DNA from: Elusimicrobiota bacterium | GTDB taxonomy: Bacteria > Elusimicrobiota > Elusimicrobia > FEN-1173 | NCBI GenBank assembly: GCA_052388135.1 | Contig: JBQTIM010000069.1 | Coordinates: 4,290 to 68,289 of the forward strand | Length of the DNA stretch: 64,000 nucleotides | Reading direction: 5' to 3' | Shown here: one piece after another, positions 1 through 64,000 of the stretch | Position numbering within the stretch: the first letter of the stretch is position 1 | Layout of the letters: each line of letters opens with the position of its first letter | Program-made: the position numbers and the translations under genes | The notes under the pieces: generated by a model | What the model saw: the letters and a program-made list of their open reading frames with translations, nothing else | Told to the model about the DNA's origin: nothing | The model's database searches: none

Positions 1-4
1 TAAA

Positions 5-1027
5 ATGGTGGTTGCTCTGCCCGGCAAGATTCTTGGCCTGCCTTATCAGCTCTCGCTTGCGAAGTCTTCCTTGGCCGGAGAAATTTTTACGCTCCTTTCT
101 GGAGATGTCTTTGATAGGCAGCCAGACACGGTTTTTGATTCGAGGTTCGGCAAACCTGCCGTGATAAGCATAAACGGCATGAAGAATAACGAAAGCCATG
201 GCATGGACATGCAGGAGTCCGTAATGGAGGCCTTCGGCGTTGAAAAAATGACGCGCATCGCGAATAACACCCACTGGTTGGGTCTGGGGGATATTCTCCA
301 AATGGTGGGTCACGAACTCTTCAGCGGGTTCGACAAGCCGGCCGTTAATGCGGCTGTGGCCATTCGGCAGGGCATCGAAGAAAAAGGCGAAGTCTACGTG
401 GTGGCCCACAGCCAAGGAACAGCCATATTCGCCATGGCCTTGCGGATGCTCACCAAGGAAGAGCGCTCCAAAATCCACTATTACGGCGCCGGGTCGGAAT
501 GGTTCATAGACGCCGAAAAAGAAGGTATAGCCAGCGCCCGGAATGTCTGGAACAGCCAGGACAAAATCCCGCGCATCAGCAACGATATAAATCCCATGGG
601 ATACATAAGAGGGCGAGGGCTCAGGGGTTGGGAAAAGGGAGGTGCCGGCGTCACCTCTTGGGCGCGTATCAACGAGGACAAAGACGGCAACAACCACCAT
701 TTCTTGACTTATTACCAAAAAGACATGCAGGCTTGGGCTGCTGGAAAAACTTCTGAGTTAGAGAGAAGCTATGCGACAAAAGACGGTAACCCGTTCTTAA
801 AGGCAGGGGCAAATGGCCAGATGGAAATGGTTCGCAATGGTTCTGTTGTCGCTGGGAACGCTTGGCATGGGACGGGTGGACAAAAATTTGAGCGAGGTGA
901 AGCCCTACTCGTTAGTCATGGGCAAGCGGTTCATCAGCAAAGTGGAAACCGCGATATTCCATTTTCAAGGGGAAAGAAAACTATTGATGGACCTGTTCGG
1001 AAGGTCGCCCCTTCCCGATCGGGATGA
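5..1027 (+). CDS. alpha/beta-hydrolase fold lipase/esterase-like protein with a GHSQG nucleophile-elbow motif ('VYVVAHSQGTAIF'). It may be 5'-truncated by the window edge, because the frame is open back to position 2. The segment has much lower GC than the rest of the window.
   Basis: 340-aa ORF in the track. The GxSxG serine-hydrolase motif is read directly from the translation. GC is ~50% against ~66% elsewhere. The last ~70 aa look less protein-like, and a second ORF overlaps from 813. Confidence 0.4.
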   Translation: MVVALPGKILGLPYQLSLAKSSLAGEIFTLLSGDVFDRQPDTVFDSRFGKPAVISINGMKNNESHGMDMQESVMEAFGVEKMTRIANNTHWLGLGDILQMVGHELFSGFDKPAVNAAVAIRQGIEEKGEVYVVAHSQGTAIFAMALRMLTKEERSKIHYYGAGSEWFIDAEKEGIASARNVWNSQDKIPRISNDINPMGYIRGRGLRGWEKGGAGVTSWARINEDKDGNNHHFLTYYQKDMQAWAAGKTSELERSYATKDGNPFLKAGANGQMEMVRNGSVVAGNAWHGTGGQKFERGEALLVSHGQAVHQQSGNRDIPFSRGKKTIDGPVRKVAPSRSG

Positions 1028-1295
1028 GGTGTCGACCTTCCCACATCGTTACGACGACATGATTATCCTGGGAGTGCTTCCGGCGGCCTCGAAATTCAAG
1101 ATAATCGGGATCAGGGAGCAAGGGTCGACCGCCAGCTCTTACACAAATCTATTGGTGGAAATCACGGAATCGAGCAATCCTCACTGGGTAGGCAAGGTGG
1201 TTTCGCCCTTAGGAATGACAACCTACGACCGGCAGACCAACCCGGTTCCCCAGTTCAAGCCCGAATACGTGGAGGAGCTGCCGGCGAAGCCGTAG
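813..1295 (+). CDS. small hypothetical protein with a hydrophobic N-terminus ('MARWKWFAMVLLSLGTLGMG'). The start is uncertain: in-frame Met codons at 918, 987 and 1059 would remove the 215-nt overlap with the upstream ORF.
   Basis: 160-aa ORF in the track with a signal-peptide-like N-terminus. It lies in the same low-GC region as the lipase-like ORF and directly upstream of the giant ORF. Confidence 0.25.
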   Translation: MARWKWFAMVLLSLGTLGMGRVDKNLSEVKPYSLVMGKRFISKVETAIFHFQGERKLLMDLFGRSPLPDRDEVSTFPHRYDDMIILGVLPAASKFKIIGIREQGSTASSYTNLLVEITESSNPHWVGKVVSPLGMTTYDRQTNPVPQFKPEYVEELPAKP

Positions 1296-1315
1296 CGCCT
1301 TCTTCGCGTGGGTTT

Positions 1316-4300
1316 TTGGCGGGAACCGCCAAGGTTTTTGGACGCATAGCGTCCGCCGTGGGGAATTTCTTTGGGCGTCTGTTTGGAAGGCCGGCGGGGG
1401 TTGAAGCGAAGCCGGAAACCATTCCGGCGGGCGTCTCTCCGCGGGAGTCGTTGTCGGCCCCGGCCCGAACTCTCACGGCCGAGGCTTCCCGGCCTGTTTA
1501 TGCCGACGGGCGGGTGTATGACCAGGGGCGGTTCTCTTGGGACGGGGAGGCTTGGCGGCTGGAAGGGCGGGGGCGCGCTCTGGAGAGCGGCTTCAACGGC
1601 ATTCGCGCGGAGGACGGCGGACGCCTGCCGGTCATCGTCGAATCGTCGCCGCAGGGAATTCAGGCCATGGGCATGGACTGGGAGGCCCTGGAAGGGCGCC
1701 GCCTTCTGGTTGAAAAACCCACCCGGCTTCCGGGCGCCGGAACCGTGTTCGCGGGTTCCTTCGACGTCAAGAACGGCGGGTTCCAATTTCACGAAGGCAG
1801 CCTTTACCGCTCCGAGGGCGAGCTTCACGCGCGCTTCGTCACGAAACAGAACGGCGAGCTGGCGCACTTCCCCGCCCGCCTGGAGGGCGATTCCTTCAGC
1901 CTCATCCTGACCGAAACCAAGCTGTCCACGGGGCAAACGGTCGCTTTCGCCGGTTCGCCGCTGACCGGCCGCATCCAGGATGGGCGCGCTTCCTTGAACG
2001 CCGGGCCGGCCGCCGCCCGCGTAAACCTTTCCGATAAGTTCGGCCGAAAGGCCCAGGGCGAGGTGCAGGTGTGGCTGGCGGAAGACGGGCTGAAAATGCG
2101 CGGGCTGGTCTCCGGCCAGACGTCCATCCCCGTTTCCCTGGTGTCCGGGTCTCCCCAAGCGGCGGATTCGGCGGCCGCGGGCGCCGCTCCGTCCGACCTT
2201 CCCGCCGGGCGCTACCGCGTCATGGCCGAGAAGGCGGGCCATTACTTCCTCGAAGGGGAAGTGGCCGTGGCCGAAACCGGCCTGGCGCCCTTCAGCGTCG
2301 ACACGCTGTTCCAGATGGCCCGAGGCGTGGGCTATCGCATGGGCGGCGTGGAGTTCCGGCAGGACGACGCCTTGCCGAATCAATTTTTCAAGCTTACGCG
2401 CCGGGTGGGAATCAGGGCGCCGGAAGGCGGCCGGATGAAAGACCTCTCCACCGGCCACGAAACGATTTTCGGCCCGGCCAACGAGCCCCTCTTTTTCATA
2501 AAACCCGATGAGAACGGAAAGAAGACCGTCCGCTCGGTGCAAGGCCAGGTCCTTCCGGCGGGCGTGCAGACCAACGCGCGCGGCGAAAAAGAGCTGGACG
2601 TCATGCTGGGCCCCGCCCGCCTGCAAGTCTTGCTGGAAACCCAAGACGACAAAACCTCCTACGTTTCCGATAGCCGCTGGCACGCCGCCGGCGACACGAC
2701 GGCCGCCCACGACGGAGTCAACGCCGCCGTCGGCGCCATGACCTTCGACGTGGGCCGCGCGCGCAAAGCCGCCGCGAGCCTCTGGAACCGCGCCGCCGAG
2801 GCCCGCGCCCAGGGCCTCTCCTGGAAAGAAACGGCCGACAGCCTCTGGCAAGAAACCAAAGCCGGCGCCCGGCAGATCTGGAACGAGGACATGGCCGGCC
2901 TTCGGCGCACTCAGCGGCTCGCGGGCCTCTATCTTATGCGGAACGGCATCGGCCTCTTCAAGGCCGGGGTCAACTTCTTCGGCACCAAAAGCATTCCCTA
3001 TTTCCAGCCCGTCCCGGTTAACCTCCTCAGGCATGTCCGCTTGAAGGGATCGTCTGAAAGCGTGGTGGACAAAGCCGAAACCTTCCTGGGCGCGGTGCTC
3101 CACGAGGCGGACAAAAAATACGTCGCGGCCAGGGACCAAGGAAACGAGGAAGTCGGCTTCTACTCCCTGGCCGAGCGCAGAGGCCAGTTCACGGCCCCCC
3201 AAATGCTGGCCCGCGGCGTCGGCCTCGGGGCGGAACAGTTGGGTCAGGGCTTTTTAACCTCTTTCTTCGGCGAAGCCCTTGAGGAATACCGCGGTATGAA
3301 TTTAGACGAGGCGGTTCTTAAAGAAATCAACATCGGTTGGGGCGGAATGAAGGAGTTGGCCAAGGGCGCCTTCACCAATTCCTACAAACAGGCCCCGACC
3401 GTGGTGGAAGCCACCAGGCAGGTCACCACATCCGTCGGCGCCATCGGCCTTATGGCCGTGGTCCCCGGTCGCGGTCTCGCGCGCGGATATCGCGCCGCCT
3501 CCCGCGTCACGGGAATCAGGCGCGTTGCCAGCGGGCTCAAAACCATGGCCGCGGACTCCGTACTCGGCGCGGTTGACATGGTCCTACCTCTCCCCATAGG
3601 CGTGGACGCCGGCGACATGGTCCGGGGCGTCGCGGGCGAATACCGGGCCGGCCGGGTCCGCGAAAGCCTGGGGTTGGGAACCAAAGACAACATCCAAGTG
3701 CTCACCCGGGACGGCCGCTACGTTTACCTGCGCGTCATGGGCGACGACGGCGCCTCCCTGCCGTCCTTGGCGCGCCTGGAGAACCTGGCCCAGCGAGCCG
3801 CCGAGAAGAATTTCGTGCTGGACTTGGAAATCGCCGGCGGCGAATCCGTGGCCCGGCAGCTTGAGGCGCGTCCGGAATACATGGCCGCCCTCAGCCGGGA
3901 AGGCCTGGCCCGCGTCGGCGATTACACCAACGGCCTGAAAAGCGGCGCCGTCAACCTGCGGTCCGCCGCCGTGGCGGAAGAGATGCGCTTCCGCTCTTTG
4001 AGCCTCAAAAAGGAAACTCAATTTCGCCTGGTCGATTCCGAATTGGCCGCCGGCCGGGCCAGAGAAGCGAAGTTAAAATCACTTGAATCCCAAGGGAATG
4101 TGAGGCAAACCGGTGCCTATCTGGCGGAAGCTAAAAGAAATCTTTCGGGGTGGAAGCGGTGGAAAGTCGGGCTCGCCGAGCTCCGGTGGCGTCGAGCCGA
4201 GCGAAGCCTACAGAATCTTGAGCGACGCGCGCAAAGAATTGAAGGAAGCCTATCAGATCACGCAAGAGACGGCGGCCATCCACAGGGAGCGGGAGTTGCG

Positions 4301-7300
4301 CCTCGCACAGGACTTGAAGGACCTGGAGGAGCAAGGTCAGCGCCAAGCCGAGCTGGCCAGGGACTTGAAGGCTTTGAGGGAACACTTCGAAGAGGAAGGG
4401 CGGAAAGCGCGGCAAGAGAAAGAACAAGCGCGGCAAGAGAAAGAACAAGCGCGGCAAGAGAAGCAGCAGGCGCAGCTAAAGATACAGCGTTACGAAGCCT
4501 TAGAGAAGAAATACAACAAGTGGAAACGCGAAATGGCGCGCTTGAAGGACAGCGATCCCGCTTACAAGACGAAATACGAATCGCTCATGAAGGAGAGACA
4601 AGCGCTCGAGGACGAGCTGAAAGCCTTGGAAGGGAAATAAAAGTTTACGACGGCCGGCTGTCCTGGCTCCAGGAGCGCGCGCGCTACCTCACCGAAGACC
4701 CCGCCGGCCGCCGCGTCTACGAAAGCGCCCTCACCCTCACGCCCGACTTCCGGGGCCTCTCCTCGGCCCGCGCCCGCCGGGGAGCCGGCGACGTTTCCCT
4801 GGACAATTTCCCGCTTTCGCCCGACGCTCCCCATCCTCATTCCGCGTTCCAAACGGTCTGGAAGGAATTCGGCCGCCTGGCCGCGGCCGAACGCGGCTCG
4901 TTCCTGATTCCCGAGCGCGGGATATTAAGCGCATTGAAGGATTTCCTGTCCTCTGAAAAAGGGCAAGTCCCGGGGGCTCCACCCCCGGCCCTGGGTGACT
5001 TTTCCTTTGCTCGTCCAAAGGAAAAGTCACCAAAAGGAAAGGACGCCCCCGGCGGCTTGCGCGGGCTGTTTTGGCGGCGGTCCGACACTCCGGCCCCTCA
5101 ACGGCCCATCGGGGCCATCGGGTCGGACCTCCCTCTCCGCCAAACCAACCCGCTCAGAGCGCCGCAGGGGGCCCCGGACGTCAACGACGCGTTGCCTGTG
5201 GATGGATTTTTTGCCCGGGCAATGCAAAGCCGCCATGCGGAAGCTTTCCTCAAGGGGGAAGGGAATTTTGCAGGGCGTAACGCTTACATTACAAAAGCAT
5301 CCGACTTGGATGGCGCAGAGACACCGATTCAAATCGCCGACCGGCTAAAGCTCACCAAGAAAGTGGGGGAGAGTATCGAGCTTTCCAGAGATGCCGACAC
5401 AGTCATAGTTTTCGGATATGATACGCCGACGCGCGCTCCGCCAGATTTGCGGGTCCCGACTCTCGAGGATGGAAGAAGTTATCCATTCACAACTGGAGGC
5501 GCCGCTACGGGCGGAGGGGCCTCTCAGTGGTTAGTAGGCAATGGATCGGTAATGGATTTGCAAGGAAAGGGATTTCGCGTTAAAGAAGTATATTCTGTCA
5601 ATGAGAGCGGGGTGCGATTAGCGTGGAAAACTGTTGCGAATCCAGACGGGACGTACTCGGTGACGGAGAAGGTTTTAACACCACCGAAGAATTCGAAAGC
5701 TACAATCAGCTCCATAAGCTTCTCGAAACGGTTCATCACATCCCTTTCGGAGCTTTTCTCCTCAAATGCAAAAACTGCCAACAGCTCTGGGTTGATGAAT
5801 CGGCTGGAAAGTCAGACAGTCCCGTCTACCGCAAGATCAGTCAGGACCAAGCAAGACTTAAGTTTCCAAACATTCCCCTGGGTTCATGAAGCCATTTCCG
5901 CAGTAAGCAATGCACAAGGCTCCGGGCTGGTTCCCTTTCGAAGCCCGCTTTCTTCGCTCAAATCCTTCGTGGCCCGGGTGTTCCGAAAGACAGCGGGGGA
6001 GGAAGGCGGCCCCGCGGTTCGCTCCACGGGCGGCGCGGACGGGTTAAGCCTTTATCTTCAGGGATTCTCCAAGGAGCTGGGCGAACACCGGGCGCGGTCC
6101 GGCGGTTCCTCCTCCTCTCAAAGCCTTTCCACCGTTCTCGAGGATTTCGGCCGGCGCTTGGAAGACCTCACCACATCCGAAAGCGCCCCCGCCCGCCCCC
6201 GCAGCGACCTTACGGACCCGAAAAGCCTGGAACTCTATTTAAAAGGTTTCGCCAGCGACATTGAAAAACTAACCAGCGACCAGCAGGGCAAGGCCATGAT
6301 CCCCGGCGACGGACCCATGGACGCGCTCAACGCCTACCTGGCGCGGGCTTTCCGGAAAACGGACATGGGCGAAGGCCCCGCCGCGCCGGGCCTTTCCGCA
6401 TCCTACCTCGGGCAAACGCAGTTTCCGCCTTCCGCCGCTCCCTCTTCGCGTTTCGACCGCTCGTCCAACGGATTCATGACCCACAAAGTCCCTCTGCAGG
6501 AGGGCAACCTGGAAGTGGTCTTGGTGCCGTCCAAATCCGCCTACTCGCCGCTCAGGTCCGACGCCGCGCCCGACGCCTGGGACGCGCCGCCCGTTCCCGG
6601 CCGCGACACCTCTTTCCGGCTGGAAGTGAAGCACGGCCCCGACGGCGACGAGATCGTCCTTTCCCGCCCCGGCAAAGGCCTGGCCAGCCTTGAAGACGCC
6701 GGTATCGGCCGGCCCGTGGGACCCGGCCGCATCCGCGTCCAATCCCGCCTGGAGGCCTTCGAGCTCATCCGAAAACAGGAAAGCCTGTCCAAAAACCAAC
6801 TGAACGGCCTCCTGGCCGACCTCAGCCGCGAGCTGGAAGCTTTGGCCAAGAATGAAGAAGGCAAGCTCGGCGCCGGACCGGACCGATCGAAACCCGGTTT
6901 GTTGAATAATGAGAGCGGCCGCTTATCCACGGACATGCTTTTGGCGCCGGTCTTGGCTCCCTGGAAGGCCGCGAAAAAGATTTTTTGGAAGAGCGGAGAG
7001 GCCCTGGAGAGATGGCTTCCGGAAACATGGCGCGCGGCGGCGGCGGAACGGCGCGTCGGAGCCCAGCTGGACGCCTTGGTGGATTTCCGGCTGGATCTGG
7101 AAAAAGGAGGGATGGGTTTTGAGGAAATCGTATCGCGCTATCATGAAATTGCTGGGAGCCGACTCGCTTTGGACGGCGGAGCGGATGGCGGAGCTCTATC
7201 GGGACGACTACGAGGCGGGTCTTCGCCGGTGGAGGCAACTGGGCCGCGTGGCGGAAGAATATCACGTTGGCTGGCTCAACTATCGGAAGCGATTGGAGCG

Positions 7301-8419
7301 CGAAGACGAAAAGGACCGGGAGAAAATCAGGGTGTTCTGGGAGAAGGCCCGGGAGTTGCAGAAAGGATTTCAGGATATAGAACGGAGGGGCGCGCTGAAA
7401 GAGCAGCAGGGCGAGCTCTTAATGAAGCGATACCAAGAGTGGCAGTCCAATACCAACGCGTTGTCCAAGAGCGATCCCGATTACGAGGCCAAAAAGCGGA
7501 TGTTGGAGGAAGAGCTCCGAGCGATCGAGCGGGAAATCACCCGGCTGGAGCAGGAGGACAAGCGGCCGCGGATGCCGCCGCCCCCGTCTACATAGGGAAA
7601 CTTTCTTCCTGGCTGGAAAAACAGCGGTCCGGCGCCGCTCTCGCCCCCGGCTTGGCGGCGGAACTGCGGGCCATGAAAGGCCAAGGCCGCCACGCGGAAG
7701 TTTTCCAGCGCGTCATGGCCGACGTGGTGGAGGACACCGGCTTAAAAATCATGATCCCCGAGCCCGACGCCCGCGGCTTGGCCAACCTGGCCGCCGGCGC
7801 CGCGGCCAAACCCGAATGGATGAAGGCCAAGTCCGACCCGCAAACGCGCTACGTCCTCTGGGATGACGCCAAGGCCCGGCATGGCGAAGCCTATTTGAAA
7901 GAGCACGGCAGCCGGCCCGTGGAGGTGGAAGTGGAGGGCGGACGCCGGATCCAGGCCGCCTCCGATGCCTGGGGCCGCCCCTTGTCCAAGGACGTGGATC
8001 CCACCATGGTGGAAGGCGCGGGCGTCGTGTTCCGCGATCCCGCGAAGATGGGCTATTCCACCCGCATCGCCAACGAAGCCCTGCAATGGGCCAACGCCAA
8101 ACTGAAAGAGCTCGGCTACGGCGAGGTCTTTCCCCACGGCCCCGCCAATCAATTTTCCAGAGCCCAGTCGCTGGCATACCCTCAGATCGCCTACGAGTTG
8201 ACGCCCGAAGGCGCTCTCCGCCGCTACCGCATTTCCGACGAGCGGCAAGCCCAGGCTTTCTTCCACAAAGCCCGCCAGCCCGGCAGCCCCGCCTGGAATT
8301 GGCCCTCGGACCTGTCCGTCCACGCCCGCGAGGCCCTTCCGTCTATCCCCGCGGATTTCGAGAAGGCCGGCCGGCACACAGGCCGCACGTATCCTCCGCG
8401 GGCCGACGCAGGGAATTAG
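1316..8419 (+). CDS. giant uninterrupted ORF (2367 aa) encoding hypothetical protein(s) with no recognisable enzymatic motif. It is probably a composite: two internal stretches (about 4190–4640 and 7143–7595) code better in the +1 frame, the 4972–5177 repeat element sits in-frame, and 5200–5950 is low-GC.
   Basis: There is no stop codon in this frame for 7.1 kb. At the observed base composition about 2% of random codons would be stops, so a chance open frame is excluded. Third-position GC is high over most of the ORF (checked by eye at 1316–4100, 4640–4960 and 7600–8419). It drops to ~40–45% across 4190–4640 and 7150–7595, where the +1 frame shows the G1-A2-S3 coding periodicity. Confidence 0.5.
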   Translation: MAGTAKVFGRIASAVGNFFGRLFGRPAGVEAKPETIPAGVSPRESLSAPARTLTAEASRPVYADGRVYDQGRFSWDGEAWRLEGRGRALESGFNGIRAEDGGRLPVIVESSPQGIQAMGMDWEALEGRRLLVEKPTRLPGAGTVFAGSFDVKNGGFQFHEGSLYRSEGELHARFVTKQNGELAHFPARLEGDSFSLILTETKLSTGQTVAFAGSPLTGRIQDGRASLNAGPAAARVNLSDKFGRKAQGEVQVWLAEDGLKMRGLVSGQTSIPVSLVSGSPQAADSAAAGAAPSDLPAGRYRVMAEKAGHYFLEGEVAVAETGLAPFSVDTLFQMARGVGYRMGGVEFRQDDALPNQFFKLTRRVGIRAPEGGRMKDLSTGHETIFGPANEPLFFIKPDENGKKTVRSVQGQVLPAGVQTNARGEKELDVMLGPARLQVLLETQDDKTSYVSDSRWHAAGDTTAAHDGVNAAVGAMTFDVGRARKAAASLWNRAAEARAQGLSWKETADSLWQETKAGARQIWNEDMAGLRRTQRLAGLYLMRNGIGLFKAGVNFFGTKSIPYFQPVPVNLLRHVRLKGSSESVVDKAETFLGAVLHEADKKYVAARDQGNEEVGFYSLAERRGQFTAPQMLARGVGLGAEQLGQGFLTSFFGEALEEYRGMNLDEAVLKEINIGWGGMKELAKGAFTNSYKQAPTVVEATRQVTTSVGAIGLMAVVPGRGLARGYRAASRVTGIRRVASGLKTMAADSVLGAVDMVLPLPIGVDAGDMVRGVAGEYRAGRVRESLGLGTKDNIQVLTRDGRYVYLRVMGDDGASLPSLARLENLAQRAAEKNFVLDLEIAGGESVARQLEARPEYMAALSREGLARVGDYTNGLKSGAVNLRSAAVAEEMRFRSLSLKKETQFRLVDSELAAGRAREAKLKSLESQGNVRQTGAYLAEAKRNLSGWKRWKVGLAELRWRRAERSLQNLERRAQRIEGSLSDHARDGGHPQGAGVAPRTGLEGPGGARSAPSRAGQGLEGFEGTLRRGRAESAARERTSAARERTSAAREAAGAAKDTALRSLREEIQQVETRNGALEGQRSRLQDEIRIAHEGETSARGRAESLGREIKVYDGRLSWLQERARYLTEDPAGRRVYESALTLTPDFRGLSSARARRGAGDVSLDNFPLSPDAPHPHSAFQTVWKEFGRLAAAERGSFLIPERGILSALKDFLSSEKGQVPGAPPPALGDFSFARPKEKSPKGKDAPGGLRGLFWRRSDTPAPQRPIGAIGSDLPLRQTNPLRAPQGAPDVNDALPVDGFFARAMQSRHAEAFLKGEGNFAGRNAYITKASDLDGAETPIQIADRLKLTKKVGESIELSRDADTVIVFGYDTPTRAPPDLRVPTLEDGRSYPFTTGGAATGGGASQWLVGNGSVMDLQGKGFRVKEVYSVNESGVRLAWKTVANPDGTYSVTEKVLTPPKNSKATISSISFSKRFITSLSELFSSNAKTANSSGLMNRLESQTVPSTARSVRTKQDLSFQTFPWVHEAISAVSNAQGSGLVPFRSPLSSLKSFVARVFRKTAGEEGGPAVRSTGGADGLSLYLQGFSKELGEHRARSGGSSSSQSLSTVLEDFGRRLEDLTTSESAPARPRSDLTDPKSLELYLKGFASDIEKLTSDQQGKAMIPGDGPMDALNAYLARAFRKTDMGEGPAAPGLSASYLGQTQFPPSAAPSSRFDRSSNGFMTHKVPLQEGNLEVVLVPSKSAYSPLRSDAAPDAWDAPPVPGRDTSFRLEVKHGPDGDEIVLSRPGKGLASLEDAGIGRPVGPGRIRVQSRLEAFELIRKQESLSKNQLNGLLADLSRELEALAKNEEGKLGAGPDRSKPGLLNNESGRLSTDMLLAPVLAPWKAAKKIFWKSGEALERWLPETWRAAAAERRVGAQLDALVDFRLDLEKGGMGFEEIVSRYHEIAGSRLALDGGADGGALSGRLRGGSSPVEATGPRGGRISRWLAQLSEAIGARRRKGPGENQGVLGEGPGVAERISGYRTEGRAERAAGRALNEAIPRVAVQYQRVVQERSRLRGQKADVGGRAPSDRAGNHPAGAGGQAAADAAAPVYIGKLSSWLEKQRSGAALAPGLAAELRAMKGQGRHAEVFQRVMADVVEDTGLKIMIPEPDARGLANLAAGAAAKPEWMKAKSDPQTRYVLWDDAKARHGEAYLKEHGSRPVEVEVEGGRRIQAASDAWGRPLSKDVDPTMVEGAGVVFRDPAKMGYSTRIANEALQWANAKLKELGYGEVFPHGPANQFSRAQSLAYPQIAYELTPEGALRRYRISDERQAQAFFHKARQPGSPAWNWPSDLSVHAREALPSIPADFEKAGRHTGRTYPPRADAGN
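4113..4640 (+). CDS. nested +1-frame ORF encoding a K/E/Q/R-rich coiled-coil protein with an ARQEKEQ x3 tandem repeat and the C-terminal motif 'DSDPAYKTKYESLMKERQALEDELKALEGK'. It is either the C-terminal domain of an upstream protein reached by a +1 shift near ~4190, or an independent small gene (GTG start with GAGG 9 nt upstream).
   Basis: 175-aa ORF in the track. GC3 is ~72% in this frame against ~45% for the giant frame over the same bases. Codon position 1 is G-rich and position 2 is A-rich. It is paralogous to the C-terminus of the ORF at 7143–7595 (SDPxY…K(K/E)R..LE(E/D)EL(R/K)A(I/L)E). Confidence 0.45.
   Translation: MPIWRKLKEIFRGGSGGKSGSPSSGGVEPSEAYRILSDARKELKEAYQITQETAAIHRERELRLAQDLKDLEEQGQRQAELARDLKALREHFEEEGRKARQEKEQARQEKEQARQEKQQAQLKIQRYEALEKKYNKWKREMARLKDSDPAYKTKYESLMKERQALEDELKALEGK
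4407..4469 (+). repeat. 3 x 21-bp tandem repeat (gcgcggcaagagaaagaacaa), encoding (ARQEKEQ)3 in the +1-frame coiled-coil ORF
   Basis: Read directly; the third copy is degenerate. Confidence 0.7.
4972..5177. repeat. structured ~207-nt repeat element, copy 1, lying in-frame inside the giant ORF
   Basis: About 80% identical to 29924–30130. It has a 13-bp hairpin with conserved loop GCUYGUCC and two nested long-range helices, and each helix shows compensatory substitutions between the two copies. Confidence 0.6.
7143..7595 (+). CDS. nested +1-frame ORF encoding a coiled-coil protein ('…SKSDPDYEAKKRMLEEELRAIEREITRLEQEDKRPRMPPPPST'), a paralogue of the 4113–4640 product.
   Basis: Internal ATG at 7143 within track ORF 6909..7595. 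GC3 is ~78% in this frame, while the giant frame translates the same bases into G/R/A-rich low-complexity sequence. The ORF upstream of 7143 in this frame is R/W-rich junk. Confidence 0.45.
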   Translation: MKLLGADSLWTAERMAELYRDDYEAGLRRWRQLGRVAEEYHVGWLNYRKRLEREDEKDREKIRVFWEKARELQKGFQDIERRGALKEQQGELLMKRYQEWQSNTNALSKSDPDYEAKKRMLEEELRAIEREITRLEQEDKRPRMPPPPST

Positions 8420-8459
8420 CCGAAGGCGTCCATCCCAAGCCCGCAACACTCCGAAGTCT

Positions 8460-10256
8460 ATGCGAACTCAGGTTCCGCCCCACAGCCCACCCAATGATCT
8501 GAATCCGCCGCCCCCCCGAATGGAAGCCGCGCCCGCCGATGCCGCGTTCACGGGCCGTACTTTGGCCGCTTTGGGCGCGGCCGGCGTTGTGTACACCCTG
8601 GCGCCCTGGACTTTGGCGGGGGCGTCCTTCCACTGGGGCGGCCTGGCGGTCTCGTTGCGTTCGCTGGGGAACGCCACGGCGGCCTTGCTCATCCTGGCAG
8701 GGGCGTCTCTTCTCGCCTCCGGCCGCCTTCGCCGCGCCGTCCTGAACGTTGCGGCGATTATAGACCGCCTGCCGTCCAAGAATCAAAACGCGCTCACGGC
8801 GGCGGCTTGCCTGGCTTATGCCGCGGCGGCCATCAGCCACAAGCTTTACGCTCAGCACACTTTGGCGACCCACGCCCTGGACCTGGGCTTTTTTTCCAAC
8901 ATTTGCTGGAACACCGCTTTCTCCGATGGCGCGCCGGAGGCCTGGTTCTACTCTTCCTTCATCGAGCGAAACTTCATGGGCGTCCACGTCAATTGGATAT
9001 TGTGGCCCCTGTCGTTCTTCTACCGATGGGGTGGAGACGCCCGGGTGCTTCTGGCCGCCCAAGTGCTGTTCACGGCGGCCGCGTTCCCGTTCCTGCTGGC
9101 CGCGGTGCGCCGCTTGACAGGCAGTTATTCCGCCGGCTTCCTGGCCTGCGTGATGATGGCGTGCTCCCCCTATATAGGACACACGGTCGCCAACGATTTC
9201 CATCCCGATCAATGGCAGTTGCCTTGCTTGATGGCCGCCCTTTGGGCCATGCTGCGAGGGTCGCGAAAGATGGTTCTCCTGTTCGGCGCCTTGGCTCTTC
9301 TGGCCAAGGAAGACGTCTCCTTCGTGCTGGCCGGGTTTGGAATATTTCTGGCCCTAAAGCCGGGCTGGCGAGGCACGGGAGCGGCCCTCTTCGCCCTGGC
9401 CGCGGCCGCCTTCGCCTTCCACACGCAGGTTTTCATTCCCCGCTTTCTGGAAGAGGGCGTCGAATCCCTTTTGTTCGCCCGATATCCCCTTTTGGGAGAC
9501 AGCTATTCCGAGATGGTTCGCAATATTTATTCAGCGCCGGAGGTTTATTGGGAAGCCGTGATATACGATCCGCTCAAATTCTGGCGGTGGGCCTCCATGT
9601 GGCTGCCCACGGCCGGCCTGGGGTTTCTCAGTCCGTCTTTCCTGATTCCGCCGGCCGTAAGCGCTGCCCCGCATCTGATGTCCCAGGCCGGCGCGCAACT
9701 GGAATTCAGGGACATCTACTCCTTGCCCAGCCAACCGTTCGTGTTCATGGGCGCCGCCTTCGGCCTGCGAAAGCTGATGCGGCGAAACGCCCTGGCCGGC
9801 CGGGAAGCGCTTTTGGCGGGAGTCTGTTTGATCGTCGCCGGCATAGGCGTGGTAAAATCCCCCCGGTTCTACCGCCCAAGGCTCGCAAGCCGGGCGGAAG
9901 CGTTCCATAGGATGAAGGCTCTGGTCCCTCCCGACGCCTCGGTGGCCGCCCAGCAGAACTTGGTCCCCCATTTTGACGCTCGCCGTTACGTGCAAATTTT
10001 CCCCATCGGCCTGCTTCTGGATGACATGACGAGCCGCTACAGGACGAACCCCGCCTATATCGCCGCGGACAGGGCGGAAAATTCCCTGCCGTTCAGCGCG
10101 GAGCAAAGGGACGCCGCCATCCGCTCCGCCGAGACCGACCCCCATTACGAAAAAATCTTCGATGAAAAAGACTTCGTCCTCCTCCGCCGCCGCGTTTCGG
10201 AAGAGCCCAACTGGACTGCGGTGCCTTTGAAGAGACATCCGACGGCAATTAAATGA
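8460..10256 (+). CDS. polytopic integral membrane protein, possibly DUF2079-like or a GT-C-fold glycosyltransferase-like protein
   Basis: 598-aa ORF with more than 10 hydrophobic helical segments throughout. The family assignment comes only from general resemblance of size and topology, without a diagnostic motif. Confidence 0.35.
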   Translation: MRTQVPPHSPPNDLNPPPPRMEAAPADAAFTGRTLAALGAAGVVYTLAPWTLAGASFHWGGLAVSLRSLGNATAALLILAGASLLASGRLRRAVLNVAAIIDRLPSKNQNALTAAACLAYAAAAISHKLYAQHTLATHALDLGFFSNICWNTAFSDGAPEAWFYSSFIERNFMGVHVNWILWPLSFFYRWGGDARVLLAAQVLFTAAAFPFLLAAVRRLTGSYSAGFLACVMMACSPYIGHTVANDFHPDQWQLPCLMAALWAMLRGSRKMVLLFGALALLAKEDVSFVLAGFGIFLALKPGWRGTGAALFALAAAAFAFHTQVFIPRFLEEGVESLLFARYPLLGDSYSEMVRNIYSAPEVYWEAVIYDPLKFWRWASMWLPTAGLGFLSPSFLIPPAVSAAPHLMSQAGAQLEFRDIYSLPSQPFVFMGAAFGLRKLMRRNALAGREALLAGVCLIVAGIGVVKSPRFYRPRLASRAEAFHRMKALVPPDASVAAQQNLVPHFDARRYVQIFPIGLLLDDMTSRYRTNPAYIAADRAENSLPFSAEQRDAAIRSAETDPHYEKIFDEKDFVLLRRRVSEEPNWTAVPLKRHPTAIK

Positions 10257-10369
10257 TAAGGCCGCTTTGCGCCTTATGAAGTATGATCTGACGACCCGGC
10301 TGTAATGGGCGGACTTCTTTTTAAGCCCAGGCGACAGCCGAAAATTCGACCGTGCATGAGGGATGCGCC

Positions 10370-11515
10370 ATGAAAAAATTCAAGCGAGTGATGGTCTTTC
10401 TAAGCTTAATCGCTCTTGCCTCAGGCCCATTGTTCGCCGGCGTGCCCAACCGTATCGTTTATCAGGGGCGGCTGACGAAATCGGGCGTGAGCGTAAGCGG
10501 GGCGCACACGTTCCGGGCCCGGCTCATTTCTGCCGGCGGCGCGGAAATATGGAACAGCGGGGATCTGGCGCTCACCCTGCCGCCCTCCGGAGACTTCACT
10601 CTGGTCCTCTCCCCGTCCGGCGTCAATTGGATCAACGATGACCCCAAACTCGAAATCTCCGTGGACGGCGACATCCTCAATCCCTCCGACACCTTCGCCG
10701 CCAGCCCCTACGCCATCGTCGCCTCGACTGCCCAATACGCCTTTGCCGCGGCCAACGCCGCCAGCGCGGATGCCGTGGCGAACGGAAGCGTCAACGACAA
10801 TTCCATAGCGGCGGGCGCCGGCATCGCCCTCTCCAAGCTGTCGCCGGGCGCGTTCCCGGCGGGAACCTATTCTTACGCCGGATCCAACGTGGCCTTCGGC
10901 GGCCCCGGCGTTTGGGATGCCGCCGGGAATCTGGGCATCGGGACGTCGTCCCCGGAAAAAAAGCTGGATGTGCGGGGCGAGGCGCGGAGCACCGTGGGTG
11001 GGGTGAATTTCCATATGGTTCCGGTGGGGACGGTCATCGCCTATGCGGGGGCCACGCCCCCCGCCGGCTGGTTGTTTTGCAACGGCCAGGCCGTGAGCCG
11101 AACCACATACGCGTCTCTATTCGGTGCCATCGGGACAATCTATGGGGCCGGCGACGGGTCCACAACATTCAATGTGCCGGATCTGCGGGGGCGCGTGGCC
11201 GTGGGGAAGGACGATATGGGCGGGGGAGCCGCCGGCCGCATGACCGCTTATATCAACGGTTCAAGCCTAGGCGCGAGCGGGGGAAGCCAATCCCATGCTT
11301 TGTCTGTTAGTCAGCTGCCCAGCGGTCCCGGAGGCCTGTATGGATTCGTCCGCAGATCTCTGCCGGGTGAGAATGTCACGGTATCGGCTGCCGATACTGT
11401 CGGTTCTGGCACCCAAATTGATATCGTTTCTACGAACTTAATAGGGGGAGACCAGGCCCACACCAACACCCAGCCCGGCCTTATTTTGAACTACATCATT
11501 TGCGCCGGGCAGTAG
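10370..11515 (+). CDS. secreted protein with a C-terminal phage tail-collar (T4 gp12-like / MdpB-type) domain
   Basis: Signal peptide 'MKKFKRVMVFLSLIALASGPLFA'. The C-terminal region 'IAYAGATPPAGWLFCNGQAVSRTTYASLFGAIGTIYGAGDGSTTFNVPDLRGRVAVG…QSHALSVSQLP…GGDQAHTNTQPGLILNYIICA' matches the collar-domain consensus as I recall it. A GAGGGA RBS lies 8 nt upstream of the ATG. Confidence 0.6.
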   Translation: MKKFKRVMVFLSLIALASGPLFAGVPNRIVYQGRLTKSGVSVSGAHTFRARLISAGGAEIWNSGDLALTLPPSGDFTLVLSPSGVNWINDDPKLEISVDGDILNPSDTFAASPYAIVASTAQYAFAAANAASADAVANGSVNDNSIAAGAGIALSKLSPGAFPAGTYSYAGSNVAFGGPGVWDAAGNLGIGTSSPEKKLDVRGEARSTVGGVNFHMVPVGTVIAYAGATPPAGWLFCNGQAVSRTTYASLFGAIGTIYGAGDGSTTFNVPDLRGRVAVGKDDMGGGAAGRMTAYINGSSLGASGGSQSHALSVSQLPSGPGGLYGFVRRSLPGENVTVSAADTVGSGTQIDIVSTNLIGGDQAHTNTQPGLILNYIICAGQ

Positions 11516-11598
11516 CGTTGATGTTGACGGTAAACCTTGACAAGAACAGAGTGCGGGCGTATTTTTAAGGGGAATATTGCCGGCAACCGGAGACCTGG

Positions 11599-12291
11599 AT
11601 GGGAATTTCTTTAATAATTAAGGGGCTAACCGCGCTTCTGATGGTGGGTGTTTTGGGTTACGGCGTTTATTTGAAATTGGAGAGAGCGCCCATCGCCGAC
11701 AACAGTCGGGCGGGGGGGGCAGGAATGGGCGGAGGCGTGGGAACCCCGGGGGCTCCAGGAGCGGCCGGCTTGCAGGGAAAAGGCGCGGCCGGCAACGCGG
11801 AAGGCCAAGCCGGAGGGTCGCCGGGAACGACAGGCGTTGGGCAAGCGGGCGAGTCTTCCCCGACCCCGGCGGAAGGAGAAACGCCGGCCAAAAATTCCGG
11901 GGCGGAAAAAGGAGGGAAACTTCCCGCGGTCCAAAAGGGCTTTTTCGCCCGGTTAATTGATTTCTTGGGATTGGGAGAATCCGGGAAAGGTGTAAAAGCT
12001 TTTTTCACCCGAGTTTGGAGCGGCGCCCGGTCGCTGGCCGGCTTGCGGAAGTCAACCGGCGAGGCGTCGCCTCCCCAGGGAAAAACGCCGCCGCCCAACA
12101 CCGACGTGGGCCGGCAACAAGAGGAAATGGCCGCCCAAATGCGGAAAGATCACGAGCAGAATTTAGCCATGCAGAAGCAGATACAAGAAACCATCCGCAT
12201 GAATCTTTCCATCCAGCAGGGAATCCGGGACACCTTGCAAAATCAACGCCAAATCAAGGAGCTTCAAAGGGCGCGAGAGACGTCGCGCTAG
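11599..12291 (+). CDS. hypothetical protein with an N-terminal TM anchor, a Gly/Ala/Pro-rich low-complexity middle and a C-terminal Q-rich helical segment
   Basis: 230-aa ORF. A sigma70-like promoter candidate lies upstream at 11548–11576 (TTGACA-N17-TATTTT). Confidence 0.35.
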   Translation: MGISLIIKGLTALLMVGVLGYGVYLKLERAPIADNSRAGGAGMGGGVGTPGAPGAAGLQGKGAAGNAEGQAGGSPGTTGVGQAGESSPTPAEGETPAKNSGAEKGGKLPAVQKGFFARLIDFLGLGESGKGVKAFFTRVWSGARSLAGLRKSTGEASPPQGKTPPPNTDVGRQQEEMAAQMRKDHEQNLAMQKQIQETIRMNLSIQQGIRDTLQNQRQIKELQRARETSR

Positions 12292-13458
12292 TCAGGCGCC
12301 CGGCAGGACTTTCCGGAACTGGCGTTTTCCCACCTTCAGTATCCCTTCCTCTTCAATGACAAGCGGCGCGTCCTCGGCGAGGGGGGTTCCGCGCCATTCC
12401 ACGGCGCCTTGTTTCAAAAGGCGGCGCGCCTCGTTTTTTGAGGGGGCGAGGCCGGCTTCCATGATGAGCTCGGCCGCGGGGATGGGGGAGCGCGAGGCGC
12501 GGTGGACGGGCATGTCTTCGGGCGCGGCGCGCCGGGAGAAAACCTTTTCAAAATCGGCCTGCGATTGCTCCGCCGCGGCGGCGCCGTGGTATCGCTCGGC
12601 GATCAGTTTCGCCAAGCGCTTTTTGGCTGCCATGGGGTGCAGGGTTTTGGTTTCCGTCAAATTTTCCTCGGTCAGCAGCTCGTAGTATTTCCACATCATT
12701 TCGTCGGAAACGGACATGACCTTGCCGAACATGTCGGCCGGTCTATCGCTCAGGGCGATGTGGTTGCCGTAGGACTTGGACATTTTCCGCACTCCGTCGG
12801 TGCCCTCCAGCAAAGGCAGGGTGAGAATGACCTGCGCTTCTTGGCCGGCGTCTTTCTGCATTTGCCTGCCCATGAGAAGGTTGAAAAGCTGGTCCGTTCC
12901 TCCCAGTTCCACGTCGGCTTTGACTTGGACGGAGTCGTAGCCTTGCATGAGGGGGTAGAGGAGCTCCAGCAGGGAAAGGGGACTGCCCTCCTTCAGGCGC
13001 TTGGCGAAATCCTCGCGCTCGGTGAGCTGTTGGACGGTGTGTTTGGCCAGGAGGCTCATGAGGCCGCCGGGGCCTTGGCGGGCGAAGAGGGGCCAGAGCC
13101 AATCGGAGTTTTTGTGGACCTCCACGGCGCCGGGGATGATTTTGCCCAGCTGTTCCATGTAAGCGCCGGTGTTCTTGTCCACGGCCTCGCGGCTGAGGGG
13201 CGGGCGGGTTTCGGAACGGCCGGAGGGATCGCCCACCATGGCGGTGTAGTCGCCTATGATGAAGACGACGGTGTGCCCCAGCTCCTGGAATTGGCGCAGT
13301 TTGTTGAGCACGACGGTGTGGCCCAGGTGGAGGTCCGGGGCGGTGGGGTCCACGCCGAGCTTGATGCGCAGAGGCTTTTTTTTCTCCAGCTTGGCGCGGA
13401 GCTCGGGTTCGGAGATGATCTGGACCGCCCCGCGCTTGATTTTTTCCAGGTCGGTCAT
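12292..13458 (-). CDS. tyrS: tyrosyl-tRNA synthetase
   Basis: HLGH ('DLHLGHTV') and KMSKS motifs are present, with an S4-like C-terminus. The first in-frame ATG after the class-I core lies at 13456–13458. The 5' part of the 701-aa track ORF is a spurious extension that overlaps the next gene. Confidence 0.85.
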   Translation of the reverse strand: MTDLEKIKRGAVQIISEPELRAKLEKKKPLRIKLGVDPTAPDLHLGHTVVLNKLRQFQELGHTVVFIIGDYTAMVGDPSGRSETRPPLSREAVDKNTGAYMEQLGKIIPGAVEVHKNSDWLWPLFARQGPGGLMSLLAKHTVQQLTEREDFAKRLKEGSPLSLLELLYPLMQGYDSVQVKADVELGGTDQLFNLLMGRQMQKDAGQEAQVILTLPLLEGTDGVRKMSKSYGNHIALSDRPADMFGKVMSVSDEMMWKYYELLTEENLTETKTLHPMAAKKRLAKLIAERYHGAAAAEQSQADFEKVFSRRAAPEDMPVHRASRSPIPAAELIMEAGLAPSKNEARRLLKQGAVEWRGTPLAEDAPLVIEEEGILKVGKRQFRKVLPGA

Positions 13459-13483
13459 GAGCGGTGCGGGGGCGCGGAGCTCG

Positions 13484-14614
13484 TCATGAGAGAAGAGCCG
13501 TCTTGAGGAACCTCTCGGGCCGGAACGCGGCTCCGGCGGGGTCCCATCGGCCGTCGGCGATGCCGTCGGCCATGTGGCGTCCGGTCCAGGGGGAGAGCAG
13601 GACGCCGTTGCGGAAATGGCCGGTGCAGAGGAACAGGCCCTCCCGCCCGGGGACGGGGCCGAGGATGGGCAGGCCGTCCGCCGCGGCGGGCCGCAGGCCG
13701 GCCCACGCGCCGAGGATCTCCCGCGAGCCGATTTCGGGGCACCACCGCCGGGCCCACTGCGAAAGCTTGTGCTGGCCTTCCACCGTGGGACGGACGTCGA
13801 AGCCGGCCCGCTCCTGCGTGGTGCCCACCAGCAGGCGGCCGTCGGCCTTGGGGGCGAAGTAGCCGCCTTCGGCGAAAACGGGTCCGGGGAAGAGGGCGGG
13901 CGATCCGTCCAGGATGAGGATTTGTCCCCGCACGGGTTCCAGGGCGATGGCAAAACCGGGAGACGGCAAAAGGAACGGGGTCCAAGCGCCGGCGGCCGCG
14001 ACCACGGAGGGTGAAAAAAAGTTTTGGCCCTGAAAAGAGACGCCGGCGATTTTGTCGCCTTCCCGCAGAAGCTCCGCGTGGGGGACGTTTTCCTCGAAAA
14101 CCACGCCCTGGCGGCGCGCCGCTTCGGCCAGGCCCTTGACCCATTGAAAGCTGTTGATCTGGCCGTCCCGAGGAAAATAGAGGGCGCCGGCCAGAGGCGC
14201 GGCCAGGCCTTTGAGCGCGCGGACGACTTGTTCCGTTTCCCACCATTCCACGGAATGGCCGCGCTCTTCCTGCCAACGCTTGCGGTCCAGAAGAACTTGA
14301 CGCTCTTCCGGCGTCTCGGCCACGCGCCAGACGCCGCCCGCTTCCCACTGCGGATCGATGCCGGAGGCTTCGCGGACCGCCGGCGCCAGGGACGCAAACA
14401 TGTCGCGGCTGGCCACGCAAGCGTCGAAAAAGGGGCCGGGCGCCGCCGCTTCCTCCTGGGCCGCCAGCATGCCGGCCGCGCCCCGGGAGGCGGCCCCGCC
14501 GATCCTGTCTTTTTCCACCACCAGCACGCGCAGGCGCTTGCGCGCCAAATGGTAGGCGACGGAGCACCCCGCCGCGCCCGCCCCGATGACGATGACGTCG
14601 AAGGAGCGGCTCAC
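13484..14614 (-). CDS. FAD-dependent oxidoreductase (glycine oxidase ThiO / D-amino-acid oxidase family)
   Basis: N-terminal dinucleotide-binding motif 'DVIVIGAGAAGCSVA'. Length and general conservation pattern fit the DAO family. Confidence 0.6.
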   Translation of the reverse strand: MSRSFDVIVIGAGAAGCSVAYHLARKRLRVLVVEKDRIGGAASRGAAGMLAAQEEAAAPGPFFDACVASRDMFASLAPAVREASGIDPQWEAGGVWRVAETPEERQVLLDRKRWQEERGHSVEWWETEQVVRALKGLAAPLAGALYFPRDGQINSFQWVKGLAEAARRQGVVFEENVPHAELLREGDKIAGVSFQGQNFFSPSVVAAAGAWTPFLLPSPGFAIALEPVRGQILILDGSPALFPGPVFAEGGYFAPKADGRLLVGTTQERAGFDVRPTVEGQHKLSQWARRWCPEIGSREILGAWAGLRPAAADGLPILGPVPGREGLFLCTGHFRNGVLLSPWTGRHMADGIADGRWDPAGAAFRPERFLKTALLS

Positions 14615-15735
14615 GCCGTTTCCGTTTCCAATTTAATCGCTCCGCCTCCCAGCACCTCGTCCCCGGCGTAGAAAACGGCGGCTTGGCCGGGCGTGACCGC
14701 CCGTTGCGGGACGGCCGGCGTCACCCGCGCTTGGCCGGGCGCGCCGTCCGTCAGTTGAATCCGACAGGGCGCGGGTTCGTGGCGGGAGCGGATTTTCACG
14801 CGGGCGTCCAACTCCGGCGCGGGGGGCGCGCCCCGCACCCAGCTGAGGTCCCGCACCCAAAAGCTTTCGGAAAGCGTTTCCTCATCCGAACCCACCACGA
14901 CGGTGTTGGTGCGGACGTCCAAATCCACAATGTAGGCCGGCTTGCCCAGGGAAAGGCCCAGGCCCTGCCGCTGTCCCCTCGTGTAGAAGGCCACGCCCTT
15001 GTGCGTGCCCAGAACGCGGCCGGCGGTGTCGCGGATGTCGCCGGGCCGCGCGGTGGAGGGCCGCGCCGCGCTCTCTTGGAATTGCGATTCCAGGTAGGCG
15101 GCGGCGTCGGCCCCGGGGACGAAGCAAATTTCCTGGCTGTCGGGCTTGTCCGCGGTTTTGAGGTTCCAGCGGCGGGCGATGTCGCGCACGGCCGGCTTGG
15201 TCAATTCGCCCAGCGGAAAGAGAATGCGGGCCAACTGTGCCTGCCTCAAATTGTAAAGGACGTAAGACTGGTCTTTGTGGGCGTCCGCCGCGCGGTGGAG
15301 ACGATAAATGGTGGCGTCTCCTTCCTGGAACGAAGACGCGCGGGCGTAATGGCCCGTGGCCACGGCGTCGGCGCCCAGGGCCACCGCCTTGGCCAGCAGA
15401 GCGTCGAACTTGACGAAGCGGTTGCAGGCGATGCAGGGGTTGGGCGTTTCGCCGGCGGCGTAGGCGCGGACGAAGGGGTCCATGATGTTGTCCTTGAAGA
15501 CGCCGGAAAAATCCAGCACGTAGTGGGGAACGCCCAGGCGCGCGCAGACGTCGCGGGCGTCGTCTATGTCGCGTGTGGAGCCGCAGCAGCCGAAGCCCGT
15601 CTCTTTTTTCAGCAGGCGGAGCGTCACGCCGATGACGCGGTGCCCCTGCTCGTGGAGCAAGGCCGCGGCCACGGATGAGTCCACGCCGCCCGACATGGCG
15701 ACGACGATGTGCTTATGAGTTGTGCCCATGTCCAT
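14611..15735 (-). CDS. mnmA: tRNA-specific 2-thiouridylase MnmA
   Basis: PP-loop 'VAMSGGVDSSVAA', the conserved Cys pair 'PNPCIACN' and 'QSYVLY' are all typical of MnmA/TrmU. Confidence 0.85.
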   Translation of the reverse strand: MDMGTTHKHIVVAMSGGVDSSVAAALLHEQGHRVIGVTLRLLKKETGFGCCGSTRDIDDARDVCARLGVPHYVLDFSGVFKDNIMDPFVRAYAAGETPNPCIACNRFVKFDALLAKAVALGADAVATGHYARASSFQEGDATIYRLHRAADAHKDQSYVLYNLRQAQLARILFPLGELTKPAVRDIARRWNLKTADKPDSQEICFVPGADAAAYLESQFQESAARPSTARPGDIRDTAGRVLGTHKGVAFYTRGQRQGLGLSLGKPAYIVDLDVRTNTVVVGSDEETLSESFWVRDLSWVRGAPPAPELDARVKIRSRHEPAPCRIQLTDGAPGQARVTPAVPQRAVTPGQAAVFYAGDEVLGGGAIKLETETA

Positions 15736-15745
15736 ACGCCCCGGT

Positions 15746-15826
15746 CGTCATGCCGGCGAAAGCCGGTATCCAGATGAATGGAAAGTTTCTATAAGCTGGA
15801 CCCCGGCTTTCGCCGGGGTGACGGTT
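15746..15826. repeat. dispersed hairpin repeat, a double module: cgtcaTgccggcgaaagccggTAtcc … ggaCCccggctttcgccggGGtgacg. GNRA-loop stems form a larger inverted structure in the iscU–mnmA spacer.
   Basis: Related modules occur at 30528–30560 and inside the 38551–38680 element. Confidence 0.5.
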
Positions 15827-15827
15827 C

Positions 15828-16211
15828 TTAAAGTGCTGGTCCCTTTTTCTGCCGGTTCGCGTAATCTTCCAAAGCCGACGTCAGCGCCTGTGCCGCCAGG
15901 ACGGAGCAGTGCATCTTGATGGGGGGAAGTCCGCCCAGGGCTTCGGCCACCTGTTCGTTGGTGACGGCGGCGAGCTCGGCCAGGGTTTTGCCCTGCACCA
16001 GTTCCGTAAGGATGGAAGACGTGGCGATGGCGGCGCCGCATCCGAAGGTCTTGAAAGAGGCCTTGGCCACTTTTCCGTCGGCGATTTTCAGGTAGAGGCG
16101 CAGAATGTCGCCGCACACCGGGCTTCCCGCCTTGCCCACGGCGTCGGCGTCGGGCAGGTCCCCGGTGTTGCGCGGATTCTGGAAATGGTCCATCACTTTG
16201 GGCGAATACAT
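15828..16211 (-). CDS. iscU: Fe-S cluster assembly scaffold protein (IscU/NifU N-terminal-domain type)
   Basis: 'MYSPKVMDHFQNPRNTGDL…GSPVCGDILRL…FKTFGCGAAIATSS…KMHCSVLA' carries the conserved Cys ligands. Its start overlaps the nifS stop as TAATG. The upstream part of the track ORF is spurious. Confidence 0.85.
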   Translation of the reverse strand: MYSPKVMDHFQNPRNTGDLPDADAVGKAGSPVCGDILRLYLKIADGKVAKASFKTFGCGAAIATSSILTELVQGKTLAELAAVTNEQVAEALGGLPPIKMHCSVLAAQALTSALEDYANRQKKGPAL

Positions 16212-17449
16212 TACCGTCGCGCCTTTTCTTCGGCCATTTTGTCTTCCCACAAGGGAGACATGTTGCGGAGCTTCTCCACCACGGGGGGGACGATTTCCAA
16301 GGCGGCGTCCACATCGGCTTCGGTGCTGAAAAGGCCCAGGGAGAAGCGCACGGTGCCGTGGATCATGTGCCGCGGAACGCCGATGGCGGTCAGCACGTGG
16401 GACGGCTCCAGCATGCCGGAGGCGCAGGCCGAGCCCGTGGAGCAGGCCAGGCCGGGGAGATCGGTTTTGTGCAGGGCGAACCCCGCCTGGTCCAAGGCCA
16501 AGACCAAGCCTTCGCCCTCCACGCATTCAAACGTGAGGTTGGTCGTGTTGGCCAGGCGTTCCGTGGGATGGCCGTTCACGCGCACGTAGGGGACGCGCTT
16601 CAGCAGGCCCTTTTCCAAGCGATCGCGCAGGGACCGGACGCGCGGTTCTTCCCGGGGGATCTCCCGGGCGGCCAGCGCGCAGGCCTCGCCGAGGCCCGCG
16701 GCCCCGGCCACGTTCTCGGTGCCGGCGCGGCGGTTTTTTTCGTGGGTGCCGCCGTGCAGGAGGGCGTGAAGCTTCACGCCTTTCCGGATGTAGAGCGCGC
16801 CGACGCCCTTGGGCGCGTAGAGCTTGTGGCCGGAAATCGTGAGCATGTCCACGGGCCAGGCTTTCACGTCCACGGGGATTTTTCCGGCGGACTGCACCGC
16901 GTCCGTGTGGAACAGGACGCGCCGGGCGCGGCAAAGCTCGCCCAGCTCTTGGATGGGCTCCACGGTGCCGATCTCGTTGTTGGCGGCCATGAGGGAGACC
17001 AGGATGGTGTCGGGCCGAAACGCCTTTTCCAGATCGGCGGGCCGGATGCGCCCGTGCTCGTCGACGGGCAGGCGCGTGACCTGGAAGCCGTGCTCCTTCT
17101 CCAAGTAATCGAAGACGTGCAGCACGGCGTGGTGCTCGATGACGCTGGTGATGAGGTGCGTGCCCTTGGAGCGGTGGGCGAAGGCCGCGCCCTGGATGGC
17201 CGTGTTGTTGGACTCGGTGCCGCAAGAGGTGAAAATGATTTCCGAAGGGTCGCCGGCGCCCAAAAAGGAGGCCACCCGCTCGCGGGCGTTTTCCAATGCC
17301 GCCCGCGCGGTTTGCCCGGCGGCGTGCAGGCTGGAAGGGTTCCCGTAGGCTCCGTCGTCGGTCAAATAAGGGCGCATGGCCTCGAACACTTCCGGCCGGA
17401 CGGGCGTGGTGGCGTTGTAATCGAGATAGATGAACTTGCCGGGCGCCAT
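16211..17449 (-). CDS. iscS: cysteine desulfurase (IscS/NifS)
   Basis: PLP-lysine motif 'SGHKLYAPKGVGALY' and active-site 'ACSTGSAC' are present. It lies between iscR and iscU. Confidence 0.85.
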   Translation of the reverse strand: MAPGKFIYLDYNATTPVRPEVFEAMRPYLTDDGAYGNPSSLHAAGQTARAALENARERVASFLGAGDPSEIIFTSCGTESNNTAIQGAAFAHRSKGTHLITSVIEHHAVLHVFDYLEKEHGFQVTRLPVDEHGRIRPADLEKAFRPDTILVSLMAANNEIGTVEPIQELGELCRARRVLFHTDAVQSAGKIPVDVKAWPVDMLTISGHKLYAPKGVGALYIRKGVKLHALLHGGTHEKNRRAGTENVAGAAGLGEACALAAREIPREEPRVRSLRDRLEKGLLKRVPYVRVNGHPTERLANTTNLTFECVEGEGLVLALDQAGFALHKTDLPGLACSTGSACASGMLEPSHVLTAIGVPRHMIHGTVRFSLGLFSTEADVDAALEIVPPVVEKLRNMSPLWEDKMAEEKARR

Positions 17450-17453
17450 GGGT

Positions 17454-17969
17454 TTAAGAGACCAGGGCGGGTTGGGATGGACGCGCGGCTTTGCGGGAAC
17501 GGGCCGGCGGCTCTCCCTCGCGGGCGAGGTCGGCGATGGACGTGGATTCCAGCACGTCGGAAATTCGGTTTTCCAGCTTCTTGCAGAACGTCCGGGACAG
17601 ACAGCCTTCCACGTCGCGGCAGTCGGGGCTGTAGTTTTCCGGAATGATGCAGAGGGCGGGGCCCAGGGGTCCCTCCAAGGCGGCCACGACGTCGCCGACG
17701 GAAATTTCCGAGGGGCCGCGGCGCAGGCGGTAGCCGCCCCGGGCGCCGCGCAGGGCCTCCACCAACCCGGCCTTCCGCAGGCGGGAGAAAATTTGCTCCA
17801 AGAAAGGCTGGGGCATGCCCTGACGCGAGGCGATGGCCGCCAGGGTGACGGGGGCGCGGACTCCGGTGAACGGCCGGTTTTTGCCGGCGGCGGGTTCGGT
17901 TTTCGCCTGCTGGGCCATGTCCACCAAGGCCCGCACGCCGTAGCTGACGCGGCTGGAAAGTTTAAGCAC
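17454..17969 (-). CDS. iscR: Rrf2-family transcriptional regulator (IscR-like)
   Basis: N-terminal wHTH 'MLKLSSRVSYGVRALVDMA' and Cys-containing C-terminal half. It sits upstream of iscS-iscU in the same orientation. Confidence 0.7.
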   Translation of the reverse strand: MLKLSSRVSYGVRALVDMAQQAKTEPAAGKNRPFTGVRAPVTLAAIASRQGMPQPFLEQIFSRLRKAGLVEALRGARGGYRLRRGPSEISVGDVVAALEGPLGPALCIIPENYSPDCRDVEGCLSRTFCKKLENRISDVLESTSIADLAREGEPPARSRKAARPSQPALVS

Positions 17970-18000
17970 CGCTAAATTGTATAAATTCCGACTAAAACCA

Positions 18001-19808
<1,808 letters not shown>

Positions 19809-19812
<4 letters not shown>

Positions 19813-21080
19813 GGCGGCGTTTCCCGCCCGCGCGCGGCGATTCGAACGGCGAGGCTCGCCGCGTCGGTTTCTTCCTGCGTGTGGTTCCGCAGGTCTTTCA
19901 GCAGAACTTTTCCGCGGGCCAGCTCGGACTCGCCCACGATGACGGCGTGGCCGGCTTTCCAAGCGTCGGCCCAGCGCAGCTGGGCTTTCAAACTTTTGTC
20001 GGCGGAGCCGATCTCGGCGGCGAGGCCGCTTTTCCGCAGTTCCTGGAGGATGCCGAAACCCGTCTCGCCGGTGCCCGGGCCGGCCAGGGCCACGAAGACG
20101 CGGGGGCCGTCCTCGGCGGGCTCTTTCGACAGGGAGTCGCCGTGGCGGGCGCGGGCGGCGCGGTCCATGCCCAGGGCGAAGCCGATGGCGGGCACGTCGG
20201 GGCCGCCCAGGGTTTTCACCAGGGAATCGTAGCGCCCGCCGGCGGCCAGGGCGTCTTGGCTGCCCAGGCCCGCGCCGGTGATCTCAAAAACCGTGCGGCT
20301 GTAATAATCCAGGCCGCGCACCAAGCGGTGGGCTTTTTCATAAAGAAAACCGACGGAGGCCAGAAGGGAGGCCAGCTCTTTGTCGTGGAGGCGGCAGGCC
20401 TCGCAGAGGGAATCGGCCACCACGGGGGCGCCGGTCAAGCGGGGGCCGTCGATCTTGCAGTCCAAACAGCGCAGGGGATTCTTGTCCAGCCGCCGCCGGC
20501 AGTCTTCGCAAAGCTCGCTTTGCCGGTCGGAAAGATATTTCACCAGGGCTTCCCGGTAAAGGGGGCGGCAGGCGGCGCACCCGAGGGAATTTAAAAGAAA
20601 TTTTGTCTCCGCCAGGCCGTAGGCGGCCAGCACGTCGCGGATCATCAAGAGCATGTCGGCGTCGGCTTGGGGAGAAGGGTTGCCGAAATGCTCGGCGCCG
20701 ATCTGCCAGAACTCGCGGTAGCGGCCGGCCTGGGGGCGCTCGGCCCGAAACATGGGGCCGATGTAAAAAAGTTTTTTGATGCCGGCGGTCCTGTCCCAGC
20801 CGCGCTCCAGGTAAGCGCGGACCACGCCGGCGGTTCCCTCCGGGCGCAGGGCCAGCTTGCGCCCGCCGCGGTCTTCGAACACGTACATCTCTTTCTCCAC
20901 GATGTCCGTGGCCTCTCCCACGGCGCGGGCGAACAGCTCCGCGTTCTCGAAGGCGGGCGTGCGGATCTCGGAATAGCCGTAGCGGCGGAAAACGGAGCGG
21001 GCGGCCTCCTCCAGCTGGTGGAAGGCCTGGGCTTCCCGGTCGGAAATGTCCCGGGTGCCCCGGGGCGCGGCGTATTTCAT
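19809..21080 (-). CDS. hisS: histidyl-tRNA synthetase
   Basis: 'RGTRDISDREAQAFHQLEEAARSVFRRYGYSEIRTPAFE', 'LRPEGTAGVVRAY' and 'GGRYDSL' are class-IIa HisRS motifs. Start taken as MKYAAP; its stop overlaps the aspS start. Confidence 0.85.
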
Positions 21081-21216
21081 AGCGTTAAAAGATACAAGAT
21101 AAGACTTGCGAAGGAAAGGCGGCCCGGCGGCTCTCCGGGCGGCGGCGGGGCGGGGCCGGTTTTGATCCGTTTGACAAAGCGAAGTTTCGGGGCTAAGTTT
21201 AATTGAGGTATAAACC

Positions 21217-23226
21217 ATGAGCCGGGCCGAGTGGCTGTTGTTTTTAAGGAAGATCCCTTTTTTCGCCGGGTTCAGCGACGACGAGCTCGACGGCGTCGCG
21301 GCCCGCATGACCTTGGAAGCCCTGCCCAAGGACGCGGTCCTGTTCCGCCAGGGCGACCCGGGGGACGCGCTTTACATCGTCTACTCGGGGCACTTGCGCG
21401 TGATGAGCGGGGAGAACGGCCAGTCGCGCATCCTGGCCCACGTGGGCCGCCGCGGCGACGTGTTGGGCGAGATGGCCCTTCTGACCGGCGAGCCGCGCCG
21501 CAACACGGTGGAGGCCGATTCCACCACGGAGCTTTTGGTCCTGCGGCGGAAAGATTTCGAACCTCTCCTGCGTGAGCGGCCCGCCATGGCCGTTCACATT
21601 TCCCGCTTCCTGTCCCGGCGCCTGGCGGACGTCATCAAGACCAAGACCGCGGCCACGGCGGGCAGCTGGACGCCGCGGATCCATCCCGTCATGAGCCACC
21701 TGTCCCTGCCCAACCGGGTGGTGTTCACGGTGAACCTGGCCTTGGCCCTGGCCGAGCAGACCCGGCGGAAAGTTCTGCTTCTGGACATCCACGACCAGGA
21801 GTCGGGCCTCTTCGCCATGTCCCTGGGGCTGGCGCCGGTGCGCAGCGGCGAGCGGTCCCTGCGGCACGAGGACCTGGCGTCGCCCGAAGTGCTGGCGCGG
21901 CTGACGGTGTATCACCCTTCGGGGCTCGAGCTCCTGAGCCTGCCCCTGTCGCTCATCGAGGGAAAGTTCTTCAGCTCCATCTACCCCTTGCTGGCCATCC
22001 TGCGCGAGGTCTACGACATCACCCTGCTGGTCATGCCCCCGCGCCTTTCGGCGGCGGCCCGGGCCGTTTTGGAGGAGTCGGACTCCCTGATTTACGTGGA
22101 GAAGGACTCGCCCTCGCCGGGGGACGCGGAGCTGCTGGAGGGTCTGGCCGGCTTCCGGACGGCGGACCAGATTTTCCGCGTGCAGCTGGCCGAGGGGCCT
22201 CCCATGCAGGGCGGACCGGCGGTGAACTTCCGGCTTCCCTGGCGGACCACCTTGGGGCGGGAGCGCATGGAGGCGCACAACGTTTTCCTGCCCGACGACG
22301 CGCCCCTGACGCGGCGCCTCATGGACCGCCTGGCGCGGCGCCTGGGCGGCCTGCGCATCGGCTTCGCCATGGGGTCGGGGGCGGCCTACGGCTACACCAT
22401 GATCGGCATGTTGAGGGTGATGGAGCGGCACGGCATTTTCCCCGACGTCATCGCCGGCACGTCCATCGGCGCGCTCATCGGCGCGTTCTACGCCGCGGGC
22501 AAGACGCCCGACGAGCTGGAGCGCATCGCCGTGAGCATCACCAAACGGAAGATGCTCGCTTTGGCCGATTTCACGGTGCCTTGGCAGGGCGTCCTGTTGG
22601 GCCGGGAGGTGCTGAAATTTTTGAAGGAGCATCTGGGCGACAAGACGTTCGAGGAGCTGGACACGCCCTTCGCCTGCGTGGCCACGAACATTCAAACCGG
22701 GGAAGAGGTGGTGCTGAAGCAGGGGAAAGCGGCGGAGGCGGTGCGGGCGTCCTTGTCCCTGCCGTTTTTTTTCCAGCCCTTCTTCCATCAAGGGAGCTAT
22801 TTGGTGGACGGCGGCCTGGTGAACCCGGTGCCCACGTCGGTGGTGGCGTCTTTGGGGGCGAACGTGCTCGTGTCGGTGAACCTCACCTGCCGCCCGTCGG
22901 AGAAGCGCTTCCCCGGCATGAAGCGCAGCAGCCGCCGCTATTCCTCCGCTTATTTGAAGGGCCCGAACATTTTTCAGGTGATGTTGAAAACGCTCTACAC
23001 CATGCAGTACGAGGTGGCGCTCACGCGGTCGGAGATTTCCCACGTCACGCTCACGCCGGACATCGCGGCCTTCGCCTGGTCGGAGTTTCACCGCGCTCCG
23101 GAGATCATCAAGGTGGGCGAGGAGCTCATGGAGGAAAGCCTGCCCAAGATCAAGGCGCTCCTGCCCTTCTACGCCGACACCTGCCGCGTGCCCCTGCGCC
23201 TGCCGGCCGCCTTAGGCCGGTATTAG
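21217..23226 (+). CDS. cyclic-nucleotide-binding domain protein fused to a patatin-like phospholipase
   Basis: N-terminal cNMP-binding fold ('FRQGDPGDALYIVYSGHLRV…GEMALLTGEPRRNTV'). C-terminal patatin domain with oxyanion 'GSGAAYG', nucleophile 'GTSIG' and 'DGG'. Confidence 0.75.
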   Translation: MSRAEWLLFLRKIPFFAGFSDDELDGVAARMTLEALPKDAVLFRQGDPGDALYIVYSGHLRVMSGENGQSRILAHVGRRGDVLGEMALLTGEPRRNTVEADSTTELLVLRRKDFEPLLRERPAMAVHISRFLSRRLADVIKTKTAATAGSWTPRIHPVMSHLSLPNRVVFTVNLALALAEQTRRKVLLLDIHDQESGLFAMSLGLAPVRSGERSLRHEDLASPEVLARLTVYHPSGLELLSLPLSLIEGKFFSSIYPLLAILREVYDITLLVMPPRLSAAARAVLEESDSLIYVEKDSPSPGDAELLEGLAGFRTADQIFRVQLAEGPPMQGGPAVNFRLPWRTTLGRERMEAHNVFLPDDAPLTRRLMDRLARRLGGLRIGFAMGSGAAYGYTMIGMLRVMERHGIFPDVIAGTSIGALIGAFYAAGKTPDELERIAVSITKRKMLALADFTVPWQGVLLGREVLKFLKEHLGDKTFEELDTPFACVATNIQTGEEVVLKQGKAAEAVRASLSLPFFFQPFFHQGSYLVDGGLVNPVPTSVVASLGANVLVSVNLTCRPSEKRFPGMKRSSRRYSSAYLKGPNIFQVMLKTLYTMQYEVALTRSEISHVTLTPDIAAFAWSEFHRAPEIIKVGEELMEESLPKIKALLPFYADTCRVPLRLPAALGRY

Positions 23227-23248
23227 CCCGCGCCGGACGAAAGAACCG

Positions 23249-23300
23249 CGAAGCGAAGTTCCGCCATCGGCGTGGCGGGGCTTCGTTCCGCGGTTTTTTT
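23249..23300 (+). terminator. intrinsic terminator candidate downstream of the patatin gene: a long imperfect hairpin followed by T7
   Basis: 'aaccgcgaagcgaagttccgccatcggcgtggcggggcttcgttccgcggttttttt'. The inner stem ccgcca/tggcgg is perfect and the outer stem has 2 mismatches in 15. Confidence 0.5.
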
Positions 23301-23456
23301 AGCTGGGATTCCCCGGTTGGGCGCGAGAACCAAGACGGAAAAGACGGGCCTTTCTACGAAAAATGAGAGCGCAGCGGGGACTACGGCCGAACTTTTTTGT
23401 GAAGGAAAAAGGCCCGAATTTTTCGTCGAATTCGCGATCCAACCGGGGAGTCCAGG

Positions 23457-24287
23457 TTAGACCAGGGCTTCCCAGCGGGGGCGTTGGGGCGGGGGGCGGC
23501 CGCTTTTCTCCCAGTCGTCCCGGCAGGGTTCCAGGTATTCGCACCAGCGGCAGCGCAGGGGCTCGAAGGCCCAGGGGAAGGCGTCCAGCCTCTGCACGTC
23601 CATGATTTTTTCAATGCGCCGGCTCAGGTTTTGGGCCACCTGCGCCATTTCCCAGGGAGCGGGGACGGGGAACAGGATGGGCTCCTGCAGCGCGACGCGG
23701 CCGTCGGCGCCGTCGCCCTTGACGAAGACGTCGAAGCAGAGGCCCGTGGGCGGACGGCCGAAGAGCTTTTCGCAGGCCCAGGCGTAGATCACCAGCTGGG
23801 TCTTGTCGGCCGAGCGGGCGTCGTAGGGTTTGCTCGACGTCTTGAAGTCGTGCATGACGCCCTGAGCGTCCATCAGGTCGAACTTGCCGGTGATCTGGTG
23901 GCCGCCCGGCAGGGGGATCCTGAAAAAGCATTCCACGCCCCGCGGCGCGGGCTGAAGGCCGGGCGCCCGGTCGCGCATGAAAAGCTCCACGAAGTGTTCG
24001 CCCATGGCGCGCAGATAATGGAACTCCGCCGGGCCCCGCAGCTGGTCGTCGGGGACTTTGAGCAGGCCTTCCTCCAGCTCGCGCCGGAACACGGCCATCA
24101 CCTCGGCCAGGGGCAGGTCCCGCCGCGTTTCGATCTTCTGCCGGAAATTCGCCTCCAGGGCGGCGTGCAGGGCCACGCCGAAGGCCAGCTCGGGTTTGGC
24201 CGGGGCGGGCATCTCCCGCACGTAGCGGTACTCGTACTTTTTCGGGCAGAAATAAAACGTGCTGACTTTGGAGTAAGAGGCGTTCAT
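23457..24287 (-). CDS. Cas4-like / RecB-family PD-(D/E)xK nuclease with a 4-Cys (Fe-S) signature. It is stand-alone, with no cas genes or CRISPR array in the window.
   Basis: N-terminal Cys ('FYFCPKKYEY') plus C-terminal 'CRWCEYLEPC' give the C-Xn-C-X2-C-X5-C pattern. 'DLMD…HDFK' is the nuclease core. Confidence 0.65.
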   Translation of the reverse strand: MNASYSKVSTFYFCPKKYEYRYVREMPAPAKPELAFGVALHAALEANFRQKIETRRDLPLAEVMAVFRRELEEGLLKVPDDQLRGPAEFHYLRAMGEHFVELFMRDRAPGLQPAPRGVECFFRIPLPGGHQITGKFDLMDAQGVMHDFKTSSKPYDARSADKTQLVIYAWACEKLFGRPPTGLCFDVFVKGDGADGRVALQEPILFPVPAPWEMAQVAQNLSRRIEKIMDVQRLDAFPWAFEPLRCRWCEYLEPCRDDWEKSGRPPPQRPRWEALV

Positions 24288-24342
24288 GACCAGCCGGCCG
24301 CGCGGCGCTGCGGCGGACCGCCGGCCCGCCTTTCGCCCGGCC

Positions 24343-25746
24343 TCATTTTTTCTCCGTCCCGCCCACGATGATTTTCGGGATGCGCAGGGTGGGCACCCCG
24401 TCGGCCACGGGGACGCCCTGGCCGTCCTTGCCGCAGGTGCCGATGGCCCAGCCCAGGTCGGAGCCCACGCGGTCTATGGAACGCAGGATCTCGGGGCCGT
24501 TGCCCAGGAGGGTGGCGCCCCGCACCAAGTGCTTGACGCGTCCGTTCTCCACCCAGTGGCCTTCGTCCACCTCGAAAACAAAGTCGCCCGTGGCGGTGTT
24601 CACCTGGCCGCCGCCCATGCGCGTGACGTAGAGGCCGCGCGCCAGGGACTGCACGATGGCCTGGGGCGATTCCTTGCCCGGCGCGATGAAGATGTTGGAC
24701 ATGCGCGGGATGGGTTTGTGGGCGTAGGATTCGCGCCGACCGCGGCCGTTGGAAGGCCGGCCGTCCTTTTTGGCGCAGCGGCGGTCGTAGAGGTAATCCT
24801 TCAGGACGCCCCGGTCCACCAGAACCGCCCGCCGGGCGGGGACGCCCTCGTCGTCGTAGAAGAAGGATCCGCGGCGGCCGGGCAGGGTGGGATCGTCCAC
24901 CACCGTGACCAGGGGCGAGGCCACCGTCTTGCCGATCTTGCCGGCGAAATGGGGCGAGGCGCCTTCCTGCACGGCGTCGGCCTCCAGCGCGTGCCCGATG
25001 GCCTCGTGGATGAGGGTGCCGCCGGCTTCCGACGCGATGACCACGGCCAGCTCCCCGGCGGGGGCGGGCGGGGCCATCAGCTTGGCGATGGCGCGCTTGG
25101 CGGCGATCTCGGCCGCCCATTCAGGCGGCACGCGCTCGAACATTTCGGCCCCCTCGATGCCGCCCACGGCCTCGTAGGCGGTCTGAAGCAGGTCCCCTTT
25201 GGCCGCGGTGACGTGGACGGAAAACACCAAATAGATGCGTTCCTCGACGAAGAGCTCTCCGGCCGAGTTCAGGCAGGCCACCCGCTTGACGCGCTGGCCG
25301 TAGGAGACCGTCACCTGCCGCACCATGGAATAGACGCGCGCGGCCTTGTCGGCCCGGGCCATGAGGGAGGCCTTGTTCTTGAGCGAGACGGCGTCGGGGT
25401 GGATGCGCACCTTGTGGACGAGCGCGGGGGCCGGCTTCCAGACGATCTTGCGGCGGACGGCGGGCAGGCGGCGGGCCAGGTCGCCCGCCAGGGCGGCGAA
25501 GCGCTCTTTCTCCCCGTCGTCCAGGCCGTCGGAGAGCGGCCGGCGGGCGTCGGCGTGGACGTAGTGCGTTTCCCGGCCGCGCAGACAGCGCAGGCCGGCG
25601 CCGCCGCCCGAACCCTGGACGATGTCCTCCAGCTTCTGGTCCTCCCAGCGCATGGCCAGGTGGGAAGACTCCTCCAAATAAACGTCGGCGAAGTCGCCCC
25701 GGCCCAGAAAGCCGGCGTAGAAATCGGCGTGGGGAACGAGGGTCAC
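24343..25746 (-). CDS. tldD: TldD/PmbA-family metalloprotease
   Basis: 467 aa. 'HEAIGH' zinc motif and the conserved C-terminal 'GGGQVNTATGDFVFEVDEG…VENG' block. Confidence 0.8.
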   Translation of the reverse strand: MTLVPHADFYAGFLGRGDFADVYLEESSHLAMRWEDQKLEDIVQGSGGGAGLRCLRGRETHYVHADARRPLSDGLDDGEKERFAALAGDLARRLPAVRRKIVWKPAPALVHKVRIHPDAVSLKNKASLMARADKAARVYSMVRQVTVSYGQRVKRVACLNSAGELFVEERIYLVFSVHVTAAKGDLLQTAYEAVGGIEGAEMFERVPPEWAAEIAAKRAIAKLMAPPAPAGELAVVIASEAGGTLIHEAIGHALEADAVQEGASPHFAGKIGKTVASPLVTVVDDPTLPGRRGSFFYDDEGVPARRAVLVDRGVLKDYLYDRRCAKKDGRPSNGRGRRESYAHKPIPRMSNIFIAPGKESPQAIVQSLARGLYVTRMGGGQVNTATGDFVFEVDEGHWVENGRVKHLVRGATLLGNGPEILRSIDRVGSDLGWAIGTCGKDGQGVPVADGVPTLRIPKIIVGGTEKK

Positions 25747-25783
25747 GATGGGGCGTTTCCCGGGCGGGAGGCGGGCGGGCGCG

Positions 25784-27376
25784 TCATTTGTCGGCCGCCG
25801 GCAGCGTGAAATAAATCATCGTGCCGCGGCCGGGGACGGAATCCACGCCCACTTCGCCGCCGTGGGCTTCCACGATGCGCTTGACGAGGGCCAGGCCCAG
25901 GCCCGCGCCCTCGACCTGCCCCGTGAAGGACTCCTCGATCTGGTAGAACTTCTGGAAAATTTTGTCGTGCTCCTCCGAAGGGATGCCCGGCCCGTCGTCC
26001 TCGACGGAAAGGCGCAGGCGACCGTTGATCAGGGCGCCGGAGACCCGCACGGATTTTTCCGTTTTGTCGTTGAACTTCACGGCGTTCTCCAGGAGGTTCT
26101 TGAAGACCTCGCGCAGGCGGTCCAGGTCGGCGCGGGCGCGCGGCAGGGAATCCAGGGACGCGTCCAGGTCCGCGCGGGCGCCGATGGAGTCCAAATAGGA
26201 CCTGAGCTGGGACGCGGCCTCTTGGACCGCCTGCTTGGCGTCCACGGGCCCCAACTGCAGGTTGAGCGTGTCCGACTCCACCATGCTGAAGGTGAGCAGC
26301 TTGTCCACCAGGCTGTTGAGCTGGAGCCCCTGGTTCATGATGGCGGTGAGGGCCTTCTTCTGGAAATCGTTGAGCTGCCCGCTGGCCAGCAGCATGGGCG
26401 CGTAGCCGGAAATGGTGACCAAGGGGGTCTTGAGCTTGTGGGACATGAGGGAAAGGAAGTTCCGCTTGAGCATTTCCTCTTTCCGCGCTTCGGTCACGTC
26501 GCGCAGGAGGATGAGGTGGCCCAGCAGCCGGCCCGAGCCGTCGGTGAGCCGGTTGACGGCGCCGGAGAGGACGAAACTTTTGCCTTCGCGGCGCACGAGC
26601 TCCAGCTCGGCGCTTTTCTCGCGCTCCTCCAGGGCCATCTCCAGGGGCGGGATCACGGCGAATCCCCGCATGAGGTCCTTAACCGACAGGCAATCGACGG
26701 CGTCCGCCGGCGATACGCCGAAGAGCCGCCCCGCCGCCGCGTTCATGAGGCGGATGGTCCCGGCCTCGTCCACCGCCAGCGCGCCGTCGGACATCTCGCG
26801 GAACACCATGGCCAGCTTCTCCTTCTCGGCTTTCACCTCGGAGAAGAGGCCGGCGTTCTCCAGGGCCACGGCGGCCTGGGAGGCGAAGGCTTCCAGCAAG
26901 CCCTGGTCTTGCACGGTGAAGGGGCGGCCGTCGCGGTGGTTGATGGCCTCCACCACGCCCAGCAGGCGGCCCTTGTTCAGCAGGGGCACGGCCAGGATCT
27001 GGCGCGTCGTGAACTCGCTTTTTTCGTCCACCTTGCCGGTCCAGCGCGGGTCGGAGCGCACGTCGTTGACGATGGCCGGCCGGCGGTTCTCCGCCACCCA
27101 GCCCGCCAGGCCCTCGCCCACTTTCAAGCGGACCTGCTTCAGCTCCCGCTCGGCCGCGCCCAGGGCGACGTTGAAGTAGAGCTCGCCGGCGCGCTCGTCC
27201 AGAAGAAGGATGGAGGCGGCCTCGGCCTTCACCACCCGGGCGGCCAGTTTCATGACCGATTCCAGCAAGTCGGCGTCGTCCAATTTGGAGGACAAAATCC
27301 GCGTGGCCTGCAGGAGCAGTTCGAAGTCCTGGGCCGAGAGGGCGGAAAGGGGAGGCGGCGCGTCGGGCATGGTCAA
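25784..27376 (-). CDS. cytoplasmic sensor histidine kinase (GAF–PAS–HisKA–HATPase_c)
   Basis: H-box 'LMSHKLKTPL', N/G boxes ('NLLENAVKF…DDGPGIP…GAGLGLALVKRIV') and an N-terminal GAF-like region. No TM segments. Confidence 0.75.
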   Translation of the reverse strand: MTMPDAPPPLSALSAQDFELLLQATRILSSKLDDADLLESVMKLAARVVKAEAASILLLDERAGELYFNVALGAAERELKQVRLKVGEGLAGWVAENRRPAIVNDVRSDPRWTGKVDEKSEFTTRQILAVPLLNKGRLLGVVEAINHRDGRPFTVQDQGLLEAFASQAAVALENAGLFSEVKAEKEKLAMVFREMSDGALAVDEAGTIRLMNAAAGRLFGVSPADAVDCLSVKDLMRGFAVIPPLEMALEEREKSAELELVRREGKSFVLSGAVNRLTDGSGRLLGHLILLRDVTEARKEEMLKRNFLSLMSHKLKTPLVTISGYAPMLLASGQLNDFQKKALTAIMNQGLQLNSLVDKLLTFSMVESDTLNLQLGPVDAKQAVQEAASQLRSYLDSIGARADLDASLDSLPRARADLDRLREVFKNLLENAVKFNDKTEKSVRVSGALINGRLRLSVEDDGPGIPSEEHDKIFQKFYQIEESFTGQVEGAGLGLALVKRIVEAHGGEVGVDSVPGRGTMIYFTLPAADK

Positions 27377-27546
27377 GTCCCGGCAACAACGCCGGGGCGG
27401 ATGCGGGGGATGTCGCGGAGGCGGAAGCCGTTCGGCCGTTGCCGATGGAATGGATTCGGCATGGGACGAAGTATATCAAATCATGAGCGCGCGGCAACGC
27501 GCGGGCCCATTTTCAACGAGGCGTTCGAACGGGGTTTCGCCGCCCG

Positions 27547-27771
27547 CTACCACAGGCAGGTCTGGACTTTCCGCGCCAGCAGGCGGGCGGCGTCGGCCAG
27601 GCGCGGGTGGGCCTCGGGGGTCTCGCGGCGGCGGGCTGGCGGCCTGGGTGTCGTAGCCCGGCCGCAGGGGCAGGCATCGGGCCCCGGCCGGGCCCGGTTG
27701 CAAAAGCGGCAGCGGCTCAGGCCGCGGACCACCAGCCAAAAGCAAAGCGCGTCGAACGGGTTGAAAAACAT
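27547..27771 (-). CDS. small Cys-containing hypothetical protein (74 aa) in the 600-bp divergent intergenic region
   Basis: GC3 is ~88% in this frame and GAGAGG sits 8 nt upstream of the ATG. The composition is odd (R/P-rich, 'CRFC…CPC'). It overlaps other small ORFs. Confidence 0.2.
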   Translation of the reverse strand: MFFNPFDALCFWLVVRGLSRCRFCNRARPGPDACPCGRATTPRPPARRRETPEAHPRLADAARLLARKVQTCLW

Positions 27772-27875
27772 GGGACACCTCTCGATCCTTCATCGGGGCC
27801 GGAACCTGGGCGGCGGAGCGGATTTCGGTGAGGGTGTCAGGATAGCATACAAAAGTATTCTAGTCAAGGGCGGGT

Positions 27876-27904
27876 TTGACAAAGTTTTCCCGCAGAGATA
27901 GAAT
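27876..27904 (+). promoter_or_regulatory. sigma70-type promoter candidate: TTGACA (27876–27881), 17-nt spacer, TAGAAT (27899–27904)
   Basis: Near-consensus hexamers with optimal spacing, ~85 nt upstream of the DUF1805 gene start. Confidence 0.55.
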
Positions 27905-27988
27905 GAGAAATCCTTCCGCCGAGAGCCCTTCCAGCTGTTCGCCTCATCGGTTCTGAGGCTGCCGCCAGAGAAACGAGGTCATGCTGCC

Positions 27989-28276
27989 ATGAGAACACGC
28001 GATATTTCCCTGGGCCCTAAAAAGGCCGTCGGTTTCGAGATCAATCTGCCGGGCGCTCCCCTGCTTTTGGCGCGGGGAGAGAAGGGCTACGTCATGTGCG
28101 GGTATTTGGACATGGCCGTGGCCGATAAATTCGGCCAAGCCGCCGCCGTGGTGCGCGGAATCAAAACTTTGGATGAATTGTTGGAGAGCCCCGTGGCCGA
28201 CGTGTCCGTTCAGGCCAAGCGCCGCGGCGTCAAGCCCGGCATGACGGGGCGCCAAGCGCTCCAAAAGCTCGCCTGA
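27989..28276 (+). CDS. DUF1805-family small protein (YunC-like)
   Basis: 95 aa. 'GYVMCGYLDMAVADKFGQAAAVVRGIKTLDELL' matches my recollection of the DUF1805 core. Confidence 0.5.
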   Translation: MRTRDISLGPKKAVGFEINLPGAPLLLARGEKGYVMCGYLDMAVADKFGQAAAVVRGIKTLDELLESPVADVSVQAKRRGVKPGMTGRQALQKLA

Positions 28277-28316
28277 TCGCCGGTCCTGGGCCGCGCGCCG
28301 GCCTCCCCCCGACTTT

Positions 28317-29822
28317 ATGACCGATCCCGCGGAACCCGAACTTTCTCTGCACGGCCTCGCCCTGGGCGGCGACGCCGTGGCCCGGCAAGAGGGGCGCGTG
28401 GTCTTCGTCCCTTACGGCGCGCCCGGCGACCGCGTGCGGACCGCCCGCTGGGAAGCCCGCAAGAATTTCGCCAAGGCTTGGATCTCGTCCATCGTCGAAC
28501 CCGCGCCCGAGCGCGTAGCCGCCCCCTGCCCCTATTTCTTCAAGCCCGGCGCCGCGCCGGAGACCGTCTGCGGCGGCTGCGACTGGCAGCAGTTGGACTA
28601 CGCCGCCCAAGCCCGGGCGAAGCGGCAACTTCTCATCGAGGCTTTCCAGCGCGTGGGCCGCATCGCCAAGCCGCCCGTGGAGGAAACCCTGGCCGCGGAG
28701 TCGCCTTGGCGCTACCGCAACAAGGCCCAAATTCCCTTTGCGCCCGCGGGCGGGCCGGACAACCCGGCCGGCGGCCTGAAAGCCGGTTTCTACGCGCCCG
28801 CCAGCCACAACATCGTCCCCTTCGACGATTGCCTGGTCCAGCCCGAGCCCGCCGTGGCCCTCTTCCGTTCCGTCAAAGAATGGTTCGCCCGCCACCCGGC
28901 GGCCGCCTACGATCAATCCACGGAACAAGGCTGGCTCCGCCACCTGCTGATCCGCGTCGGCGCCGGCGGAAACCTGCTCGCCGCCCTGGTGACCAAGGAC
29001 GAGGGCTTCCCCAACGCCGTGGCCTTCGCCGAATATTTGTCCGCCGCCAACCCGGGCCTGCGCAGTTTGTTTCAAAACGTGAACCCCAAGCCGGGCAGCG
29101 TGGTGCTGGGACCCCAGTGGCGGCACCTGTGGGGGAAACGGTATTTGGAGGAAACTCTCCTGGGCCTGCGCTTCCGGCTGTCCCCCGGAACTTTTTTCCA
29201 GGTGAACCGCGAGATGGCGGAGAAGCTTTATCAAAAAGTCGCGGAGTTCGCCGACCTGAAGCTCGAGGACCACGCCCTGGAGCTTTACGCGGGCGTGGGC
29301 GCCATCGCCCAACTCCTGGCGCGCAAGGCCAAATACGTTTGGGCCGTGGAAGACAACGCCCAGGCCGTGGAGGACGCCATCGAAAGCGCCAAGGAGAACG
29401 GCGTTTCCAACGTGCGCTTCTACCAGGGCCGCTGCGAGGACGTGCTGACCCGCGGCCGCTTCAGCCGGGGCGTGGACGACGTGCTGGGCGCCGTGGTGCT
29501 GGATCCGCCCCGCGCCGGCTGCGAACAATCGGTTCTGAAGGCCGTCATGCGCCTGGCCCCGGCGAAAATCGTTTACGTGTCCTGCGATCCCGCCACCCTG
29601 GCCCGCGACGCGCGCTACCTGTCCACCGGCGGCTACCTCCTGCGCCGCAGCGTTCCCGTGGACCTGTTTCCCCAGACCGCCCACGTGGAAAGCGTTTCCC
29701 TGTTCATGCCTTCCGGCGCGCCGCTCTCCGTTCCGCCCCCAGCGCCGCGCCCCCCGCAAAAAAATTTCCGCCCCGGCGCCCGGGATAAAAACCGCCCCTG
29801 GCGAGCCCTGCGGAAAAAGTAG
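28317..29822 (+). CDS. rlmD: 23S rRNA (uracil-C5)-methyltransferase RlmD/RumA family (TRAM domain, Fe-S Cys cluster, SAM MTase)
   Basis: N-terminal TRAM, 'CPYFFKPGAAPETVCGGCDWQ' Cys cluster, SAM motif 'LELYAGVGAI', 'VLDPPRAG', catalytic 'YVSCDPATLARD'. The ~40-aa basic C-terminal tail is unusual. Confidence 0.8.
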   Translation: MTDPAEPELSLHGLALGGDAVARQEGRVVFVPYGAPGDRVRTARWEARKNFAKAWISSIVEPAPERVAAPCPYFFKPGAAPETVCGGCDWQQLDYAAQARAKRQLLIEAFQRVGRIAKPPVEETLAAESPWRYRNKAQIPFAPAGGPDNPAGGLKAGFYAPASHNIVPFDDCLVQPEPAVALFRSVKEWFARHPAAAYDQSTEQGWLRHLLIRVGAGGNLLAALVTKDEGFPNAVAFAEYLSAANPGLRSLFQNVNPKPGSVVLGPQWRHLWGKRYLEETLLGLRFRLSPGTFFQVNREMAEKLYQKVAEFADLKLEDHALELYAGVGAIAQLLARKAKYVWAVEDNAQAVEDAIESAKENGVSNVRFYQGRCEDVLTRGRFSRGVDDVLGAVVLDPPRAGCEQSVLKAVMRLAPAKIVYVSCDPATLARDARYLSTGGYLLRRSVPVDLFPQTAHVESVSLFMPSGAPLSVPPPAPRPPQKNFRPGARDKNRPWRALRKK

Positions 29823-29923
29823 TTTAATTTAGATGTTGTGGCAGCCCCGCCAGGCCGCCGGGAATCCCCGACGGCCGTTTCGGTGTTTTGTGCGGGTTTA
29901 ATTGAGGGCAACGACCACATCGA

Positions 29924-30130
29924 AGGGGCTCCACCCCTTCACCCGGCCATACTTTCTTTTTGCTTGTCCAAAAAGAAAGTATGGAGAAAGAAAAAGGACA
30001 CCCCGGTGGCCTGCGCGCGCCGTTTTCGCGGCGGCCCGACATTCCGGCCCCTCAACAGCCCATCGGGGCCATCAGGTCGGGCCTCCCGCTTCCGCGAAAA
30101 CGGCGTGCTCGAACCGCCACAGGGGCCCGA
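29924..30130. repeat. structured ~207-nt repeat element, copy 2, intergenic between rlmD and an AT-rich islet
   Basis: See copy 1. The P1 stem reads auacuuucuuuuu/aaaaagaaaguau here versus ugacuuuuccuuug/caaaggaaaaguca in copy 1. P2 reads cgccguuuucgcgg/ccgcgaaaacggcg versus ggcuguuuuggcgg/ccgccaaaacagcc. P3 reads ggcccgac/gucgggcc versus gguccgac/gucggacc. Confidence 0.6.
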
Positions 30131-30169
30131 AAGGCTTAGATTTGGACAATACAGCCGAATAATTCAAAA

Positions 30170-30553
30170 ATGAAAACTTTAAAAATAATCCTATTCCTTT
30201 TCATTCTCTTCGCAAGCGCATTCCTTGTTTTAGGATATGCCCTTACCCATGTGTTCATTGAAAAATATCCTTTATACATTTTTAGTGCTGTAGGCGCCTT
30301 TATGTCTGCTTTGGCTACTTCTTGTTTGGCTGTAATCGGATGGTTTGTAAGCAAAATTATAGGACGCTTTAATCGAGGATATGATGCTTTAGTTAAAAGC
30401 CAACCATTACAAAACGAATATCAATTAATGATTTCTGATAACGCGGCACTATTGGGAAAGTATGGCTGGGTCCAGGGGTGGAGCCCCTGGAAAACAAAAC
30501 TGAATTCTAAAACTTACTCCACCAGCTCTGGATACCGGCTTTCGCCGGTATGA
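30170..30553 (+). CDS. small hypothetical membrane protein (two TM helices) in an AT-rich (~38% GC) islet
   Basis: 127-aa ORF. Low-GC codon usage unlike the rest of the window. Its 3' end overlaps one arm of the dispersed hairpin element. Confidence 0.4.
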   Translation: MKTLKIILFLFILFASAFLVLGYALTHVFIEKYPLYIFSAVGAFMSALATSCLAVIGWFVSKIIGRFNRGYDALVKSQPLQNEYQLMISDNAALLGKYGWVQGWSPWKTKLNSKTYSTSSGYRLSPV

Positions 30554-30620
30554 CGGTCTATCGACCCGACAAAAAAGCGGTGAGATCCTTCGCGTTGCTC
30601 AGGATGACACGCAAATTTAA

Positions 30621-33600
30621 ATGAACCAACTTCAAACACAAACATCCAACGTCCTCCGCGTGAGCGGCCTCCCCGGCGGCGCCGAAGCCTGGTGGCTCTG
30701 GCGGGAGCGGGAAAATCTGGGGCGCGTCCTGGCGCTGACGCGGTCCGACGAGCGGGCCCAGGAGCTGGCGGAGGATTTCGAGGCGCTGGAGCGCTGGCAA
30801 GACCCGGGTTCGCCCGGCCGCGCGGCCTATTTTCCCGAGGAGGAGCCCGACCAGCAGGTGGCGGCGCTTTCCCGCTGGCTGCTGGGCTGGCCGGCGGGAG
30901 AGCTCACGTCGGCGCAGGCCGGCCGCCGGGAAACGGACGTCCCCTTGTTGGCGGCCGCCTGGCCCCTGGCCAAAGAGAGCCTGCCCGCGCCGGAGGAGTT
31001 CCGCCGGGCGCACCGCGACCTGCGCGTGGGGGAGCGTCTGGACCGCGGAGAATTGATCGCCCATCTGGCGCGCGCGGGCTACAGCCGCGTGGACGCCGTG
31101 GAGCAAAGCGGGGAGATGGCCGTGCGCGGCGAGGTCCTGGACCTGTGGTCGCCGGGCTGGGAGGTGCCCCTGCGCGCCCTTTGGCCCTTCGACCGCATCG
31201 AGTCCCTGCGCAAAATAGATTTGTCCACCCAGCGCTCGACGGACGCGGTGGACGCGGCCACGGTCCGCCCCGCGTCCCTGTCGGGTCCGTGGGCGGCGGG
31301 ACGCGCGACGCTCATGGATTATTTGGGCGGCGGCACGCTCTTCGCCTCCAACCTGCCCGAGGAGGGGCGTCCGGCGCGGGAGGGGAAAACCGTTTTGCGC
31401 GTGGAGCTGGGCGCCGCCGACCGGGAGGAGAAATTTTTGCCGCCGCCGGCCGCGCCGGGCCCGGCGGCCGCCGCGTTCTTCGCCGCCGAAATCAAGAAAT
31501 GGATGGAAGCCGGCTGGACGGCCGCGATCTTCTGCCACAACCCCGGCGAGCAGGAGCGCCTGGAGGAAATCCTCCTGGAGCAGGACCGGTCCCTGTCCGC
31601 CTTTTTCGAGGCCCGCCCGTCCGCCGGCCCCGACGGACGGGAGGCGCCCGCCCGCCGGCTGGACTTCCCCATCGGCAACCTCAACCGCGGATTTTTGGAT
31701 CCGGAAAACAAGCGGGCCGTGCTCTGCAACGCCCAGATTTTCGGCCGCGCGCGGCGGCGCCTCCGCCTGCCCAAGTTCATCGGCGGCAAGTCCCTGGCCG
31801 GCGTCTCGGACCTGGCCAAGGGCGATTACGTGGTGCACGAGCAGTTCGGCGTGGGCCGCTACACCGGCCTGCGCCGCGTGAAAGCCGCCGGTGTGGAGGC
31901 GGATTACCTCACGCTGGAATACAAGGGCGGCGACCGCGTGCGGGTGCCTCTCTTCGAGTTCAAGCAGGTGCAGAAGTTCGTGGGCGCCGAAGGGAAAAAG
32001 CCCAAGCTGTCCTCCCTGGACACGGCGGCGTGGGAGCGCGCCAAGGAGAAAGTGAAGGAGGAGGTGGCCGCCCTGGCGCGGGACCTGCTGGCGCGGGCCG
32101 CCAAGCGCGCCGCCTTGGCGGGCACGGCTTTCCCGCCGGATTCCCACATGGAAAAAGAGTTCGGCGATTCCTTCCTCTATGAGCTGACGCCGGACCAGGC
32201 CCGGGCCATCCGCGAGGTGAAGGCCGACATGGTGTCGCCCCGTCCCATGGACCGGCTGGTCTGCGGCGACGTGGGCTACGGCAAGACCGAGGTGGCCATG
32301 CGGGCGGCGTTCAAGGCCGCGTCGGCGGGCCGCCAGGTGGCGGTGCTGGTGCCCACCACCATTCTGGCGGAGCAGCACGGCCGCAACTTCCGCGAGCGGT
32401 TCGCCGACTACCCCATTTCCGTGGCGGTGCTGTCGCGCTTTTCCGCGCCGGCGGAGCAAAAGCGCATCGTGGCGGACCTGCGCCGCGGCGTGCTGGACAT
32501 CGTGGTGGGGACGCACCGCCTGCTCTCGCCCGACGTGGCGTTCAAGAACCTGGGCCTCATCATCGTGGACGAGGAGCACCGCTTCGGCGTGAAGCAGAAG
32601 GAGCGCCTGGCCGCCTTCCGCGACGTGGTGGACGTTCTGGCCCTGTCGGCCACGCCCATCCCGCGCACGCTGGGGTCCGCTCTCGGCGGCCTGAAGGCCA
32701 TGTCCCTCATCGAAAGCCCGCCCGAGGGCCGCCTGCCCATCGCCACCCACGTGGGCCCCTTCGACGAAGGCGTCGTGGCCGCGGCGCTGGAGCACGAGCT
32801 TCAGCGGGGCGGCCAGGTGTTTTACGTGCACAACCGGGTGGGCTCCCTGGACTCCCGCCGCCAGTGGCTGGAAGGCCTGCTGAAGGCGCGGGGCCTCCAG
32901 GCCAAGATCGGCGCCGCCCACGGACAGATGACCGGCGCCCAGCTGGAAAAAATCATGTGGGACTTTCTGCACAAGAAGCACGACATCCTGCTTTCCACCA
33001 GCATCATCGAGTCCGGCCTGGACATCCCGTCGGTGAACACGCTGGTGGTGGAGGAAGCGGAGGACTTCGGCCTCTCCCAGCTTTATCAACTGAGGGGCCG
33101 CGTGGGCCGCGAGCGGCAGAAGGCCTATTGCTATCTTTTCCACTCGGCCCGCACGCTGAGCGAAGACGCGGAAAAACGCCTGGGAGCCCTGCGCGAGTTC
33201 GCTTCCCTCGGCGCGGGGTTCAACTTGGCCCTGCGGGACTTGGAGATCCGCGGCGCCGGCAACCTTTTGGGCCCCCAACAGCACGGGTTCGTCAACGCGG
33301 TGGGCATCGCCCTCTACGGCCGGCTGCTTTCCGACGAGATCCGCCGCCAGAGGGACGGCGCCCCGGCCGACGACGCCGGCGCCGAGCCCGCCCTGGAGCT
33401 GCCCGTTTCCGCCTACCTGCCGGAAGATTACATGCCGTCGGAGGGGGACCGGGTGGCGTTTTACAAGCGGCTGTTGGACGCGCCGGCCTCCGGGCTCGAC
33501 GCCCTCCGCGCCGAATTGGAGGACCGCTGCGGACGCCTGCCCGCCCCCGCCGCCGCCCTTTTCGAGGTGGCCGAACTGCGCCACGCGGCGAAAAAGAAAA

Positions 33601-33812
33601 AAGCCGCGCGGGTGTCGCTCGTCCGCGACGGCCTGGAGGTCCATTTCGAGAACAACGTCTCGTTTTCCCCGGCGACGCTGGAAAACCTCGTCAAGACCCA
33701 CGGCCCCGCCTTCTCGTTCCTGCCGGGCCCGCCCTTCGGCATGCGCTGGGAGCCGGCTCCGCCCGAGCCTCTGCTGGCGTGGGTCAAAAATTTCTTGTCA
33801 ACCCTCGATTGA
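30621..33812 (+). CDS. mfd: transcription-repair coupling factor
   Basis: 1063 aa. UvrB-homology N-terminus, DEEH helicase motifs ('IIVDEEHRFGV', Walker A 'GDVGYGKTEVA'), TRG motif region and C-terminal domain. Confidence 0.9.
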   Translation: MNQLQTQTSNVLRVSGLPGGAEAWWLWRERENLGRVLALTRSDERAQELAEDFEALERWQDPGSPGRAAYFPEEEPDQQVAALSRWLLGWPAGELTSAQAGRRETDVPLLAAAWPLAKESLPAPEEFRRAHRDLRVGERLDRGELIAHLARAGYSRVDAVEQSGEMAVRGEVLDLWSPGWEVPLRALWPFDRIESLRKIDLSTQRSTDAVDAATVRPASLSGPWAAGRATLMDYLGGGTLFASNLPEEGRPAREGKTVLRVELGAADREEKFLPPPAAPGPAAAAFFAAEIKKWMEAGWTAAIFCHNPGEQERLEEILLEQDRSLSAFFEARPSAGPDGREAPARRLDFPIGNLNRGFLDPENKRAVLCNAQIFGRARRRLRLPKFIGGKSLAGVSDLAKGDYVVHEQFGVGRYTGLRRVKAAGVEADYLTLEYKGGDRVRVPLFEFKQVQKFVGAEGKKPKLSSLDTAAWERAKEKVKEEVAALARDLLARAAKRAALAGTAFPPDSHMEKEFGDSFLYELTPDQARAIREVKADMVSPRPMDRLVCGDVGYGKTEVAMRAAFKAASAGRQVAVLVPTTILAEQHGRNFRERFADYPISVAVLSRFSAPAEQKRIVADLRRGVLDIVVGTHRLLSPDVAFKNLGLIIVDEEHRFGVKQKERLAAFRDVVDVLALSATPIPRTLGSALGGLKAMSLIESPPEGRLPIATHVGPFDEGVVAAALEHELQRGGQVFYVHNRVGSLDSRRQWLEGLLKARGLQAKIGAAHGQMTGAQLEKIMWDFLHKKHDILLSTSIIESGLDIPSVNTLVVEEAEDFGLSQLYQLRGRVGRERQKAYCYLFHSARTLSEDAEKRLGALREFASLGAGFNLALRDLEIRGAGNLLGPQQHGFVNAVGIALYGRLLSDEIRRQRDGAPADDAGAEPALELPVSAYLPEDYMPSEGDRVAFYKRLLDAPASGLDALRAELEDRCGRLPAPAAALFEVAELRHAAKKKKAARVSLVRDGLEVHFENNVSFSPATLENLVKTHGPAFSFLPGPPFGMRWEPAPPEPLLAWVKNFLSTLD

Positions 33813-33829
33813 TTCTATAGAATCGGAAA

Positions 33830-34702
33830 ATGTACAAGCCCCTTGGGCGCAAGCCGTTTTTACCGATCTTTTTATTGTGTTTCGCCGCGGCCGGCTGCCG
33901 TGAAAAGGAGCCCGTCCTGGCCCGGGTGGGCTCCGAAACCATCACCGAGGCGGAGTTTCGCCGCGAGGCGGCCCGCCAGCCTTTTTCGGGCGAGGATTAT
34001 TTGTCCACCCTCCCCGGACGCAAGGAATTTCTCGAGGTGCTGATCCGGCGCAAGCTCCTCATGGCCGAGGCCCGGCGGGCCCGGTTCGACGAGTCCGAAG
34101 CCGTGCGGCGCCGCCTGCAGGAGCTGGAGGACGATTTCCGCCGTCAGCTGGCCGAGAACCGCGAGCGCGTGGTGATGGGCGAGTTCCTCCGGTCCATCAA
34201 GGACAAGGACCTGGCCGTGACCGAGGAGGAAGTGAAGGATTTCTGGTTCCGGGAATCGGAGATCCGCGCCGGCCATATTTTGTTCAGTTCCAGCGCCGCG
34301 GCCCGGGACGCGTCGGCCCGACTGGCCAAGGGCGAAAAATTTGAAACGCTGGCCCGCCTTTATTCCGAGGACAAGGCCACAGCGGCCCAGGGCGGGGACC
34401 TGGGCTACTTCATGCGCGGCACGCTGGTCCCTGAGTTCGAGGAGGCGGCCTTCGCCTTGAAGACGGGCGAAACCAGCGGCGTCGTTTCCTCGCCTTACGG
34501 CCGCCACATCATCCGCAAGACGGGCGAGCGCCCTTTGTCGGCGCGGCCCTTCGAGCAGGTGCGGGAGCCGGCCCGGGCCGTGCTCGAGAAGCGCAAGTTC
34601 CAAAGCTGGATCGACGAGGCCCGCGGTCGCCATAAAATTTTCACCGACGTGCCGGCGCTGGAGGGTTTGGCCCTCCGCCCGCCGGAAGCGACGCAAAATT
34701 AG
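33830..34702 (+). CDS. periplasmic parvulin-type peptidyl-prolyl isomerase (PpiC/PrsA-like)
   Basis: Signal-peptide/lipobox-like N-terminus. PpiC domain 'AGHILF…GGDLGYFMRGTLVPEFEEAAFALKTGETSGVVSSPYGRHII'. Confidence 0.75.
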   Translation: MYKPLGRKPFLPIFLLCFAAAGCREKEPVLARVGSETITEAEFRREAARQPFSGEDYLSTLPGRKEFLEVLIRRKLLMAEARRARFDESEAVRRRLQELEDDFRRQLAENRERVVMGEFLRSIKDKDLAVTEEEVKDFWFRESEIRAGHILFSSSAAARDASARLAKGEKFETLARLYSEDKATAAQGGDLGYFMRGTLVPEFEEAAFALKTGETSGVVSSPYGRHIIRKTGERPLSARPFEQVREPARAVLEKRKFQSWIDEARGRHKIFTDVPALEGLALRPPEATQN

Positions 34703-34714
34703 GAGGAACACCCT

Positions 34715-35950
34715 TTGAACAACCGACGATACGCCGCCCTCATCGCCCTCGCGCTCCTGGCCGCTCTGCCCGCGGCCGCCGCCAAGGTGGTCAACCGCAC
34801 CATCGCCACGGTCAACGGCGAGGCCATCCTGCTGTCCGAGTTTGAGAAGAACTGGGAAGCGTTCATGGACCAGCAGGAAAAAATGCTGCCTCCCGACCGC
34901 CGCACGCCCGCCTGGGAGAAGGAAGCCAAGGGGCGCATGCTCCAGCAGATGATCGACGACCGCCTTTTGCTTCAGGAGGCCAAGAAGCGCAAGACCCGCG
35001 TGGGCCAGCGCGATTTCGAGAACGGCAAGGTGCAGGTGAAAAGCCGCTTCCTGCCCGACGAGGGGCGCCAGGAGCTCGAGCGCATCGTGCAGAAAGCCAT
35101 GGCCGACAAGCCCCAGGACCCCGGCTCCCTCGACCCGGCCGGCGGCGTGGACCTGTCCGCGGCCTGGAAAGAGCTGGCCAAGAGCAAGCCCTCCGCGGTC
35201 AAGGAGGCGGAATCCCGGTTCAAGGAAGAGCTGGCCAAGGAAGGCCTGACGGAAAAGAAATTCGAGGACCGCATCCGCGACCAGCTCAGCGTGGTGCAGC
35301 TCACCGGCCAAGAGGTGCGGACGCGCACGAAGGAGCCCTCGGACGCCGAAGCGCGCGCGCTTTTCGACGATCTGATGCGCGTGATGGAAGGCAAGGAGGT
35401 CAAGGACAGGGACGCCGAGGCCCAGGCGGACCTTCAGTCCATGGCCCGCTACTTCGGCGCCCAGGCCTCCGAGCAGGTGCGGGCGCGCCACATCCTCATC
35501 CGGCTGGAGCCCAACGCGTCCTTCAAAGACAAGTCCGCGGCGAAGCGCAAGCTCGAGGACCTGCGCAAGAAAATTTCCGGCGGCGCCGATTTCGCCGAGG
35601 CCGCGCGCGAGATTTCCGACGACAAGGCCAGCGCCCAGGCGGGCGGCGACCTGGGCTTTTTCGGCCGCGGCCAGATGGTCCAGCCTTTTGAGAAAGCCGC
35701 ATTCGATCTGAAGAAGCCCGGCGACCTGTCGCCCGTGGTGGAAACCGAGTTCGGGCTGCACCTCATCCGGCTGGAGGAGAAGAAGCCCGCCGGCCGCTTG
35801 AAGTTCGACGAGGTGCGGGACCAGCTCAAAGAATATTTGTATCGCGCCCAGCAGCAGGAAACCTTCGAGCGCTTCGTGCAGGACCTGCGCAAAGGCGCCT
35901 CCATCAAGATCGTCATGGACCCCGCCGCGGCGGAGGCGAATAAGAAGTAA
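34715..35950 (+). CDS. SurA-like periplasmic chaperone / parvulin PPIase
   Basis: Signal peptide, SurA-N-like helical region and PpiC domain 'ARHILIRL…GGDLGFFGRGQMVQPFEKAAFDLKKPGDLSPVVETEFGLHLIRL'. Confidence 0.7.
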   Translation: MNNRRYAALIALALLAALPAAAAKVVNRTIATVNGEAILLSEFEKNWEAFMDQQEKMLPPDRRTPAWEKEAKGRMLQQMIDDRLLLQEAKKRKTRVGQRDFENGKVQVKSRFLPDEGRQELERIVQKAMADKPQDPGSLDPAGGVDLSAAWKELAKSKPSAVKEAESRFKEELAKEGLTEKKFEDRIRDQLSVVQLTGQEVRTRTKEPSDAEARALFDDLMRVMEGKEVKDRDAEAQADLQSMARYFGAQASEQVRARHILIRLEPNASFKDKSAAKRKLEDLRKKISGGADFAEAAREISDDKASAQAGGDLGFFGRGQMVQPFEKAAFDLKKPGDLSPVVETEFGLHLIRLEEKKPAGRLKFDEVRDQLKEYLYRAQQQETFERFVQDLRKGASIKIVMDPAAAEANKK

Positions 35951-36151
35951 GGCGTGGGCCGTTCGGCGCGAGAGCGGTTGCGGGCCGTCCATCGCGGAGG
36001 CCCGGCTCGTGCGGCCCCAATCCCATGCTTGCGTTCCATTTACCGACAAACCCCCGGCTGTGAATCCCGAAACAAGGGTCGCGGCCGGGGGTTTGTTCTG
36101 TGACGGCGGTTCAGGGCGGAAAATTTTGGAATTGACCTTCAAGGCGTTTTG

Positions 36152-37237
36152 ATGGTTTCTCGTTCCCGGCCGCCCGCGTCCTTGCGCCCCCTGCTGGCCG
36201 TCACGCTGGGCGATCCCGCCGGAATCGGGCCCTGGACGGCGGCGGCCGCTGCCTTGGATCCCGGCCTGCGCCGCCTCTGCCGGCCGCTCCTGGTGGGCGA
36301 CGCCTGGGTCGCGCGGCGCTGCGGCGCCCGCGTTCTGCCCCTGGCCGATCCGGACGAATACATCGACCGCCCGGGCGTCCTCAACGTCCTCCACGCGCCG
36401 CATCCCCGCATACGGGAACTGGTCCCCGGCCGTCCGCAAAAAATCGGCGGGGAGTCCGCTTCTCTCTCCGTTCAAATCGCCGCTTCCCTGGCCATGCAGG
36501 GCCGCGTCGCCGCCGTGGTGACGGGTCCGGTCTCCAAAGAATCTTTCCGCCTGGCCGGCGTGCCCTTCCCTGGGCACACGGAGCTGCTCGCGGCCCTCTC
36601 CGGCGTTGCGCGGTCGGAAATGCTCATGGCGGCCGGGCGGCTCCTGGCCCTTCTCATCACGCGGCACGTTCCTTTGTCGGCCGTTCCCCGCCGGCTCACC
36701 GTGAAAGCGATTTCGGATTCGGTCCGTTCGGCCGACGCGTGGTTGAAACGAGCGCTCGGGACCGGACGTCGTCCCCAGTGGGCTTTGTGCGGGCTCAATC
36801 CCCACGCGGGGGACAACGGCCTTCTGGGCCGGGAGGAAATCAGCACGGTGGCGCCGGCCGCCGCGGCCTTGCGCAAGCTCGGAGTGGACATCGCCGGCCC
36901 GCTCCCCGCCGACGTGGCCTGGGGCAAACACGCCGCCGGCTCTTTCGACGCGGTGGCGTGCCTCTACCACGACCAGGGGATGATCCCGCTCAAGGCCTCC
37001 CGCGCCGGCCCCGTGGTCAACATCACCGCCGGCCTTCCTTGGACGCGCACGTCCCCGGGCCACGGCACCGCTTTCGATTTGGCCGCCGCCCCGCGCCCCG
37101 GCCGCCGCGCCGACCCCGCCGCCACCATCGCGGCCGCCCATTGGGCCTTGCGCGTCGCCGAAAATTTCCGTCCGCGGGGCGGAGCCGCGCGGCCGGGGCG
37201 TCCGCCAAGAGCGGCGGGAAAGCGAAGCGCCCGTTGA
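36152..37237 (+). CDS. pdxA: 4-hydroxythreonine-4-phosphate dehydrogenase
   Basis: 'AVTLGDPAGIGP', 'NPHAGDNG' and 'HGTAFDLA' are PdxA signature blocks. The track ORF begins with TTG at 36149; the ATG at 36152 was taken. The basic C-terminal tail is unusual. Confidence 0.8.
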   Translation: MVSRSRPPASLRPLLAVTLGDPAGIGPWTAAAAALDPGLRRLCRPLLVGDAWVARRCGARVLPLADPDEYIDRPGVLNVLHAPHPRIRELVPGRPQKIGGESASLSVQIAASLAMQGRVAAVVTGPVSKESFRLAGVPFPGHTELLAALSGVARSEMLMAAGRLLALLITRHVPLSAVPRRLTVKAISDSVRSADAWLKRALGTGRRPQWALCGLNPHAGDNGLLGREEISTVAPAAAALRKLGVDIAGPLPADVAWGKHAAGSFDAVACLYHDQGMIPLKASRAGPVVNITAGLPWTRTSPGHGTAFDLAAAPRPGRRADPAATIAAAHWALRVAENFRPRGGAARPGRPPRAAGKRSAR

Positions 37238-37400
37238 GAGCGGACCGATCTTCGGCCGCGGCGGCCGCCGGTCGGGCGAAAGCCCCAGCCCGGAAATTTC
37301 CGGAGCCGGCGCCCTCCGGACGCCGTCCGATAACACGAACCCCGTCTTTGAACCCCGCGGTCGAAGTTCGCGGGGGAAAAAATCCGAGGGAGGGCCAGGG

Positions 37401-38480
37401 ATGAAAAGATTTCCAAGGCCGGTCGCGGCGCGCCGCCCGCCCGCCAACGCGTCCGGCTTCCGCCGGCTTCTGCTCTGCGCTTTGTTCTCTTCGCCCTGGC
37501 CGGCGGCCGCGGAGCTGGACCACCGCTCGCGCTGGAGCGTGGGCATCGAGGCGGGCCGGGCGTTCCCCGTTTCTCCGTCCGAATTTTCCCAGCCCAACGA
37601 TTCGGGGCCCGGTTACGGCGCGCGCCTGCGCCAGGACCTGACGGAGCGCTGGTCTGCGGCGGCGGTGTTTTCCAGCCAGAGCTTCCGCCGCAAGGAGCAG
37701 GCGTCCCAGAAGACCGTCACCCAGCCCCTGATGTTCATGGGTTTCCTTTCCCTGGCGCGGACGGCGTCCTGGAACCCCTACCTGGCGGGCGGCCTGGGTT
37801 TCAGCCGCAACCAGCGCACGGTTTTTTCCGTGCGGCACCACTGGACCAAGCTCACCGGCGCCCTGGGCGCGGGCGTGGAGTACACCTTGAGCCCGGTGGT
37901 TTCCGTCGGCGTGGAGGGGCTGTACCGCTATTTCCCGCGGCCGTCCATCGCCGAGAAGGCTTTCCAGACGGCCACGGCCTCGGCCCTCATCAACTTCTAC
38001 ATTCCGGATTCCTGGATTCCCGACCGGCCCCGCCGGCCGCTGGTCATTCGGGAGGCGCCGCCGGCGATTCCCGAGCCTCCCGCCCCCACGCCCCAGGAGC
38101 AGGCCCAGGCCGAGCTGAACCGGGTGCAGGAGGACATGTTCTCCAAAAAGATTTCGTCCATCCGCTTCGAGACCGGGCAGGCCGTTTTGCTGGAGTCGTC
38201 CTACGAAACGCTGGACATCGTGGGAACCATCTTGCGGCGGTATCCCGAGCTCGGCGTGCGCGTGGTGGGGCACACCGACGAGGTGGGCGGCGACATGGAC
38301 AACAAGGCCCTGTCCGCCGCGCGGGCCGAGGCGGTGCGGCAGTACCTCGTTGAAAACTTCTCCCTGCCGGCCGAAAAGATCGCCACCGCCGGCATGGGCG
38401 AAACGCAGCCCGTGGCCGACAACACGACGGAGGAAGGCAAGGCCATGAACCGGCGGGTGGAGTTCCTCATCATCAAGTAA
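37401..38480 (+). CDS. OmpA-family outer-membrane protein (N-terminal beta-barrel-like region, C-terminal OmpA/MotB peptidoglycan-binding domain)
   Basis: Signal peptide. C-terminal 'VVGHTDEVGGDMDNKALSAARAEAVRQYL…NRRVEFLI'. Confidence 0.8.
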   Translation: MKRFPRPVAARRPPANASGFRRLLLCALFSSPWPAAAELDHRSRWSVGIEAGRAFPVSPSEFSQPNDSGPGYGARLRQDLTERWSAAAVFSSQSFRRKEQASQKTVTQPLMFMGFLSLARTASWNPYLAGGLGFSRNQRTVFSVRHHWTKLTGALGAGVEYTLSPVVSVGVEGLYRYFPRPSIAEKAFQTATASALINFYIPDSWIPDRPRRPLVIREAPPAIPEPPAPTPQEQAQAELNRVQEDMFSKKISSIRFETGQAVLLESSYETLDIVGTILRRYPELGVRVVGHTDEVGGDMDNKALSAARAEAVRQYLVENFSLPAEKIATAGMGETQPVADNTTEEGKAMNRRVEFLIIK

Positions 38481-38550
38481 AAGGGGAAAGCCGGGAGAGG
38501 GGCCGCCCGGCCGTCGTTCCGGAGAAGTTTCCGCTGCGGCGGCTAAAACC

Positions 38551-38680
38551 AATGCGGTTCAATTAATGTGTGTCACCCCGGCGAAAGCCGGGGCCCAGGC
38601 AGTAAAACTGGTTTTTAAGCAACTATTTAACGCCCTGGATACCGGCTTCCGCCGGTAAGACGGCTTAATTGAACTGCATT
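38551..38680. mobile_element. MITE-like element with imperfect terminal inverted repeats (aatgcggttcaattaa / ttaattgaactgcatt), two GNRA-loop hairpin modules inside, and a 12-bp direct repeat gcggctaaaacc on both flanks (38539–38550 and 38681–38692)
   Basis: Inverted and direct repeats read directly from the sequence. The internal modules match the hairpin repeats at 15746–15826 and 30528–30560. Confidence 0.5.
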
Positions 38681-38684
38681 GCGG

Positions 38685-40301
38685 CTAAAACCCCTGTTCG
38701 GAGGCGATGGTGACGACGGTGCGGCTCTCGCCCCGCACGGGTTTCAAGGCGTACGCCACGTCGGCGCGCAGGACGTTGCCGACGCTGGAGCGCGTGATGT
38801 GGAACCTCAGGCCGGCCCCGACGTTCATCTTCAGGTTGCGCAAATCGATTTTCTTCCCGGGCTCCCAAACGTTCCCCGCGTCGAAAAACGCGGCCGAACC
38901 CAGTCCCAGCACGCGCCAGAGGTCGGGCACGAGGAAGAGCCGGTGCTCCAGATTGGCCAGGAGCAGTTTGTTGCCCGACAGCTGGTTGAGCTGGTAGCCC
39001 CGCAGGCCGGAATCGCCGCCCAGAAGTATCTGGGAGTCGGGCGCGGGATGGAGGATGTGCTCGGCTTGAAAGTGCAGGGCCAGCGTCTGGCGGGGGGAAT
39101 AGTGGTGGTAGTATTCCCAATCGAGGCGGGGCGTGGTGTCGCGCCAGGCGCCGTCCTCGTAGCGCCCCTGGCCCCGGAAGGTGGCCAGCCAAAAGTGAGA
39201 GGGGCCCAGCCGTCGCCCCGCGAAGGATTCCAGGCTTAAAAAGCCGGCGCGGCGCGAGCCCGCCGCCCAGGGTCCGGAAAATCCCGGCGTCGCCTGCAGG
39301 GACGGCCCGAGGTTGAAATCCTCCTCGCGGTCGTACAGCTTGATGTTCTCAACGGAAAGAAAGTCGACTTTTTCCGCGTGGACGCTGGCCTCGGCCACGG
39401 CGTAGCGCCGGCCCTCGGCCGCGTTGCCGGCGGCGCCGGAGGTGAGCCGCTCCTCCAGGTAGCGGCCGCCCAGCCCTCCGCGGCGTATGCGGCTGGGCGT
39501 GGAGCCGAAGGAAAGCGCGCCGCCGGCCGCCACGGAGCGCACCCGCTCGTTGAACTTGAACGCCTCCACGCCGTCCTTATAAACCCGGTTCACGCGATCC
39601 TCGTCCTGGCCCGACGCCGAGACGGACCAGTGCGTCACCGACGAGAAAAAGGGCCGCGCCAGGGTGAGGTTGCGGCCGCGGCCGTTGTCGCCCTCGGCGT
39701 AGTCCGCGTTCAGCCGCAGGCGCGTGCCCCCGAGGTTCGGGTCCCCGTAGGACAAGGACCGCCGCGCCCCGCCCATCTCCTCGCGGTAGATGTAGCTCAC
39801 CTGCTTGCCGTAGCCCAGGAAATTCTTTTCGCGGATGCCGATCTTGCCGTGGATGTCGTCGCCCACGGTCTCGAAGCTGAGGATGGGCTCCGTGGTCCAA
39901 GTCTCCTGCACGCGCACTTCCAGGTCGACCTCGTCGTCGTCCACGGGCACGGCCCGCACTTTCACCCGCCGCAGGCGCAGAATGCGCCGCAGGGCCCGCT
40001 CCGATTCCCGGGCCAGCCGGGGATCGTAGGCCTCCCCTTCCTGCATAAGGAGCTCGTTCTTGATCACCCGCTCCTTGGTGGAAAAATGGAGGGCGTTGAT
40101 GACGCGGTAGGGCGTCTTGTTTTCCTTCTTGAGCTTGGTGTTGAAAATGTCCGTGCGGAGGATGCGGATGTGGCGGATGCGCTTGCCCTGGGGCCGCCAC
40201 TTTTTGGACCAGGCGTCGGCGGGCAGCAGGAAGGGCCAAAGCAGCAGCAGGCAAAAGGCGAGGGCCCGGCGGGGGAGGCGCGGGCGCGGGCGGGATGTCA
40301 T
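38685..40301 (-). CDS. Omp85-family outer-membrane protein (BamA/TamA-like: POTRA plus C-terminal beta-barrel)
   Basis: Signal peptide. 538 aa with the C-terminal aromatic end '…IASEQGF', and a barrel-like alternating pattern in the C-terminal two-thirds. Confidence 0.7.
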   Translation of the reverse strand: MTSRPRPRLPRRALAFCLLLLWPFLLPADAWSKKWRPQGKRIRHIRILRTDIFNTKLKKENKTPYRVINALHFSTKERVIKNELLMQEGEAYDPRLARESERALRRILRLRRVKVRAVPVDDDEVDLEVRVQETWTTEPILSFETVGDDIHGKIGIREKNFLGYGKQVSYIYREEMGGARRSLSYGDPNLGGTRLRLNADYAEGDNGRGRNLTLARPFFSSVTHWSVSASGQDEDRVNRVYKDGVEAFKFNERVRSVAAGGALSFGSTPSRIRRGGLGGRYLEERLTSGAAGNAAEGRRYAVAEASVHAEKVDFLSVENIKLYDREEDFNLGPSLQATPGFSGPWAAGSRRAGFLSLESFAGRRLGPSHFWLATFRGQGRYEDGAWRDTTPRLDWEYYHHYSPRQTLALHFQAEHILHPAPDSQILLGGDSGLRGYQLNQLSGNKLLLANLEHRLFLVPDLWRVLGLGSAAFFDAGNVWEPGKKIDLRNLKMNVGAGLRFHITRSSVGNVLRADVAYALKPVRGESRTVVTIASEQGF

Positions 40302-40611
40302 TTCTCCCCATTATACCGCTTGCGGTGGCCCTTGCCAAACGGCCCGCTTTGCGATAAAATCTTACCTCGCTGTAAATCCGCACACTTTCCGATTCCGCCC
40401 GGGGTCCCCGGTCAACGCCGGGGCCGGCCCTCCGTCAAGGAGGACCGCGGGAGGCGACGAGAGTGGAGGCCGCGCCGATGCCGGCGCGGAAAAAAACCGA
40501 ACGAGCGCACCGGCTCCGCGAGAAAAGCGGAAGCCCGACCGTGTTCTGTTTACAGCGGACGCCTACGCGGCGGCCGCTTTTTTTTATGAGCCCGGTGCCC
40601 AAGGAGACGAG

Positions 40612-41388
40612 ATGGCTACGATATCCATGAAAGCTTTGCTGGAAGCCGGGGTCCACTTCGGCCACCAGACGCGGCGTTGGAACCCGAAGATGGCCAAATA
40701 CATTTTCGGCAGCCGCAACAACATCCACATCATAGACCTGCAGAAGACCGTCAAGGAGCTGAAAAAGGCCTTGGCCTACGTGAAGGAGCTGGCGGTCTCC
40801 GGCGAGACCCTCCTCTTCGTCGGAACGAAGAAGCAGGCGCGCGAGGCCGTGGCCCAGGAAGCCCAGCGCTGCAACATGCCCTACATCCGCGACCGCTGGC
40901 TGGGCGGCACCCTCACCAACTTCGAGACCGTGCGCCGCTCCGCCCGCCGCCTGGGCGAGCTGGACCGCATGAAGCAGAGCGGCATCTTCGCCTCCCTTTC
41001 CAAAAAGGAGGCCATGCGCCGGGAGAAGGACATCAAGCGGCTGTCCAAGTCCTTGGACGGCATCAAGACCATGGAGAGCCTGCCCTCGGCCGTGTTCATC
41101 GTGGACCCGGTTCAGGAGATGACGGCCATTTTGGAGGCCCGCCGCATGGAGATCCCCATCGTGGGCATCTGCGACACCAACTGCGACCCCGACCTCATCG
41201 ACTACCCCATCCCCGGCAACGACGACGCCATCCGGGCCGTGCGGTTCTTCTGCAAGATCATCGCCGACACGGTGCTGGAGGGCGTGCAGGCGGCCCAGAA
41301 GGCCGCCGCGGCCGAGACGCCGGCGGAAGAACCCGCCGTCCAGGCTCCCGAGCCCGTGGCGACGCCCGCCGACGTCACCGCCGGTTAA
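40612..41388 (+). CDS. rpsB: 30S ribosomal protein S2
   Basis: 'LLEAGVHFGHQTRRWNPKM' is the canonical S2 N-terminus. AAGGAG RBS. The track ORF is 5'-extended. Confidence 0.95.
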   Translation: MATISMKALLEAGVHFGHQTRRWNPKMAKYIFGSRNNIHIIDLQKTVKELKKALAYVKELAVSGETLLFVGTKKQAREAVAQEAQRCNMPYIRDRWLGGTLTNFETVRRSARRLGELDRMKQSGIFASLSKKEAMRREKDIKRLSKSLDGIKTMESLPSAVFIVDPVQEMTAILEARRMEIPIVGICDTNCDPDLIDYPIPGNDDAIRAVRFFCKIIADTVLEGVQAAQKAAAAETPAEEPAVQAPEPVATPADVTAG

Positions 41389-41398
41389 GGGGCGCGTT

Positions 41399-42274
41399 AT
41401 GGCCGACATTTCTCCCGAACTCGTCCGCAAGCTCCGCGAAACCACCGGCGCGGGCATGATGGACTGCAAGCGCGCCCTGGAGGCCTCGAGCGGAGATTTC
41501 GACAAGGCCGTGAAGGTCTTGCGCGAAAAGGGCGCCGCCTCCGCCGCCAAGCGGGCCGGCCGCGCCACCGCCGCGGGCTGGGTGGCCTCGTGGATAGACC
41601 CCGCCGGAAAATCCGCCGTTCTTCTGGAGCTCAACTGCGAAACGGATTTCGTGGCCCGCACCGACGACTTCAAGGCCCTGGTGCAGGACCTGGTGCAGAA
41701 AGCCGGCACGGCCGCGCCGGAATGGTCCGGCCCCGCCGACGCGCCGCAGGACCGCCTCCGCGACCTGGCCGCCAAGCTGGGCGAGAACGTCTCCCTGCGC
41801 CGCTTCCAGCGCTACGGGTCCAACGGAGGCTCCGTCCTCCACTCTTCCTACATCCACCCCTCGGGCGGTTTGGGCTCGGTGGGCGTCCTCATCGAGCTGG
41901 CCGCCGACAAGGCCGAGGCCCTGCAATCCGCGGAGGCCAAGGCCCTCGCCAAGGATCTCGCCATGCAAGTGGCCGCCTCCAGCCCCCGCTGGGTGAGCCG
42001 GGAAGAAATCCCCGCCGACGTTTTGGAGCAGGAAAAATCCATCGCCCGCGAGCAGGCCCGGCGCGACAACAAGCCCGAAGCCATCTGGGACAAAATCGTC
42101 CAAGGCAAGGTCCAGCAGTTTTGCCGCCAGTTCTGCCTCCTGGAGCAGCCCTTCGTCAAGGACGAAAGCCAGAAAATGTCCGTGGGGCAGGTGGTGGAGC
42201 AGGTGTCCAAAAAAGTGGGCGCCGCCCTGGCCCCGAAGCGGTTCGTGCGCTACCGGGTGGGGGAGGAAGAATAG
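41399..42274 (+). CDS. tsf: elongation factor Ts
   Basis: 'LVRKLRETTGAGMMDCKRAL' UBA-like N-terminus. It follows rpsB. Confidence 0.9.
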   Translation: MADISPELVRKLRETTGAGMMDCKRALEASSGDFDKAVKVLREKGAASAAKRAGRATAAGWVASWIDPAGKSAVLLELNCETDFVARTDDFKALVQDLVQKAGTAAPEWSGPADAPQDRLRDLAAKLGENVSLRRFQRYGSNGGSVLHSSYIHPSGGLGSVGVLIELAADKAEALQSAEAKALAKDLAMQVAASSPRWVSREEIPADVLEQEKSIAREQARRDNKPEAIWDKIVQGKVQQFCRQFCLLEQPFVKDESQKMSVGQVVEQVSKKVGAALAPKRFVRYRVGEEE

Positions 42275-42283
42275 GGATGAACG

Positions 42284-42315
42284 GCGTGAATGGTGAATCG
42301 TGAACAGTGAATCGA
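42284..42315. repeat. GTGAAT-type heptamer repeat array (ggcgtgaatggtgaatcgtgaacagtgaatcg) in the tsf–pyrH spacer; a single arm
   Basis: Read from the sequence. Related inverted pairs lie at 43739–43844 and 60772–60871. Confidence 0.5.
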
Positions 42316-43113
42316 AACGTCCACGGCACGACCATCCATGTTAAACCGCCCCCATCCGCCGTTCGCTCTGCGCGATCCGCGCCTCGGCTCGTGAGCGCGC
42401 GCCGCGTCGTCCTCAAGCTGTCGGGCGAGGCCCTGGCCGGGGACGGCCGCTCGGGCATAGACCTGAAGTCTCTTTTCGAGATCGCCAAGGAATTGAAATC
42501 CGCCCGCGGCGCCGACCATCAAATCGCCGTGGTGGTGGGCGGCGGCAACATTTGGCGCGGCGCCCGCGGCCAGGGGCTGGAGCTGGACCGCACCATTTCC
42601 GACAACATGGGCATGCTGGCCACCCTGGTCAACGCCCTGGCCCTGCAGGACGCCCTGGAGCAGCTGGGCGTGCGCACCCGCGTTCTCTCGGCGCTGGAAA
42701 TCGCCAAGGTGGCCGAACCCTACATCCGGCGGCGCGCCATCCGCCATTTGGAAAAGGGCCGCGTGGTGATCTTCGCCGCCGGCACCGGCAGCCCCTATTT
42801 CTCCACGGACACCGCGGCGGCCCTGCGCGCCTCGGAGATCGAGGCCCACGTCATTTTAAAGGCCACCCAGGTGGACGGCGTCTACGATTCCGACCCGCGC
42901 AAAAACGCCAAGGCCAGGCGCTACACGGAGCTGTCCCACGGCGAGGCCTTGAGGAAGCGGCTGGGCGTCATGGACGCCACGGCCCTTTCCCTCTGCATGG
43001 AGAACCGCATCCCCATCCGCGTGTTCAACATGCACGCGCCGGGCAACATCCGCCGCGCCATCGCCGGCGGGAAGATCGGAACGCTGATCAAGCCGGACGA
43101 CAAGCAAGGGTAA
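42307..43113 (+). CDS. pyrH: UMP kinase. The true start is more likely the GTG at 42391, giving [15 protein letters not shown].
   Basis: '[12 protein letters not shown]' and '[11 protein letters not shown]'. Its 5' end overlaps a GTGAAT-repeat element. Confidence 0.85.
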
Positions 43114-43152
43114 CGCGCGCCGCGCGCCCTTAAGACGAGGAGAAGACTCTCT

Positions 43153-43728
43153 ATGATCTCCAGCCAGCCTCAAGTGCAAACCATCCTTCAGCAGGCGGAA
43201 GAGAAAATGAAAAAGGCCCTGGACGGCCTACGCCAGGAGTTTTCGGGCCTGCGCACGGGCCGCGCCTCGGCGGCCCTCCTGGACAACATCCGCGTGGAGA
43301 GCTACGGGTCCCACGTCCCCTTGAAGCAGGTGGCGGCGGTGGGCGTGCCGGACGGGCGGACGCTGGAGATCCGGCCCTGGGATGCGGGCACCCTGTCCGC
43401 CATCGAGAAGGCCATCCAGGCGTCGGACCTGGGCCTCACGCCGGCCAACGACGGCAAGATCATCCGCCTCTCCATCCCGTCCATGACCGAGGACCGGCGC
43501 CGCGACATGGCCCGCGTGGTCAAAAAGATCGCCGAGGATTTCCGCGTCTCCATCCGCAACGACCGCCGCGAGGCCATGGAGAAGATCAAGAAAGCCGAGA
43601 AGGACAAAGTCCTTTCCGAGGACCAGCGCAAGACCGCCGAGGAGGCCCTCCAGAAGCAGACGGACCTCTACGTGAAGAAGGTGGACGAAGCCGCCGCGGC
43701 CAAGGAAAAAGAATTGATGGAAGTTTGA
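43153..43728 (+). CDS. frr: ribosome recycling factor
   Basis: 191 aa with an RRF-like helical bundle pattern. 'LLDNIRVESYGSHVPLKQVAAV'. Confidence 0.9.
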   Translation: MISSQPQVQTILQQAEEKMKKALDGLRQEFSGLRTGRASAALLDNIRVESYGSHVPLKQVAAVGVPDGRTLEIRPWDAGTLSAIEKAIQASDLGLTPANDGKIIRLSIPSMTEDRRRDMARVVKKIAEDFRVSIRNDRREAMEKIKKAEKDKVLSEDQRKTAEEALQKQTDLYVKKVDEAAAAKEKELMEV

Positions 43729-43738
43729 GGGAGAAGAA

Positions 43739-43844
43739 CGGCGTGAATTGTGAACAGTGAATGGTGAATAGAAAAATCAAAACATCGGCTTGGCTCCGGC
43801 TTTTGGACTTTCCCGTTCACTATTCACGATTCACCATTCACGCC
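43739..43844. repeat. inverted pair of GTGAAT-type heptamer arrays (about 32 nt each) separated by ~42 nt, in the frr–uppS spacer
   Basis: Arm 1 is ggcgtgaattgtgaacagtgaatggtgaatag. Arm 2 is cgttcactattcacgattcaccattcacgcc, whose reverse complement is ggcgtgaatggtgaatcgtgaatagtgaacg. Confidence 0.55.
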
Positions 43845-43861
43845 TTCGCTCCGCGCCTTCC

Positions 43862-44611
43862 ATGAGCCGCGCCGCCGCGCCGGCGCCCGCCGCCTCCAAA
43901 GACGACGATCTCCTCCGCCGCATCGACCGCAACCGGCTGCCGCGGCACATCGCCGTCATCATGGACGGCAACGGCCGCTGGGCCAAGAAGAAGGGCTGGC
44001 CGAGGCTTCTGGGGCACAAGGCCGGCGCCGAGAGCGTGCGGGAGGCCGTGCGCGTCTGCGGCGAGCTGGGCGTGGAGGCGCTGACCCTCTACGCGTTCTC
44101 CACGGAAAATTGGCTGAGGCCCGCCGCCGAGGTGAAGGGCCTCATGAGCCTCCTGGTGCGCACCCTGCGGCGGGAGACGGCGGAACTGGACAAGAACAAC
44201 GTGCGCCTGCGCGCCATCGGCCGCCTGGCGGCCCTGCCGGCGGAGGTGCGGGCCGAGCTGAACCGCGCCGCGGGGGCGCTGAAGGGCAACTCGGGCCTGA
44301 TCCTCAACCTGGCCCTCAACTACGGCGGCCGCCAGGAAATCGTGGATTCCGTTCAGGCGCTTCTGGCCGCCGGCGCCAAGACGGTGGACGAGGCGGCCAT
44401 CAGCCGACATCTCTACACCGCCGGCCTGCCGGACCCGGACCTGCTCATCCGCACGTCGGGCGAGCGCCGGCTTTCCAATTTTCTCCTCTGGCAGTCGGCC
44501 TACGCCGAGATCTACATTTCGCCCGTTCTCTGGCCGGATTTCCGCCGCCGGCACATCTACGAAGCCGTGCTGGACTACCAGTCCCGCGAGCGCCGGTTCG
44601 GCGGACTCTAA
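43862..44611 (+). CDS. uppS: undecaprenyl diphosphate synthase (cis-prenyltransferase)
   Basis: 'HIAVIMDGNGRWA' and 'LTLYAFSTENWLRP'. The 5' part of the track ORF overlaps a repeat element. Confidence 0.9.
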   Translation: MSRAAAPAPAASKDDDLLRRIDRNRLPRHIAVIMDGNGRWAKKKGWPRLLGHKAGAESVREAVRVCGELGVEALTLYAFSTENWLRPAAEVKGLMSLLVRTLRRETAELDKNNVRLRAIGRLAALPAEVRAELNRAAGALKGNSGLILNLALNYGGRQEIVDSVQALLAAGAKTVDEAAISRHLYTAGLPDPDLLIRTSGERRLSNFLLWQSAYAEIYISPVLWPDFRRRHIYEAVLDYQSRERRFGGL

Positions 44612-44760
44612 AGGCAATGATGTGTGAAGGCAATGATGAAGGATGAATTAAGAATGATGAAAAAAACCGAATGGGCGCCGCTGAATTATGAACGGTAAAT
44701 TTATGAGAAAAACAGCCCGCCTGTTTTCATCCTTCATCCTTCATCATTCATCATTCTAAA
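44596..44760. repeat. inverted pair of ATGAAGGATGA-type short repeats in the uppS–cdsA spacer
   Basis: '…gaaggcaatgatgaaggatgaattaagaatgatgaaaaaaac…' pairs with '…gttttcatccttcatccttcatcattcatcattc…'. Confidence 0.45.
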
Positions 44761-44761
44761 T

Positions 44762-45610
44762 ATGGTGCTCCCCCGCCTTCTCACCGCGCTGGCCGCGGCG
44801 CCTATTTTTCTTTGGGTCCTTCATCTGGGCGGGCCGCCTTTCGCGGTCTTCATGTTCTTTCTCGTCTTGCTGGCGGCCTGGGAGTTCCACCTCATGGCGG
44901 AGGAAGGCGGCTACGCCGGCCAATCGTGGTGGGGCGTGGCGGCCGCCGGCCTGGTGGCCCTCGCCCTGATTTTTCCGGGCCTGCGGCCGGACATGGCTCT
45001 GCCGCGGCAGGCGCCCGCCCTGGCGGTGGCGTCGGCGATTTTCGTTCTCTTCGCGCGCGAGCTGGCGCGGGGGGACAAGAGCCTTTCCATGCTGAGGCTG
45101 GGCACGTCGTTGAGCGGACTGTTCCTCGTGGCTTGGCCGCTGGGCCATCTGATCTTGCTGAGGGACCTGCGGGGGCCGGGAGATCTTTTCCAGGTGGGGC
45201 GGGGAGCGGCGTTCTTCCTGGTGCTGTTGATCTGGGCCCAGGACGTGGCGGCCTGGGCGGCGGGCCGCGCCCTGGGGCGGCATCGCCTGGCGCCGCAGGT
45301 GAGCCCGGGCAAGACCTGGGAAGGCGGCGCGGCGGGCCTGGCGGCGGCGGTCCTGGCGGGCCTGGCGGCGCGCGAGTTTTTTCTGGCGGGAGCGTTCTCG
45401 CGGGGCGAGGCGGCGGCCCTGGCGGCGGTCTTGGGCGTGCTGGCCCAGTTTTCAGATTTGGCCGAATCCCTGATGAAGCGCTGTTTCGGCGTCAAGGATT
45501 CCTCCCAGCTCCTGCCCGGCCACGGCGGCGTTCTGGACCGTTTCGACTCGTTCCTTTTCTCGGCCCCTTTCCTTTATTTTTATTTGATCATCACCGGCCG
45601 GGCGGGATAG
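44762..45610 (+). CDS. cdsA: phosphatidate cytidylyltransferase
   Basis: 'SPGKTWEG' and 'GHGGVLDRFDS'. Confidence 0.85.
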   Translation: MVLPRLLTALAAAPIFLWVLHLGGPPFAVFMFFLVLLAAWEFHLMAEEGGYAGQSWWGVAAAGLVALALIFPGLRPDMALPRQAPALAVASAIFVLFARELARGDKSLSMLRLGTSLSGLFLVAWPLGHLILLRDLRGPGDLFQVGRGAAFFLVLLIWAQDVAAWAAGRALGRHRLAPQVSPGKTWEGGAAGLAAAVLAGLAAREFFLAGAFSRGEAAALAAVLGVLAQFSDLAESLMKRCFGVKDSSQLLPGHGGVLDRFDSFLFSAPFLYFYLIITGRAG

Positions 45611-45614
45611 GCGC

Positions 45615-46802
45615 ATGAAGAGGATCGCCATCCTGGGCTCCACGGGCTCCATCGGCGTGAACGCCCTGGACGTGTTGAGGCGGCTGAACCGGTCCAACGG
45701 CGCGCGGCCGTCCTATCAGGCCTGGGGCTTGGCGGCGGACAAGAACGTGGGCGCCCTGAAAAAACAGATTTTGGAGTTTCGCCCATCGGCGGCCGCGGTG
45801 GCGGACCCGCGCGCCGCGGCCGAGCTGAAAACCTGGGCGCGCCGGCGCGCGCCGCGCCTTAAAGTGTGGGAAGGGCGGGCGGGCCTGGAGCGCCTGGCGG
45901 CCGCGCCCGAGACGGATCTTTTGCTTTCTGGCGTCGTGGGCGCGGCGGGCCTGGCGCCGCTCATGGCGGCGGTGCGGGCGGGCAAGAAAGTGGCCCTGGC
46001 CAACAAGGAATCCCTGGTGGCGGCGGGCGGACTGATCACCGCCGAAGCGAAGCGTTCCGGCGCGGAGCTGATTCCCGTGGACAGCGAGCACTCGGCCATG
46101 TTCCAATGCCTGCAATCCTCGCCCCGGCGGCACATCCGCCGGCTCATCCTGACGGCGTCGGGCGGCGCTTTCTACAAACGCAAAGGCTCTTTGGACAAGG
46201 TGACGGCGCGGCAGGCGCTCAACCACCCGACGTGGAAAATGGGCGACAAGATCACCATAGACTGCGCCACGCTCATGAACAAGGGCCTGGAAGCCATCGA
46301 GGCGCACCATTTGTTCGGCGTGCCCATGGACAAGATCGGCATCGTGGTCCATCCCCAGTCCATCGTGCACTCCCTGGTGGAGTTCTCGGACGGCGCCATG
46401 CTGGCCCAGCTGTCCCACCCGGACATGCGCCTGCCGATCCAATACGCGCTGACGCACCCGGACCGCCTGCCCACGCCCCTGCGGACGCTGGAGCTGGAGG
46501 AGGTCCGCCGGCTGGATTTCCGGGCTCCGAATTTCCGCCGGTTCCCCTGCCTGGAGCTGGCTCTCTCGGCGGGCCGCCGCGGCGGCACCTGGCCGGCGGC
46601 GCTCAACGGGGCCAACGAGGACGCGGTGCGGGCTTTCCTCGAAGGCCGCCTCTCGTTTTTGGGAATCCCGCGGGTCATCCGACGGGTGCTGGAGAAGCAC
46701 AAGCCGAATTTGCGCCCCGCGCTGGAGGATGTTCACGCGGCCGATGAGTGGTCGCGGCGGGAAGCGGAAGCCGTTATTGATAGAATGAAGGAAGGCGGAT
46801 GA
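45615..46802 (+). CDS. dxr: 1-deoxy-D-xylulose 5-phosphate reductoisomerase
   Basis: 'IAILGSTGSIG', 'LANKESLV' and 'VDSEHSA'. Confidence 0.9.
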   Translation: MKRIAILGSTGSIGVNALDVLRRLNRSNGARPSYQAWGLAADKNVGALKKQILEFRPSAAAVADPRAAAELKTWARRRAPRLKVWEGRAGLERLAAAPETDLLLSGVVGAAGLAPLMAAVRAGKKVALANKESLVAAGGLITAEAKRSGAELIPVDSEHSAMFQCLQSSPRRHIRRLILTASGGAFYKRKGSLDKVTARQALNHPTWKMGDKITIDCATLMNKGLEAIEAHHLFGVPMDKIGIVVHPQSIVHSLVEFSDGAMLAQLSHPDMRLPIQYALTHPDRLPTPLRTLELEEVRRLDFRAPNFRRFPCLELALSAGRRGGTWPAALNGANEDAVRAFLEGRLSFLGIPRVIRRVLEKHKPNLRPALEDVHAADEWSRREAEAVIDRMKEGG

Positions 46803-46878
46803 GGAGCGGAGCAAATCCCGCCGCCGGCGCTTCGCGCGCCGTTCGTCCGGCGTCCGCCGCCGACTCTGAGGAGGGTCC

Positions 46879-48018
46879 ATGTCCATTTTGATCAGCGCCC
46901 TGGCCATCGTGCTGGTGTTCGGGGTGGTTATCTTCGTCCACGAGTTCGGCCATTTCATCGTCGCCAAGAAGTCCGGCGTGAAGGTGGACCGCTTTTCCTT
47001 CGGCTTGGGGCCGGAAATTTTCGGCTTCAACTGGGGCGAGACCCGCTACTGCGTCGCCTGGATTCCCCTGGGCGGCGAGGTGCGCATGGCGGGCGAGGCC
47101 GCCTTCGAGGAGGGCGACCCCGACAAGCCGCCCCAGCCCCGGGACCCGCGCGAATTTTTCGCCAAGCCCTGGTACCGCCGCATCCCCATCGTGGTGGCGG
47201 GCCCGGCCATGAACTACGTGCTGGCGTTCCTGATTTTTTCCGTCATGGCCCTGACCTGGGGCGACCCCCGCATCTCCCCCGAGCCCGTCATCGGCGAAGT
47301 GATGGCCGGCTACCCGGCCGAGGAAGCCGGCCTGCGGGCGGGGGACCGCGTGCTTTCTTTGGACGGAAAGCCCGTGGCCGCCTGGACGGAGATGGCCGAA
47401 GGGATCCACGGGCGGGCCGACCAGGCGGTGGCCGTGGAATACAAGCGGGGCGAGGAAACCGGCACGGTGCGGCTCACCCCGCGCCTCGGGCCCGAAGGCC
47501 GCGGCCTCATCGGCGTCACGCCTTCCACCGTTTTCGACAAAGTGGGCTTCTGGACCGCCTGGGTCCGCGGCGCCCAGCAGACCTGGATGTGGACGGAATA
47601 CACCCTCCGCTACCTGGGAGAAAAACTCGTCAAGCGCGAGAAGCCGGAGCTGTCGGGCCCCCTGGGCATCGCCACCGTGGTGGCCAAGGCGACGCGGGCC
47701 GGCGTCCAGGACATGCTCTACCTCATCGCCCTCATTTCCGTGGGCATCGGCCTCTTCAACCTGTTCCCCATCCCGCTCCTGGACGGCGGTCACCTCATGT
47801 TCTACCTTTGGGAAGGCATCACCAAGCGCCCCGTCACCCGCCGCGCCATGTCCGTGGCCAACACCCTGGGGCTTTCCCTGCTCCTCACCGTGCTGGTCTT
47901 CGCCACCTACAGCGACATCCAGCGCATGCGGGGCGGAAAAGGCGGGGACACGGAGACGTCCCAGCCGAAGGACGCCGGCGCCGCCGAAACAAAACCCGAG
48001 AGCCCCGCCGTTCCATGA
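46879..48018 (+). CDS. rseP: site-2 protease RseP (zinc metalloprotease with PDZ domain)
   Basis: 'HEFGH' in the first TM helix, a PDZ segment, and 'LNLLPIPxLDGG'-type motif 'FNLFPIPLLDGGH'. Confidence 0.85.
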   Translation: MSILISALAIVLVFGVVIFVHEFGHFIVAKKSGVKVDRFSFGLGPEIFGFNWGETRYCVAWIPLGGEVRMAGEAAFEEGDPDKPPQPRDPREFFAKPWYRRIPIVVAGPAMNYVLAFLIFSVMALTWGDPRISPEPVIGEVMAGYPAEEAGLRAGDRVLSLDGKPVAAWTEMAEGIHGRADQAVAVEYKRGEETGTVRLTPRLGPEGRGLIGVTPSTVFDKVGFWTAWVRGAQQTWMWTEYTLRYLGEKLVKREKPELSGPLGIATVVAKATRAGVQDMLYLIALISVGIGLFNLFPIPLLDGGHLMFYLWEGITKRPVTRRAMSVANTLGLSLLLTVLVFATYSDIQRMRGGKGGDTETSQPKDAGAAETKPESPAVP

Positions 48019-48081
48019 GTCTCTTCTCCTCCGGCCCCGCGTGCTGAAGTTCCGCCTCGCCGCCTCGCGGCGCGCCCTTTC

Positions 48082-49782
48082 ATGAGGCTTTCCCGCGCCC
48101 TCGCCCCGACGCTGCGCGAGCCGCCCCGCGACGCCGACAGCGTCTCGGCCAAACTCATGCTGCGGGCCGGCCTCGTGCGCAAGGTGGCGGCGGGCCTTTA
48201 CGAGTGGCTGCCTCTGGGCCTGCGGGTCCTGCGCAAGGTGGAGCGCATCATCCGCGAGGAGATGGACCTCATCGGCGGCCAGGAAGTTTCCCTGCCCGTC
48301 CTCCAGCCCAAATCGTTGTGGGAGGAAACCGGCCGCTGGCAGGTCTACGGCAAAGAGCTCATGCGCCTCTCCGACCGCAAGGACGCCGAGTTCTGCCTGG
48401 CCCCCACCGCCGAGGAGGTCATCACCGACCTGGCGCGGCGCGAGGTGCGCTCCTACCGCGAGCTCCCGCTCCTGCTCTACCAGTTCGGGGCCAAGTTCCG
48501 GGACGAGATCCGCCCGCGCTTCGGCGTCATGCGCGCGCGCGAGTTCCTCATGAAAGACGCCTACTCCTTCCACGCCGACGAGGAAAGCCTGGAGGGAACC
48601 TACCGCGCGGCCTACGAGGCCTACAAGAAAATCTTCACCCGCTGCGGCCTGGACTTCCGTCCCGTGGAGGCCCAAAGCGGCGCCATCGGCGGCAGTTTCT
48701 CCCACGAGTTCATGGTGCTGGCGGAAACGGGCGAGGAAGCCATCGCCTCCTGCGCCTGCGGCTACGCGGCCAACGCCGAACGCGCCGAGATCAAGGACGG
48801 CGGCCCCGCGGAGAAGCCCGAACAACCCCAGCCTCTCCAAGAAGTGGACACCCCGGGCGCCTGGACCGTGGAGGCCGTGGCGAAGCTCCTGGGCGAGCCG
48901 CCGGAAAAATTCATCAAGACCCTCTTTTACGTGGCCGACGGAAAACCCGTGGTGGCCCTGGTGCGCGGCGACGCGGAGCTCAACGAGGCCAAACTGCAAA
49001 GGCTGCTCGGCGCGAAACTCCTGCACAAGGCTTCCGACGAGGTTTACCGCCAGGCGGCGGGCTGCGACGTGGGTTTCGCCGGGCCCGGCGGCCTCAAGGC
49101 CCCCGTCTACGCGGACCACGGCCTGCGGCACCTCGCCAACGCCGTGTCCGGCGCGGGAAAAAAAGACAAGCATCTTAAGAACATCAATTTCGGCCGCGAT
49201 TACGGCGTGGAGGCCTTCGCCGACCTTCGCGTGGCCAAGCCCGGCGACGCCTGCCCCCGCTGCGGCCGGCCGCTGACCTTCTCCCGCGGCATCGAGGTGG
49301 GCCACGTGTTCAAGCTGGGCACGAAATACTCCGAAGCTTTGCAAGCCGGCTTCCTGACGGAAAAAGGCGCCAAGGCGCCTTTCCTCATGGGCTGCTACGG
49401 CATCGGCGTCAGCCGCGTCGTAGCCGCCGCCATCGAGCAGCGCCACGACGACGCCGGCATCGCCTGGCCGCCCGCCCTGGCGCCCTACCACGTGCTGGTT
49501 TTGCCCTTGAACGTCACCCACCCCGGCGTCCTGTCCGCCGCGGAAAAAATCTACGCCGAGCTGGCCGCCCGGGGCGTGGAAGTTCTGCTGGACGACCGCG
49601 ACCGCCGCGCCGGCGAAAAGTTCGCCGACGCGGACCTGCTGGGCATCCCCTGGCGCGTGGTGGTCGGCGAGAAGAAGCTGGCCGCCGGTCTGGCCGAGCT
49701 CAAGCGCCGCTCCTCCCCCCAGGCCGAAGACGTGCCGCTGGACGTTGTGCCGGACCGCCTCCTCAAAGACCTCTCCGCCTAA
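48082..49782 (+). CDS. proS: prolyl-tRNA synthetase (bacterial type with editing insertion)
   Basis: Class-II motifs 'FRDEIRPRFGVMRAREFLMKDAYSF' and 'GCYGIGVSR'. Confidence 0.9.
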   Translation: MRLSRALAPTLREPPRDADSVSAKLMLRAGLVRKVAAGLYEWLPLGLRVLRKVERIIREEMDLIGGQEVSLPVLQPKSLWEETGRWQVYGKELMRLSDRKDAEFCLAPTAEEVITDLARREVRSYRELPLLLYQFGAKFRDEIRPRFGVMRAREFLMKDAYSFHADEESLEGTYRAAYEAYKKIFTRCGLDFRPVEAQSGAIGGSFSHEFMVLAETGEEAIASCACGYAANAERAEIKDGGPAEKPEQPQPLQEVDTPGAWTVEAVAKLLGEPPEKFIKTLFYVADGKPVVALVRGDAELNEAKLQRLLGAKLLHKASDEVYRQAAGCDVGFAGPGGLKAPVYADHGLRHLANAVSGAGKKDKHLKNINFGRDYGVEAFADLRVAKPGDACPRCGRPLTFSRGIEVGHVFKLGTKYSEALQAGFLTEKGAKAPFLMGCYGIGVSRVVAAAIEQRHDDAGIAWPPALAPYHVLVLPLNVTHPGVLSAAEKIYAELAARGVEVLLDDRDRRAGEKFADADLLGIPWRVVVGEKKLAAGLAELKRRSSPQAEDVPLDVVPDRLLKDLSA

Positions 49783-49946
49783 TTCCCGCCCTCCGTTCCT
49801 CCGCCGGACCCCCGACGGAACTCCGCCTGTTTTGGTTACAAAGATGTTACATCAAATTTACAAAAACTTAATGCGGCCTTAAGGCGTCCGGAATAGACTA
49901 GTCATAGGCCGAAGGAAGCATCGCTTCAAATTCGTCAATCGGCCGC

Positions 49947-49980
49947 CCCTTTAAAGCCGCCCGCCCCCCCGGGCGGCTTT
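49947..49980 (+). terminator. intrinsic terminator: 8-bp perfect GC stem gccgcccg/cgggcggc, 6-nt C loop, then T8
   Basis: Read directly from 'gccgcccgcccccccgggcggctttttttt', ~165 nt after the proS stop. Confidence 0.7.
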
Positions 49981-50015
49981 TTTTTGCCCGCCGATGCCCG
50001 TGGGCGAGATTTTGC

Positions 50016-50044
50016 TTGAAAAAGGCCTCAAATCGTCGCATAAT
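50016..50044 (+). promoter_or_regulatory. sigma70-type promoter candidate: TTGAAA, 17-nt spacer, CATAAT
   Basis: Optimal spacing, ~60 nt upstream of ATG 50105. Confidence 0.5.
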
Positions 50045-50104
50045 GTCTCTTCCGCCGGCTCTTCCGCCAGGGTCCGGCCCACCCGTCTCCGAATCGAGGA
50101 ATCC

Positions 50105-50578
50105 ATGCCGTTCGACGACACCATATTTTTCAAGCAGAACGCCGAGCTCATCCAATTTTTCGGCGACCTCACCGACGACCAACTCCGGGAGCTCACGGCC
50201 GTCATCGAGCGCGACACCTACGACAGCGGCCGCACCGAGCTGTTTCAGGGGGAGATGACGCACAACTTCTACATCGTCAAGCGGGGGCGCGTCACCGTCA
50301 CCGCCCGCGACACCAAGCAGAAGGACAAGATCATCCTGGCGGAGCTGAAGGCCGGAGATTTCTTCGGCGAGATATCCCTTTTGGAGGCCACCACGGCCAC
50401 CGCCACCATAAAAGTGGTGGAGGACGGCACCGAAATCCTCACCATTCCCCGGGACGCCTTCCAGAACCTCCTGCGGGAAGCGCCCCACCTGGAAGGCGCC
50501 CTGCGCCGGCGCATCGCCGCACGCAAGGAACAAAAAACGCAGGCCTTCAAGAAGCCCGAGGACGACGAGGTCGTCTAA
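50105..50578 (+). CDS. cyclic-nucleotide-binding domain protein (single cNMP domain, ~157 aa)
   Basis: 'FFKQNAELIQFFGDLTDDQL…GEMTHNFYIVKRGRVTV…GDFFGEISLL'. Start taken at MPFDD, because the upstream part of the track ORF covers the promoter. Confidence 0.65.
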   Translation: MPFDDTIFFKQNAELIQFFGDLTDDQLRELTAVIERDTYDSGRTELFQGEMTHNFYIVKRGRVTVTARDTKQKDKIILAELKAGDFFGEISLLEATTATATIKVVEDGTEILTIPRDAFQNLLREAPHLEGALRRRIAARKEQKTQAFKKPEDDEVV

Positions 50579-50721
50579 GCGCCTTCTCCGTTCCAAATCC
50601 GCGTTCCCACCCGTCTGAAAATCGCCCGCCTACGTCCCGGTCCCCCGCTCTTGAGGCGGGCACGCGCTTCCATGAGAAAAGTGTTGAAGAGACGCCCCAA
50701 TTCGCATAAGCTTATAGCCGC

Positions 50722-53625
50722 ATGAAAAAGAGTTGGGTGATGGACACGTTGGTGGGAATTTCTTTGAGCCTGGCCGTGGCGGCCGCGGCGTTCTTCCGCT
50801 GGCCCGTGACGGAGGCCTTGGAGAGCCGGCTCTACGACCTGCGCCTCCAGCATTCCCCCAAAGCCCCCCTGTCGGATCAAATCCTCTTCGTGGCCATAGA
50901 CGACGCCAGCCTGGAATCCGCGGGCCGCTGGCCCTGGCCGCGGAGCTACATCGGCCAGATGGTCCAGCAGATCGGCGCCGGGCGGCCCAAGGTCATCGGC
51001 GTCAATATTTTCTTTACCGAAGCGGACGAGAACCAGGGCTTGGAGCGCGTCCGCAACCTCCGCCAGCAGTACGTCGAGGCCGCCGGCGACCCGGCCATCG
51101 CCACCCTGCAGGCGCTCGTGAAAAAGGACAGGAAACTGCGGTGGGCGGAGACCGTCCTGGATCCTCTCTTGGACATGGACATCCTGTTCGCCGAGGCCGA
51201 GGACAGCCTGGACAACGACCGCGCCCTGGCCCTGGCCCTGCAGGAAACCCCCCGCGTGGTCCTGCCCATGACGTTCACGAGTCTGGAGGCTCCTCTGGCC
51301 GGGGAGCCGCCCGAGCTGCTGGACCGCATGAAAACCCGCGCCCTGGCGGAAGGCGAGCCGACGCCCCGGTCGGCGGTTCCGGAGGGTTACGCTCCCCTCC
51401 TTCCCCTGGAAAAATTTGCCGGCGCCGCGGCCGGCCTCGGCCACAGCAACATCTTCAAGGACTGGGACGGCTCCGTGCGGCGCGAGGCGCCGGTGGTCCG
51501 CTACCAGGGCCGCCTGTTTCCCTCACTGGCTTTGGAGATGGCCCGCGTGGCCCGCGGCCTGGCGCCGGAGGACGAGAAGGTGTCGCCCGGGCGCGACGTC
51601 CTTCTGGGCGAAACGCGCATTCCTCTCGACGGAGAAAGCCGCGCGCTCATCAATTTCCCGTCGTCGTTTTCCGACCTCAAGACGGTGTCCGCCGTGGACG
51701 TCCTGGCGGAAAAAATCCCGCCCGAAACCTTCAAGGACAAGCTGGTGCTGCTCGGCCCCATGGCCTCGGGCCTGGGCACGCTTTTCGTGACGCCGGTGGA
51801 AGCCAACTACCCCGACAGCGGCGTCATCGTCACCTCTCTGCAGAACATTTTGGGCGGCTCGTTCCTCCAGAGGCCGGCGTGGGCTTTCCAGGCGGAGATG
51901 GGCGCCTTGCTGGCGGTGGCCTTGTTCGTGTCGTTCCTCCTGCCGCACCTGCGGGCCCGCATGGGCGCCCTTTGCGCTCTCTTGCTCCTCATCGCGCTGG
52001 GCGCCGCCGGCGCCTATCTTTTCGTGGCCCAAAAAATCTGGGTGAAGATTTTCTACGGCATGGCGCTTTTGGTTCTGGGCTACGGCCTCATCACCCTGCG
52101 GCGCTTCTTCTTCACGGAGCGGCGCAAGGAGCTCGTGGAGGCGGAGAGCATCGAGACCAACAAGATGCTGGGCCTCTCTTTCCAAGGCCAGGGCATGCTC
52201 GACATGGCCTTCGATAAGTTCCGCAAGTGCCCCGTGGACGACGCCATGAAGGACCTGCTCTACAACCTCGCCCTGGATTTCGAGCGCAAGCGCCAGTTCA
52301 ACAAAGCCGCCGTGGTCTACGAGCACATCGGCAGGACCGACCCGGGCTACAAAGACATCAAGGAACGCCAGAAGGGCGCCAAAACGGCGGGCGACACCAT
52401 GATCGCCGGTCCGGGCCTGGGAGGCAAGCGCGAGGGCACTCTGGTCATGGAGGGTTCCACCGTCAAGCCAACGCTGGGGCGCTACGAAATCGAAAAAGAG
52501 CTGGGCCGCGGCGCCATGGGCGTCGTCTACCTGGGCCGCGACCCCAAGATCAACCGCCAGGTGGCCATCAAGACGCTGCGCTTCAACGACGAGGTGGAGG
52601 AATCCGCCGTCAAGATGGTGCGCGAGCGTTTTTTCCGCGAGGCCGAGTCCGCCGGCACTTTGAACCACCCCAACATCATCCGCATCTTCGACGCCGGCGA
52701 AGACAACGAGGTTTCCTACATCGCCATGGAGCTTCTGGCCGGCGAGGATTTGAAAAAATACACGGACAAGGCCAGCCTCCTGCCGCCCCCGCAGGTGATG
52801 GAGTACGCGGCCTTGATCGCCGACGCGCTGGACTACGCCCACGCCAACGGCGTCATTCACCGCGACATCAAGCCCGCCAACATCATGCGCCTGAAGGACG
52901 GCACCCTGCGCGTCACGGACTTCGGCATCGCCCGCATCGCGGCGTCCTCCAAGACCCAGACCGGCACGGTCATGGGCACGCCCAGCTACATGTCGCCCGA
53001 GCAGATCGCCGGCAAAAAGGTGGACGGCCGCGCGGACCTGTTCTCCCTCGGCGTCATGCTCTACGAGATGCTGACGGGGGAAAAGCCTTTCGACGGGGAC
53101 AGCATCGCCACGCTCCTTTTCCGCATCTCCAACGAGGTCCACCCCGACCCGCGCTTGAAGGCCTCCGACCGCGTGTCCGTCGCCGCTCGGGCCGTCATCG
53201 ACAAGGCCCTGGCCAAGGACCCGGTCCTGCGCTATCAGCGCGGAAGCGAAATGGCGGCCGACCTGCGGGAGGCTTTGAAGACCCCCGGCGCTGCGCCGGC
53301 CAACGCCGCGCGGCCGCCGGTGGAGGAGGAGGTTCCCGTTCCTCCGGCCGACCAGGCCGTCGCGCCCGCGGCCGAGCCGCCCGCGGCCGCGGCCGAGCCG
53401 CCGCCCGATGTTTCTTTCCCCGACATGGGCGCCGGCATCGCCGCCGCCCTGGGAGGACTGACGACGGCGCCGGAGCCCCCGGCCGATCCCTACCCGCCCC
53501 CGAACGCCGCCGAACCCAACGGCCATGGGGCGGAAACCGGAAACGAAAAACCCCTTTCTTCGGAAACCGTCCGCCTGCCGCCCGGCGAAGTCCAATTTCC
53601 CGACGACACCTTGAAAATGCCATGA
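50722..53625 (+). CDS. membrane sensor Ser/Thr protein kinase: N-terminal extracytoplasmic CHASE2-like domain, TM helices, and C-terminal Hanks-type kinase domain with a Pro/Ala-rich tail
   Basis: Kinase motifs 'LGRGAMGVVYLG', 'VAIK', 'HRDIKPANI', 'DFG' and 'GTPSYMSPE'. The N-terminal ~400 aa with flanking TM segments is CHASE2-like. Confidence 0.8.
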   Translation: MKKSWVMDTLVGISLSLAVAAAAFFRWPVTEALESRLYDLRLQHSPKAPLSDQILFVAIDDASLESAGRWPWPRSYIGQMVQQIGAGRPKVIGVNIFFTEADENQGLERVRNLRQQYVEAAGDPAIATLQALVKKDRKLRWAETVLDPLLDMDILFAEAEDSLDNDRALALALQETPRVVLPMTFTSLEAPLAGEPPELLDRMKTRALAEGEPTPRSAVPEGYAPLLPLEKFAGAAAGLGHSNIFKDWDGSVRREAPVVRYQGRLFPSLALEMARVARGLAPEDEKVSPGRDVLLGETRIPLDGESRALINFPSSFSDLKTVSAVDVLAEKIPPETFKDKLVLLGPMASGLGTLFVTPVEANYPDSGVIVTSLQNILGGSFLQRPAWAFQAEMGALLAVALFVSFLLPHLRARMGALCALLLLIALGAAGAYLFVAQKIWVKIFYGMALLVLGYGLITLRRFFFTERRKELVEAESIETNKMLGLSFQGQGMLDMAFDKFRKCPVDDAMKDLLYNLALDFERKRQFNKAAVVYEHIGRTDPGYKDIKERQKGAKTAGDTMIAGPGLGGKREGTLVMEGSTVKPTLGRYEIEKELGRGAMGVVYLGRDPKINRQVAIKTLRFNDEVEESAVKMVRERFFREAESAGTLNHPNIIRIFDAGEDNEVSYIAMELLAGEDLKKYTDKASLLPPPQVMEYAALIADALDYAHANGVIHRDIKPANIMRLKDGTLRVTDFGIARIAASSKTQTGTVMGTPSYMSPEQIAGKKVDGRADLFSLGVMLYEMLTGEKPFDGDSIATLLFRISNEVHPDPRLKASDRVSVAARAVIDKALAKDPVLRYQRGSEMAADLREALKTPGAAPANAARPPVEEEVPVPPADQAVAPAAEPPAAAAEPPPDVSFPDMGAGIAAALGGLTTAPEPPADPYPPPNAAEPNGHGAETGNEKPLSSETVRLPPGEVQFPDDTLKMP

Positions 53626-53707
53626 CCCGCGCGGGGGGGGGCAGGAGCGTTGAGGGCGAGAAAAATCAGGCGCGCGGTCCGCGCGCTCTCCGCCGGAGGT
53701 TTCCGTC

Positions 53708-54544
53708 GTGAAAATTTCCTCCGCCGGCCTCACGGATCCCGGCCAGGTCCGACGGAACAACGAAGACAGCTATTGGGTGGAGCCGGAGACGGGCCTCTAC
53801 ATCGTGGCCGACGGCATGGGCGGCCACGCCGCCGGAGAGGTGGCCAGCCGCATGGCGGTGGAGGTGATCCGCGAGCAAGTTTCGGCGGGCCTCGCCTCCG
53901 GGCGCATCCCCGCGGTGGGGGACAAGATGCTCCACGTGTCCCAGCGGGCCCGCCTCCTGGGCGCCGCCGTGCAGATGGCCAACGACGTGATTTTTTCCGC
54001 CGCCCAGGAGAACTTGGAAAAAAAGGGCATGGGCACCACCCTGGTGGCGATCCTGCTGGACAAGTCCCGTTTCGCCGTGGCGCACGTGGGCGACAGCAGG
54101 CTCTACCTCCATCGGTCGGGCCGGCTGGAGCAGCTCACCCGCGATCACTCCGTGGTGGCCGAGCAGGTGGCCCGCGGCCTCATCACGGCGGCCCAGGCGG
54201 AAACTTCGGATTTACGGAACGTGCTGTCGCGGGCCCTGGGCGTGGCGCCGGAGGTGCGGGTGGACGTGGACGAGCACCCCTTCCGGTCCGGCGATTCCCT
54301 GCTCCTCTGCTCCGACGGCCTCTATCGCGTGGTCCCCGATGACGATATGGGGCGGGAGCTGGCGCGGCGCGACCCTCCCGCCGAAACCTGCCGGCGGCTC
54401 GTCGAAGCGGCCAACGGCGCCGGCGGACCCGACAACATCACCGTCGTCCTCATCCGACGGGAGAAAACGGCTTTGTGGCCCCGCATCGCGGGGTATTTCA
54501 ATCCAGGAAAGGGCCTCCAGCGCTATGGTCAAGCTCCTTCTTAA
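53708..54544 (+). CDS. PP2C-family Ser/Thr protein phosphatase
   Basis: 'GQVRRNNEDS', 'VADGMGGHAAGEVAS' and 'LLCSDGL'. Confidence 0.85.
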   Translation: MKISSAGLTDPGQVRRNNEDSYWVEPETGLYIVADGMGGHAAGEVASRMAVEVIREQVSAGLASGRIPAVGDKMLHVSQRARLLGAAVQMANDVIFSAAQENLEKKGMGTTLVAILLDKSRFAVAHVGDSRLYLHRSGRLEQLTRDHSVVAEQVARGLITAAQAETSDLRNVLSRALGVAPEVRVDVDEHPFRSGDSLLLCSDGLYRVVPDDDMGRELARRDPPAETCRRLVEAANGAGGPDNITVVLIRREKTALWPRIAGYFNPGKGLQRYGQAPS

Positions 54545-55235
54545 ATTCAACGCGGCGGTGATCCGGGAATTCCCCTTCGACAAGGACCAGGTCACCATCG
54601 GCCGCAAGCCGGACAACGACATCGTCATAGACAACCCCGCCGTCTCGGGCTTGCACGCCCGCATCGTGAAGCAGGGCGGGGACTACCTTCTGGAGGATAT
54701 GCAAAGCACCAACGGCACGTACCTCCACGAGCGCAAGATCGTCAAGGCCAGCCTCCGCCACAAGGACGAGGTGGGCGTGGCCAAGCACACCATCGTCTTC
54801 TTGAACGACGAGGAGGCTCCCGCCGCCGTCCCGGCCGCGCCCGCCAAATCGGCCTCTCCCGACGCCACCATGGTCATCGCCGCGCCGGCCCCCGCTTCCA
54901 AAGAGGCCAAGGCCGTCGACGTGGTGGGAGGTTTGCGCGTGGTCAAAGGCCAGACCACCGCCGCCCAGTTCAGCTTGGTGGGCCTCACCACCTATATAGG
55001 TAAGTCGGACCAGGCCGCCATCCGCTTGAAAGGCCTTTTCGCCCCCGACCTCGCCGCCTGCGTGGCCCGCCAGCCCGAGGGTTACTATTTGAAGGCCATC
55101 AAACCCAAGTCGGTCAAGCACAACCACCAAGTGGTGACGGACCAAATCCCCCTCCAAGAAGGGGATTTGATCGAGGTGGGGAACCTTCAATTGGTTTTTT
55201 ACCACCAAAGCGCCGCCGGGCCGCTGTCCGGATAG
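54525..55235 (+). CDS. FHA-domain protein, apparently with two FHA-like modules
   Basis: 'VTIGRKPDNDIVIDNPAVSGLHARIV…STNGTYLH'. Start taken at MVKLLLKF, overlapping the phosphatase stop by 20 nt. Confidence 0.7.
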   Translation: MVKLLLKFNAAVIREFPFDKDQVTIGRKPDNDIVIDNPAVSGLHARIVKQGGDYLLEDMQSTNGTYLHERKIVKASLRHKDEVGVAKHTIVFLNDEEAPAAVPAAPAKSASPDATMVIAAPAPASKEAKAVDVVGGLRVVKGQTTAAQFSLVGLTTYIGKSDQAAIRLKGLFAPDLAACVARQPEGYYLKAIKPKSVKHNHQVVTDQIPLQEGDLIEVGNLQLVFYHQSAAGPLSG

Positions 55236-55334
55236 GCGGCCGAGCCGGGCCTTGAAATCCGGCCGGAGCGGACTTAAAATTATCGGGAGATATTCTTGCG
55301 GGCGTTGAGGCGATTTACCATAATGGGGGCGGTT

Positions 55335-57032
55335 ATGAAAAAGAGCTTAACGCTTGTCGCGCTGGGGTTCTTCTTGGCCGCGCCGTCCCTCCGGGCGGCG
55401 GAGTTGAAATCCGTGAGGGGCTCAGCGCAGGTGCAGCGCGCCGGCGCCCAATCCTGGGCGGCCGCCAAGTCCGGTTCCCGCGTGAAAGACGGCGACACCG
55501 TCAAGACCGGCCCCGGCTCCCAGACCGACATCCTGCTTCCCCAGGGCCACCGCCTTCTGGTGCGCGAGCGCACCACTTTAAAAATAGATTCCTCCAACCC
55601 CGACGACATGCGTCTTTCCCTGGCCGCCGGCCGCGTGCGCGCCTTCGTCGCCAAACTCAGAAAGCGCAACAAATTCGAGATGCGCACCCCCGTGGCCGTG
55701 GCGTCGGTGCGCGGCACCGTTTTTGAGTTGGAGGTGGGGGAAGACCAGTCCTCGCGGCTGTCCGTCCTGGAAGGAAGCGTCAACTACCGCGACTTGGCCG
55801 GCCTGGGAAGCGACGTTTTGGTTCTTCAGGGCAACAGTGTGCTCATTGAGCCCGGCGCCGCGCCGCGCGCGCCCGAGCCGCTGCCCGCCGACATGAGCGA
55901 AGGTCTCATGCCCGACCGGGAAGACCTCCAGGCCCGGTTCGATCTCAAGGCCGAGGTCGCCCGCGAGACGGGCCTGCAGGCCTTCAAGGACTACTTCCAG
56001 ACCGACGCCGCCCAGGAGATGAAGACCGCCCAATACCAGGAAGGCAAGACGCTCATCGACGCCTTCGGCCACCGCGTCCGCCTGGAGGAATACATCACCC
56101 GCCCCGCGCCCGAGCAATTTTCCTTCGTGGCCCTCAACACGCGCGAGGACCGCTTCGACTTCACCCGCTTCGACCTCTACGCCGCCAAGCCCCTGCCCGA
56201 GGACCTGGGCTCCGTCAACCTGTTTCGCCAGCCCGGCTCCGGCCCCATGGACAACTGGGCCGTCAAGACCCACCGCCTGTCCTCCAACGGCGGCGATTAC
56301 TACCGCGAATGGCAGGACGGCGGCGCGCCCGTGCCAATGACGGGAACCGACGGGCCTTACAAGCAGGTGGTCTTCAACGACTGGTTCGTGGAGGTTCGTG
56401 GCGCCGGCAGCGAGCCCACGCTCCTTTCCCACTGGCAGCCCCACCCCGATTTCAAGAGCGGTCTCAATCCCGATGTGAACGCAACGCGCGACAAGAACGA
56501 TAGGGATCTGGACGGCAGCCAGGACATCCCCAGCGGCTACGAGGACTTTCTGTCCGGCGGTGCCGGCACCGTGGGCGACGACCGGCCCATAGACTTGGCT
56601 GGATTCAGCGCCGCCGACCGCCTGAAGGCCTTCGACATGCCCGCCGTGGCTTCCGCCTACGCCCTCAGCGAGGGCTACCGGCGCGAAAGCGTGGCTGTCT
56701 TGGACGGATTGACGCTGGCGGAAATCAGGGCCCGCTTCCCGGACGGCAACGACCGGGTCCGCTTCATCCTCCACAGCACGGAGTTCGGCAACCAAAGCGT
56801 CTACAAGCGGGCCGAAGTTACCGGCGGCTCCGACATCACGGTGCGCAACAACACCTACTACATTTCCGACGAGGGCCGGCGCCTCAACGCCGGGCAGGCC
56901 TCGACCATCGGTTCGCGCCTGGACGGCTTGAACCTCCAGGACGTGTTCACCTCGCCCACTCTGATGGGCGGCCGCAAAATAGACGTCGTCATCAGCCCCG
57001 GCATTTTCCGCCGGGCCAACCTCCTCGACTAG
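55335..57032 (+). CDS. secreted FecR-domain protein with a long conserved C-terminal region of unknown function (paralogue 1)
   Basis: Signal peptide. FecR-like 'SVRGSAQVQRAGAQSWAAAKSGSRVKDGDTVKTGPGSQ…RTPVAVASVRGTVFELEV'. About 60% identity with the next ORF along the whole length. Confidence 0.6.
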   Translation: MKKSLTLVALGFFLAAPSLRAAELKSVRGSAQVQRAGAQSWAAAKSGSRVKDGDTVKTGPGSQTDILLPQGHRLLVRERTTLKIDSSNPDDMRLSLAAGRVRAFVAKLRKRNKFEMRTPVAVASVRGTVFELEVGEDQSSRLSVLEGSVNYRDLAGLGSDVLVLQGNSVLIEPGAAPRAPEPLPADMSEGLMPDREDLQARFDLKAEVARETGLQAFKDYFQTDAAQEMKTAQYQEGKTLIDAFGHRVRLEEYITRPAPEQFSFVALNTREDRFDFTRFDLYAAKPLPEDLGSVNLFRQPGSGPMDNWAVKTHRLSSNGGDYYREWQDGGAPVPMTGTDGPYKQVVFNDWFVEVRGAGSEPTLLSHWQPHPDFKSGLNPDVNATRDKNDRDLDGSQDIPSGYEDFLSGGAGTVGDDRPIDLAGFSAADRLKAFDMPAVASAYALSEGYRRESVAVLDGLTLAEIRARFPDGNDRVRFILHSTEFGNQSVYKRAEVTGGSDITVRNNTYYISDEGRRLNAGQASTIGSRLDGLNLQDVFTSPTLMGGRKIDVVISPGIFRRANLLD

Positions 57033-57035
57033 CTC

Positions 57036-58793
57036 GTGCGAGCGCCGGCCGCCCTCTTCCTGCTGGCCTTCGCGGCCGCGCCTCTGGCCGCCGCTCCGGC
57101 GGAACTGCGCTCCCTGCGCGGAACCGTTGAAATCCGCAAAGCCGGCTCCGGGGCGTGGGTGGCCGTCTCCTCCGGCGCCCGCGTGGGCAACGGCGATTCC
57201 CTCCGCACCGCCGAGAACGCCCGGGCCGAAATGGCCATGCCCCAGGGCCACCGGCTTACGCTCCGCCAAAAGACCACTCTCCGCATGGATTCCTCCGACC
57301 CGAAAGACACCCGGTTCAGCCTCACGGTGGGCCGCGTGCGCGCCTTCGTCGCCAAGCTCAAGAAGCGCGACAAATTTGAAATGCGCACCCCCGTGGCCGT
57401 GGCTTCCGTCCGCGGCACCGTGTTTGAAATGGACGTGAGGGAGGACTTCACGTCCCGCCTCTCGGTTTTGGAAGGGGACGTGGGTTACAAGGACCTGGCC
57501 GGACTGGCCGGCGAGTTCGTCGTTTCCGGAGGACAGAGCGTGGTGGTGGACGCGGGCGGCGTCGGCAAGCCCGAAACCGTCCCTCCGGATGTCCTCCTGG
57601 ATAAGGAGCCCGGGGAGCCTGAGAAAATCCCCGAAGGCGAAAAACCCGGGGAAAAGAAGGAGGAAAAGAAAGAGGAGAAAGCGGAAGAAAAGAAAAAAGA
57701 TCTCCGCGGCCGCCGGGATAAGGACGATCCCAAGGGCAAAATTTCCGCGCGCGAGGAGGCGCGGCAGGAATTCCGCGTTGAGATGGAGAAAGAGATCAGC
57801 CTGGACGCCTTCCGGGATTTCATTCAAACCGACGTCGCCCAGGAATTGCAGCAGAACGAATATCAGAAGGGGACCACGCTCATAGACGCCTTCGGCCGCC
57901 GCGTGCGCATGGAGGAATACATCACCCGCCCGGCCAAGAACCAGTATTCCTTCATCTCCCTCAACACCCGCGAAGACCGCTTCGACCGCACCCAGTTCGA
58001 CGTCTACGCCCGCGACGCCCTCCCGGAGGATCTCAGCTCCGTCAATTTGTTCCGCCAGGAGAAACCCATGGACAACTGGGCCGAGAAAACCCATTACATC
58101 TCTTCCAATGACAAGGGCGATTATTATCGGGAATGGCGCGACGGCGGCCAGCAGGTCTTTATGCAGGATAAGAACTTCCACCAGGTGGTCTTCGACCATT
58201 GGTATATAGAAGTGAAAGGCGATGGCGAGGCCGTCCTTCTTTCCCACTGGGTGCCCGACGCCAATTTCCGCAGAGGGACCTTCGACGCGACGCAGTCCCG
58301 CGACGAACAGGCGCTCAAGGACGACGGCCTCCTGGACATCCCCTCCGGCTACGACGAGTACGGCCATACGACCGGCACCGTGGGCGACGATCGCTACGTG
58401 GACGATTTCGACAATAAAACGCGCATGGCCTATTTCACGGACAGCCGCGTCGCCGACAAATACCGGCTGAGCGAAGGCTATTCCCGTAAAAGCCGGCCGC
58501 TTTACGACGACGTGTTCACCATGGATTCCGCCCAGCAGCAGAAGGCCGGCAAGTTCTCCCGCGAGGACACTTACTTCCACCCTGACAACAAGATATTCCT
58601 CCGCACGGACACCTACACCCTCACCGACGAAGGCGGCCGTGTGCCGCTGGGCAAACTGCAGGAAACCGGTTTCGGGCCCGACGGGCTCAACGTGCAGAGG
58701 GTGTTCAGCTCCTCGCTCCTGCCCAAACGCAACATCGACGTGATTTTCGACAACGCCGTGCTTCTCAAGCAAGCCGGCCATCTGGAGAGATAA
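57036..58793 (+). CDS. secreted FecR-domain protein (paralogue 2) with an inserted K/E-rich acidic linker
   Basis: GTG start. 'SLRGTVEIRKAGSGAWVAVSSGARVGNGDSL…RTPVAVASVRGTVFEMDV'. The conserved C-terminal blocks 'TLIDAFGRRVRMEEYITRPA', 'SLNTREDRFD' and 'PMDNWAEKTH' are shared with the upstream ORF. Confidence 0.6.
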   Translation: MRAPAALFLLAFAAAPLAAAPAELRSLRGTVEIRKAGSGAWVAVSSGARVGNGDSLRTAENARAEMAMPQGHRLTLRQKTTLRMDSSDPKDTRFSLTVGRVRAFVAKLKKRDKFEMRTPVAVASVRGTVFEMDVREDFTSRLSVLEGDVGYKDLAGLAGEFVVSGGQSVVVDAGGVGKPETVPPDVLLDKEPGEPEKIPEGEKPGEKKEEKKEEKAEEKKKDLRGRRDKDDPKGKISAREEARQEFRVEMEKEISLDAFRDFIQTDVAQELQQNEYQKGTTLIDAFGRRVRMEEYITRPAKNQYSFISLNTREDRFDRTQFDVYARDALPEDLSSVNLFRQEKPMDNWAEKTHYISSNDKGDYYREWRDGGQQVFMQDKNFHQVVFDHWYIEVKGDGEAVLLSHWVPDANFRRGTFDATQSRDEQALKDDGLLDIPSGYDEYGHTTGTVGDDRYVDDFDNKTRMAYFTDSRVADKYRLSEGYSRKSRPLYDDVFTMDSAQQQKAGKFSREDTYFHPDNKIFLRTDTYTLTDEGGRVPLGKLQETGFGPDGLNVQRVFSSSLLPKRNIDVIFDNAVLLKQAGHLER

Positions 58794-58797
58794 AACC

Positions 58798-60009
58798 ATG
58801 AAAAAAACTTTCGTTGCCTTCGTCCTTTCGGCGTTCGCGGCGACCGGCGCGCGGGCCGAGGTGCAGTGGGCCCCGTTCCTGGACGCCGAGGTTTTCGGCG
58901 GCCGGTCCACCTTCTCCGGCGACGACGTCGACGGCCTGAACGGCTCCCTGCGCTTCGTCCCGGGCCTGCGCCTGTCGGAGAAGCTTTCTCTCCTGCCCGC
59001 GCTGGCCTTCGCCTACCGCAAGTCCCGCGACGTGCAGGAACTGGCCGGCGGCGGCTTCCTCACCCAACAGGCCCAGACGCGCTCGGCGTCCCTCAAGGGC
59101 ATCCACGCCCTGGGCGATTCTTGGAAGGGCAAGGCCTACGTCTCCTACCGTCAGGAGCTCCTCAAGGAAACGTCCGACGAGGACTGGGGCGACGGACTCT
59201 TCGACCACGACAAGACGGCCGTGGGACTGGAGGCCGAGCGCGAGGGGTCCCTCTGGAAAAGCCTCCGCTTCGGGCTCGACTATTACCAGACGCGCTTCCC
59301 CAATTTCCAGACTCTCGCCAGCAAACAGCTGGGCTCGGAGATCAACGCCGGAACCGACGTTCTGGACTTCGATTCCGTGGACGGCTCCCTGGGCGCCGAC
59401 CTTTCCCTGGGCCAGGGGTCTTTGCTCTCGAGTTACCTGCTGGTGTCCAATCGCGATTTTTCCGACCAAAAGATCGTGAGGCGGGACGGGACCTTCTCCG
59501 GCGATTTGCGCAACGACCTTTACTCCTATTTGTCGCTCGGTTGGCGGCGCCAGCTTCCCACGGTCTCCCTTTTCGGCATGGGCGTGGAAAGCCTGGCCGG
59601 CGTGGACGCTTCCTACGCCCGCCTGGATTCCAACCAGCACAGCTACGACGCCTCGCGCACCCGCTTCAACGAGAACTACTACGACTACGGCGAGATCGGC
59701 GGCGGGCCCCGCATCAACCTGCGCTTTAAAGAGAAGCTTTCGGCCGGCTTCGCCTTCATCTATTCCGTGCGGGACTACGCCGCCCGCCCCGTCCAAAACG
59801 TGGACGGCAGCTATCCGGCGGCCGGCGAGGCCATCTCCACCAAGACCAACACCTTCCGCTGGTCCCTGGGCTATCCCCTGGTCAAGGGCTTGAGCGCGCG
59901 CCTGCAGGGCGCCCTCCAGCACGCCGATTCCAACATGGATTACGAGACCGTCTACCGCTACAACTACTCCTCCTCAAGCTATTTCGCGGGCCTGGCCTAC
60001 CAGTTTTAA
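58798..60009 (+). CDS. outer-membrane beta-barrel protein, family unknown
   Basis: Signal peptide 'MKKTFVAFVLSAFAATGARA'. Alternating hydrophobic strands, many Y/G/D/S residues, and the C-terminal '…LAYQF' (terminal Phe) typical of OMP beta-signals. Confidence 0.6.
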   Translation: MKKTFVAFVLSAFAATGARAEVQWAPFLDAEVFGGRSTFSGDDVDGLNGSLRFVPGLRLSEKLSLLPALAFAYRKSRDVQELAGGGFLTQQAQTRSASLKGIHALGDSWKGKAYVSYRQELLKETSDEDWGDGLFDHDKTAVGLEAEREGSLWKSLRFGLDYYQTRFPNFQTLASKQLGSEINAGTDVLDFDSVDGSLGADLSLGQGSLLSSYLLVSNRDFSDQKIVRRDGTFSGDLRNDLYSYLSLGWRRQLPTVSLFGMGVESLAGVDASYARLDSNQHSYDASRTRFNENYYDYGEIGGGPRINLRFKEKLSAGFAFIYSVRDYAARPVQNVDGSYPAAGEAISTKTNTFRWSLGYPLVKGLSARLQGALQHADSNMDYETVYRYNYSSSSYFAGLAYQF

Positions 60010-60011
60010 CC

Positions 60012-60075
60012 CGAATCCCCCGGTCGGATCGCGGGATTCGACGTAAAATCCGGGGCTTTTTCCTTCACGAAAAAG
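60012..60075 (+). terminator. tandem hairpins after the OMP gene: cgaatccc…gggattcg, then gcttttt…aaaaagc
   Basis: Inverted repeats read from the sequence. The T-tract is weak (only 'cttttt'). Confidence 0.3.
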
Positions 60076-60180
60076 CTCGACCGTAGTCCGGGTTACGCTC
60101 TCACTTTTTCGTTTCGTAAAAAACCCCCGTCTTTTCCGTCTCGGTCCTCGCGCCCGACCGGGGAACCCGGGTAACCGCTC

Positions 60181-60265
60181 TTGACCCGGGAGCGGCGACT
60201 GTGGTAAGATAAAACCCGTCGCCGCTCCTCCCGAGAAAGTGGCTGCCGTTCGAGCCACTTTTTTT
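60181..60265 (+). promoter_or_regulatory. promoter candidate (TTGACC, 18 nt, TAAGAT) followed in the leader by the hairpin gtggctgccgttcgagccac plus T7 (60239–60265), all upstream of rimP. This is a leader terminator/attenuator-like arrangement.
   Basis: Hexamers and spacing read directly. The hairpin plus U-run lies between the -10 element and the rimP RBS (GGAGG 7 nt before ATG 60301). Confidence 0.45.
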
Positions 60266-60300
60266 GTTTCCAGCCGGGGCGGCGAAAGCGGAGGCCGCCC

Positions 60301-60792
60301 ATGGGCGTCGCGCAAGATTTGGAGAACCTCGCCCGGCCCTCTTTGGAGCAGGCCGGCCTGGAGTTGGTGGACGTGGAATACCGCCGCGAGCCGCAGGGCT
60401 GGGTGTTGCGCTTCTACTTGGACAAACCCGGCGGATTCTCGCTGACGGACTGCGAGGAATGGAACGACCGCCTGGGCCGCGCGGTGGACGAAAGCGGACT
60501 CATCCCCCACGGGTATTCGCTGGAAGTGTCGTCCCCCGGGCTGAACCGGCCCTTGAAGAAGCCGGAGGATTTCCGCCGGTTCCTGGGCGTGGAGGCCGTG
60601 ATCAAGCTTTTCGCCGCCCGCGCCGGCCAGAAAAATTTTCACGGGCGCCTGGCGGCCCTGGAGGGGGAAGAACTGGTCCTGGACGACCGCACCTCCGGCC
60701 GCGTCCGCCTGCCGCTGGCGGAGATCGCCAGCGCGCGACTGGACCCGGAGATAGATTTTAATAAAGAGAGAGGCGTGAACAGCGAATCGTGA
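60301..60792 (+). CDS. rimP: ribosome maturation factor RimP
   Basis: 163 aa with a DUF150-like pattern. 'LELVDVEY…LRFYLDKPGG…LEVSSPGLNRPL'. It immediately precedes nusA. Confidence 0.8.
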   Translation: MGVAQDLENLARPSLEQAGLELVDVEYRREPQGWVLRFYLDKPGGFSLTDCEEWNDRLGRAVDESGLIPHGYSLEVSSPGLNRPLKKPEDFRRFLGVEAVIKLFAARAGQKNFHGRLAALEGEELVLDDRTSGRVRLPLAEIASARLDPEIDFNKERGVNSES

Positions 60793-60871
60793 CGGTGAAT
60801 AGGAAGAACCAAAGCATGCGAACAGTTGCTTTCGCCGTTCCCCTTCACCATTCACGATTCACCATTCACGC
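60772..60871. repeat. inverted pair of GTGAAT-type heptamer arrays in the rimP–nusA spacer. Arm 1 overlaps the last rimP codons.
   Basis: Arm 1 is ggcgtgaacagcgaatcgtgacggtgaatagg. Arm 2 is ccccttcaccattcacgattcaccattcacgcc. Confidence 0.55.
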
Positions 60872-60886
60872 CGTTTAAAGGAAATT

Positions 60887-62341
60887 ATGGCTCAACAAAC
60901 CAAAAGCGACTTATTGCCGGTCCTGGAGCAGATCGAGCGCGACAAGGGCCTCAAAAAAGAGGACATCCTGCACATGATCGAGCAGGCCCTGGTGTCGGCT
61001 TACCGCAAGCACGCCGGCCAGCAGGTCAACGTGGAAGCGACCATCGACGCCGAGTCGGGCCAGATCAAGGCTTTCGTCGTGAAAACCGTGGTGGAGCAGG
61101 TGGCGGACCCGGCCCTGGAAATGTCCGTGGCCGAAGCCAAAAAATTCAAGCCCGGCGCCGAGGCGGGGACCGAGATCAAGATCCCCGTGGACCCCGAGGA
61201 GTTCGCCCGCATCGCCGCCCAGACCGCCAAGCAGGTGCTGGTGCAGAAGATCCGCGAGACCGAGCGCGAAAGCCTCTACGGGGAATACAAGCCCCGCGAG
61301 GGCGTGCTCATCAACGGCGCGGTGCATCGTTTCTCCAGCCGCAACGTCATCGTGGACCTGGGCCGCGCCGAAGGCATTTTGCCCGTGCGCGAGCAGGTGC
61401 GCCGCGAGCGCTGGATGGTGGGCGACCGCATCCGCGCCCTCATCCTCAAGGTGGAAAAAGGCCCCCGCGGCCCCGAGATCATTTTGTCCCGGGCCCACGC
61501 CGACTTCGTCAAGCGCCTCTTCGAGCAGGAAGTTCCCGAAATTTACGAAAAGACCGTGGAGGTGGTGGAGGTGGTGCGCGAGCCCGGCCTCCGCTCCAAG
61601 GTCGTGGTGCGGAGCAACAATCCCAAGGTGGACCCCATCGGCGCCTGCGTGGGCGTGAAGGGCTCCCGCGTGCGGCCCATCATCAACGAGCTGCAGGGCG
61701 AGCGCATTGATTTGGTGTCCTATTCCCAGGACGCTTCCGCTTACATCTCCTCCGCCCTGTCGCCGGCCAAGCCGTCGTCGGTGTCCATCGTCAGCCTGGA
61801 GGAGAAAAAGGCCGACGTCGTGGTGCCCGACGACCAGCTCTCGCTGGCCATCGGCAAGGGCGGCCAGAACGTGCGCCTGGCGGCGAAGCTCACGGGCTGG
61901 CACATCGACGTCCACTCCGAGTCGCAGAAGCGCGAGTCCGCCCAAGCCGCGGCCGCCGCCCTGTTGTCGGGGCTGGGGCAATTGGAAGGCGTGGGGCCCA
62001 AAACCTCCGAAATTTTGCAGAAGGGCGGCTGGGGCGACGTGAACCGCCTGGCCGAGGCCAAACCCGAGGACCTGACCCATCTGTCGGGCATCGGCGAGAA
62101 GACGGCGGAAAAGATCATCGAGTCGGCCAAGAATTACCTGGCCGCCCGCGCCGCGCGGGAGGCCGAAGAAGCCGCCGCTGAGGCCGCACCCGCCGAGGAG
62201 GCGTCCCCCGAGGCCGAAGCGGAACCCGCCGCCGCGGACGAAAGCGCGGCGCCCGCCGAGGAATCTCCCGCCGAGCCGGAAGCGGAAGCGCCGGCGGAGC
62301 CGTCCGGCGGCGAACCCGCTCCCGAACCGGAAAAGGAATAA
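60887..62341 (+). CDS. nusA: transcription termination/antitermination factor NusA (with an acidic C-terminal extension)
   Basis: N-terminal domain, S1 and KH modules ('[15 protein letters not shown]', '[20 protein letters not shown]') and an HhH region. Confidence 0.9.

Positions 62342-64000
<1,659 letters not shown>

Follow-up and report, generated by a model that had tools for sequence, protein, structure and literature searches.

A stop-free reading frame of 2367 codons in an uncultured Elusimicrobiota bacterium switches its coding signal to the +1 frame over two stretches that encode coiled-coil proteins. Independent assemblies show the same alternation, which rules out a sequencing error. 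Purifying selection acts on the coil frame, and across both coils the long frame specifically avoids stop codons, with selection on openness only. A third, Cys-rich ORF nested in the -1 frame is conserved as well. The reading that we favour, with about even confidence, is that the long ORF is a genuine multi-module toxin-like frame in which small, independently initiated genes may be overprinted on the linkers between modules. Overprinting was one of the explanations listed in the original prediction, and it is preferred here because of the coils' own Shine-Dalgarno (SD)-like site, start and stop, the stand-alone homologues, the selected coil frame, and the stop-free host frame.

The long ORF lies near the left end of the window (the whole 64,000-nucleotide stretch of DNA that was analysed). 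Frames are named as the remainder of (start - 1) divided by 3, which makes the long ORF f1 and the coil ORFs f2. The ORF and the elements within it are as follows.

1316–8419, + strand, f1: long ORF, TTG start, 2367 codons; annotated by NCBI as one hypothetical protein and read here as a putative multi-module toxin polyprotein
1316–4112, + strand, f1: module A, about 930 amino acids, strong f1 codon usage, no in-frame stop at its end
4113–4640, + strand, f2 (+1 frame): coil1, 175 amino acids, GTG start, TAA stop at 4638–4640
4640–4966, + strand, f1: segment B1, f1 score +0.9 to +1.1 from 4630, no canonical start
4967–5180, + strand, f1 open: structured palindromic repeat with three hairpins, inside the long ORF
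5168–5839, + strand, f1: Ntox10-type polymorphic toxin domain, lower GC and atypical codon usage
5623–5889, + strand, f0 (-1 frame): nested Cys-rich ORF, 88 amino acids, GTG start
5921–7118, + strand, f1: segment B3, f1 codon usage, no in-frame stop at its end
7119–7595, + strand, f2 (+1 frame): coil2, start at TTG 7119 or ATG 7143, TAG stop at 7593–7595
7586–8419, + strand, f1: module C, about 275 amino acids, f1 scores up to +1.5, no canonical start

The f1 frame is free of stops from 1028 onward, upstream of the TTG start, and the sole f1 stop of the long ORF is the TGA at 8417–8419; the stop-free frame of 2367 codons on the + strand was thus confirmed. The accompanying claim that such a frame cannot happen by chance was overstated, for the -1 frame is open in 59% of the 160-codon windows of ordinary genes, and stop-free non-coding frames reach 1246 codons in this genome. 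An open -1 frame is the rule in GC-rich genomes, so the long ORF alone proves little.

The frame that carries the coding signal was determined in two ways. Over 4151–4600 and 7121–7570, GC3 in 150-nt windows is 0.28–0.46 in f1 versus 0.64–0.82 in f2. In a log-odds plot of codon usage, for which 25 ordinary genes of the window served as training set, f1 scores highest over 1450–4060, 4630–4900, 5920–7140, and 7570–8400, and f2 over 4150–4640 and 7100–7595, with a weak or ambiguous signal over 4900–5900. All segments of the long ORF show f1 coding signal except the two coil stretches. Both measures bear out the predicted switch to the +1 frame, and the frame plot, in which f2 beats f1 over both coils, shows that f1 is not the best frame throughout. 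As predicted, f1 contains no ATG, GTG, or TTG around 4640 or 7596. The proposed division into three tandem units proved too simple, since the middle also holds the structured repeat, the Ntox10-type domain, and a further nested ORF.

Both coils have a start signal and a stop of their own, and both frames are open over the overlap, as expected of nested genes. GAGG is situated 6–7 nt before GTG 4113 of coil1, and f2 is shut just upstream by stops at 4074 and 4101. For coil2, AAGGAGG(G) at 7104–7111 precedes TTG 7119 by about 7–8 nt. The SD sites have moderate weight only, since AGGAGG-type sequences often occur within genes of this DNA, with 37 of them on the + strand. The two +1-frame ORFs had been described as paralogues, which holds, if weakly (34% identity over 76 amino acids, E 2e-5); they have an SDPxY...ExxL motif in common, and coil1 contains a 21-nt tandem repeat (2.8 copies, 4405–4462). 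A strain variant of coil1, P0037, is called as a separate 196-amino acid protein with the same start and end as coil1, and coil2 is homologous to P0038, which has AGGAGGG 6 nt before its ATG. Both P0037 and P0038 are called as stand-alone proteins, with the N-terminal motif and the end in common. The peptide search that had been suggested returned stand-alone homologues for the coils, and among the f1 segments it matched the Ntox10-type region only. The proposal that the coils are C-terminal modules of the upstream domains was not supported. In the ARQEKEQ repeats of coil1 and P0038, compared by eye, all differences are synonymous in f2. The coil profile found nothing in viral contigs, and nothing in metagenome contigs by pattern scan. 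The idea that each coil is an immunity protein for its own upstream domain was dropped, because A and B3 are unrelated to each other and the coils are paralogues.

An artefact of assembly or sequencing, either paired MAG indels or a chimeric join in a strain-variable toxin island, has to be weighed, since the window derives from a MAG and the locus is strain-variable (a repeat array in contig L003 and a 1-nt indel between loci L004 and L005). L003 is an independent JGI contig from a related strain in a different sample. It differs from the window by 75 substitutions and one 63-nt repeat-number difference, which is a multiple of three. It reproduces window positions 3693–4641 with no indel besides the repeat difference, including, base for base, the A/coil1 junction and the stop of coil1; f1 is again open through the whole coil. 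The stop is preserved as the TAA changes to TAG, still a stop. In the unique parts of coil1, the window and L003 differ by 8 synonymous and 2 non-synonymous changes in f2 and by 1 and 9, respectively, in f1; it is on the f2 reading that selection acts, and no amino-acid constraint on f1 over coil1 was detected in this comparison. The f1 reading of the coils has very poor codons, with GC3 of about 0.3, and its protein sequence is not conserved, which is a caveat against overprinting. An independent assembly thus covers one of the four window junctions, together with the coil1 stop. At these two places, within the intervals 4100–4200 and 4630–4650 that had been singled out for checking, no indel was found, and compensating indels or assembly error are refuted there.

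The same layout is present in a distant relative. The P0038 coil locus (L004/L005), at 51% GC and with a homologue of 30% identity, is arranged as frame X, X+1, X. Frame X of L005 contains 0 stops in 306 codons, and the other two frames contain 6 and 16. After the P0038 stop, the downstream frame has no ATG, GTG, or TTG. In all three cases (A/coil1/B, B3/coil2/C, and L004/L005), the upstream frame X is unstopped before the coil, and start-less coding resumes in X. This recurrence in L004 and L005 makes the indel reading unlikely overall, and the alternation is shared by the paralogous unit and by a homologue of 30% identity and different GC content. The junction windows are without long homopolymers, and the neighbouring housekeeping genes are frame-intact, as had been stated: the other 55 kb or so has full-length Pfam matches and no frame breaks. 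We regard an artefact as highly improbable. L004 and L005 are 99% identical and then split into different C-terminal sequences; the 1-nt indel between them breaks frame X in L004 about 110 nt past the coil, a caveat against overprinting. Homology of the post-coil segment of L005 to B1 or C was considered and was not convincing.

The openness of f1 across the coils has P 0.003–0.004 in a naive codon-shuffle test. This value was dropped as evidence after a 3.5-fold depletion of -1 stops was seen in ordinary genes here, because open alternative frames are common in this genome and make the shuffle misleading on its own. It was replaced by a context test on pairs of a T-ending codon and a purine-starting codon. 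Ordinary genes avoid all such pairs, with an observed/expected ratio of 0.28 for stop-forming pairs and 0.18 for others. In coil1 and coil2 together, non-stop-forming pairs are at expectation (9 observed), and stop-forming pairs in f1 number 0 against 9.3 expected. The stop-forming share is 0/9 in the coils versus 45/93 in ordinary genes (Fisher P = 0.004; binomial P ~2e-4), in a test that was designed post hoc and rests on 9 contexts. Zero stops are found in 13% of ordinary 160-codon windows with comparable expectation. For P0038, the pattern is inseparable from the general context bias.

The start-less resumption of coding after each coil could also be produced by programmed recoding, either +1 into and -1 out of each coil, which would build the coils into the giant protein, or -1 only at the coil end, to give coil-toxin fusions. 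Programmed -1 frameshifting is known from IS3 OrfA/OrfAB, dnaX, and phage G/GT. As in those systems, a short ORF ends just inside a longer, start-less -1 frame: near 4640, near 7596, and after the P0038 stop, the downstream frame is without its own initiation signal, and in 3 of 3 cases the post-coil module is in the -1 frame and overlaps the coil stop, which is the OrfA/OrfAB geometry. Module A and P0023 begin with the amphipathic motif that is also found at the coil N-termini, and a coil fusion would therefore supply B and C with an A-like N terminus. For coil2, the reading ...PPPP-VYIGKLSSWL would result if tRNA-Pro slipped in the P site on C_CCG within CCGCCCCCG, at the end of the coil. 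Unlike the known systems, the three coil ends share no slippery heptamer (GGG AAA TAA; CCC CCG TCT ACA TAG; GGG AAA TCA ... TAG), and the downstream frame is open and coding far upstream of the short ORF. No X_XXY_YYZ or other slip motif is common to the three coil ends, and none occurs at 4104–4115 or about 7100–7160. The C-terminal tails of the three coils differ in length. Entry by a +1 shift is unnecessary, given an SD-like site and a start for each coil and the closed f2 upstream of coil1, and recoding gives no reason for a stop-free f1 inside the coils. The paired +1/-1 events of the original prediction thus found no conserved slippery site, and we consider recoding quite unlikely. Initiation at the ATA that overlaps the coil stops (ATAA, ATAG) was also rejected; the pattern has a chance of about 6%, and the conserved VY of unit C lies upstream.

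Amphipathic W-motifs and VY.G+LSW motifs recur in the long frame. The N terminus of module A contains an amphipathic W/F-motif and a VYDQGRFSW motif, followed by a large domain with no assigned function. Relative to L003, the 3' part of module A shows 16 synonymous and 9 non-synonymous changes in f1, and 1/24 and 5/20 in the other frames. Segment B1 opens with (I)KVYDGRLSWLQER, directly after and overlapping the coil1 stop, and this opening motif is common to module C and the N-terminal part of module A. Module C opens with VYIGKLSSWLEKQR, which overlaps the coil2 stop, and amphipathic helix motifs recur in B3, one of them being PWKAAKKIFWKSGE at about 6960. No homologue of module A was found in JGI metagenome contigs or by a word search, which did not recover the query itself either. 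For B1, B3, and module C, no homologues were found among 1.84 billion representatives; for module C, the PDB sequence search gave nothing significant, viral contigs gave nothing, and an AlphaFold2 model on the single sequence was uninformative (pLDDT 37.8). Pfam at E <= 0.1 on the whole 2367-residue ORF gave no match, Pfam and NCBIfam segment by segment gave coiled-coil noise only, and the whole long ORF as a homology query found itself only. Look-ups by exact product found no record of the giant protein, of its neighbours, or of the coil ORFs. A promoter and terminator scan of 1–9000 stayed at background level.

The structured repeat in the middle of the ORF has a second, intergenic copy at about 29922–30130 (76% identical over 205 nt). 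The lengths of the indels between the copies are not divisible by three. Both copies fold alike (z = -5.9 and -8.6), and a 16-bp stem is perfectly paired in both despite differing sequence. By an alignment read by eye, not taken from tool output, they differ by 2 synonymous and 8 non-synonymous changes in f1. No match to Rfam at the gathering threshold was found anywhere in the window, repeat included. The repeat is located exactly at the border of the low-GC toxin cassette; that it is intergenic elsewhere and yet inside the long ORF is a further caveat against overprinting. Rickettsia palindromic elements insert in frame into genes, and here too a structured palindromic repeat that is also intergenic lies inside an ORF without breaking it. 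Unlike those elements, it has two copies only, an unrelated sequence, and a position at the border of a toxin cassette.

The segment next to the repeat, 5168–5839, has 36 matches among the 1.84 billion representatives (best 2.9e-22) and is the only part of 4640–8239 with homologues. The matches P0002, P0011, and P0019 hit Pfam PF15520 Ntox10, and some matches are at the C terminus of RHS proteins (two PF15520 hits on RHS proteins). The Ntox10 assignment goes through these intermediates because the direct Pfam scan is empty; a PDB sequence search of the segment found nothing significant. Over 5180–5900, f1 has 0 stops and the other frames 5–15.

The nested Cys-rich ORF (CC...CxxCxQLW...YxKI...ARxxFP) runs across the end of the Ntox10 domain into the S/T-rich linker behind it. 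L002 (1471–1776) and L001 (8793–9047) contain homologues nested at the corresponding position and in an identical relative frame, with 38–44% identity (blastp 8e-13), so that the nested ORF is conserved in three loci; the L002 copy is called as a gene in ENA. Over the linker, identity is 34–37% in the nested frame and 19–27% in the main frame, and the codon plot likewise favours the nested frame. Openness of the main frame over this ORF is not significant (shuffle P 0.25–0.8). P0002, P0003, and P0023, which carry Ntox10 and a lipase domain in one protein of about 1000 amino acids, also carry the nested ORF after Ntox10. We consider the Cys-rich protein a candidate immunity or accessory protein; it is neither Imm27 nor Imm53. 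A search for immunity candidates for modules A or C found none.

Two further genes precede the long ORF.

5–1027, + strand, f1: ORF with a lipase-type toxin domain, motif AHSQGT...GAGSEW, probably cut by the left end of the window
813–1295, + strand, f2: immunity-like protein with an N-terminal hydrophobic signal-like segment, putative partner of the lipase

P0002, P0003, and P0023 have C-terminal lipase domains with which the lipase shares 33–45% identity, and tblastn matches it to L001 (2e-45) and L002 (6e-41); in Pfam it matches only DUF900, DUF676, and Tle3, weakly. Its natural end by homology is at about 808, and because f1 has no stop before 1027 the ORF runs 215 nt into the next gene. 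Over 1000–1300, f2 is the top-scoring frame. Homologues of 813–1295 are found directly downstream of lipase effectors (34% over 160 amino acids, 5e-27 in L002; 3e-11 in L001), so the lipase has a putative immunity gene right after the toxin, at the same position as in L001 and L002. The Ntox10-type and lipase domains, both recognised through homologues, the upstream immunity gene, and the two-toxin relatives support the earlier guess of a polymorphic toxin locus, on other evidence than was given for it. The tail-collar gene placed in the left block is actually downstream, at 10352–11515, and nothing links it to the locus.

Taken as a polymorphic toxin system, a class in which some toxins have several toxin domains (Zhang et al. 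2012, PMC3482391), the locus is similar in its Ntox10-type domain, C-terminal in RHS proteins elsewhere, in the lipase toxin followed by a conserved putative immunity gene, in the divergence of L004 and L005 after a conserved stretch, and in its long multi-toxin proteins. In contrast, no trafficking, RHS, or secretion domain or system was recognised at the locus with Pfam and NCBIfam, the Ntox10 immunity families Imm27 and Imm53 were not seen, and the candidate partners are inside the toxin ORF in another frame, not after its stop.

The overrun of the lipase bears on another account, that A, coil1, B, coil2, and C are, or recently were, separate neighbouring genes, that the fused ORF has no function, and that B and C are orphan cassettes without starts, retained as material for recombination like those of Rhs/CDI loci. 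The long frame would then be continuous through 1-nt deletions in A-runs, by which formerly canonical stops were lost, and a stop-poor -1 frame; alternatively, some ribosomes would slip -1 on A_AAA and terminate at -1 stops. Such stops do closely follow A-runs where the lipase, A, and B3 would naturally end (TAA 787, TGA 4084, and TGA 7120), so the fused ORF could be a mutational by-product of once-canonical stop/start overlaps. TGA 7120 makes a canonical TTGA overlap with the coil2 start, and the same situation exists at the ATGA overlap of two integrase genes in L001. The lipase ORF extends 73 codons beyond its natural end, unlike its homologues, which terminate normally, and the high share of open -1 frames in ordinary 160-codon windows favours this account too. 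B and C, start-less and opening with the VY.G+LSW motif that is also near the N terminus of A, are like orphan modules. Orphan toxin/immunity cassettes downstream of rhs and cdiA, however, follow a terminated gene, whereas here the upstream frames (A, B3, and L004/L005) all lack a stop and continue into the next module without a change of phase, in three of three cases. Three coincidences (a missing stop, the same flanking frame, which is 1 in 3, and an open -1 frame) would be needed each time, for A/B, for B/C, and for the distant L005. In coil1 and coil2 it is specifically the stop-forming contexts that f1 lacks, the codon usage of C and B1 is as good as that of housekeeping genes, and nothing halts a ribosome from A before 8419. 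We therefore hold the separate-gene account to be unlikely.

Under the favoured overprinting reading, the order of modules would be A, then B (a pre-toxin segment, the Ntox10-type domain, and B3), then C. The linkers between them would be under no amino-acid constraint in the long frame, and the same DNA would code small proteins in other frames: two coiled-coil proteins of about 160–175 amino acids (+1) and one Cys-rich protein of 88 amino acids (-1). Ribosomes starting at module A would read straight through to give R/G/A/E-rich linkers, and internal SD/start sites would give the small nested proteins. The Cys-rich protein may be the immunity partner of Ntox10, and the coil proteins may serve the modules next to them as accessory partners, whether as chaperone, adaptor, or immunity protein. 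Somewhat more tentatively, the accessory or immunity genes of each toxin module may be overprinted, in another frame, on its linker to the following module, with the long frame open, the nested frame coding, and both translated, in an arrangement that would have been conserved since the coils diverged to 30–34% identity and across 51–62% GC.

Embedded same-strand pairs are known from phage lambda Rz/Rz1 and from Bacillus subtilis comS inside srfAB; same-strand overlapping genes of the present size are rare and disputed in bacteria. As in Rz/Rz1 and comS/srfAB, a larger gene would enclose, on the same strand and in a shifted frame, the whole of a small gene that has its own start, with neither frame interrupted by a stop. 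Unlike those pairs, the host is a multi-module toxin ORF known from sequence alone, the nested genes are 88–175 amino acids long and situated on inter-module linkers, several of them, of two unrelated kinds, are in one ORF, and the host frame is seemingly constrained only to stay open.

Gene callers and the NCBI annotation give the 2367-amino acid protein only, and the nested genes are missed. If the overprinting reading is true, toxin and accessory or immunity genes could be hidden in toxin ORFs, with consequences for how polymorphic toxins and orphan immunity genes are surveyed. Overprinting would provide a route for neighbouring toxin cassettes to fuse into polyproteins, and a clean natural two-frame case, with protein sequence kept in one frame and openness only in the other. 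The more tentative reading, with overprinted partners for each module, would represent systematic, selected dual coding in bacterial toxin loci and would let toxin genes fuse with their partner genes retained.

The open reading frame at 1316–8419 starts with a TTG codon and runs for 2367 codons, and its frame contains no stop from position 1028 onward. When the databases were searched with this giant ORF, the sole match was its own NCBI MAG protein of 2367 residues, encoded on a 70-kb contig. The uninterrupted ORF of the original prediction is real. The accompanying statement that such a frame cannot arise by chance was too strong, because stop-free non-coding frames in the window reach 1246 codons, and among 160-codon windows taken from ordinary genes, 59% lack any stop in the −1 frame. 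The features of the locus are listed below, with frames named by the remainder of (start − 1)/3.

5–1027, frame f1: lipase-type toxin ORF
813–1295, frame f2: immunity-like gene
1316–8419, frame f1: long ORF, with parts A (1316–4112), B1 (4640–4966), repeat (4967–5180), Ntox10 (5168–5839), B3 (5921–7118) and C (7586–8419)
4113–4640, frame f2 (+1 relative to the long ORF): coil1, start GTG at 4113, GAGG 6–7 nt upstream, f2 stops at 4074 and 4101
7119–7595, frame f2: coil2, start TTG at 7119, AAGGAGG 8 nt upstream
5623–5889, frame f0 (−1 relative to the long ORF): nested Cys-rich ORF of 88 amino acids
4967–5180 (inside the giant ORF) and 29922–30130 (intergenic): two copies of a three-hairpin palindromic repeat of ~210 nt

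The coding signature alternates between frames along the long ORF. Over 4151–4600 and 7121–7570, the third-position GC content in 150-nt windows is 0.28–0.46 in f1 and 0.64–0.82 in f2. A log-odds plot of codon usage, for which 25 ordinary genes of the window served as the training set, agrees with the predicted switch to the +1 frame: f1 is favored over 1450–4060, 4630–4900, 5920–7140 and 7570–8400, and f2 over 4150–4640 and 7100–7595, with a weak zone at 4900–5900. As had been claimed, there is no ATG, GTG or TTG codon in f1 near 4640 or 7596. A terminator-like hairpin and T-run (TTTTGGCGGGAACCGCCAAGG TTTTT) at 1314–1343, from a scan that was at background level overall, lies directly 3′ of the immunity-like gene; because it overlaps the assigned TTG at 1316, this codon may not be the true start of A.

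An assembly or sequencing artefact would explain this layout by indels, and it was refuted wherever a comparison could be made. Pfam matches to the housekeeping genes in the other ~55 kb are full-length, without frame breaks. A profile search with the two coils retrieved P0037, a 196-residue JGI protein encoded on a 1012-nt contig (L003), which supplies a second assembly for just one window junction. Aligned with window 3693–4641, L003 shows 75 substitutions, and its 21-nt tandem repeat array differs in length by 63 nt, so it comes from another strain and another sample. Even so, the junction between A and coil1 is identical and free of indels, which validates the sequence at this junction; the coil1 stop is preserved (TAA to TAG), and the frame of A is open across the entire coil, as in the window. 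The repeat array is a perfect 21-nt (heptad) tandem repeat of 2.8 copies in coil1 (4405–4462); in L003 (711–848), another 21-nt unit is repeated 6.6 times. The length of the coiled coil thus varies at the strain level in a way that preserves both reading frames.

The same pair of sequences reveals which frame selection acts on. Within the 3′ part of A, synonymous and non-synonymous differences number 16 and 9 in f1, compared with 1/24 and 5/20 in the other frames. In the unique parts of coil1 the counts are 8/2 in f2 and 1/9 in f1, and therefore the coil-frame protein evolves under purifying selection. Across coil1, the f1 reading appears to be free of amino-acid constraint.

Two further contigs of 51% GC, L004 and L005, carry a coil homologue (P0038) in a window-like layout. 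Upstream, a frame X is coding and free of stops; the coil occupies X+1; downstream, coding resumes in X without any ATG, GTG or TTG codon. Codon-position GC backs this alternation. Over 306 codons of L005, frame X contains no stops, and the other two frames contain 6 and 16. Together with the window units, there are therefore three independent units that are in phase and lack both the upstream stop and the downstream start. L004 and L005 are 99% identical and diverge abruptly after ...SQTLGRE (from about 870 and 1105, respectively) into unlike C-terminal sequences, which has the appearance of a typical polymorphic-toxin swap point; past it, L004 reads YGSYGGPGWSG...HD, phospholipase A2-like in appearance. 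A 1-nt indel between the two contigs, TTTT[G]AAG, breaks the long frame in L004.

A strong codon-context bias keeps stops scarce in the −1 frames of the window (0.41 per 100 codons, against 1.88 in the +1 frame): T-ending codons are avoided before purine-starting codons. In the 25 ordinary genes, T-ending codons are enriched 2.1-fold over expectation before pyrimidine-starting codons; before purine-starting codons, the observed/expected ratio falls to 0.28 where the pair forms a stop and to 0.18 where it does not. In coil1 and coil2, non-stop-forming pairs occur at expectation (9), whereas stop-forming pairs number 0 against 9.3 expected (Fisher P = 0.004 relative to ordinary genes; ~2e-4 by a binomial on the coils' own codon make-up). 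Among ordinary windows for which a comparable number of −1 stops would naively be expected, only 13% contain none. In this test, which is post hoc and small, the absence of stop-forming pairs bears the mark of a frame obliged to remain open.

The two coils are paralogous as predicted, though weakly (34% identity over 76 residues, E = 2e-5). P0038, which came second among the database hits, is a stand-alone protein of 167 residues (30% identity) with AGGAGGG 6 nt upstream of its ATG, and it has the N-terminal amphipathic motif, the ARQEKEQ repeats and the LEGK end in common with them. The Shine-Dalgarno-type evidence that the coils are probably genes of their own carries moderate weight, because AGGAGG is common inside genes here. 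Recoding by programmed frameshifting at the coils had been suggested instead, and the geometry of the coil ends does resemble that of OrfA/OrfAB. However, there is no slippery site common to the coil ends and a +1 entry shift is unnecessary, which leaves this explanation unlikely.

A full HMMER search with the f1 translation of 4640–8239 against 1.84 billion representatives found homologues for 5168–5839 only. The matching proteins carry the Pfam polymorphic-toxin domain Ntox10, in some cases at the C terminus of RHS proteins. In three relatives (P0002, P0003 and P0023), Ntox10 lies mid-protein, ahead of a lipase domain whose homologue in the window is the first gene, 5–1027. Database searches detected no relatives of A, B1, B3 or C, and no secretion system was identified. 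Another Elusimicrobia MAG has two loci (L001 and L002) in which the lipase is likewise followed by homologues of the gene at 813–1295; that gene is therefore likely an immunity-type partner of the lipase. The lipase homologues in these loci terminate normally; the window ORF extends ~73 codons beyond their end point (797–1027) and shares 215 nt with 813–1295, whose −1 frame it occupies. In L001 (layout at 1558–7233), the Ntox10-lipase effector adjoins a gene for a DnaG-type primase and a row of three tyrosine-recombinase genes, suggesting a toxin locus on or beside a mobile element. Elsewhere in the window, a phage tail-collar domain protein (10352–11515) lies 2 kb downstream of the locus, with no link to it found, and 50710–58793 holds a cluster of a CHASE2 Ser/Thr kinase, a PP2C, an FHA protein and two FecR-domain proteins.

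The codon plot favors f0 over 5590–5800, where the Cys-rich ORF is nested. Its homologues in L001 and L002 (blastp 8e-13, 38–44% identity) occupy the equivalent site, the end of Ntox10 plus an S/T-rich linker, in the same relative frame, and the L002 copy has been called as a gene elsewhere. Over the linker, conservation is 34–37% in the nested frame and 19–27% in the host frame. The openness of the host frame over this ORF is not significant. The Cys-rich ORF matches no Pfam family, and Imm27 and Imm53 have been reported as the immunity families of Ntox10 (PMC3482391); we propose that the Cys-rich protein may be the partner of Ntox10. The literature searched, with incomplete coverage, holds no precedent for partner genes nested in polymorphic-toxin ORFs.

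The in-ORF copy of the repeat lies precisely where B1 gives way to the low-GC Ntox10 cassette, and f1 happens to stay open through it. The indels that separate the two copies (folding z-scores −5.9 and −8.6) have lengths not divisible by three. A 16-bp stem is perfectly paired in both despite differing sequence. By our own alignment count, the f1 differences are 2 synonymous and 8 non-synonymous. No Rfam family matched. A low-GC segment follows both window copies, and in another genome a translated copy forms the spurious N terminus of an unrelated PMT_2 protein (P0033). Around the second copy, 33-nt inverted repeats (29924–29956 and 30456–30488, 91% complementary) also enclose most of a small low-GC ORF (30170–30553, a predicted membrane protein); this segment, with a tRNA methyltransferase-like gene on one side and mfd on the other, is possibly a small mobile cassette.

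At their natural 3′ ends (778–789, 4075–4086 and 7101–7122), the lipase, A and B3 lack an in-frame stop, and each has a −1 stop just past an A4–A5 run (TAA 787, TGA 4084 and TGA 7120). These ends favor an explanation by separate or orphan cassettes, with the fused ORF a product of mutation: the stop at 7120 and the coil2 start overlap in a canonical TTGA, and in L001 (6351–6370) the second of three tandem integrase genes misses a comparable out-of-phase ATGA after an A5 run and overruns by 137 codons. The joint chance is ~0.01, and past 1-nt deletions or low-level −1 slippage could possibly account for the pattern. Against separate cassettes stand the repeated in-phase continuity and the specificity of the stop avoidance. 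The likeliest mechanism, to which we give about an even chance, is a polyprotein read in f1 from A to 8419, with nested genes expressed from internal starts. Ribosomes starting at A would translate f1 through to the end, the linkers between modules would be unconstrained f1 readings of nested genes (for example, the peptide GAGVAPRTGLEGPGGAR), and internal Shine-Dalgarno and start sites would yield coil1, coil2 and the Cys-rich protein. As the Ntox10-lipase proteins indicate, single ORFs with more than one toxin domain exist in this lineage.

What the first reader, a model, noticed from the sequence alone, without database searches (positions are those of the whole stretch)
4972..5177. A ~207-nt structured repeat element with covariation-supported helices is embedded in-frame in the giant ORF
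Seen in sequence: 4972–5177 and 29924–30130 align at about 80% identity. Three helices carry compensatory substitutions between the copies. P1 is a 13-bp hairpin with conserved loop GCUYGUCC (ugacuuuuccuuug/caaaggaaaaguca versus auacuuucuuuuu/aaaaagaaaguau). P2 is a 14-bp long-range helix (ggcuguuuuggcgg/ccgccaaaacagcc versus cgccguuuucgcgg/ccgcgaaaacggcg). P3 is an 8-bp helix (gguccgac/gucggacc versus ggcccgac/gucgggcc). Between them lies a conserved apical hairpin ggcccc-ucaacRgcccauc-ggggcc. Paired changes that preserve base pairing, alongside conserved loops, are the classic signature of a selected RNA structure or a structured mobile element. This copy lies inside a protein-coding frame without interrupting it (207 nt = 69 codons), at the boundary between the second coding unit and a low-GC segment.
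Basis: seen in the sequence. Interest (0 to 1): 0.8.

Follow-up and report, generated by a model that had tools for sequence, protein, structure and literature searches.

The report
Widespread structured repeat with triple-helix pseudoknot
The two look-alike 210-base stretches are real copies of a non-coding, probably mobile repeat found in many bacterial phyla, whose conserved core seems to fold into a knot-like hairpin with a third strand in its groove, a fold not previously described for bacterial repeats as far as I could check.

Summary
Copies A (4968-5182) and B (29920-30135) are 75% identical. Of the 19 helix pairs that differ between them, 14 changed on both sides and stay paired. A third, truncated inverted copy, B' (30456-30492), lies 320 nt after B.

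The window comes from an Elusimicrobiota MAG. A loop-based pattern scan found more than 118 further loci in at least ten phyla, often several per genome, often at contig ends, and often as inverted pairs. Some pairs flank genes of atypical GC content.

The purine linker in between is the mirror image of the hairpin's 3' arm for 8-9 positions, as in a base-triple code.

There is no Rfam match, no plasmid, phage or E. coli match, and no associated protein.

The "in-frame, 69 codons" point is weak. The given coordinates span 206 nt, the element is nearly stop-free in all frames, and copy B is intergenic.

Best reading: one arm of a widespread, probably mobile, cassette-flanking structured element. 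Its function and mobilising enzyme are unknown.

The parts
4968..5182 (.). Copy A, a complete module written H0-H1-linker-H2 on the + strand. The strand under selection is probably the - strand.
   Evidence: The covariance model scores it at 221 bits. See also the alignment to copy B and the folds.
4970..4988 (.). H0 of copy A: a 7-bp GC hairpin, CCGGGGG / CUCCA / CCCCCGG.
   Evidence: Its three outer pairs differ from copy B on both sides.
4994..5031 (.). The 5' arm is 4994-5008, the loop GCUCGUCC is 5009-5016, and the 3' arm is 5017-5031.
   Evidence: Across the family the upper 9 bp are 100% paired, and 8 of 9 pairs changed on both sides.
5032..5040 (.). Purine linker AAAAGGAAA of copy A. 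Read 3' to 5' it equals the H1 3' arm 5017-5025, which makes it the proposed third strand of a triple helix.
   Evidence: for the sequence. for the family-wide mirror covariation.
5041..5045 (.). GGACG of copy A, which pairs with loop bases 5012-5016 (CGUCC) to form the pseudoknot.
   Evidence: Copy B has UGUCC/GGACA, so A and B themselves differ by a compensatory pair.
5045..5175 (.). H2 of copy A, a long nested closing stem.
29920..30135 (.). Copy B, a complete module. It is intergenic, lying between a tRNA(U5)-methyltransferase-family gene (28317-29822) and a low-GC ORF.
   Evidence: The covariance model scores it at 265 bits. Searches give the flanking genes. L001, a metagenome contig, carries a near-identical copy with a G-U to A-U change in H2.
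29947..30000 (.). Core of copy B. H1 is 29947-29984 with loop GCUUGUCC at 29962-29969. The mirror linker is 29985-29995. GGACA at 29996-30000 pairs with 29965-29969.
   Evidence: Ten of 10 mirror positions match.
30456..30492 (-). B', a truncated inverted copy consisting of H0 plus the start of the H1 5' arm.
   Evidence: Exact H0 13-mer on the - strand at 30475-30487. Sequence. A weak model match lies at 30430-30492. A similar remnant sits at the same place upstream of mfd in the relative L003.
30136..30455 (+). Low-GC (about 36%) segment enclosed by B and B'. It holds the start of a 127-aa membrane-like ORF (30170-30553) whose ATG lies 35 nt after the end of B.
   Evidence: The same 35-nt spacing between arm end and cargo start is seen in Methylomonas locus L118.
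5192..5950 (+). Lower-GC (46-55%) segment directly after copy A. It is open in the giant ORF's frame, with in-frame TTG 5192, GTG 5198 and ATG 5222 as possible starts. This is possible cargo.

Best explanation
**What it is**

The 4972-5177 stretch is one copy of a widespread family of non-coding structured repeat modules of about 215-245 nt. The family occurs in many bacterial phyla, in several copies per genome. It often forms inverted pairs of about 600 nt in total, and these pairs sometimes enclose foreign-looking genes. It therefore behaves like the arm of a non-autonomous mobile element or cassette carrier, similar to a MITE or a mobile insertion cassette.

**What selection preserves: the fold of one strand**
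- a small GC hairpin (H0);
- a 4-5 bp pseudoknot between the H1 loop and GGACR;
- a connecting strand whose sequence tracks the H1 stem base for base over 8-9 positions, as expected if it lies in the major groove as the third strand of a triple helix;

Read on the complementary strand, this is a canonical H-type pseudoknot with U.A-U, C+.G-C and G.U-A triples.

**In this window**
- Copy B and its truncated partner B' enclose a 320-nt segment of 36% GC.
- Copy A sits at the junction between native high-GC coding sequence and a lower-GC segment inside a 7.1-kb open frame.
- Copy A's being open in frame is incidental to its own sequence constraints.

**Shown versus inferred**
- Shown: family membership, helices, pseudoknot, mirror covariation, distribution, and the paired or cargo arrangement.
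- Inferred: the physical triple helix, which strand is active, whether it acts as RNA (about 55%) or folded DNA (about 35%), and mobility.
- Unknown: the mobilising factor and the cellular role. My preferred guess is that this compact, nuclease-resistant fold is the recognition or protective end of the element and its transcripts.
For: - **Two copies plus a remnant in the window:**
- **Source organism:** Mfd is 100% identical to a protein of an NCBI Elusimicrobiota MAG.
- **More copies from a metagenome scan:** one search found L005, which holds a full 135-bit copy plus an inverted partial copy. The Elusimicrobia relative L003 has a copy cut off by its contig end just upstream of mfd.
- **More copies from a genome scan:** My rough estimate of chance matches is about 6.
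- **Model confirmation:** the covariance model confirms 104 + 26 matches.
- **Phyla:** Gamma- and Betaproteobacteria, Desulfuromonadales, Thermodesulfobacteriota, Nitrospirota, Elusimicrobia, Omnitrophota, Patescibacteria, Babeliales and Bacteroidota.
- **Copy number and position:** several copies per genome, and at least 15 matches within about 150 nt of a contig end.
- **Inverted pairs:** convergent pairs span 460-760 nt.
- **Cargo:** in Methylomonas, pairs enclose low-GC ORFs (a DUF3825 protein and an unknown 579-aa protein) inside a urease operon.
- **Helix covariation:** between A and B; in 34 copies.
- **Pseudoknot:** the four inner pairs are 100% paired in 60 distinct cores, with UA/CG/GC alternation and 0 of 500 shuffles as high. 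The loop variants UGGCC, UGCCC, UUGCC and UGCUC were not selected by the scan pattern, and each has its own matching partner.
- **Mirror strand:** identity is 0.87-1.0 at positions 1-8. Observed mean identity over positions 1-10 is 0.812 against 0.614 +/- 0.014 when linkers are swapped between sequences. There are 34 haplotypes and at least 12 different purine patterns, each with its own matching linker. T in the arm is matched by C in the linker in three haplotypes, which is G.U-A on the complement.
- **Strand asymmetry:** the complement folds better in 22 of 23 long copies, has 107 G-U pairs against 72, and C exceeds G on the written strand in all 23.
- **Shared architecture:** long copies from distant phyla share the same layout and the same closing motifs.
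Against: - No transposase, integrase or any other recurrent protein lies near the copies in the 118 sampled 8-kb loci.
- No target-site duplication could be defined.
- No empty-site versus filled-site comparison was made, so mobility is circumstantial.
- There is no transcript evidence and no clear promoter or terminator.
- Copy A has no inverted partner.
- The triple helix is inferred from covariation only. The short connector of 1-2 nt between the base of H1 and the start of the third strand has not been modelled.
- Many family members come from related Xanthomonadales, so counts overstate the number of independent events.
- The 34-copy alignment was fitted to the structure.
- I cannot exclude that the family has been described under a name absent from Rfam 15 and from the searchable literature.
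Confidence: 0.7

Rival explanations
1. It is a bona fide non-coding RNA gene or cis-acting RNA domain, such as a transcript-end stabiliser or a regulatory leader of the downstream gene. On this view it is multi-copy because it is useful, not because it is a selfish mobile element. The triple-helix pseudoknot would act like the 3'-end-protecting triple helices of MALAT1/ENE RNAs or like a ligand- or protein-binding pseudoknot.
For: - Specific unpaired nucleotides, a pseudoknot and a long closing stem with conserved internal-loop sequences are conserved across phyla.
- There is intrinsic strand asymmetry with extra G-U pairs on one strand.
- The third-strand code fits the U.A-U / C+.G-C / G.U-A rules.
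- Cargo start codons lie a fixed 35 nt after the arm end in two unrelated genomes.
- A remnant upstream of mfd is retained in two lineages whose Mfd proteins are only 65% identical.
Against: - There are many copies per genome, in both orientations, as inverted pairs with nothing between them, truncated, and at contig ends.
- One copy lies inside a long ORF.
- There is no consistent neighbouring gene.
- No promoter or terminator signal is present.
- Rfam has no such family.
Confidence: 0.2
2. The element works purely at the DNA level. It would be an intrastrand triplex plus cruciform-forming repeat, related in principle to the TMECO/BoxC triplex motifs, that promotes rearrangement or capture of foreign DNA. 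No RNA and no dedicated transposase would be involved.
For: - The three-block pyrimidine / purine / mirror-purine layout is the design of intrastrand DNA triplexes.
- Holder et al. 2015 (PMC4666352) show that such motifs are abundant in bacteria, fold in vitro, and mark rearranged loci.
- The centres of Rhodanobacter pairs carry CCCTCCCC...GGGGAGGG sequences resembling TMECO.
- Copies sit next to GC-atypical DNA.
- No protein is associated.
Against: - A conserved pseudoknot, conserved loop letters and a 120-nt closing stem with conserved internal loops go well beyond what a triplex-forming tract needs.
- The G-U excess on one strand is more typical of RNA.
- The loop of 8 nt and the connector of 6-7 nt fall outside the 1-6 nt loops used to define those motifs.
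- Sequence identity across phyla is hard to explain without a specific recognising partner.
Confidence: 0.25
3. Copy A is a tolerated in-frame insertion that is translated as an extra peptide of about 70 residues in a real giant protein. This would resemble the Rickettsia palindromic elements (RPEs) that sit inside protein-coding genes.
For: - The 7.1-kb frame (1316-8419) is open through the element.
- About 75% of it has the codon usage of that frame, on both sides of the element.
- Five same-frame coding stretches without stop codons cannot be separate genes.
- The frame stays open even where codon usage favours another frame, with P about 0.006-0.04 per segment.
Against: - No frame has a coding signal across 4800-5640.
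- The element lacks stops in nearly all frames, so openness is expected.
- Copy B is intergenic and is frame-shifted relative to A.
- Substitutions between A and B follow base pairing, not codons.
- The giant ORF has no homologues and is apparently not among the deposited proteins of this MAG.
- The coordinates given are 206 nt.
Confidence: 0.15

Closest known systems
MITEs and mobile insertion cassettes (non-autonomous elements with terminal inverted repeats, empty or carrying passenger genes)
   Same: It is short, non-coding, multi-copy and breaks assemblies. The arms occur as inverted pairs that are either empty or enclose GC-atypical genes. Truncated remnants exist.
   Different: - The arms are 215-245 nt long and individually folded.
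- The arm core is conserved across at least ten phyla.
- No parent insertion sequence, transposase or target-site duplication was found.
- The internal pseudoknot and mirror strand have no counterpart in known MITE ends.
REP/REPIN, ERIC, Correia and Rickettsia palindromic elements (bacterial interspersed palindromic repeats)
   Same: These are hairpin-forming intergenic repeats kept by compensatory change, sometimes found inside ORFs (RPE) or as inverted doublets (REPIN).
   Different: Those families are each restricted to a genus or family and are simple hairpins. This family spans phyla and has a pseudoknot with third-strand covariation. No RAYT-like gene was seen.
Intrastrand triplex motifs of bacteria (Hoyne et al. 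2000; TMECO/BoxC, Holder et al. 2015, PMC4666352)
   Same: It has consecutive pyrimidine / purine / mirror-purine blocks on one strand, is abundant and multi-copy, and is linked to variable loci.
   Different: - It is A/U-rich rather than G/C-rich.
- Its loops are longer.
- It is embedded in a much larger conserved fold with a pseudoknot.
- The sequence family is different.
H-type pseudoknots with major-groove triple helices (telomerase RNA, SAM-II/SAM-V and preQ1-II riboswitches) and the MALAT1/ENE triple helix
   Same: On the complementary strand the order is stem 1, then a U/C-rich loop 1 running along the major groove of stem 2, then stem 2, then a 3-nt loop 3. The triples are U.A-U and C+.G-C, and the 8-9 consecutive triples are comparable in length to MALAT1.
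   Different: It is multi-copy and occurs in inverted pairs, not at a fixed gene. No ligand or partner is known. The physical structure has not been shown.
TwoAYGGAY RNA motif (Rfam RF01731)
   Same: Gammaproteobacterial arms carry hairpins with CAUCCWUG loops, which read AYGGAY on the complement.
   Different: The window copies have no such hairpins and no Rfam match. TwoAYGGAY does not include the H1/pseudoknot core.

Membership tests
Any Rfam 15 family | The covariance-model score reaches the family's gathering threshold. | tested here: not met
   No matches in the whole window. Only chance-level matches around copy B at E up to 10.
TwoAYGGAY RNA (RF01731) | Two hairpins with AYGGAY terminal loops and a score of at least 43 bits. 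| tested here: not met
   There is no match in the window. A related Kangiella element scores 47.3 bits in its interior, so the motif overlaps the family in some lineages only.
MITE / mobile insertion cassette | Short, non-coding, and in many copies per genome. | tested here: met
   For example, 9 loci come from one Rhodanobacter MAG and 5 copies lie within 8 kb of Methylomonas L118.
MITE / mobile insertion cassette | Terminal inverted repeats bounding the unit. | tested here: met
   At least 24 convergent pairs were found. In the window, B and B' form one. Copy A has no partner.
MITE / mobile insertion cassette | Target-site duplication at the ends. | tested here: inconclusive
   The outer boundaries differ between lineages and no consistent duplication was seen.
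MITE / mobile insertion cassette | A related autonomous element that encodes a transposase. | tested here: not met
   ORF clustering over all loci gives only housekeeping families and translations of the element itself. Only 8 kb per locus was sampled.
Rickettsia-palindromic-element-like in-frame insertion | The element is translated in frame inside a functional gene. | tested here: inconclusive
   The frame is open, but no coding signal crosses the element, openness is expected by composition, and there are no homologues to compare.
Intrastrand triplex motif (ITxF definition, Holder et al. 2015) | Three consecutive blocks on one strand: pyrimidine, purine, mirror purine, each 6-15 nt. | tested here: met
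   Eight to ten mirror positions match in copies A and B, and the relation holds across the family.
Intrastrand triplex motif (ITxF definition, Holder et al. 2015) | Connecting loops of 1-6 nt. | tested here: not met
   The first loop is 8 nt. The second connector is the 5-6 nt lower stem plus 0-2 nt.
H-type pseudoknot with major-groove triple helix | Two crossing stems supported by covariation. | tested here: met
   Helix 2 has 4 of 5 pairs with changes on both sides, and the four inner pairs are never unpaired in 60 sequences.
H-type pseudoknot with major-groove triple helix | The third strand follows the triple code: U with A-U and C with G-C. | tested here: met
   At positions 4-7 the A/A and G/G combinations dominate, with at most one A/G mismatch per position.
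H-type pseudoknot with major-groove triple helix | The triple helix physically forms. | not testable with these tools
   This needs probing, NMR or crystallography. The energy models used here do not handle pseudoknots or triples.
Diversity-generating retroelement template/variable repeat pair | Differences confined to adenines of the template, with a reverse transcriptase nearby. | tested here: not met
   Differences fall at all four bases and follow base pairing. The copies are 25 kb apart.
Integron attC site | A single 57-141 nt imperfect hairpin with RYYYAAC / GTTRRRY core sites, in same-orientation arrays next to intI. | tested here: not met
   By inspection, the element has three domains and about 215 nt, with no core sites at its ends. 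Copies in other genomes are inverted pairs.

The most novel reading that the evidence does not exclude
The module is a new, phylum-spanning class of folded nucleic acid. Its triple-helix pseudoknot would be the longest run of covarying base triples yet seen in a bacterial element. It would be the functional end of a cassette-carrying mobile element that moves by an unrecognised, structure-reading mechanism, or it would protect the ends of the element's transcripts as MALAT1-type triple helices do in eukaryotes.
Probability: 0.35. Interest if true: 0.9.

Novelty: new variant of a known kind. Interest (0 to 1): 0.8.

Why it matters
Interspersed bacterial repeats are normally lineage-restricted simple hairpins. 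This family keeps the same 50-nt core in Elusimicrobia, Proteobacteria, Nitrospirota, Patescibacteria, Bacteroidota and others.

That core shows three-way covariation (stem, loop partner and third strand) of a kind so far known from a handful of riboswitches, telomerase RNA and eukaryotic or viral stability elements.

If the fold is real, three things follow:
- It offers a natural, sequence-variable model of an 8-9-triple helix.
- It may explain how foreign genes come to be bracketed by structured arms inside housekeeping operons.
- It flags a source of assembly breaks and of spurious long ORFs in high-GC genomes.

The claim is directly testable, because several cultured strains carry many copies.

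Tried and rejected
**Known RNA and element types**
- tRNA and tmRNA: none found.
- Rfam at gathering and relaxed thresholds: nothing relevant.
- Group II intron, HEARO/omega RNA and retron RNA: no Rfam match. No reverse-transcriptase, IscB or TnpB domain turned up in the flanking ORFs scanned against Pfam.
- DGR template/variable pair: rejected, because differences are not adenine-specific.
- Integron attC: rejected on anatomy.

**Searches for further copies**
- Exact 25-mer of the apical hairpin: absent from the genome, metagenome and viral collections. The apical part is therefore lineage-specific and the H1 core is the conserved part.
- Plasmid, phage and E. coli blastn: no match.
- Core pattern in viral contigs: none.
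- L004: no covariance-model match, so a chance pattern hit.

**Associated proteins and element ends**
- Associated protein: only housekeeping clusters were found, namely response regulators, short-chain dehydrogenases, 2-oxoacid dehydrogenase E2/E3, ABC ATPases and leucyl aminopeptidase.
- Target-site duplication: none convincing.
- Promoter and terminator scans: at chance level.

**The giant ORF**
- Homologues of the giant ORF, to find an uninterrupted version: none.
- Exact-protein look-ups of the window's genes: these found only one 1.3-kb metagenome contig.

**Literature**
- Search for the core sequence or for a triplex-pseudoknot repeat: nothing matched the element. The only related precedent is the intrastrand DNA triplex paper.
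Full report
**1. The observation**

The two stretches are real homologues. MAFFT aligns 4972-5177 with 29924-30130 at 75% identity over ungapped columns. The apical 30-mer occurs exactly twice in the window, against zero expected.

Both copies fold far better than dinucleotide shuffles, on either strand, with z from -5.4 to -8.6.

The consensus fold has 65 pairs. Of the 19 pairs that differ between the copies:
- 14 changed on both sides and remain paired;
- 2 changed on one side compatibly;
- 3 are unpaired in copy A.

The interval 4972-5177 is 206 nt, not 207.

**2. Context in the window**

The window is 65% GC. Its Mfd protein is 100% identical to a protein of an NCBI MAG named Elusimicrobiota bacterium. 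The next relatives are at about 65% identity.

Copy B is intergenic. It lies between a tRNA(U5)-methyltransferase-family gene (28317-29822) and mfd (30621-33812). It is followed by a segment of about 36% GC that holds a 127-aa membrane-like ORF starting 35 nt after the element.

Reading the minus strand downstream revealed a third, truncated and inverted copy, B' (30456-30492). It consists of an exact H0 plus the start of the H1 arm, and its outer H0 pairs are again compensated. B and B' therefore bracket 320 nt of foreign-looking DNA.

A metagenome contig (L001) carries a near-identical copy B in which a G-U pair of H2 has become A-U.

**3. The giant ORF**

The frame 1316-8419 is open for 2367 codons. 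Position-specific GC and a codon-usage log-odds profile trained on confident genes of the window give these frame assignments:

| Region | Best-fitting frame |
|---|---|
| 1321-4080 | frame of the giant ORF |
| 4081-4680 | a different frame |
| 4561-4920 | frame of the giant ORF |
| 4800-5640 (the element and the start of the lower-GC segment) | no clear frame |
| 6001-7080 | frame of the giant ORF |
| 7081-7560 | a different frame |
| 7561-8400 | frame of the giant ORF |

That five same-frame coding stretches lack stop codons argues that the long frame is not an accident. It also stays open over the two other-frame segments, with P about 0.006-0.04 each. I could not resolve the gene structure, because neither half has any detectable homologue or Pfam domain.

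For the finding, the important point is that the element's own sequence is not under coding constraint:
- Copy A has 0-1 stop codon per frame in all six frames. Copy B has none in the three + frames and one in each - frame.
- 56% of 207-nt windows in this sequence have at least two open + frames.
- Copy B is intergenic and carries indels relative to A.
- The substitutions between the copies follow base pairs.
- In other genomes ORFs also read through the element artefactually. One example is a ureB ORF extended by 130 codons. Another is a 77-member cluster of ORFs made from element translations.

**4. Finding relatives**

The apical hairpin 25-mer is absent from the genome, metagenome and viral collections. 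A pattern joining the two conserved loops found L005 in a metagenome. A covariance model built from the window copies then detected three things:
- a full copy in L005 (135 bits);
- an inverted partial copy 230 nt away in L005;
- a copy cut off by the contig end directly upstream of mfd in L003, an Elusimicrobia relative.

These showed that the H1 loop and the GACRCCCC box are the conserved parts. My rough estimate for this pattern by chance is about 6. The model confirmed 130 matches in them.

Hosts include:
- many Gammaproteobacteria (Rhodanobacter, Dyella, Dokdonella, Shewanella, Kangiella, Methylomonas, Alcanivorax);
- Betaproteobacteria (Methylotenera);
- Desulfuromonadales, Thermodesulfobacteriota, Nitrospirota, Elusimicrobia, Omnitrophota, Patescibacteria, Babeliales and Bacteroidota.

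Single genomes contribute many loci. At least 15 matches lie within about 150 nt of a contig end, as expected for a repeat that breaks assemblies. There is no match in plasmids, phages, E. coli genomes or viral contigs.

**5. Architecture of the family**

Long copies of 215-245 nt from distant phyla share one plan:
- H0;
- H1;
- a purine linker;
- GACRCCCC;
- a long closing stem (CCCC..GCCGC paired with GCGGC..AGGGG) with conserved CCUGCGC / UGCUCGG internal-loop sequences;
- a variable interior, which is a simple hairpin in Elusimicrobia and a three-way junction with CAUCCWUG-loop hairpins in Gammaproteobacteria.

In 34 copies aligned to the model, 93.8% of cells are paired and 61 of 65 pairs show changes on both sides. 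No shuffle of 500 reaches this, and slid controls pair at 41-51%. The alignment is structure-fitted, so it leans towards the structure.

**6. Pairs and cargo**

In at least 24 loci the modules occur as convergent inverted pairs 460-760 nt from outer end to outer end.

In Methylomonas subterranea (L118), five copies lie within 8 kb of a urease operon. Two pairs there enclose ORFs of 33-40% GC: a DUF3825 protein and an unknown 579-aa protein. One of these starts 35 nt after the arm end, the same spacing as in window copy B.

This mirrors the window, where B and B' enclose low-GC DNA and copy A is followed by a 46-55% GC segment.

In L003 an intact arm and an older remnant sit upstream of mfd. 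The remnant aligns with B', so that site has been occupied since before the two lineages split, or it is a hot spot.

No recurrent protein family accompanies the elements, and I could not define a target-site duplication.

**7. The core: pseudoknot and mirror strand**

Listing about 100 cores showed that the 8-nt H1 loop GCUYGUCC covaries with the box about 25 nt downstream:

| H1 loop bases | Downstream partner |
|---|---|
| UGUCC | GGACA |
| CGUCC | GGACG |
| UGGCC | GGCCA |
| UGCCC | GGGCA |
| UUGCC | GGCAA |
| UGCUC | GAGCA |

The last four variants were not selected by the scan pattern. In addition, the Y/R combination allowed by the pattern is always the complementary one.

On a MAFFT alignment of 60 distinct cores, the four inner pseudoknot pairs are paired in every sequence (UA 50 / CG 9 / GC 1, and UA 47 / CG 7 / GC 6). 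The upper nine H1 pairs are 100% paired. No shuffle of 500 reaches this, and slid controls pair at 44-64%.

Second, the purine linker between H1 and the box, read 3' to 5', equals the H1 3' arm read from the loop. Identity is 0.87-1.0 at positions 1-8. The observed mean over positions 1-10 is 0.812, against 0.614 +/- 0.014 when linkers are swapped among sequences.

There are 34 haplotypes with at least 12 different purine patterns, and each has its own matching linker. In all three haplotypes with a T in the arm, the linker has C.

A mirror repeat cannot arise by duplication or inversion, so this is selection. It is the relation expected if the linker lies in the groove of H1 and reads each base pair.

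Copies A and B obey both rules and differ from each other by compensating changes in both. In A the pairs are CGUCC/GGACG and AAAGGAAAA/AAAAGGAAA. In B they are UGUCC/GGACA and AAAAAGAAAG/GAAAGAAAAA.

**8. Which strand, and RNA or DNA**

All these relations hold on both strands, but the two readings are not equivalent.

- On the written strand the triples would be A.A-U and G.G-C (purine motif).
- On the complement they are U.A-U and C+.G-C, with G opposite the U-A inversions. This is the classical pyrimidine-motif code (T.AT, C+.GC, G.TA; established triplex chemistry, from my own knowledge).
- On the complement the topology also becomes a textbook H-type pseudoknot: stem 1 (UGUCC/GGACA), loop 1 running along the major groove of stem 2 (H1), and a 3-nt loop 3.

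The element is intrinsically asymmetric. C exceeds G on the written strand in all 23 long copies. The complement folds better in 22 of 23 and has 107 G-U pairs against 72.

The only Rfam hit in the family is TwoAYGGAY, in a Kangiella pair, and it too lies on the complementary strand. A sub-threshold Bacillaceae-1-like match reads the same hairpins on the other strand.

I therefore favour the complement, which is the window's minus strand for A and B, as the selected strand. I favour RNA somewhat over folded DNA. Intrastrand DNA triplex repeats are, however, documented in bacteria (Holder et al. 2015, PMC4666352), and I cannot exclude that reading.

**9. Comparison with what is known**

The element works like:
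- an arm of a MITE or mobile insertion cassette;
- REP/ERIC/RPE-type structured repeats;
- intrastrand triplex motifs;
- triple-helix pseudoknot RNAs.

It is not a demonstrable member of any of them. There is no Rfam family, no transposase relative and no target duplication. Its loops fall outside the triplex-motif definition, and it shows no adenine-specific variation. Literature searches for the core sequence and for triplex/pseudoknot repeats found no description of it. The searchable library is incomplete, so prior description cannot be ruled out.

**10. Verdict**

The finding is real and more interesting than stated, though for different reasons. The in-frame aspect is weak. The structure is strongly supported. 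The element belongs to a phylum-spanning, probably mobile family whose core shows pseudoknot and base-triple covariation.

Function, mobilising factor, active strand and chemical nature (RNA or DNA) remain inferences.

Noticed in passing
window 1316-8419: The 2367-codon frame stays open through two segments (4113-4640 and 6909-7595) where codon usage and coiled-coil-like translations favour another frame that ends in a stop. The probability of staying open is about 0.006-0.04 per segment. The two other-frame peptides share a C-terminal motif (SDPAYKTKYESLMKE... and SDPDYEAKKRMLEEE...). The gene structure is unresolved: it could be overlapping frames, frameshifting or a mosaic gene.
   Followed up: partly
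window 4760-4951 vs 5825-5974: The peptide just upstream of copy A weakly resembles the peptide at the end of the lower-GC segment (33% identity over 64 residues, E = 0.003 in a two-sequence comparison). This could be a repeated protein motif or a duplicated junction flanking the inserted block.
   Followed up: no
window 5-1295: The ORF 5-1027 has sub-threshold alpha/beta-hydrolase matches (DUF900, DUF676, Tle3 effector). It is followed by an ORF with a signal-peptide-like start (813-1295). The low-GC segment after copy A (5192-5690), with a small Cys-containing ORF at 5623-5889, has a similar look. The locus may be a toxin/immunity-type region, but this is inference only.
   Followed up: partly
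window 15793-15824, 30525-30556, 38632-38663: A second small repeat family, CTGGATACCGGCTTYCGCCGGTAWGACGG, forms a hairpin and has three copies. One copy lies directly after B' and before mfd.
   Followed up: no
window 43802-43844 and 60830-60872: An 88%-identical 43-nt repeat containing TTCACGATTCACCATTCACGCC lies in two intergenic-looking low-GC spots.
   Followed up: no
window 4405-4482: There are three tandem 21-nt units (AAGCGCGGCAAGAGAAAGAAC) inside the purine-rich segment of the giant ORF.
   Followed up: no
window 55965-56231 and 57792-58058: A 267-nt direct repeat at 76% identity lies within two adjacent ORFs of similar size (55296-57032 and 57036-58793). These are probably tandem paralogues.
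   Followed up: no
L001 152-160 (equivalent to window 29929-29937): In the otherwise near-identical metagenome copy of B, the H0 sequence GGGGCTCCACCCC reads GGGGTTTGGGGGG, which destroys the hairpin. This may be an assembly or sequencing artefact in a G-rich run, or a real variant.
   Followed up: no
L096, L051, L011, L047 (centres of inverted pairs): The spacers between arms in Rhodanobacteraceae contain CCCTCCCC-N7-GGGGAGGG sequences. These resemble the TMECO/BoxC intrastrand-triplex motif described for E. coli.
   Followed up: no
L118, L015, L108 (Methylomonas), outer flanks of arms: Each arm is preceded on its outer side by GTGTCGCTATCGCGACGG followed by a T-run. This is an inward-facing terminator-like hairpin that is itself part of the inverted repeat.
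   Followed up: partly
L089, L096, L093: In three Xanthomonadales the element sits between the E2 and E3 genes of a 2-oxoacid dehydrogenase operon. In L085 these two genes form one uninterrupted ORF. This could serve as a filled-site versus empty-site comparison.
   Followed up: no
L003 77-112: Upstream of mfd the Elusimicrobia relative has an intact arm plus a second, older H0-only remnant. This suggests repeated insertion next to existing copies.
   Followed up: partly

Follow-up and report, generated by a model that had tools for sequence, protein, structure and literature searches.

REPINs are doublets of REP sequences that form hairpins and are mobilised by RAYT/TnpA-REP (Bertels & Rainey 2011, PMC3116915), and compensatory changes across their hairpins are common (PMC3116915). 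MITE-flanked mobile cassettes include mobile insertion cassettes and integron mobilisation units, e.g. the qnrS2 MIC (PMC5444012). The 64,000-nt stretch of Elusimicrobiota DNA analysed here, hereafter the window, contains two copies of a ~205-nt element of three hairpins, labelled H1, H2 and H3, that shares traits with both systems. Similar to REPINs, the repeat is interspersed, mostly intergenic, non-coding and of similar length, its H3 consists of two inverted halves around a spacer with a small hairpin of its own and covaries, and copies from the same genome are more alike than copies from different genomes. As opposed to REPINs, it has extra modules (H1, H2 and a linker), occurs twice in 64 kb with no RAYT/Y1 transposase among the scanned ORFs, belongs to an Elusimicrobiota host, and is linked to adjoining AT-rich genes, which is not a REPIN trait. 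Most RAYT systems known to date come from Proteobacteria.

As in MITE-flanked cassettes, a short non-autonomous repeat encloses, in inverted copies, a passenger gene that comes with no transposase, and relatives have this site empty. The differences are that the right copy is here a 33-nt remnant, that no target-site duplication is found at 29924/30488, that a single copy lacks terminal inverted repeats tied to a known IS, and that conservation is structural instead of residing in a transposase-binding terminal sequence. As expected of MITEs, there are multiple non-coding copies that are absent from orthologous sites in relatives (the junction is empty in loci L009, L010 and L017). Rickettsia palindromic elements, reportedly described by Ogata et al. 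in 2000 as hairpin repeats of 100–150 nt lying between genes and in ORFs, are likewise hairpin-forming, and copy 1 of the window lies within a long open frame (its translation is only a candidate); no such element is known to take adjacent genes along.

Copy 2 lies in the 798-bp spacer between rlmD and mfd (29823–30620). The NCBI entry for RlmD from an Elusimicrobiota MAG is the very protein encoded here. Of the gene, the last ~35 codons (about 29715–29822) are an extension not found in relatives, whose RlmD proteins of 458–482 aa cover 92% of the query; that of L009 stops shortly past ‘VSLF’. The syntenic orthologues of mfd contain UvrB_inter, CarD_TRCF_RID, DEAD, Helicase_C and TRCF domains. 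A sequence-only reading of this DNA had placed a structured repeat copy next to an islet of 38% GC, and both are present: the islet (30130–30560) has 39.0% GC, and is the lowest-GC 430-nt stretch of the 64 kb (median 65.8%, first percentile 50.2%). That the segment is foreign and inserted, as that reading also held, agrees with the junction in related genomes. In three of seven lineages (L009, L010 and L017) rlmD and mfd are only 10–20 bp apart, and in three further lineages the junction holds other accessory genes (GDSL-like, GNAT with or without SIR2-like, and HTH-Fic); rlmD|mfd is an integration hotspot. Whether the AT-rich flanks are always the same across relatives has a divided answer: the arrangement is the same in L001, a strain 98.4% identical, and differs in the next-nearest relatives, at 62–65% RlmD identity, so the content of the junction is variable at depth and fixed within the sampled species. 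Between the window and L001 there are no differences in 30130–30620 and nine in 463 nt of mfd, which we list as a point in support of recent spread. In our preferred reading, to which we give roughly even chances, the spacer would be a decayed accessory-gene cassette at an integration hotspot, joined to a lineage-specific, structure-dependent interspersed repeat.

Table 1 Features of the window and copies of the repeat in other loci (coordinates refer to the window unless a locus is named)
Feature	Position	Strand	Basis or remark
Repeat copy 1	4973–5176	+	H1 4973–4985, H2 4994–5031, H3 5046–5171
Lower-GC stretch 3′ of copy 1	5200–5950	+	51.5% GC, minimum 47%
rlmD, left flank of insertion	28317–29822	+	Pfam tRNA_U5-meth_tr; 23S rRNA U1939 methyltransferase
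Repeat copy 2	29925–30127	+	Pairwise alignment with copy 1; covariance model
H1, short G+C hairpin GGGG(CUCCA)CCCC, 5′ end of copy 2	29925–29937	+	Also in copy 1 and L011a
H2, perfect 16-bp A+U-rich hairpin, conserved loop CUUGUC	29947–29984	+	Folding; covariation
Purine-rich linker AGAAAGAAAAAGGACA, H2 to H3	29985–30000	+	Purine-rich in 4 of 4 full copies (alignments)
H3, interrupted hairpin of ~125 nt, conserved apical loop (UCAACNGCCCAUC here)	30001–30125	+	Folding, R1, covariation
AT-rich islet proper, 35.0% GC	30130–30455	+	5′ leader and codons 1–95 of a horizontally acquired two-TM gene of ~260 aa
127-aa ORF	30170–30553	+	Residues 1–96 homologous to family; 97–127 read-through, derived from repeat and REP-like hairpin
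Inverted partial copy of repeat 5′ end (H1 and 5′ arm of H2)	30456–30488	-	Repeat search
A+T-rich spacer, 41 nt	30489–30529		Read from sequence
REP-like hairpin, GNRA loop on minus strand	30530–30556	+	Separate interspersed family
mfd (transcription-repair coupling factor), right flank of insertion	30621–33812	+	ORF; syntenic orthologues
Repeat copy L011a	L011 1282–1530		Full H1–H2–H3, 102 bits; no adjoining cargo
Repeat copy L011b	L011 12013–12070	inverted	Cut by contig end
Repeat copy of L013	L013 315–472		55 bits, E = 8e-14; not part of model
Repeat copy of L005	L005 6590–6752		Antisense to both neighbours

A covariance model of the repeat (R1), run without filters over the window, matches copies 1 and 2 only, which are 25 kb apart; for copy 2 the plus-strand score is 175 bits and the minus-strand score 36 bits, and copy 1 scores 161 bits. 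The region 29915–30140 has a minimum free energy of −115 kcal/mol (z = −7.05), with z = −5.01 for copy 1. Compensatory changes occur in 10 of 44 H3 pairs in a three-sequence alignment and in 19 of 51 pairs in a four-sequence alignment, where shuffles give 6.8 ± 2.0 (none of 500 reach the observed count), and 92% of the cells in the latter are paired, as opposed to 42–55% when the partners are slid. H2 corresponds to helix 1 in the four-sequence alignment; compensatory changes affect 6 of its 12 pairs and 100% of its cells are paired. In every copy H2 is a perfect Watson–Crick palindrome free of G·U. The sole change in H2–H3 between L001 and the window strain turns a G·U into an A-U. The helices of the repeat are maintained by compensatory substitution, both among copies in one genome and across genomes. 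H1 is destroyed in L001, where it reads GGGGTTTGGGGGG. Of five copies read, three (copy 2, L011a and L005) have a short palindrome within each H3 arm, such as CGCCG-TTTTCG-CGGCG. H3 itself is a long palindrome. Within one copy, the two ends (GGGGCTCCACCCC ... CACAGGGGCCC) do not form inverted repeats. Pairing the H2 5′ arm with the purine-rich linker instead would give just 6–8 bp against the 16 bp of H2, and this alternative was dropped. Rfam 15 gives no match in the whole window at gathering thresholds, and the best hits in 29780–30640 are mir-202 at 22 bits (threshold 51) and BjrC174 at 19 bits (threshold 45); an E-value cutoff likewise yielded nothing of use. With 19 compensatory pairs from four sequences, the repeat represents a new structured family.

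The islet carries a 127-aa ORF with two hydrophobic segments, at residues ~1–31 and ~37–64. The sequence-only reading had described a small membrane-protein gene; an ORF of that length exists, but only the first 96 of ~260 codons belong to a gene and the rest is read-through. A phmmer search of 1.84 billion representatives matches residues 1–95 to the protein P0122 (E = 1.8e-19) and to eight further family members at 33–39% identity, all matches being 253–282 aa long, and BLASTP alignments to the family stop at residue 96, with 51% identity to P0122. A word-indexed search of a 5.8-billion-protein collection returned the ORF itself alone, so the family is seen only through exhaustive HMMER search. 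The full family architecture consists of two TM helices and a helical domain of ~165 aa. Protein homology identifies the islet as the 5′ third of a gene, evidently horizontally acquired, for a predicted two-TM protein of ~260 aa, and the 127-aa ORF is in all likelihood a relic that no longer functions. Searches of Pfam, PADLOC and PHROGs give the family no significant match. AlphaFold2 predicts an all-helical structure for P0122 (pLDDT 84, pTM 0.70), and a comparison with PDB folds returned nothing significant, only generic helical bundles.

The full-length P0122 gene lies on L013, a related metagenome contig, at a locus different from rlmD|mfd, where the neighbours of the repeat are ppdK, the two-TM gene itself and a DUF1801 gene. 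The P0122 gene has 29–39% GC within surroundings of ~64% GC, and H2 and H3 of a repeat copy sit directly upstream, with the ATG 12 nt past H3. An intrinsic terminator lies directly upstream of the repeat, which therefore starts a new unit. This arrangement, in which the repeat precedes the nearest full-length homologue at another locus, fits the mobile cassette boundary that had been suggested from the sequence. It also bears on the possibility that the adjacency is coincidental, with the repeat and the gene scrap gathered separately in a permissive intergenic site. The junction does hold unrelated insertions in several lineages, and a second, independent REP family occupies the same spacer, but homologous genes are preceded by homologous repeats at two loci, protein homology stops exactly at repeat-derived sequence, and each window copy is followed by one of the two longest segments of low GC. 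Averaged over 300 nt, GC drops below 50% in just five segments of the 64 kb; the longest are 5457–5975 (minimum 47%) and 29985–30693 (minimum 34%), each directly 3′ of a repeat copy, an arrangement with a chance probability of ~1e-3 by rough estimate. We consider coincidence already disfavoured and very improbable. Other members of the two-TM family, in L014 and L015, occur without the repeat.

The protein homology of the islet ORF ends at nt 30457, where inverted repeat-derived sequence begins. This inverted arm of 33 nt is 91% complementary to 29924–29956, with 499 nt between the arms (Smith–Waterman score 51), and forms the right edge of the gene remnant, bracketing the islet. The same search finds no inverted partner for copy 1, and there is none in 380 nt of L013. 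Both the gene truncation and the inverted arm had been missed by the sequence-only reading. In the decayed-cassette reading, the original unit would have been a forward repeat, the cargo and an inverted repeat, with repeat and gene travelling as one block, and one deletion, from codon 97 to the middle of H2 in the right-hand repeat copy, would have produced the present remnant. The repeat would be a non-autonomous DNA element of the MITE/REPIN kind, its plus-strand hairpins would be recognised by a recombinase or transposase encoded elsewhere, and, in the manner of MITE-flanked cassettes, pairs of copies would move AT-rich accessory genes or at least set their limits. A template switch at the H2 palindrome could also have produced the inverted arm, with no need for a second copy. 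The ORFs scanned in 1–24 kb, rlmD and the islet ORF include no transposase, integrase, RAYT or reverse transcriptase, and duplicated bases are shared neither by the flanks of copies 1 and 2 and of L011a nor by those of the 29924–30488 unit. The parts examined thus yielded no integrase or transposase and neither direct repeats nor a target-site duplication, so that the mobilising mechanism is one that we infer.

The length, complementarity and spacing of the arms are also typical of inverton geometry, and 29924–30488 might then be an inverton, or form a long-range RNA helix, controlling expression upstream of mfd. In strain L001, however, the left arm differs at 9 of 33 positions whereas the right arm is unchanged, so that the pairing is spoiled; moreover, the gene between the arms is a truncated one, the neighbourhood yielded no invertase, and copy 1 and L013 have no such arms. 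Such a switch is extremely improbable.

A second example of cargo between inverted repeat parts comes from L011 and L012, two loci with identical RlmD proteins. The two differ by a 1.23-kb AT-rich cassette with a SIR2-like gene, which replaces 32 nt exactly where the tail of an inverted repeat copy ends, and the 16-mer that opens the repeat tail recurs, in the forward direction, at the SIR2 start codon. The L011 tail contains two tandem motifs (CTCATGACGSCYSCACGGGG) resembling the 3′ end of H3. The SIR2-like cargo is of a defence type.

The L011/L012 polymorphism, located exactly at the end of the repeat tail, together with tandem tail motifs such as serial integration would leave and cargo that is always on the 3′ side, raises the alternative that the repeat serves, in several copies, as an attachment site or a hotspot of recombination, a part taken elsewhere by the 3′ ends of tRNA and tmRNA genes. 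A site-specific recombinase would insert small AT-rich cassettes at its 3′ end, and the islet would be what is left of one of them. A weak direct similarity on the far side of the islet would also accord with this, the 3′ half of H3 (30069–30119) resembling 30519–30571 (6 of 300 shuffles reach it). That similarity coincides, however, with the independent REP-like family, the clear repeat across the window cargo is inverted instead of direct, and the window lacks the tail motif; every cargo consists of one gene, and no integrase was found in the examined window parts or the fetched loci. We rate an attachment site as unlikely. The proposal in the sequence-only reading that the islet is an attachment-site remnant is not supported: there is no tRNA or tmRNA, the scanned ORFs include no integrase, the direct similarity is weak and no target-site duplication is visible. 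The dismissal in that reading of an origin at a tmRNA or tRNA 3′ end holds, as ARAGORN finds neither in the window. Similar to islets at tRNA or tmRNA 3′ ends, the locus has a structured element with variable foreign DNA on its 3′ side and polymorphism at strain level (L011 and L012), but it lacks the tRNA or tmRNA, the integrase and a clear direct repeat.

The REP-like hairpin behind that similarity has arms at 30532–30539 and 30544–30551, and the last codons of the 127-aa ORF run through it to a stop codon at 30551–30553, bearing out the earlier description of a two-TM ORF overlapping a GNRA hairpin. Three copies of the family lie within 3 mismatches (15745 on the minus strand, 30530 and 38637 on the plus strand), in addition to one at 15793 on the plus strand, and a near-identical copy is located at the end of the L013 contig.

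The repeat also has features of integron attC sites, namely an imperfect palindrome, conservation of structure above sequence, one functional strand, solitary scattered copies, and the adjoining of compact, compositionally atypical, promoterless ORFs. As opposed to integrons, there is no IntI or array, the window cargo is flanked by inverted, not direct, copies, and the copies are 25 kb apart; the scanned ORFs include no tyrosine recombinase. An attC identity was rejected: the R″/R′ cores (RYYYAAC ... GTTRRRY) are absent, neither H3 strand showing the 5′-AAC ... GTT-3′ order that attC needs, and the polarity of H3 is opposite (GTTTTCG ... CGAAAAC). A retron ncRNA (msr-msd) was likewise rejected, as an adjacent reverse transcriptase is absent both here, where the neighbours are rlmD, the two-TM remnant and mfd, and in L013.

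About six members of the repeat family are known: the window and 12 kb of L011 contribute two each, L013 and L005 one each. The repeat occurs in the species of the window, in GCA_964484135.1 and in the organism of SRR26992858. A scan for the apical-loop motif CCCCTCAACNGCCCATCGGGG gave one chance coding match in genome contigs (L002), and two chance matches and one true homologue (L005) in metagenome contigs; the pattern is too narrow because that loop varies between genomes. Viral contigs scanned with three different motifs gave no match. The density of the window alone, two copies per 64 kb, extrapolates to roughly 100 per 3 Mb. Because about six members are known and ~110 kb from other relatives (lineages L006–L010, L016 and L017) contain no copy, the abundance and mobility of the repeat are candidate properties. 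On the 3′ side of the copies, the two-TM protein is encoded twice, an orphan stretch and a TPR protein once each, and in one case nothing; one copy is antisense.

The four full copies all run with their flanking genes, and three have an ATG 12–46 nt past H3 (43, 46 and 12 nt in copy 2, copy 1 and L013). Together with the excess of G·U over A·C cells (11 against 6 in the four-sequence alignment), this would also fit a transcribed leader RNA. The repeat would then be a cis-acting structured 5′ leader that travels with acquired AT-rich genes, its link to them functional and not transpositional. The unequal strand scores, the conserved loops and purine-rich linker, and the terminator upstream of the L013 repeat, which opens a new unit, are consistent with this. 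By contrast, no promoter-like site is common to the regions upstream of the copies, and H2 has the perfect, G·U-free pairing described above in every copy. The downstream genes are unrelated (two-TM protein, orphan stretch, TPR protein) and belong to no single functional class, L011a has no adjoining cargo, L005 is antisense to both neighbours, L011b is inverted with the SIR2-like gene antisense to it, and there is no Rfam match. On balance, a leader RNA seems rather unlikely. Candidate roles for such a leader are stabilising the transcript, preventing termination, translation control and an RNA antitoxin. A promoter and terminator scan of 29700–30700 gave hits at chance level only.

No codon-phase signal extends across copy 1, and an in-frame ATG, a candidate start, occurs at 5222. 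The sequence-only reading had it followed by a low-GC coding stretch (5200–5950); GC is indeed lower there, though more mildly than in the islet. As this GC is only mildly low and the region has no homologue anywhere, the flank of copy 1 is not confidently foreign; 5222–6100 gave no sequence homologue and no PDB, Pfam or PADLOC match.

The decayed-cassette reading makes the structured repeat a candidate carrier that accompanies AT-rich genes into tightly packed housekeeping regions of an uncultured phylum. A more far-reaching version, which we regard as decidedly unlikely, is that the element with its three hairpins serves as recognition module in an Elusimicrobiota cassette system not described before. 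A recombinase encoded elsewhere would use the plus-strand structure, conserved by covariation, to pick up individual AT-rich genes of defence or accessory function, transport them and integrate them at conserved intergenic hotspots. The role of the element in such a system would be attC-like, with an unrelated structure and with cargo bracketed by inverted copies; its cargoes would include the two-TM and SIR2-like proteins, with toxin-domain cassettes as a possible addition. Should the cassette reading hold, the repeat could mark new accessory and defence genes in Elusimicrobiota metagenomes. For annotation, what the MAG lists as hypothetical protein ACT4O3_02860 seems to be the remnant of a truncated gene, its C-terminus chimeric, and not a complete small membrane protein.

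The islet between rlmD and mfd contains the truncated remnant of a foreign gene, as homology searches show. The window has a G+C content of about 65%, and 30130–30560, at 39.0% against a median of 65.8%, is its lowest-GC 430-nt stretch, in agreement with the sequence-only reading. That reading had also described a 127-aa frame with two transmembrane (TM) helices overlapping a GNRA hairpin; the ORF (locus tag ACT4O3_02860) does run through the hairpin at 30532–30551, but its description as a small membrane-protein gene does not hold. A word-indexed protein search returned the ORF itself and nothing else, and nine relatives emerged when 1.84 billion representatives were searched exhaustively with phmmer; each is 253–282 aa long and aligns with residues 1 to ~95 only. 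Against the best of these, P0122 (51% identity, E = 1.8e-19), the BLASTP alignment stops at residue 96, or nt 30457, and the inverted arm, a reverse partial copy of the 5′ end of repeat copy 2, starts at 30456, so protein homology stops exactly where repeat-derived sequence begins. The final 31 codons are read-through of the inverted arm, a 41-nt spacer and a REP hairpin. Both the ORF product and RlmD have identical counterparts in an NCBI MAG labelled Elusimicrobiota bacterium. Searches of Pfam, PADLOC and PHROGs gave the two-TM family no significant match, and PDB folds gave none for the AlphaFold2 model of P0122 (pLDDT 84, pTM 0.70), which is helical throughout, with two TM helices, one long stalk and a bundle.

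The gene order DUF1805–rlmD–mfd–PPIase is kept in relatives, of which the closest have RlmD proteins only 62–65% identical. The gap between rlmD and mfd is 10–20 bp in three of them (L009, L010 and L017); others carry a GDSL-like gene of 392–413 aa (L006–L008) or HTH and Fic genes (L016) in it. L011 and L012 have a GNAT-like 160-aa gene 3′ of rlmD, both contigs stopping short of mfd. The 798-bp spacer of the window holds the repeat, the gene remnant, the inverted arm and a REP hairpin. The comparison shows that the junction is a hotspot and the islet an insertion there. Through its accessory genes, the junction 3′ of rlmD is also a recurrent accessory or defence-gene hotspot in Elusimicrobiota lineages. 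Separately, RlmD of the window ends in a proline-/arginine-rich extension of ~35 aa, missing from all 458–482-aa relatives; its original stop region may have been replaced through the insertion.

Coordinates of the features discussed (window positions unless a contig is named)
Feature	Coordinates	Description
Copy 1	4973 to ~5176	alignment limits; no similarity beyond
Copy 2	29925 to ~30127	alignment limits; no similarity beyond
DUF1805 gene	27989–28276	upstream of rlmD
rlmD	28317–29822	Pfam tRNA_U5-meth_tr; left neighbour of islet region
RlmD C-terminal extension	29715–29822	
127-aa ORF	30170–30553	two hydrophobic helices; stop codon 30551–30553
Inverted arm	30456–30488	33 nt, 91% complementary to 29924–29956 (H1 and H2 5′ arm), inverted
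mfd	30621–33812	right neighbour of islet region
REP-like hairpins	15745–15771(−), 15793–15824(+), 30530–30556(+), 38637–38663(+); L013 1611–1636	
Accessory genes 3′ of rlmD	L016 11505–12564; L012 6493–7617; L006 11542–12720	HTH+Fic; SIR2-like; GDSL-like
3′ tail of repeat, GCA_964484135.1	L011 1200–1290 (minus strand); L012 7671–7706	
Left 12 kb, parts noted	1–1300, 10352–11515	GC and GC3 of the left 12 kb below remainder of window
Mechanical 2367-aa ORF	1316–8419	contains copy 1
Coding parts of its frame	1350–4050, 4650–4950, 6000–6900, 7650–8419	
Coding parts of other frame	4113–4640, 6909–7595	coiled-coil paralogues (E = 1e-6)
Heptamer-run repeats	42280–42328, 43737–43768, 43802–43844, 60827–60875	both orientations
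Inverted repeat pair	23306–23431, 60036–60168	73 nt, 85%; 48 nt, 88%; 36.6 kb apart
Patatin-like phospholipase gene	21217–23226	cyclic-nucleotide-binding domain
PD-(D/E)XK nuclease gene	23457–24287	opposite strand

A 1,285-bp JGI contig, L001, spans 29799–31083 at 98.4% identity with 21 differences: 2 in the rlmD 3′ end and the spacer upstream of H1 (29809, 29885), 8 in H1 (29929–29937), whose hairpin is lost, 1 in the left arm (29944), 1 in H3 (G·U to A-U) and 9 in the first 463 nt of mfd. As 30130–30620 has none, against the nine in mfd, the gene remnant is fixed in the species of the window and is either younger than its flanks or under more constraint. The variable presence of the islet, earlier named as a check, is seen against the lineages with 10–20-bp gaps, but not between the window and L001. 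Neither H1 nor the 33-bp long-range complementarity is conserved in L001, which makes both an inverton and a working long-range helix less likely. At L001 126–146 (window 29924–29944), H1 reads GGGGTTTGGGGGG in place of GGGGCTCCACCCC; the eight clustered changes are either a micro-rearrangement, gene conversion or an assembly artefact.

The repeat opens with a 5′ hairpin, H1, GGGG(CUCCA)CCCC, followed by H2, whose 16 A+U-rich base pairs are perfect and enclose the loop CUYGUC. A linker rich in purines leads to H3, a hairpin of ~125 nt that has interruptions and whose apical loop is conserved. An unfiltered covariance-model search of the 64 kb detects no copy besides these two. The evidence that it is structured is strong. 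Folding energies lie far under those of shuffles (z = −7.05 and −5.01 for the two copies), differences between copies 1 and 2 are largely compensatory, and adding the metagenome homologue L005 as a third sequence gives double changes in 10 of 44 H3 pairs. With the window copies, L011a (the complete copy on L011) and L013 aligned, 92% of cells are paired and 19 of 51 pairs have changed at both positions; column shuffles give 6.8±2.0 such pairs (0/500 reach 19), and sliding the partners gives 0–7; H2 is Watson–Crick throughout, without exception in the copies aligned. G·U pairs are conserved in H3 when it is read as the plus strand (11 G·U cells, 6 A·C cells). Model scores are 175 bits for the plus and 36 for the minus strand, so it is the plus strand that functions, either as RNA or as single-stranded DNA. 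Copies within a genome resemble each other more than copies from different genomes. An Rfam search gave no match for the repeat, and ARAGORN found no tRNA or tmRNA, bearing out the earlier doubt about such an origin. The repeat fails the defining features of attC sites, retrons, tRNA/tmRNA and riboswitches.

The repeat accompanies AT-rich DNA. In 300-nt windows, GC drops under 50% in just five segments of the 64 kb, and the two longest are those 3′ of the two copies, an arrangement with an estimated chance probability of ~1e-3; the low-GC stretch reported after copy 1 is present, but only mildly so (51.5%). P0122 is encoded on L013 (Logan SRR26992858), a contig of ~64% GC, by a gene of 29–39% GC. 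H2 (GTGACTTTTCTTG...CAAGAAAAGTCAC) and a diverged H3 lie immediately 5′ of this gene, whose ATG is 12 nt 3′ of H3, and a covariance model built without L013 scores the repeat at 55 bits (E = 8e-14). The order there, ppdK fragment, terminator, repeat, P0122 gene, DUF1801 gene, makes it a different locus from rlmD–mfd, and the covarying repeat thus sits before one gene family at two loci. Because the rlmD–mfd adjacency is ancestral, the simplest reading of these sequences is that repeat and gene would have been placed there as one block. In more distant members of the two-TM family (L014, L015), the gene stands alone, is lower in GC and lacks the repeat.

L011 and L012 provide a second case of AT-rich cargo between inverted repeat-derived sequences. 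Their RlmD proteins are identical, so the two are probably strains of one species, and they diverge past the 160-aa gene. There L011 has an inverted repeat copy (tail and H3) ended by the contig edge, and in L012 a 1.23-kb cassette of ~41% GC replaces 32 nt, followed by the same inverted tail. The cassette product is SIR2-like (Pfam SIR2_2, 25.6 bits against a cut-off of 24.5; PADLOC SIR2 models, ~5e-7), and the 16-mer that starts the tail, AAACACAAAACCAAAA, is also present, forward, at the SIR2 start codon. The 3′ tail in GCA_964484135.1, missing from the window copies, contains two tandem ~45-nt units, each ending CTCATGACGSCYSCACGGGG and resembling H3 at its 3′ end. These motifs, with the L011/L012 breakpoint, point to an att-site model, but the ORFs scanned yielded no integrase, there is no clear direct repeat, and the sole direct similarity is weak (6/300 shuffles as high). 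Of the earlier insertion interpretation, the mobile cassette boundary fits; the attachment-site remnant is not supported.

In the window, inverted repeat-derived sequence likewise closes the cargo on the right. The starting unit may have been a forward repeat, cargo and an inverted repeat, from which the present arrangement would follow if one deletion had removed everything between codon 97 and mid-H2 of the right-hand copy; template switching at the palindrome of H2 would have the same outcome. The repeat would then act as a non-autonomous, hairpin-dependent DNA element, REPIN- or MITE-like, whose pairs would delimit, and probably also move, single accessory genes. A Pfam scan of the ORFs in 1–24 kb found no transposase, integrase or reverse transcriptase, so the mobilising step is hypothetical. 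As the main rival, a transcribed leader RNA would account for the orientation of the copies, their ATG spacing (43, 46 and 12 nt) and the strand asymmetry, but some copies lack cargo (a full H1–H2–H3 on L011 has an ABC-transporter gene on one side and a TPR gene on the other), antisense and inverted copies exist, and no promoter is common to the copies. For the DNA element, REPINs are nearest in form, since they too form a hairpin from two inverted halves and show compensatory changes (PMC3116915), and MITE-flanked cassettes are nearest in behaviour; the repeat has neither terminal inverted repeats nor a target-site duplication, and it cannot be assigned to either class. Although elements of this broad kind are known, the family itself is undescribed, and its reproducible association with AT-rich accessory genes is unusual.

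The REP-like hairpin (GGATACCGGCTTTCGCCGGTATGACGG; GNRA loop, opposite strand) belongs to an interspersed family separate from the three-hairpin repeat. It weakly resembles the 3′ half of H3 (6/300 shuffles match the score). The L013 contig end carries a near-identical copy, and this common family suggests that the L013 organism is a relative of the window host.

Elsewhere, the left 12 kb of the window encodes mostly orphan proteins and one with a phage tail collar domain, and may be an acquired region. The 2367-aa ORF has no Pfam domains, and its codon-phase GC switches between two frames; the segments after both coiled-coil paralogues open with VYxGxLSxWL at or over the paralogue stop codon, without a start codon. 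Programmed frameshifting or translational coupling could explain this, as could decay of a polymorphic-toxin-like locus. The TTCACCATTCACGATTCACCATTCACGCC-like heptamer runs may form arrays bound by a regulator or represent a further repeat family, and the inverted repeat pair is probably another interspersed element family. The patatin-like phospholipase gene adjoins the PD-(D/E)XK nuclease gene; patatin-like phospholipase/cyclic-nucleotide-binding and PD-(D/E)XK domain types are frequent in defence systems.
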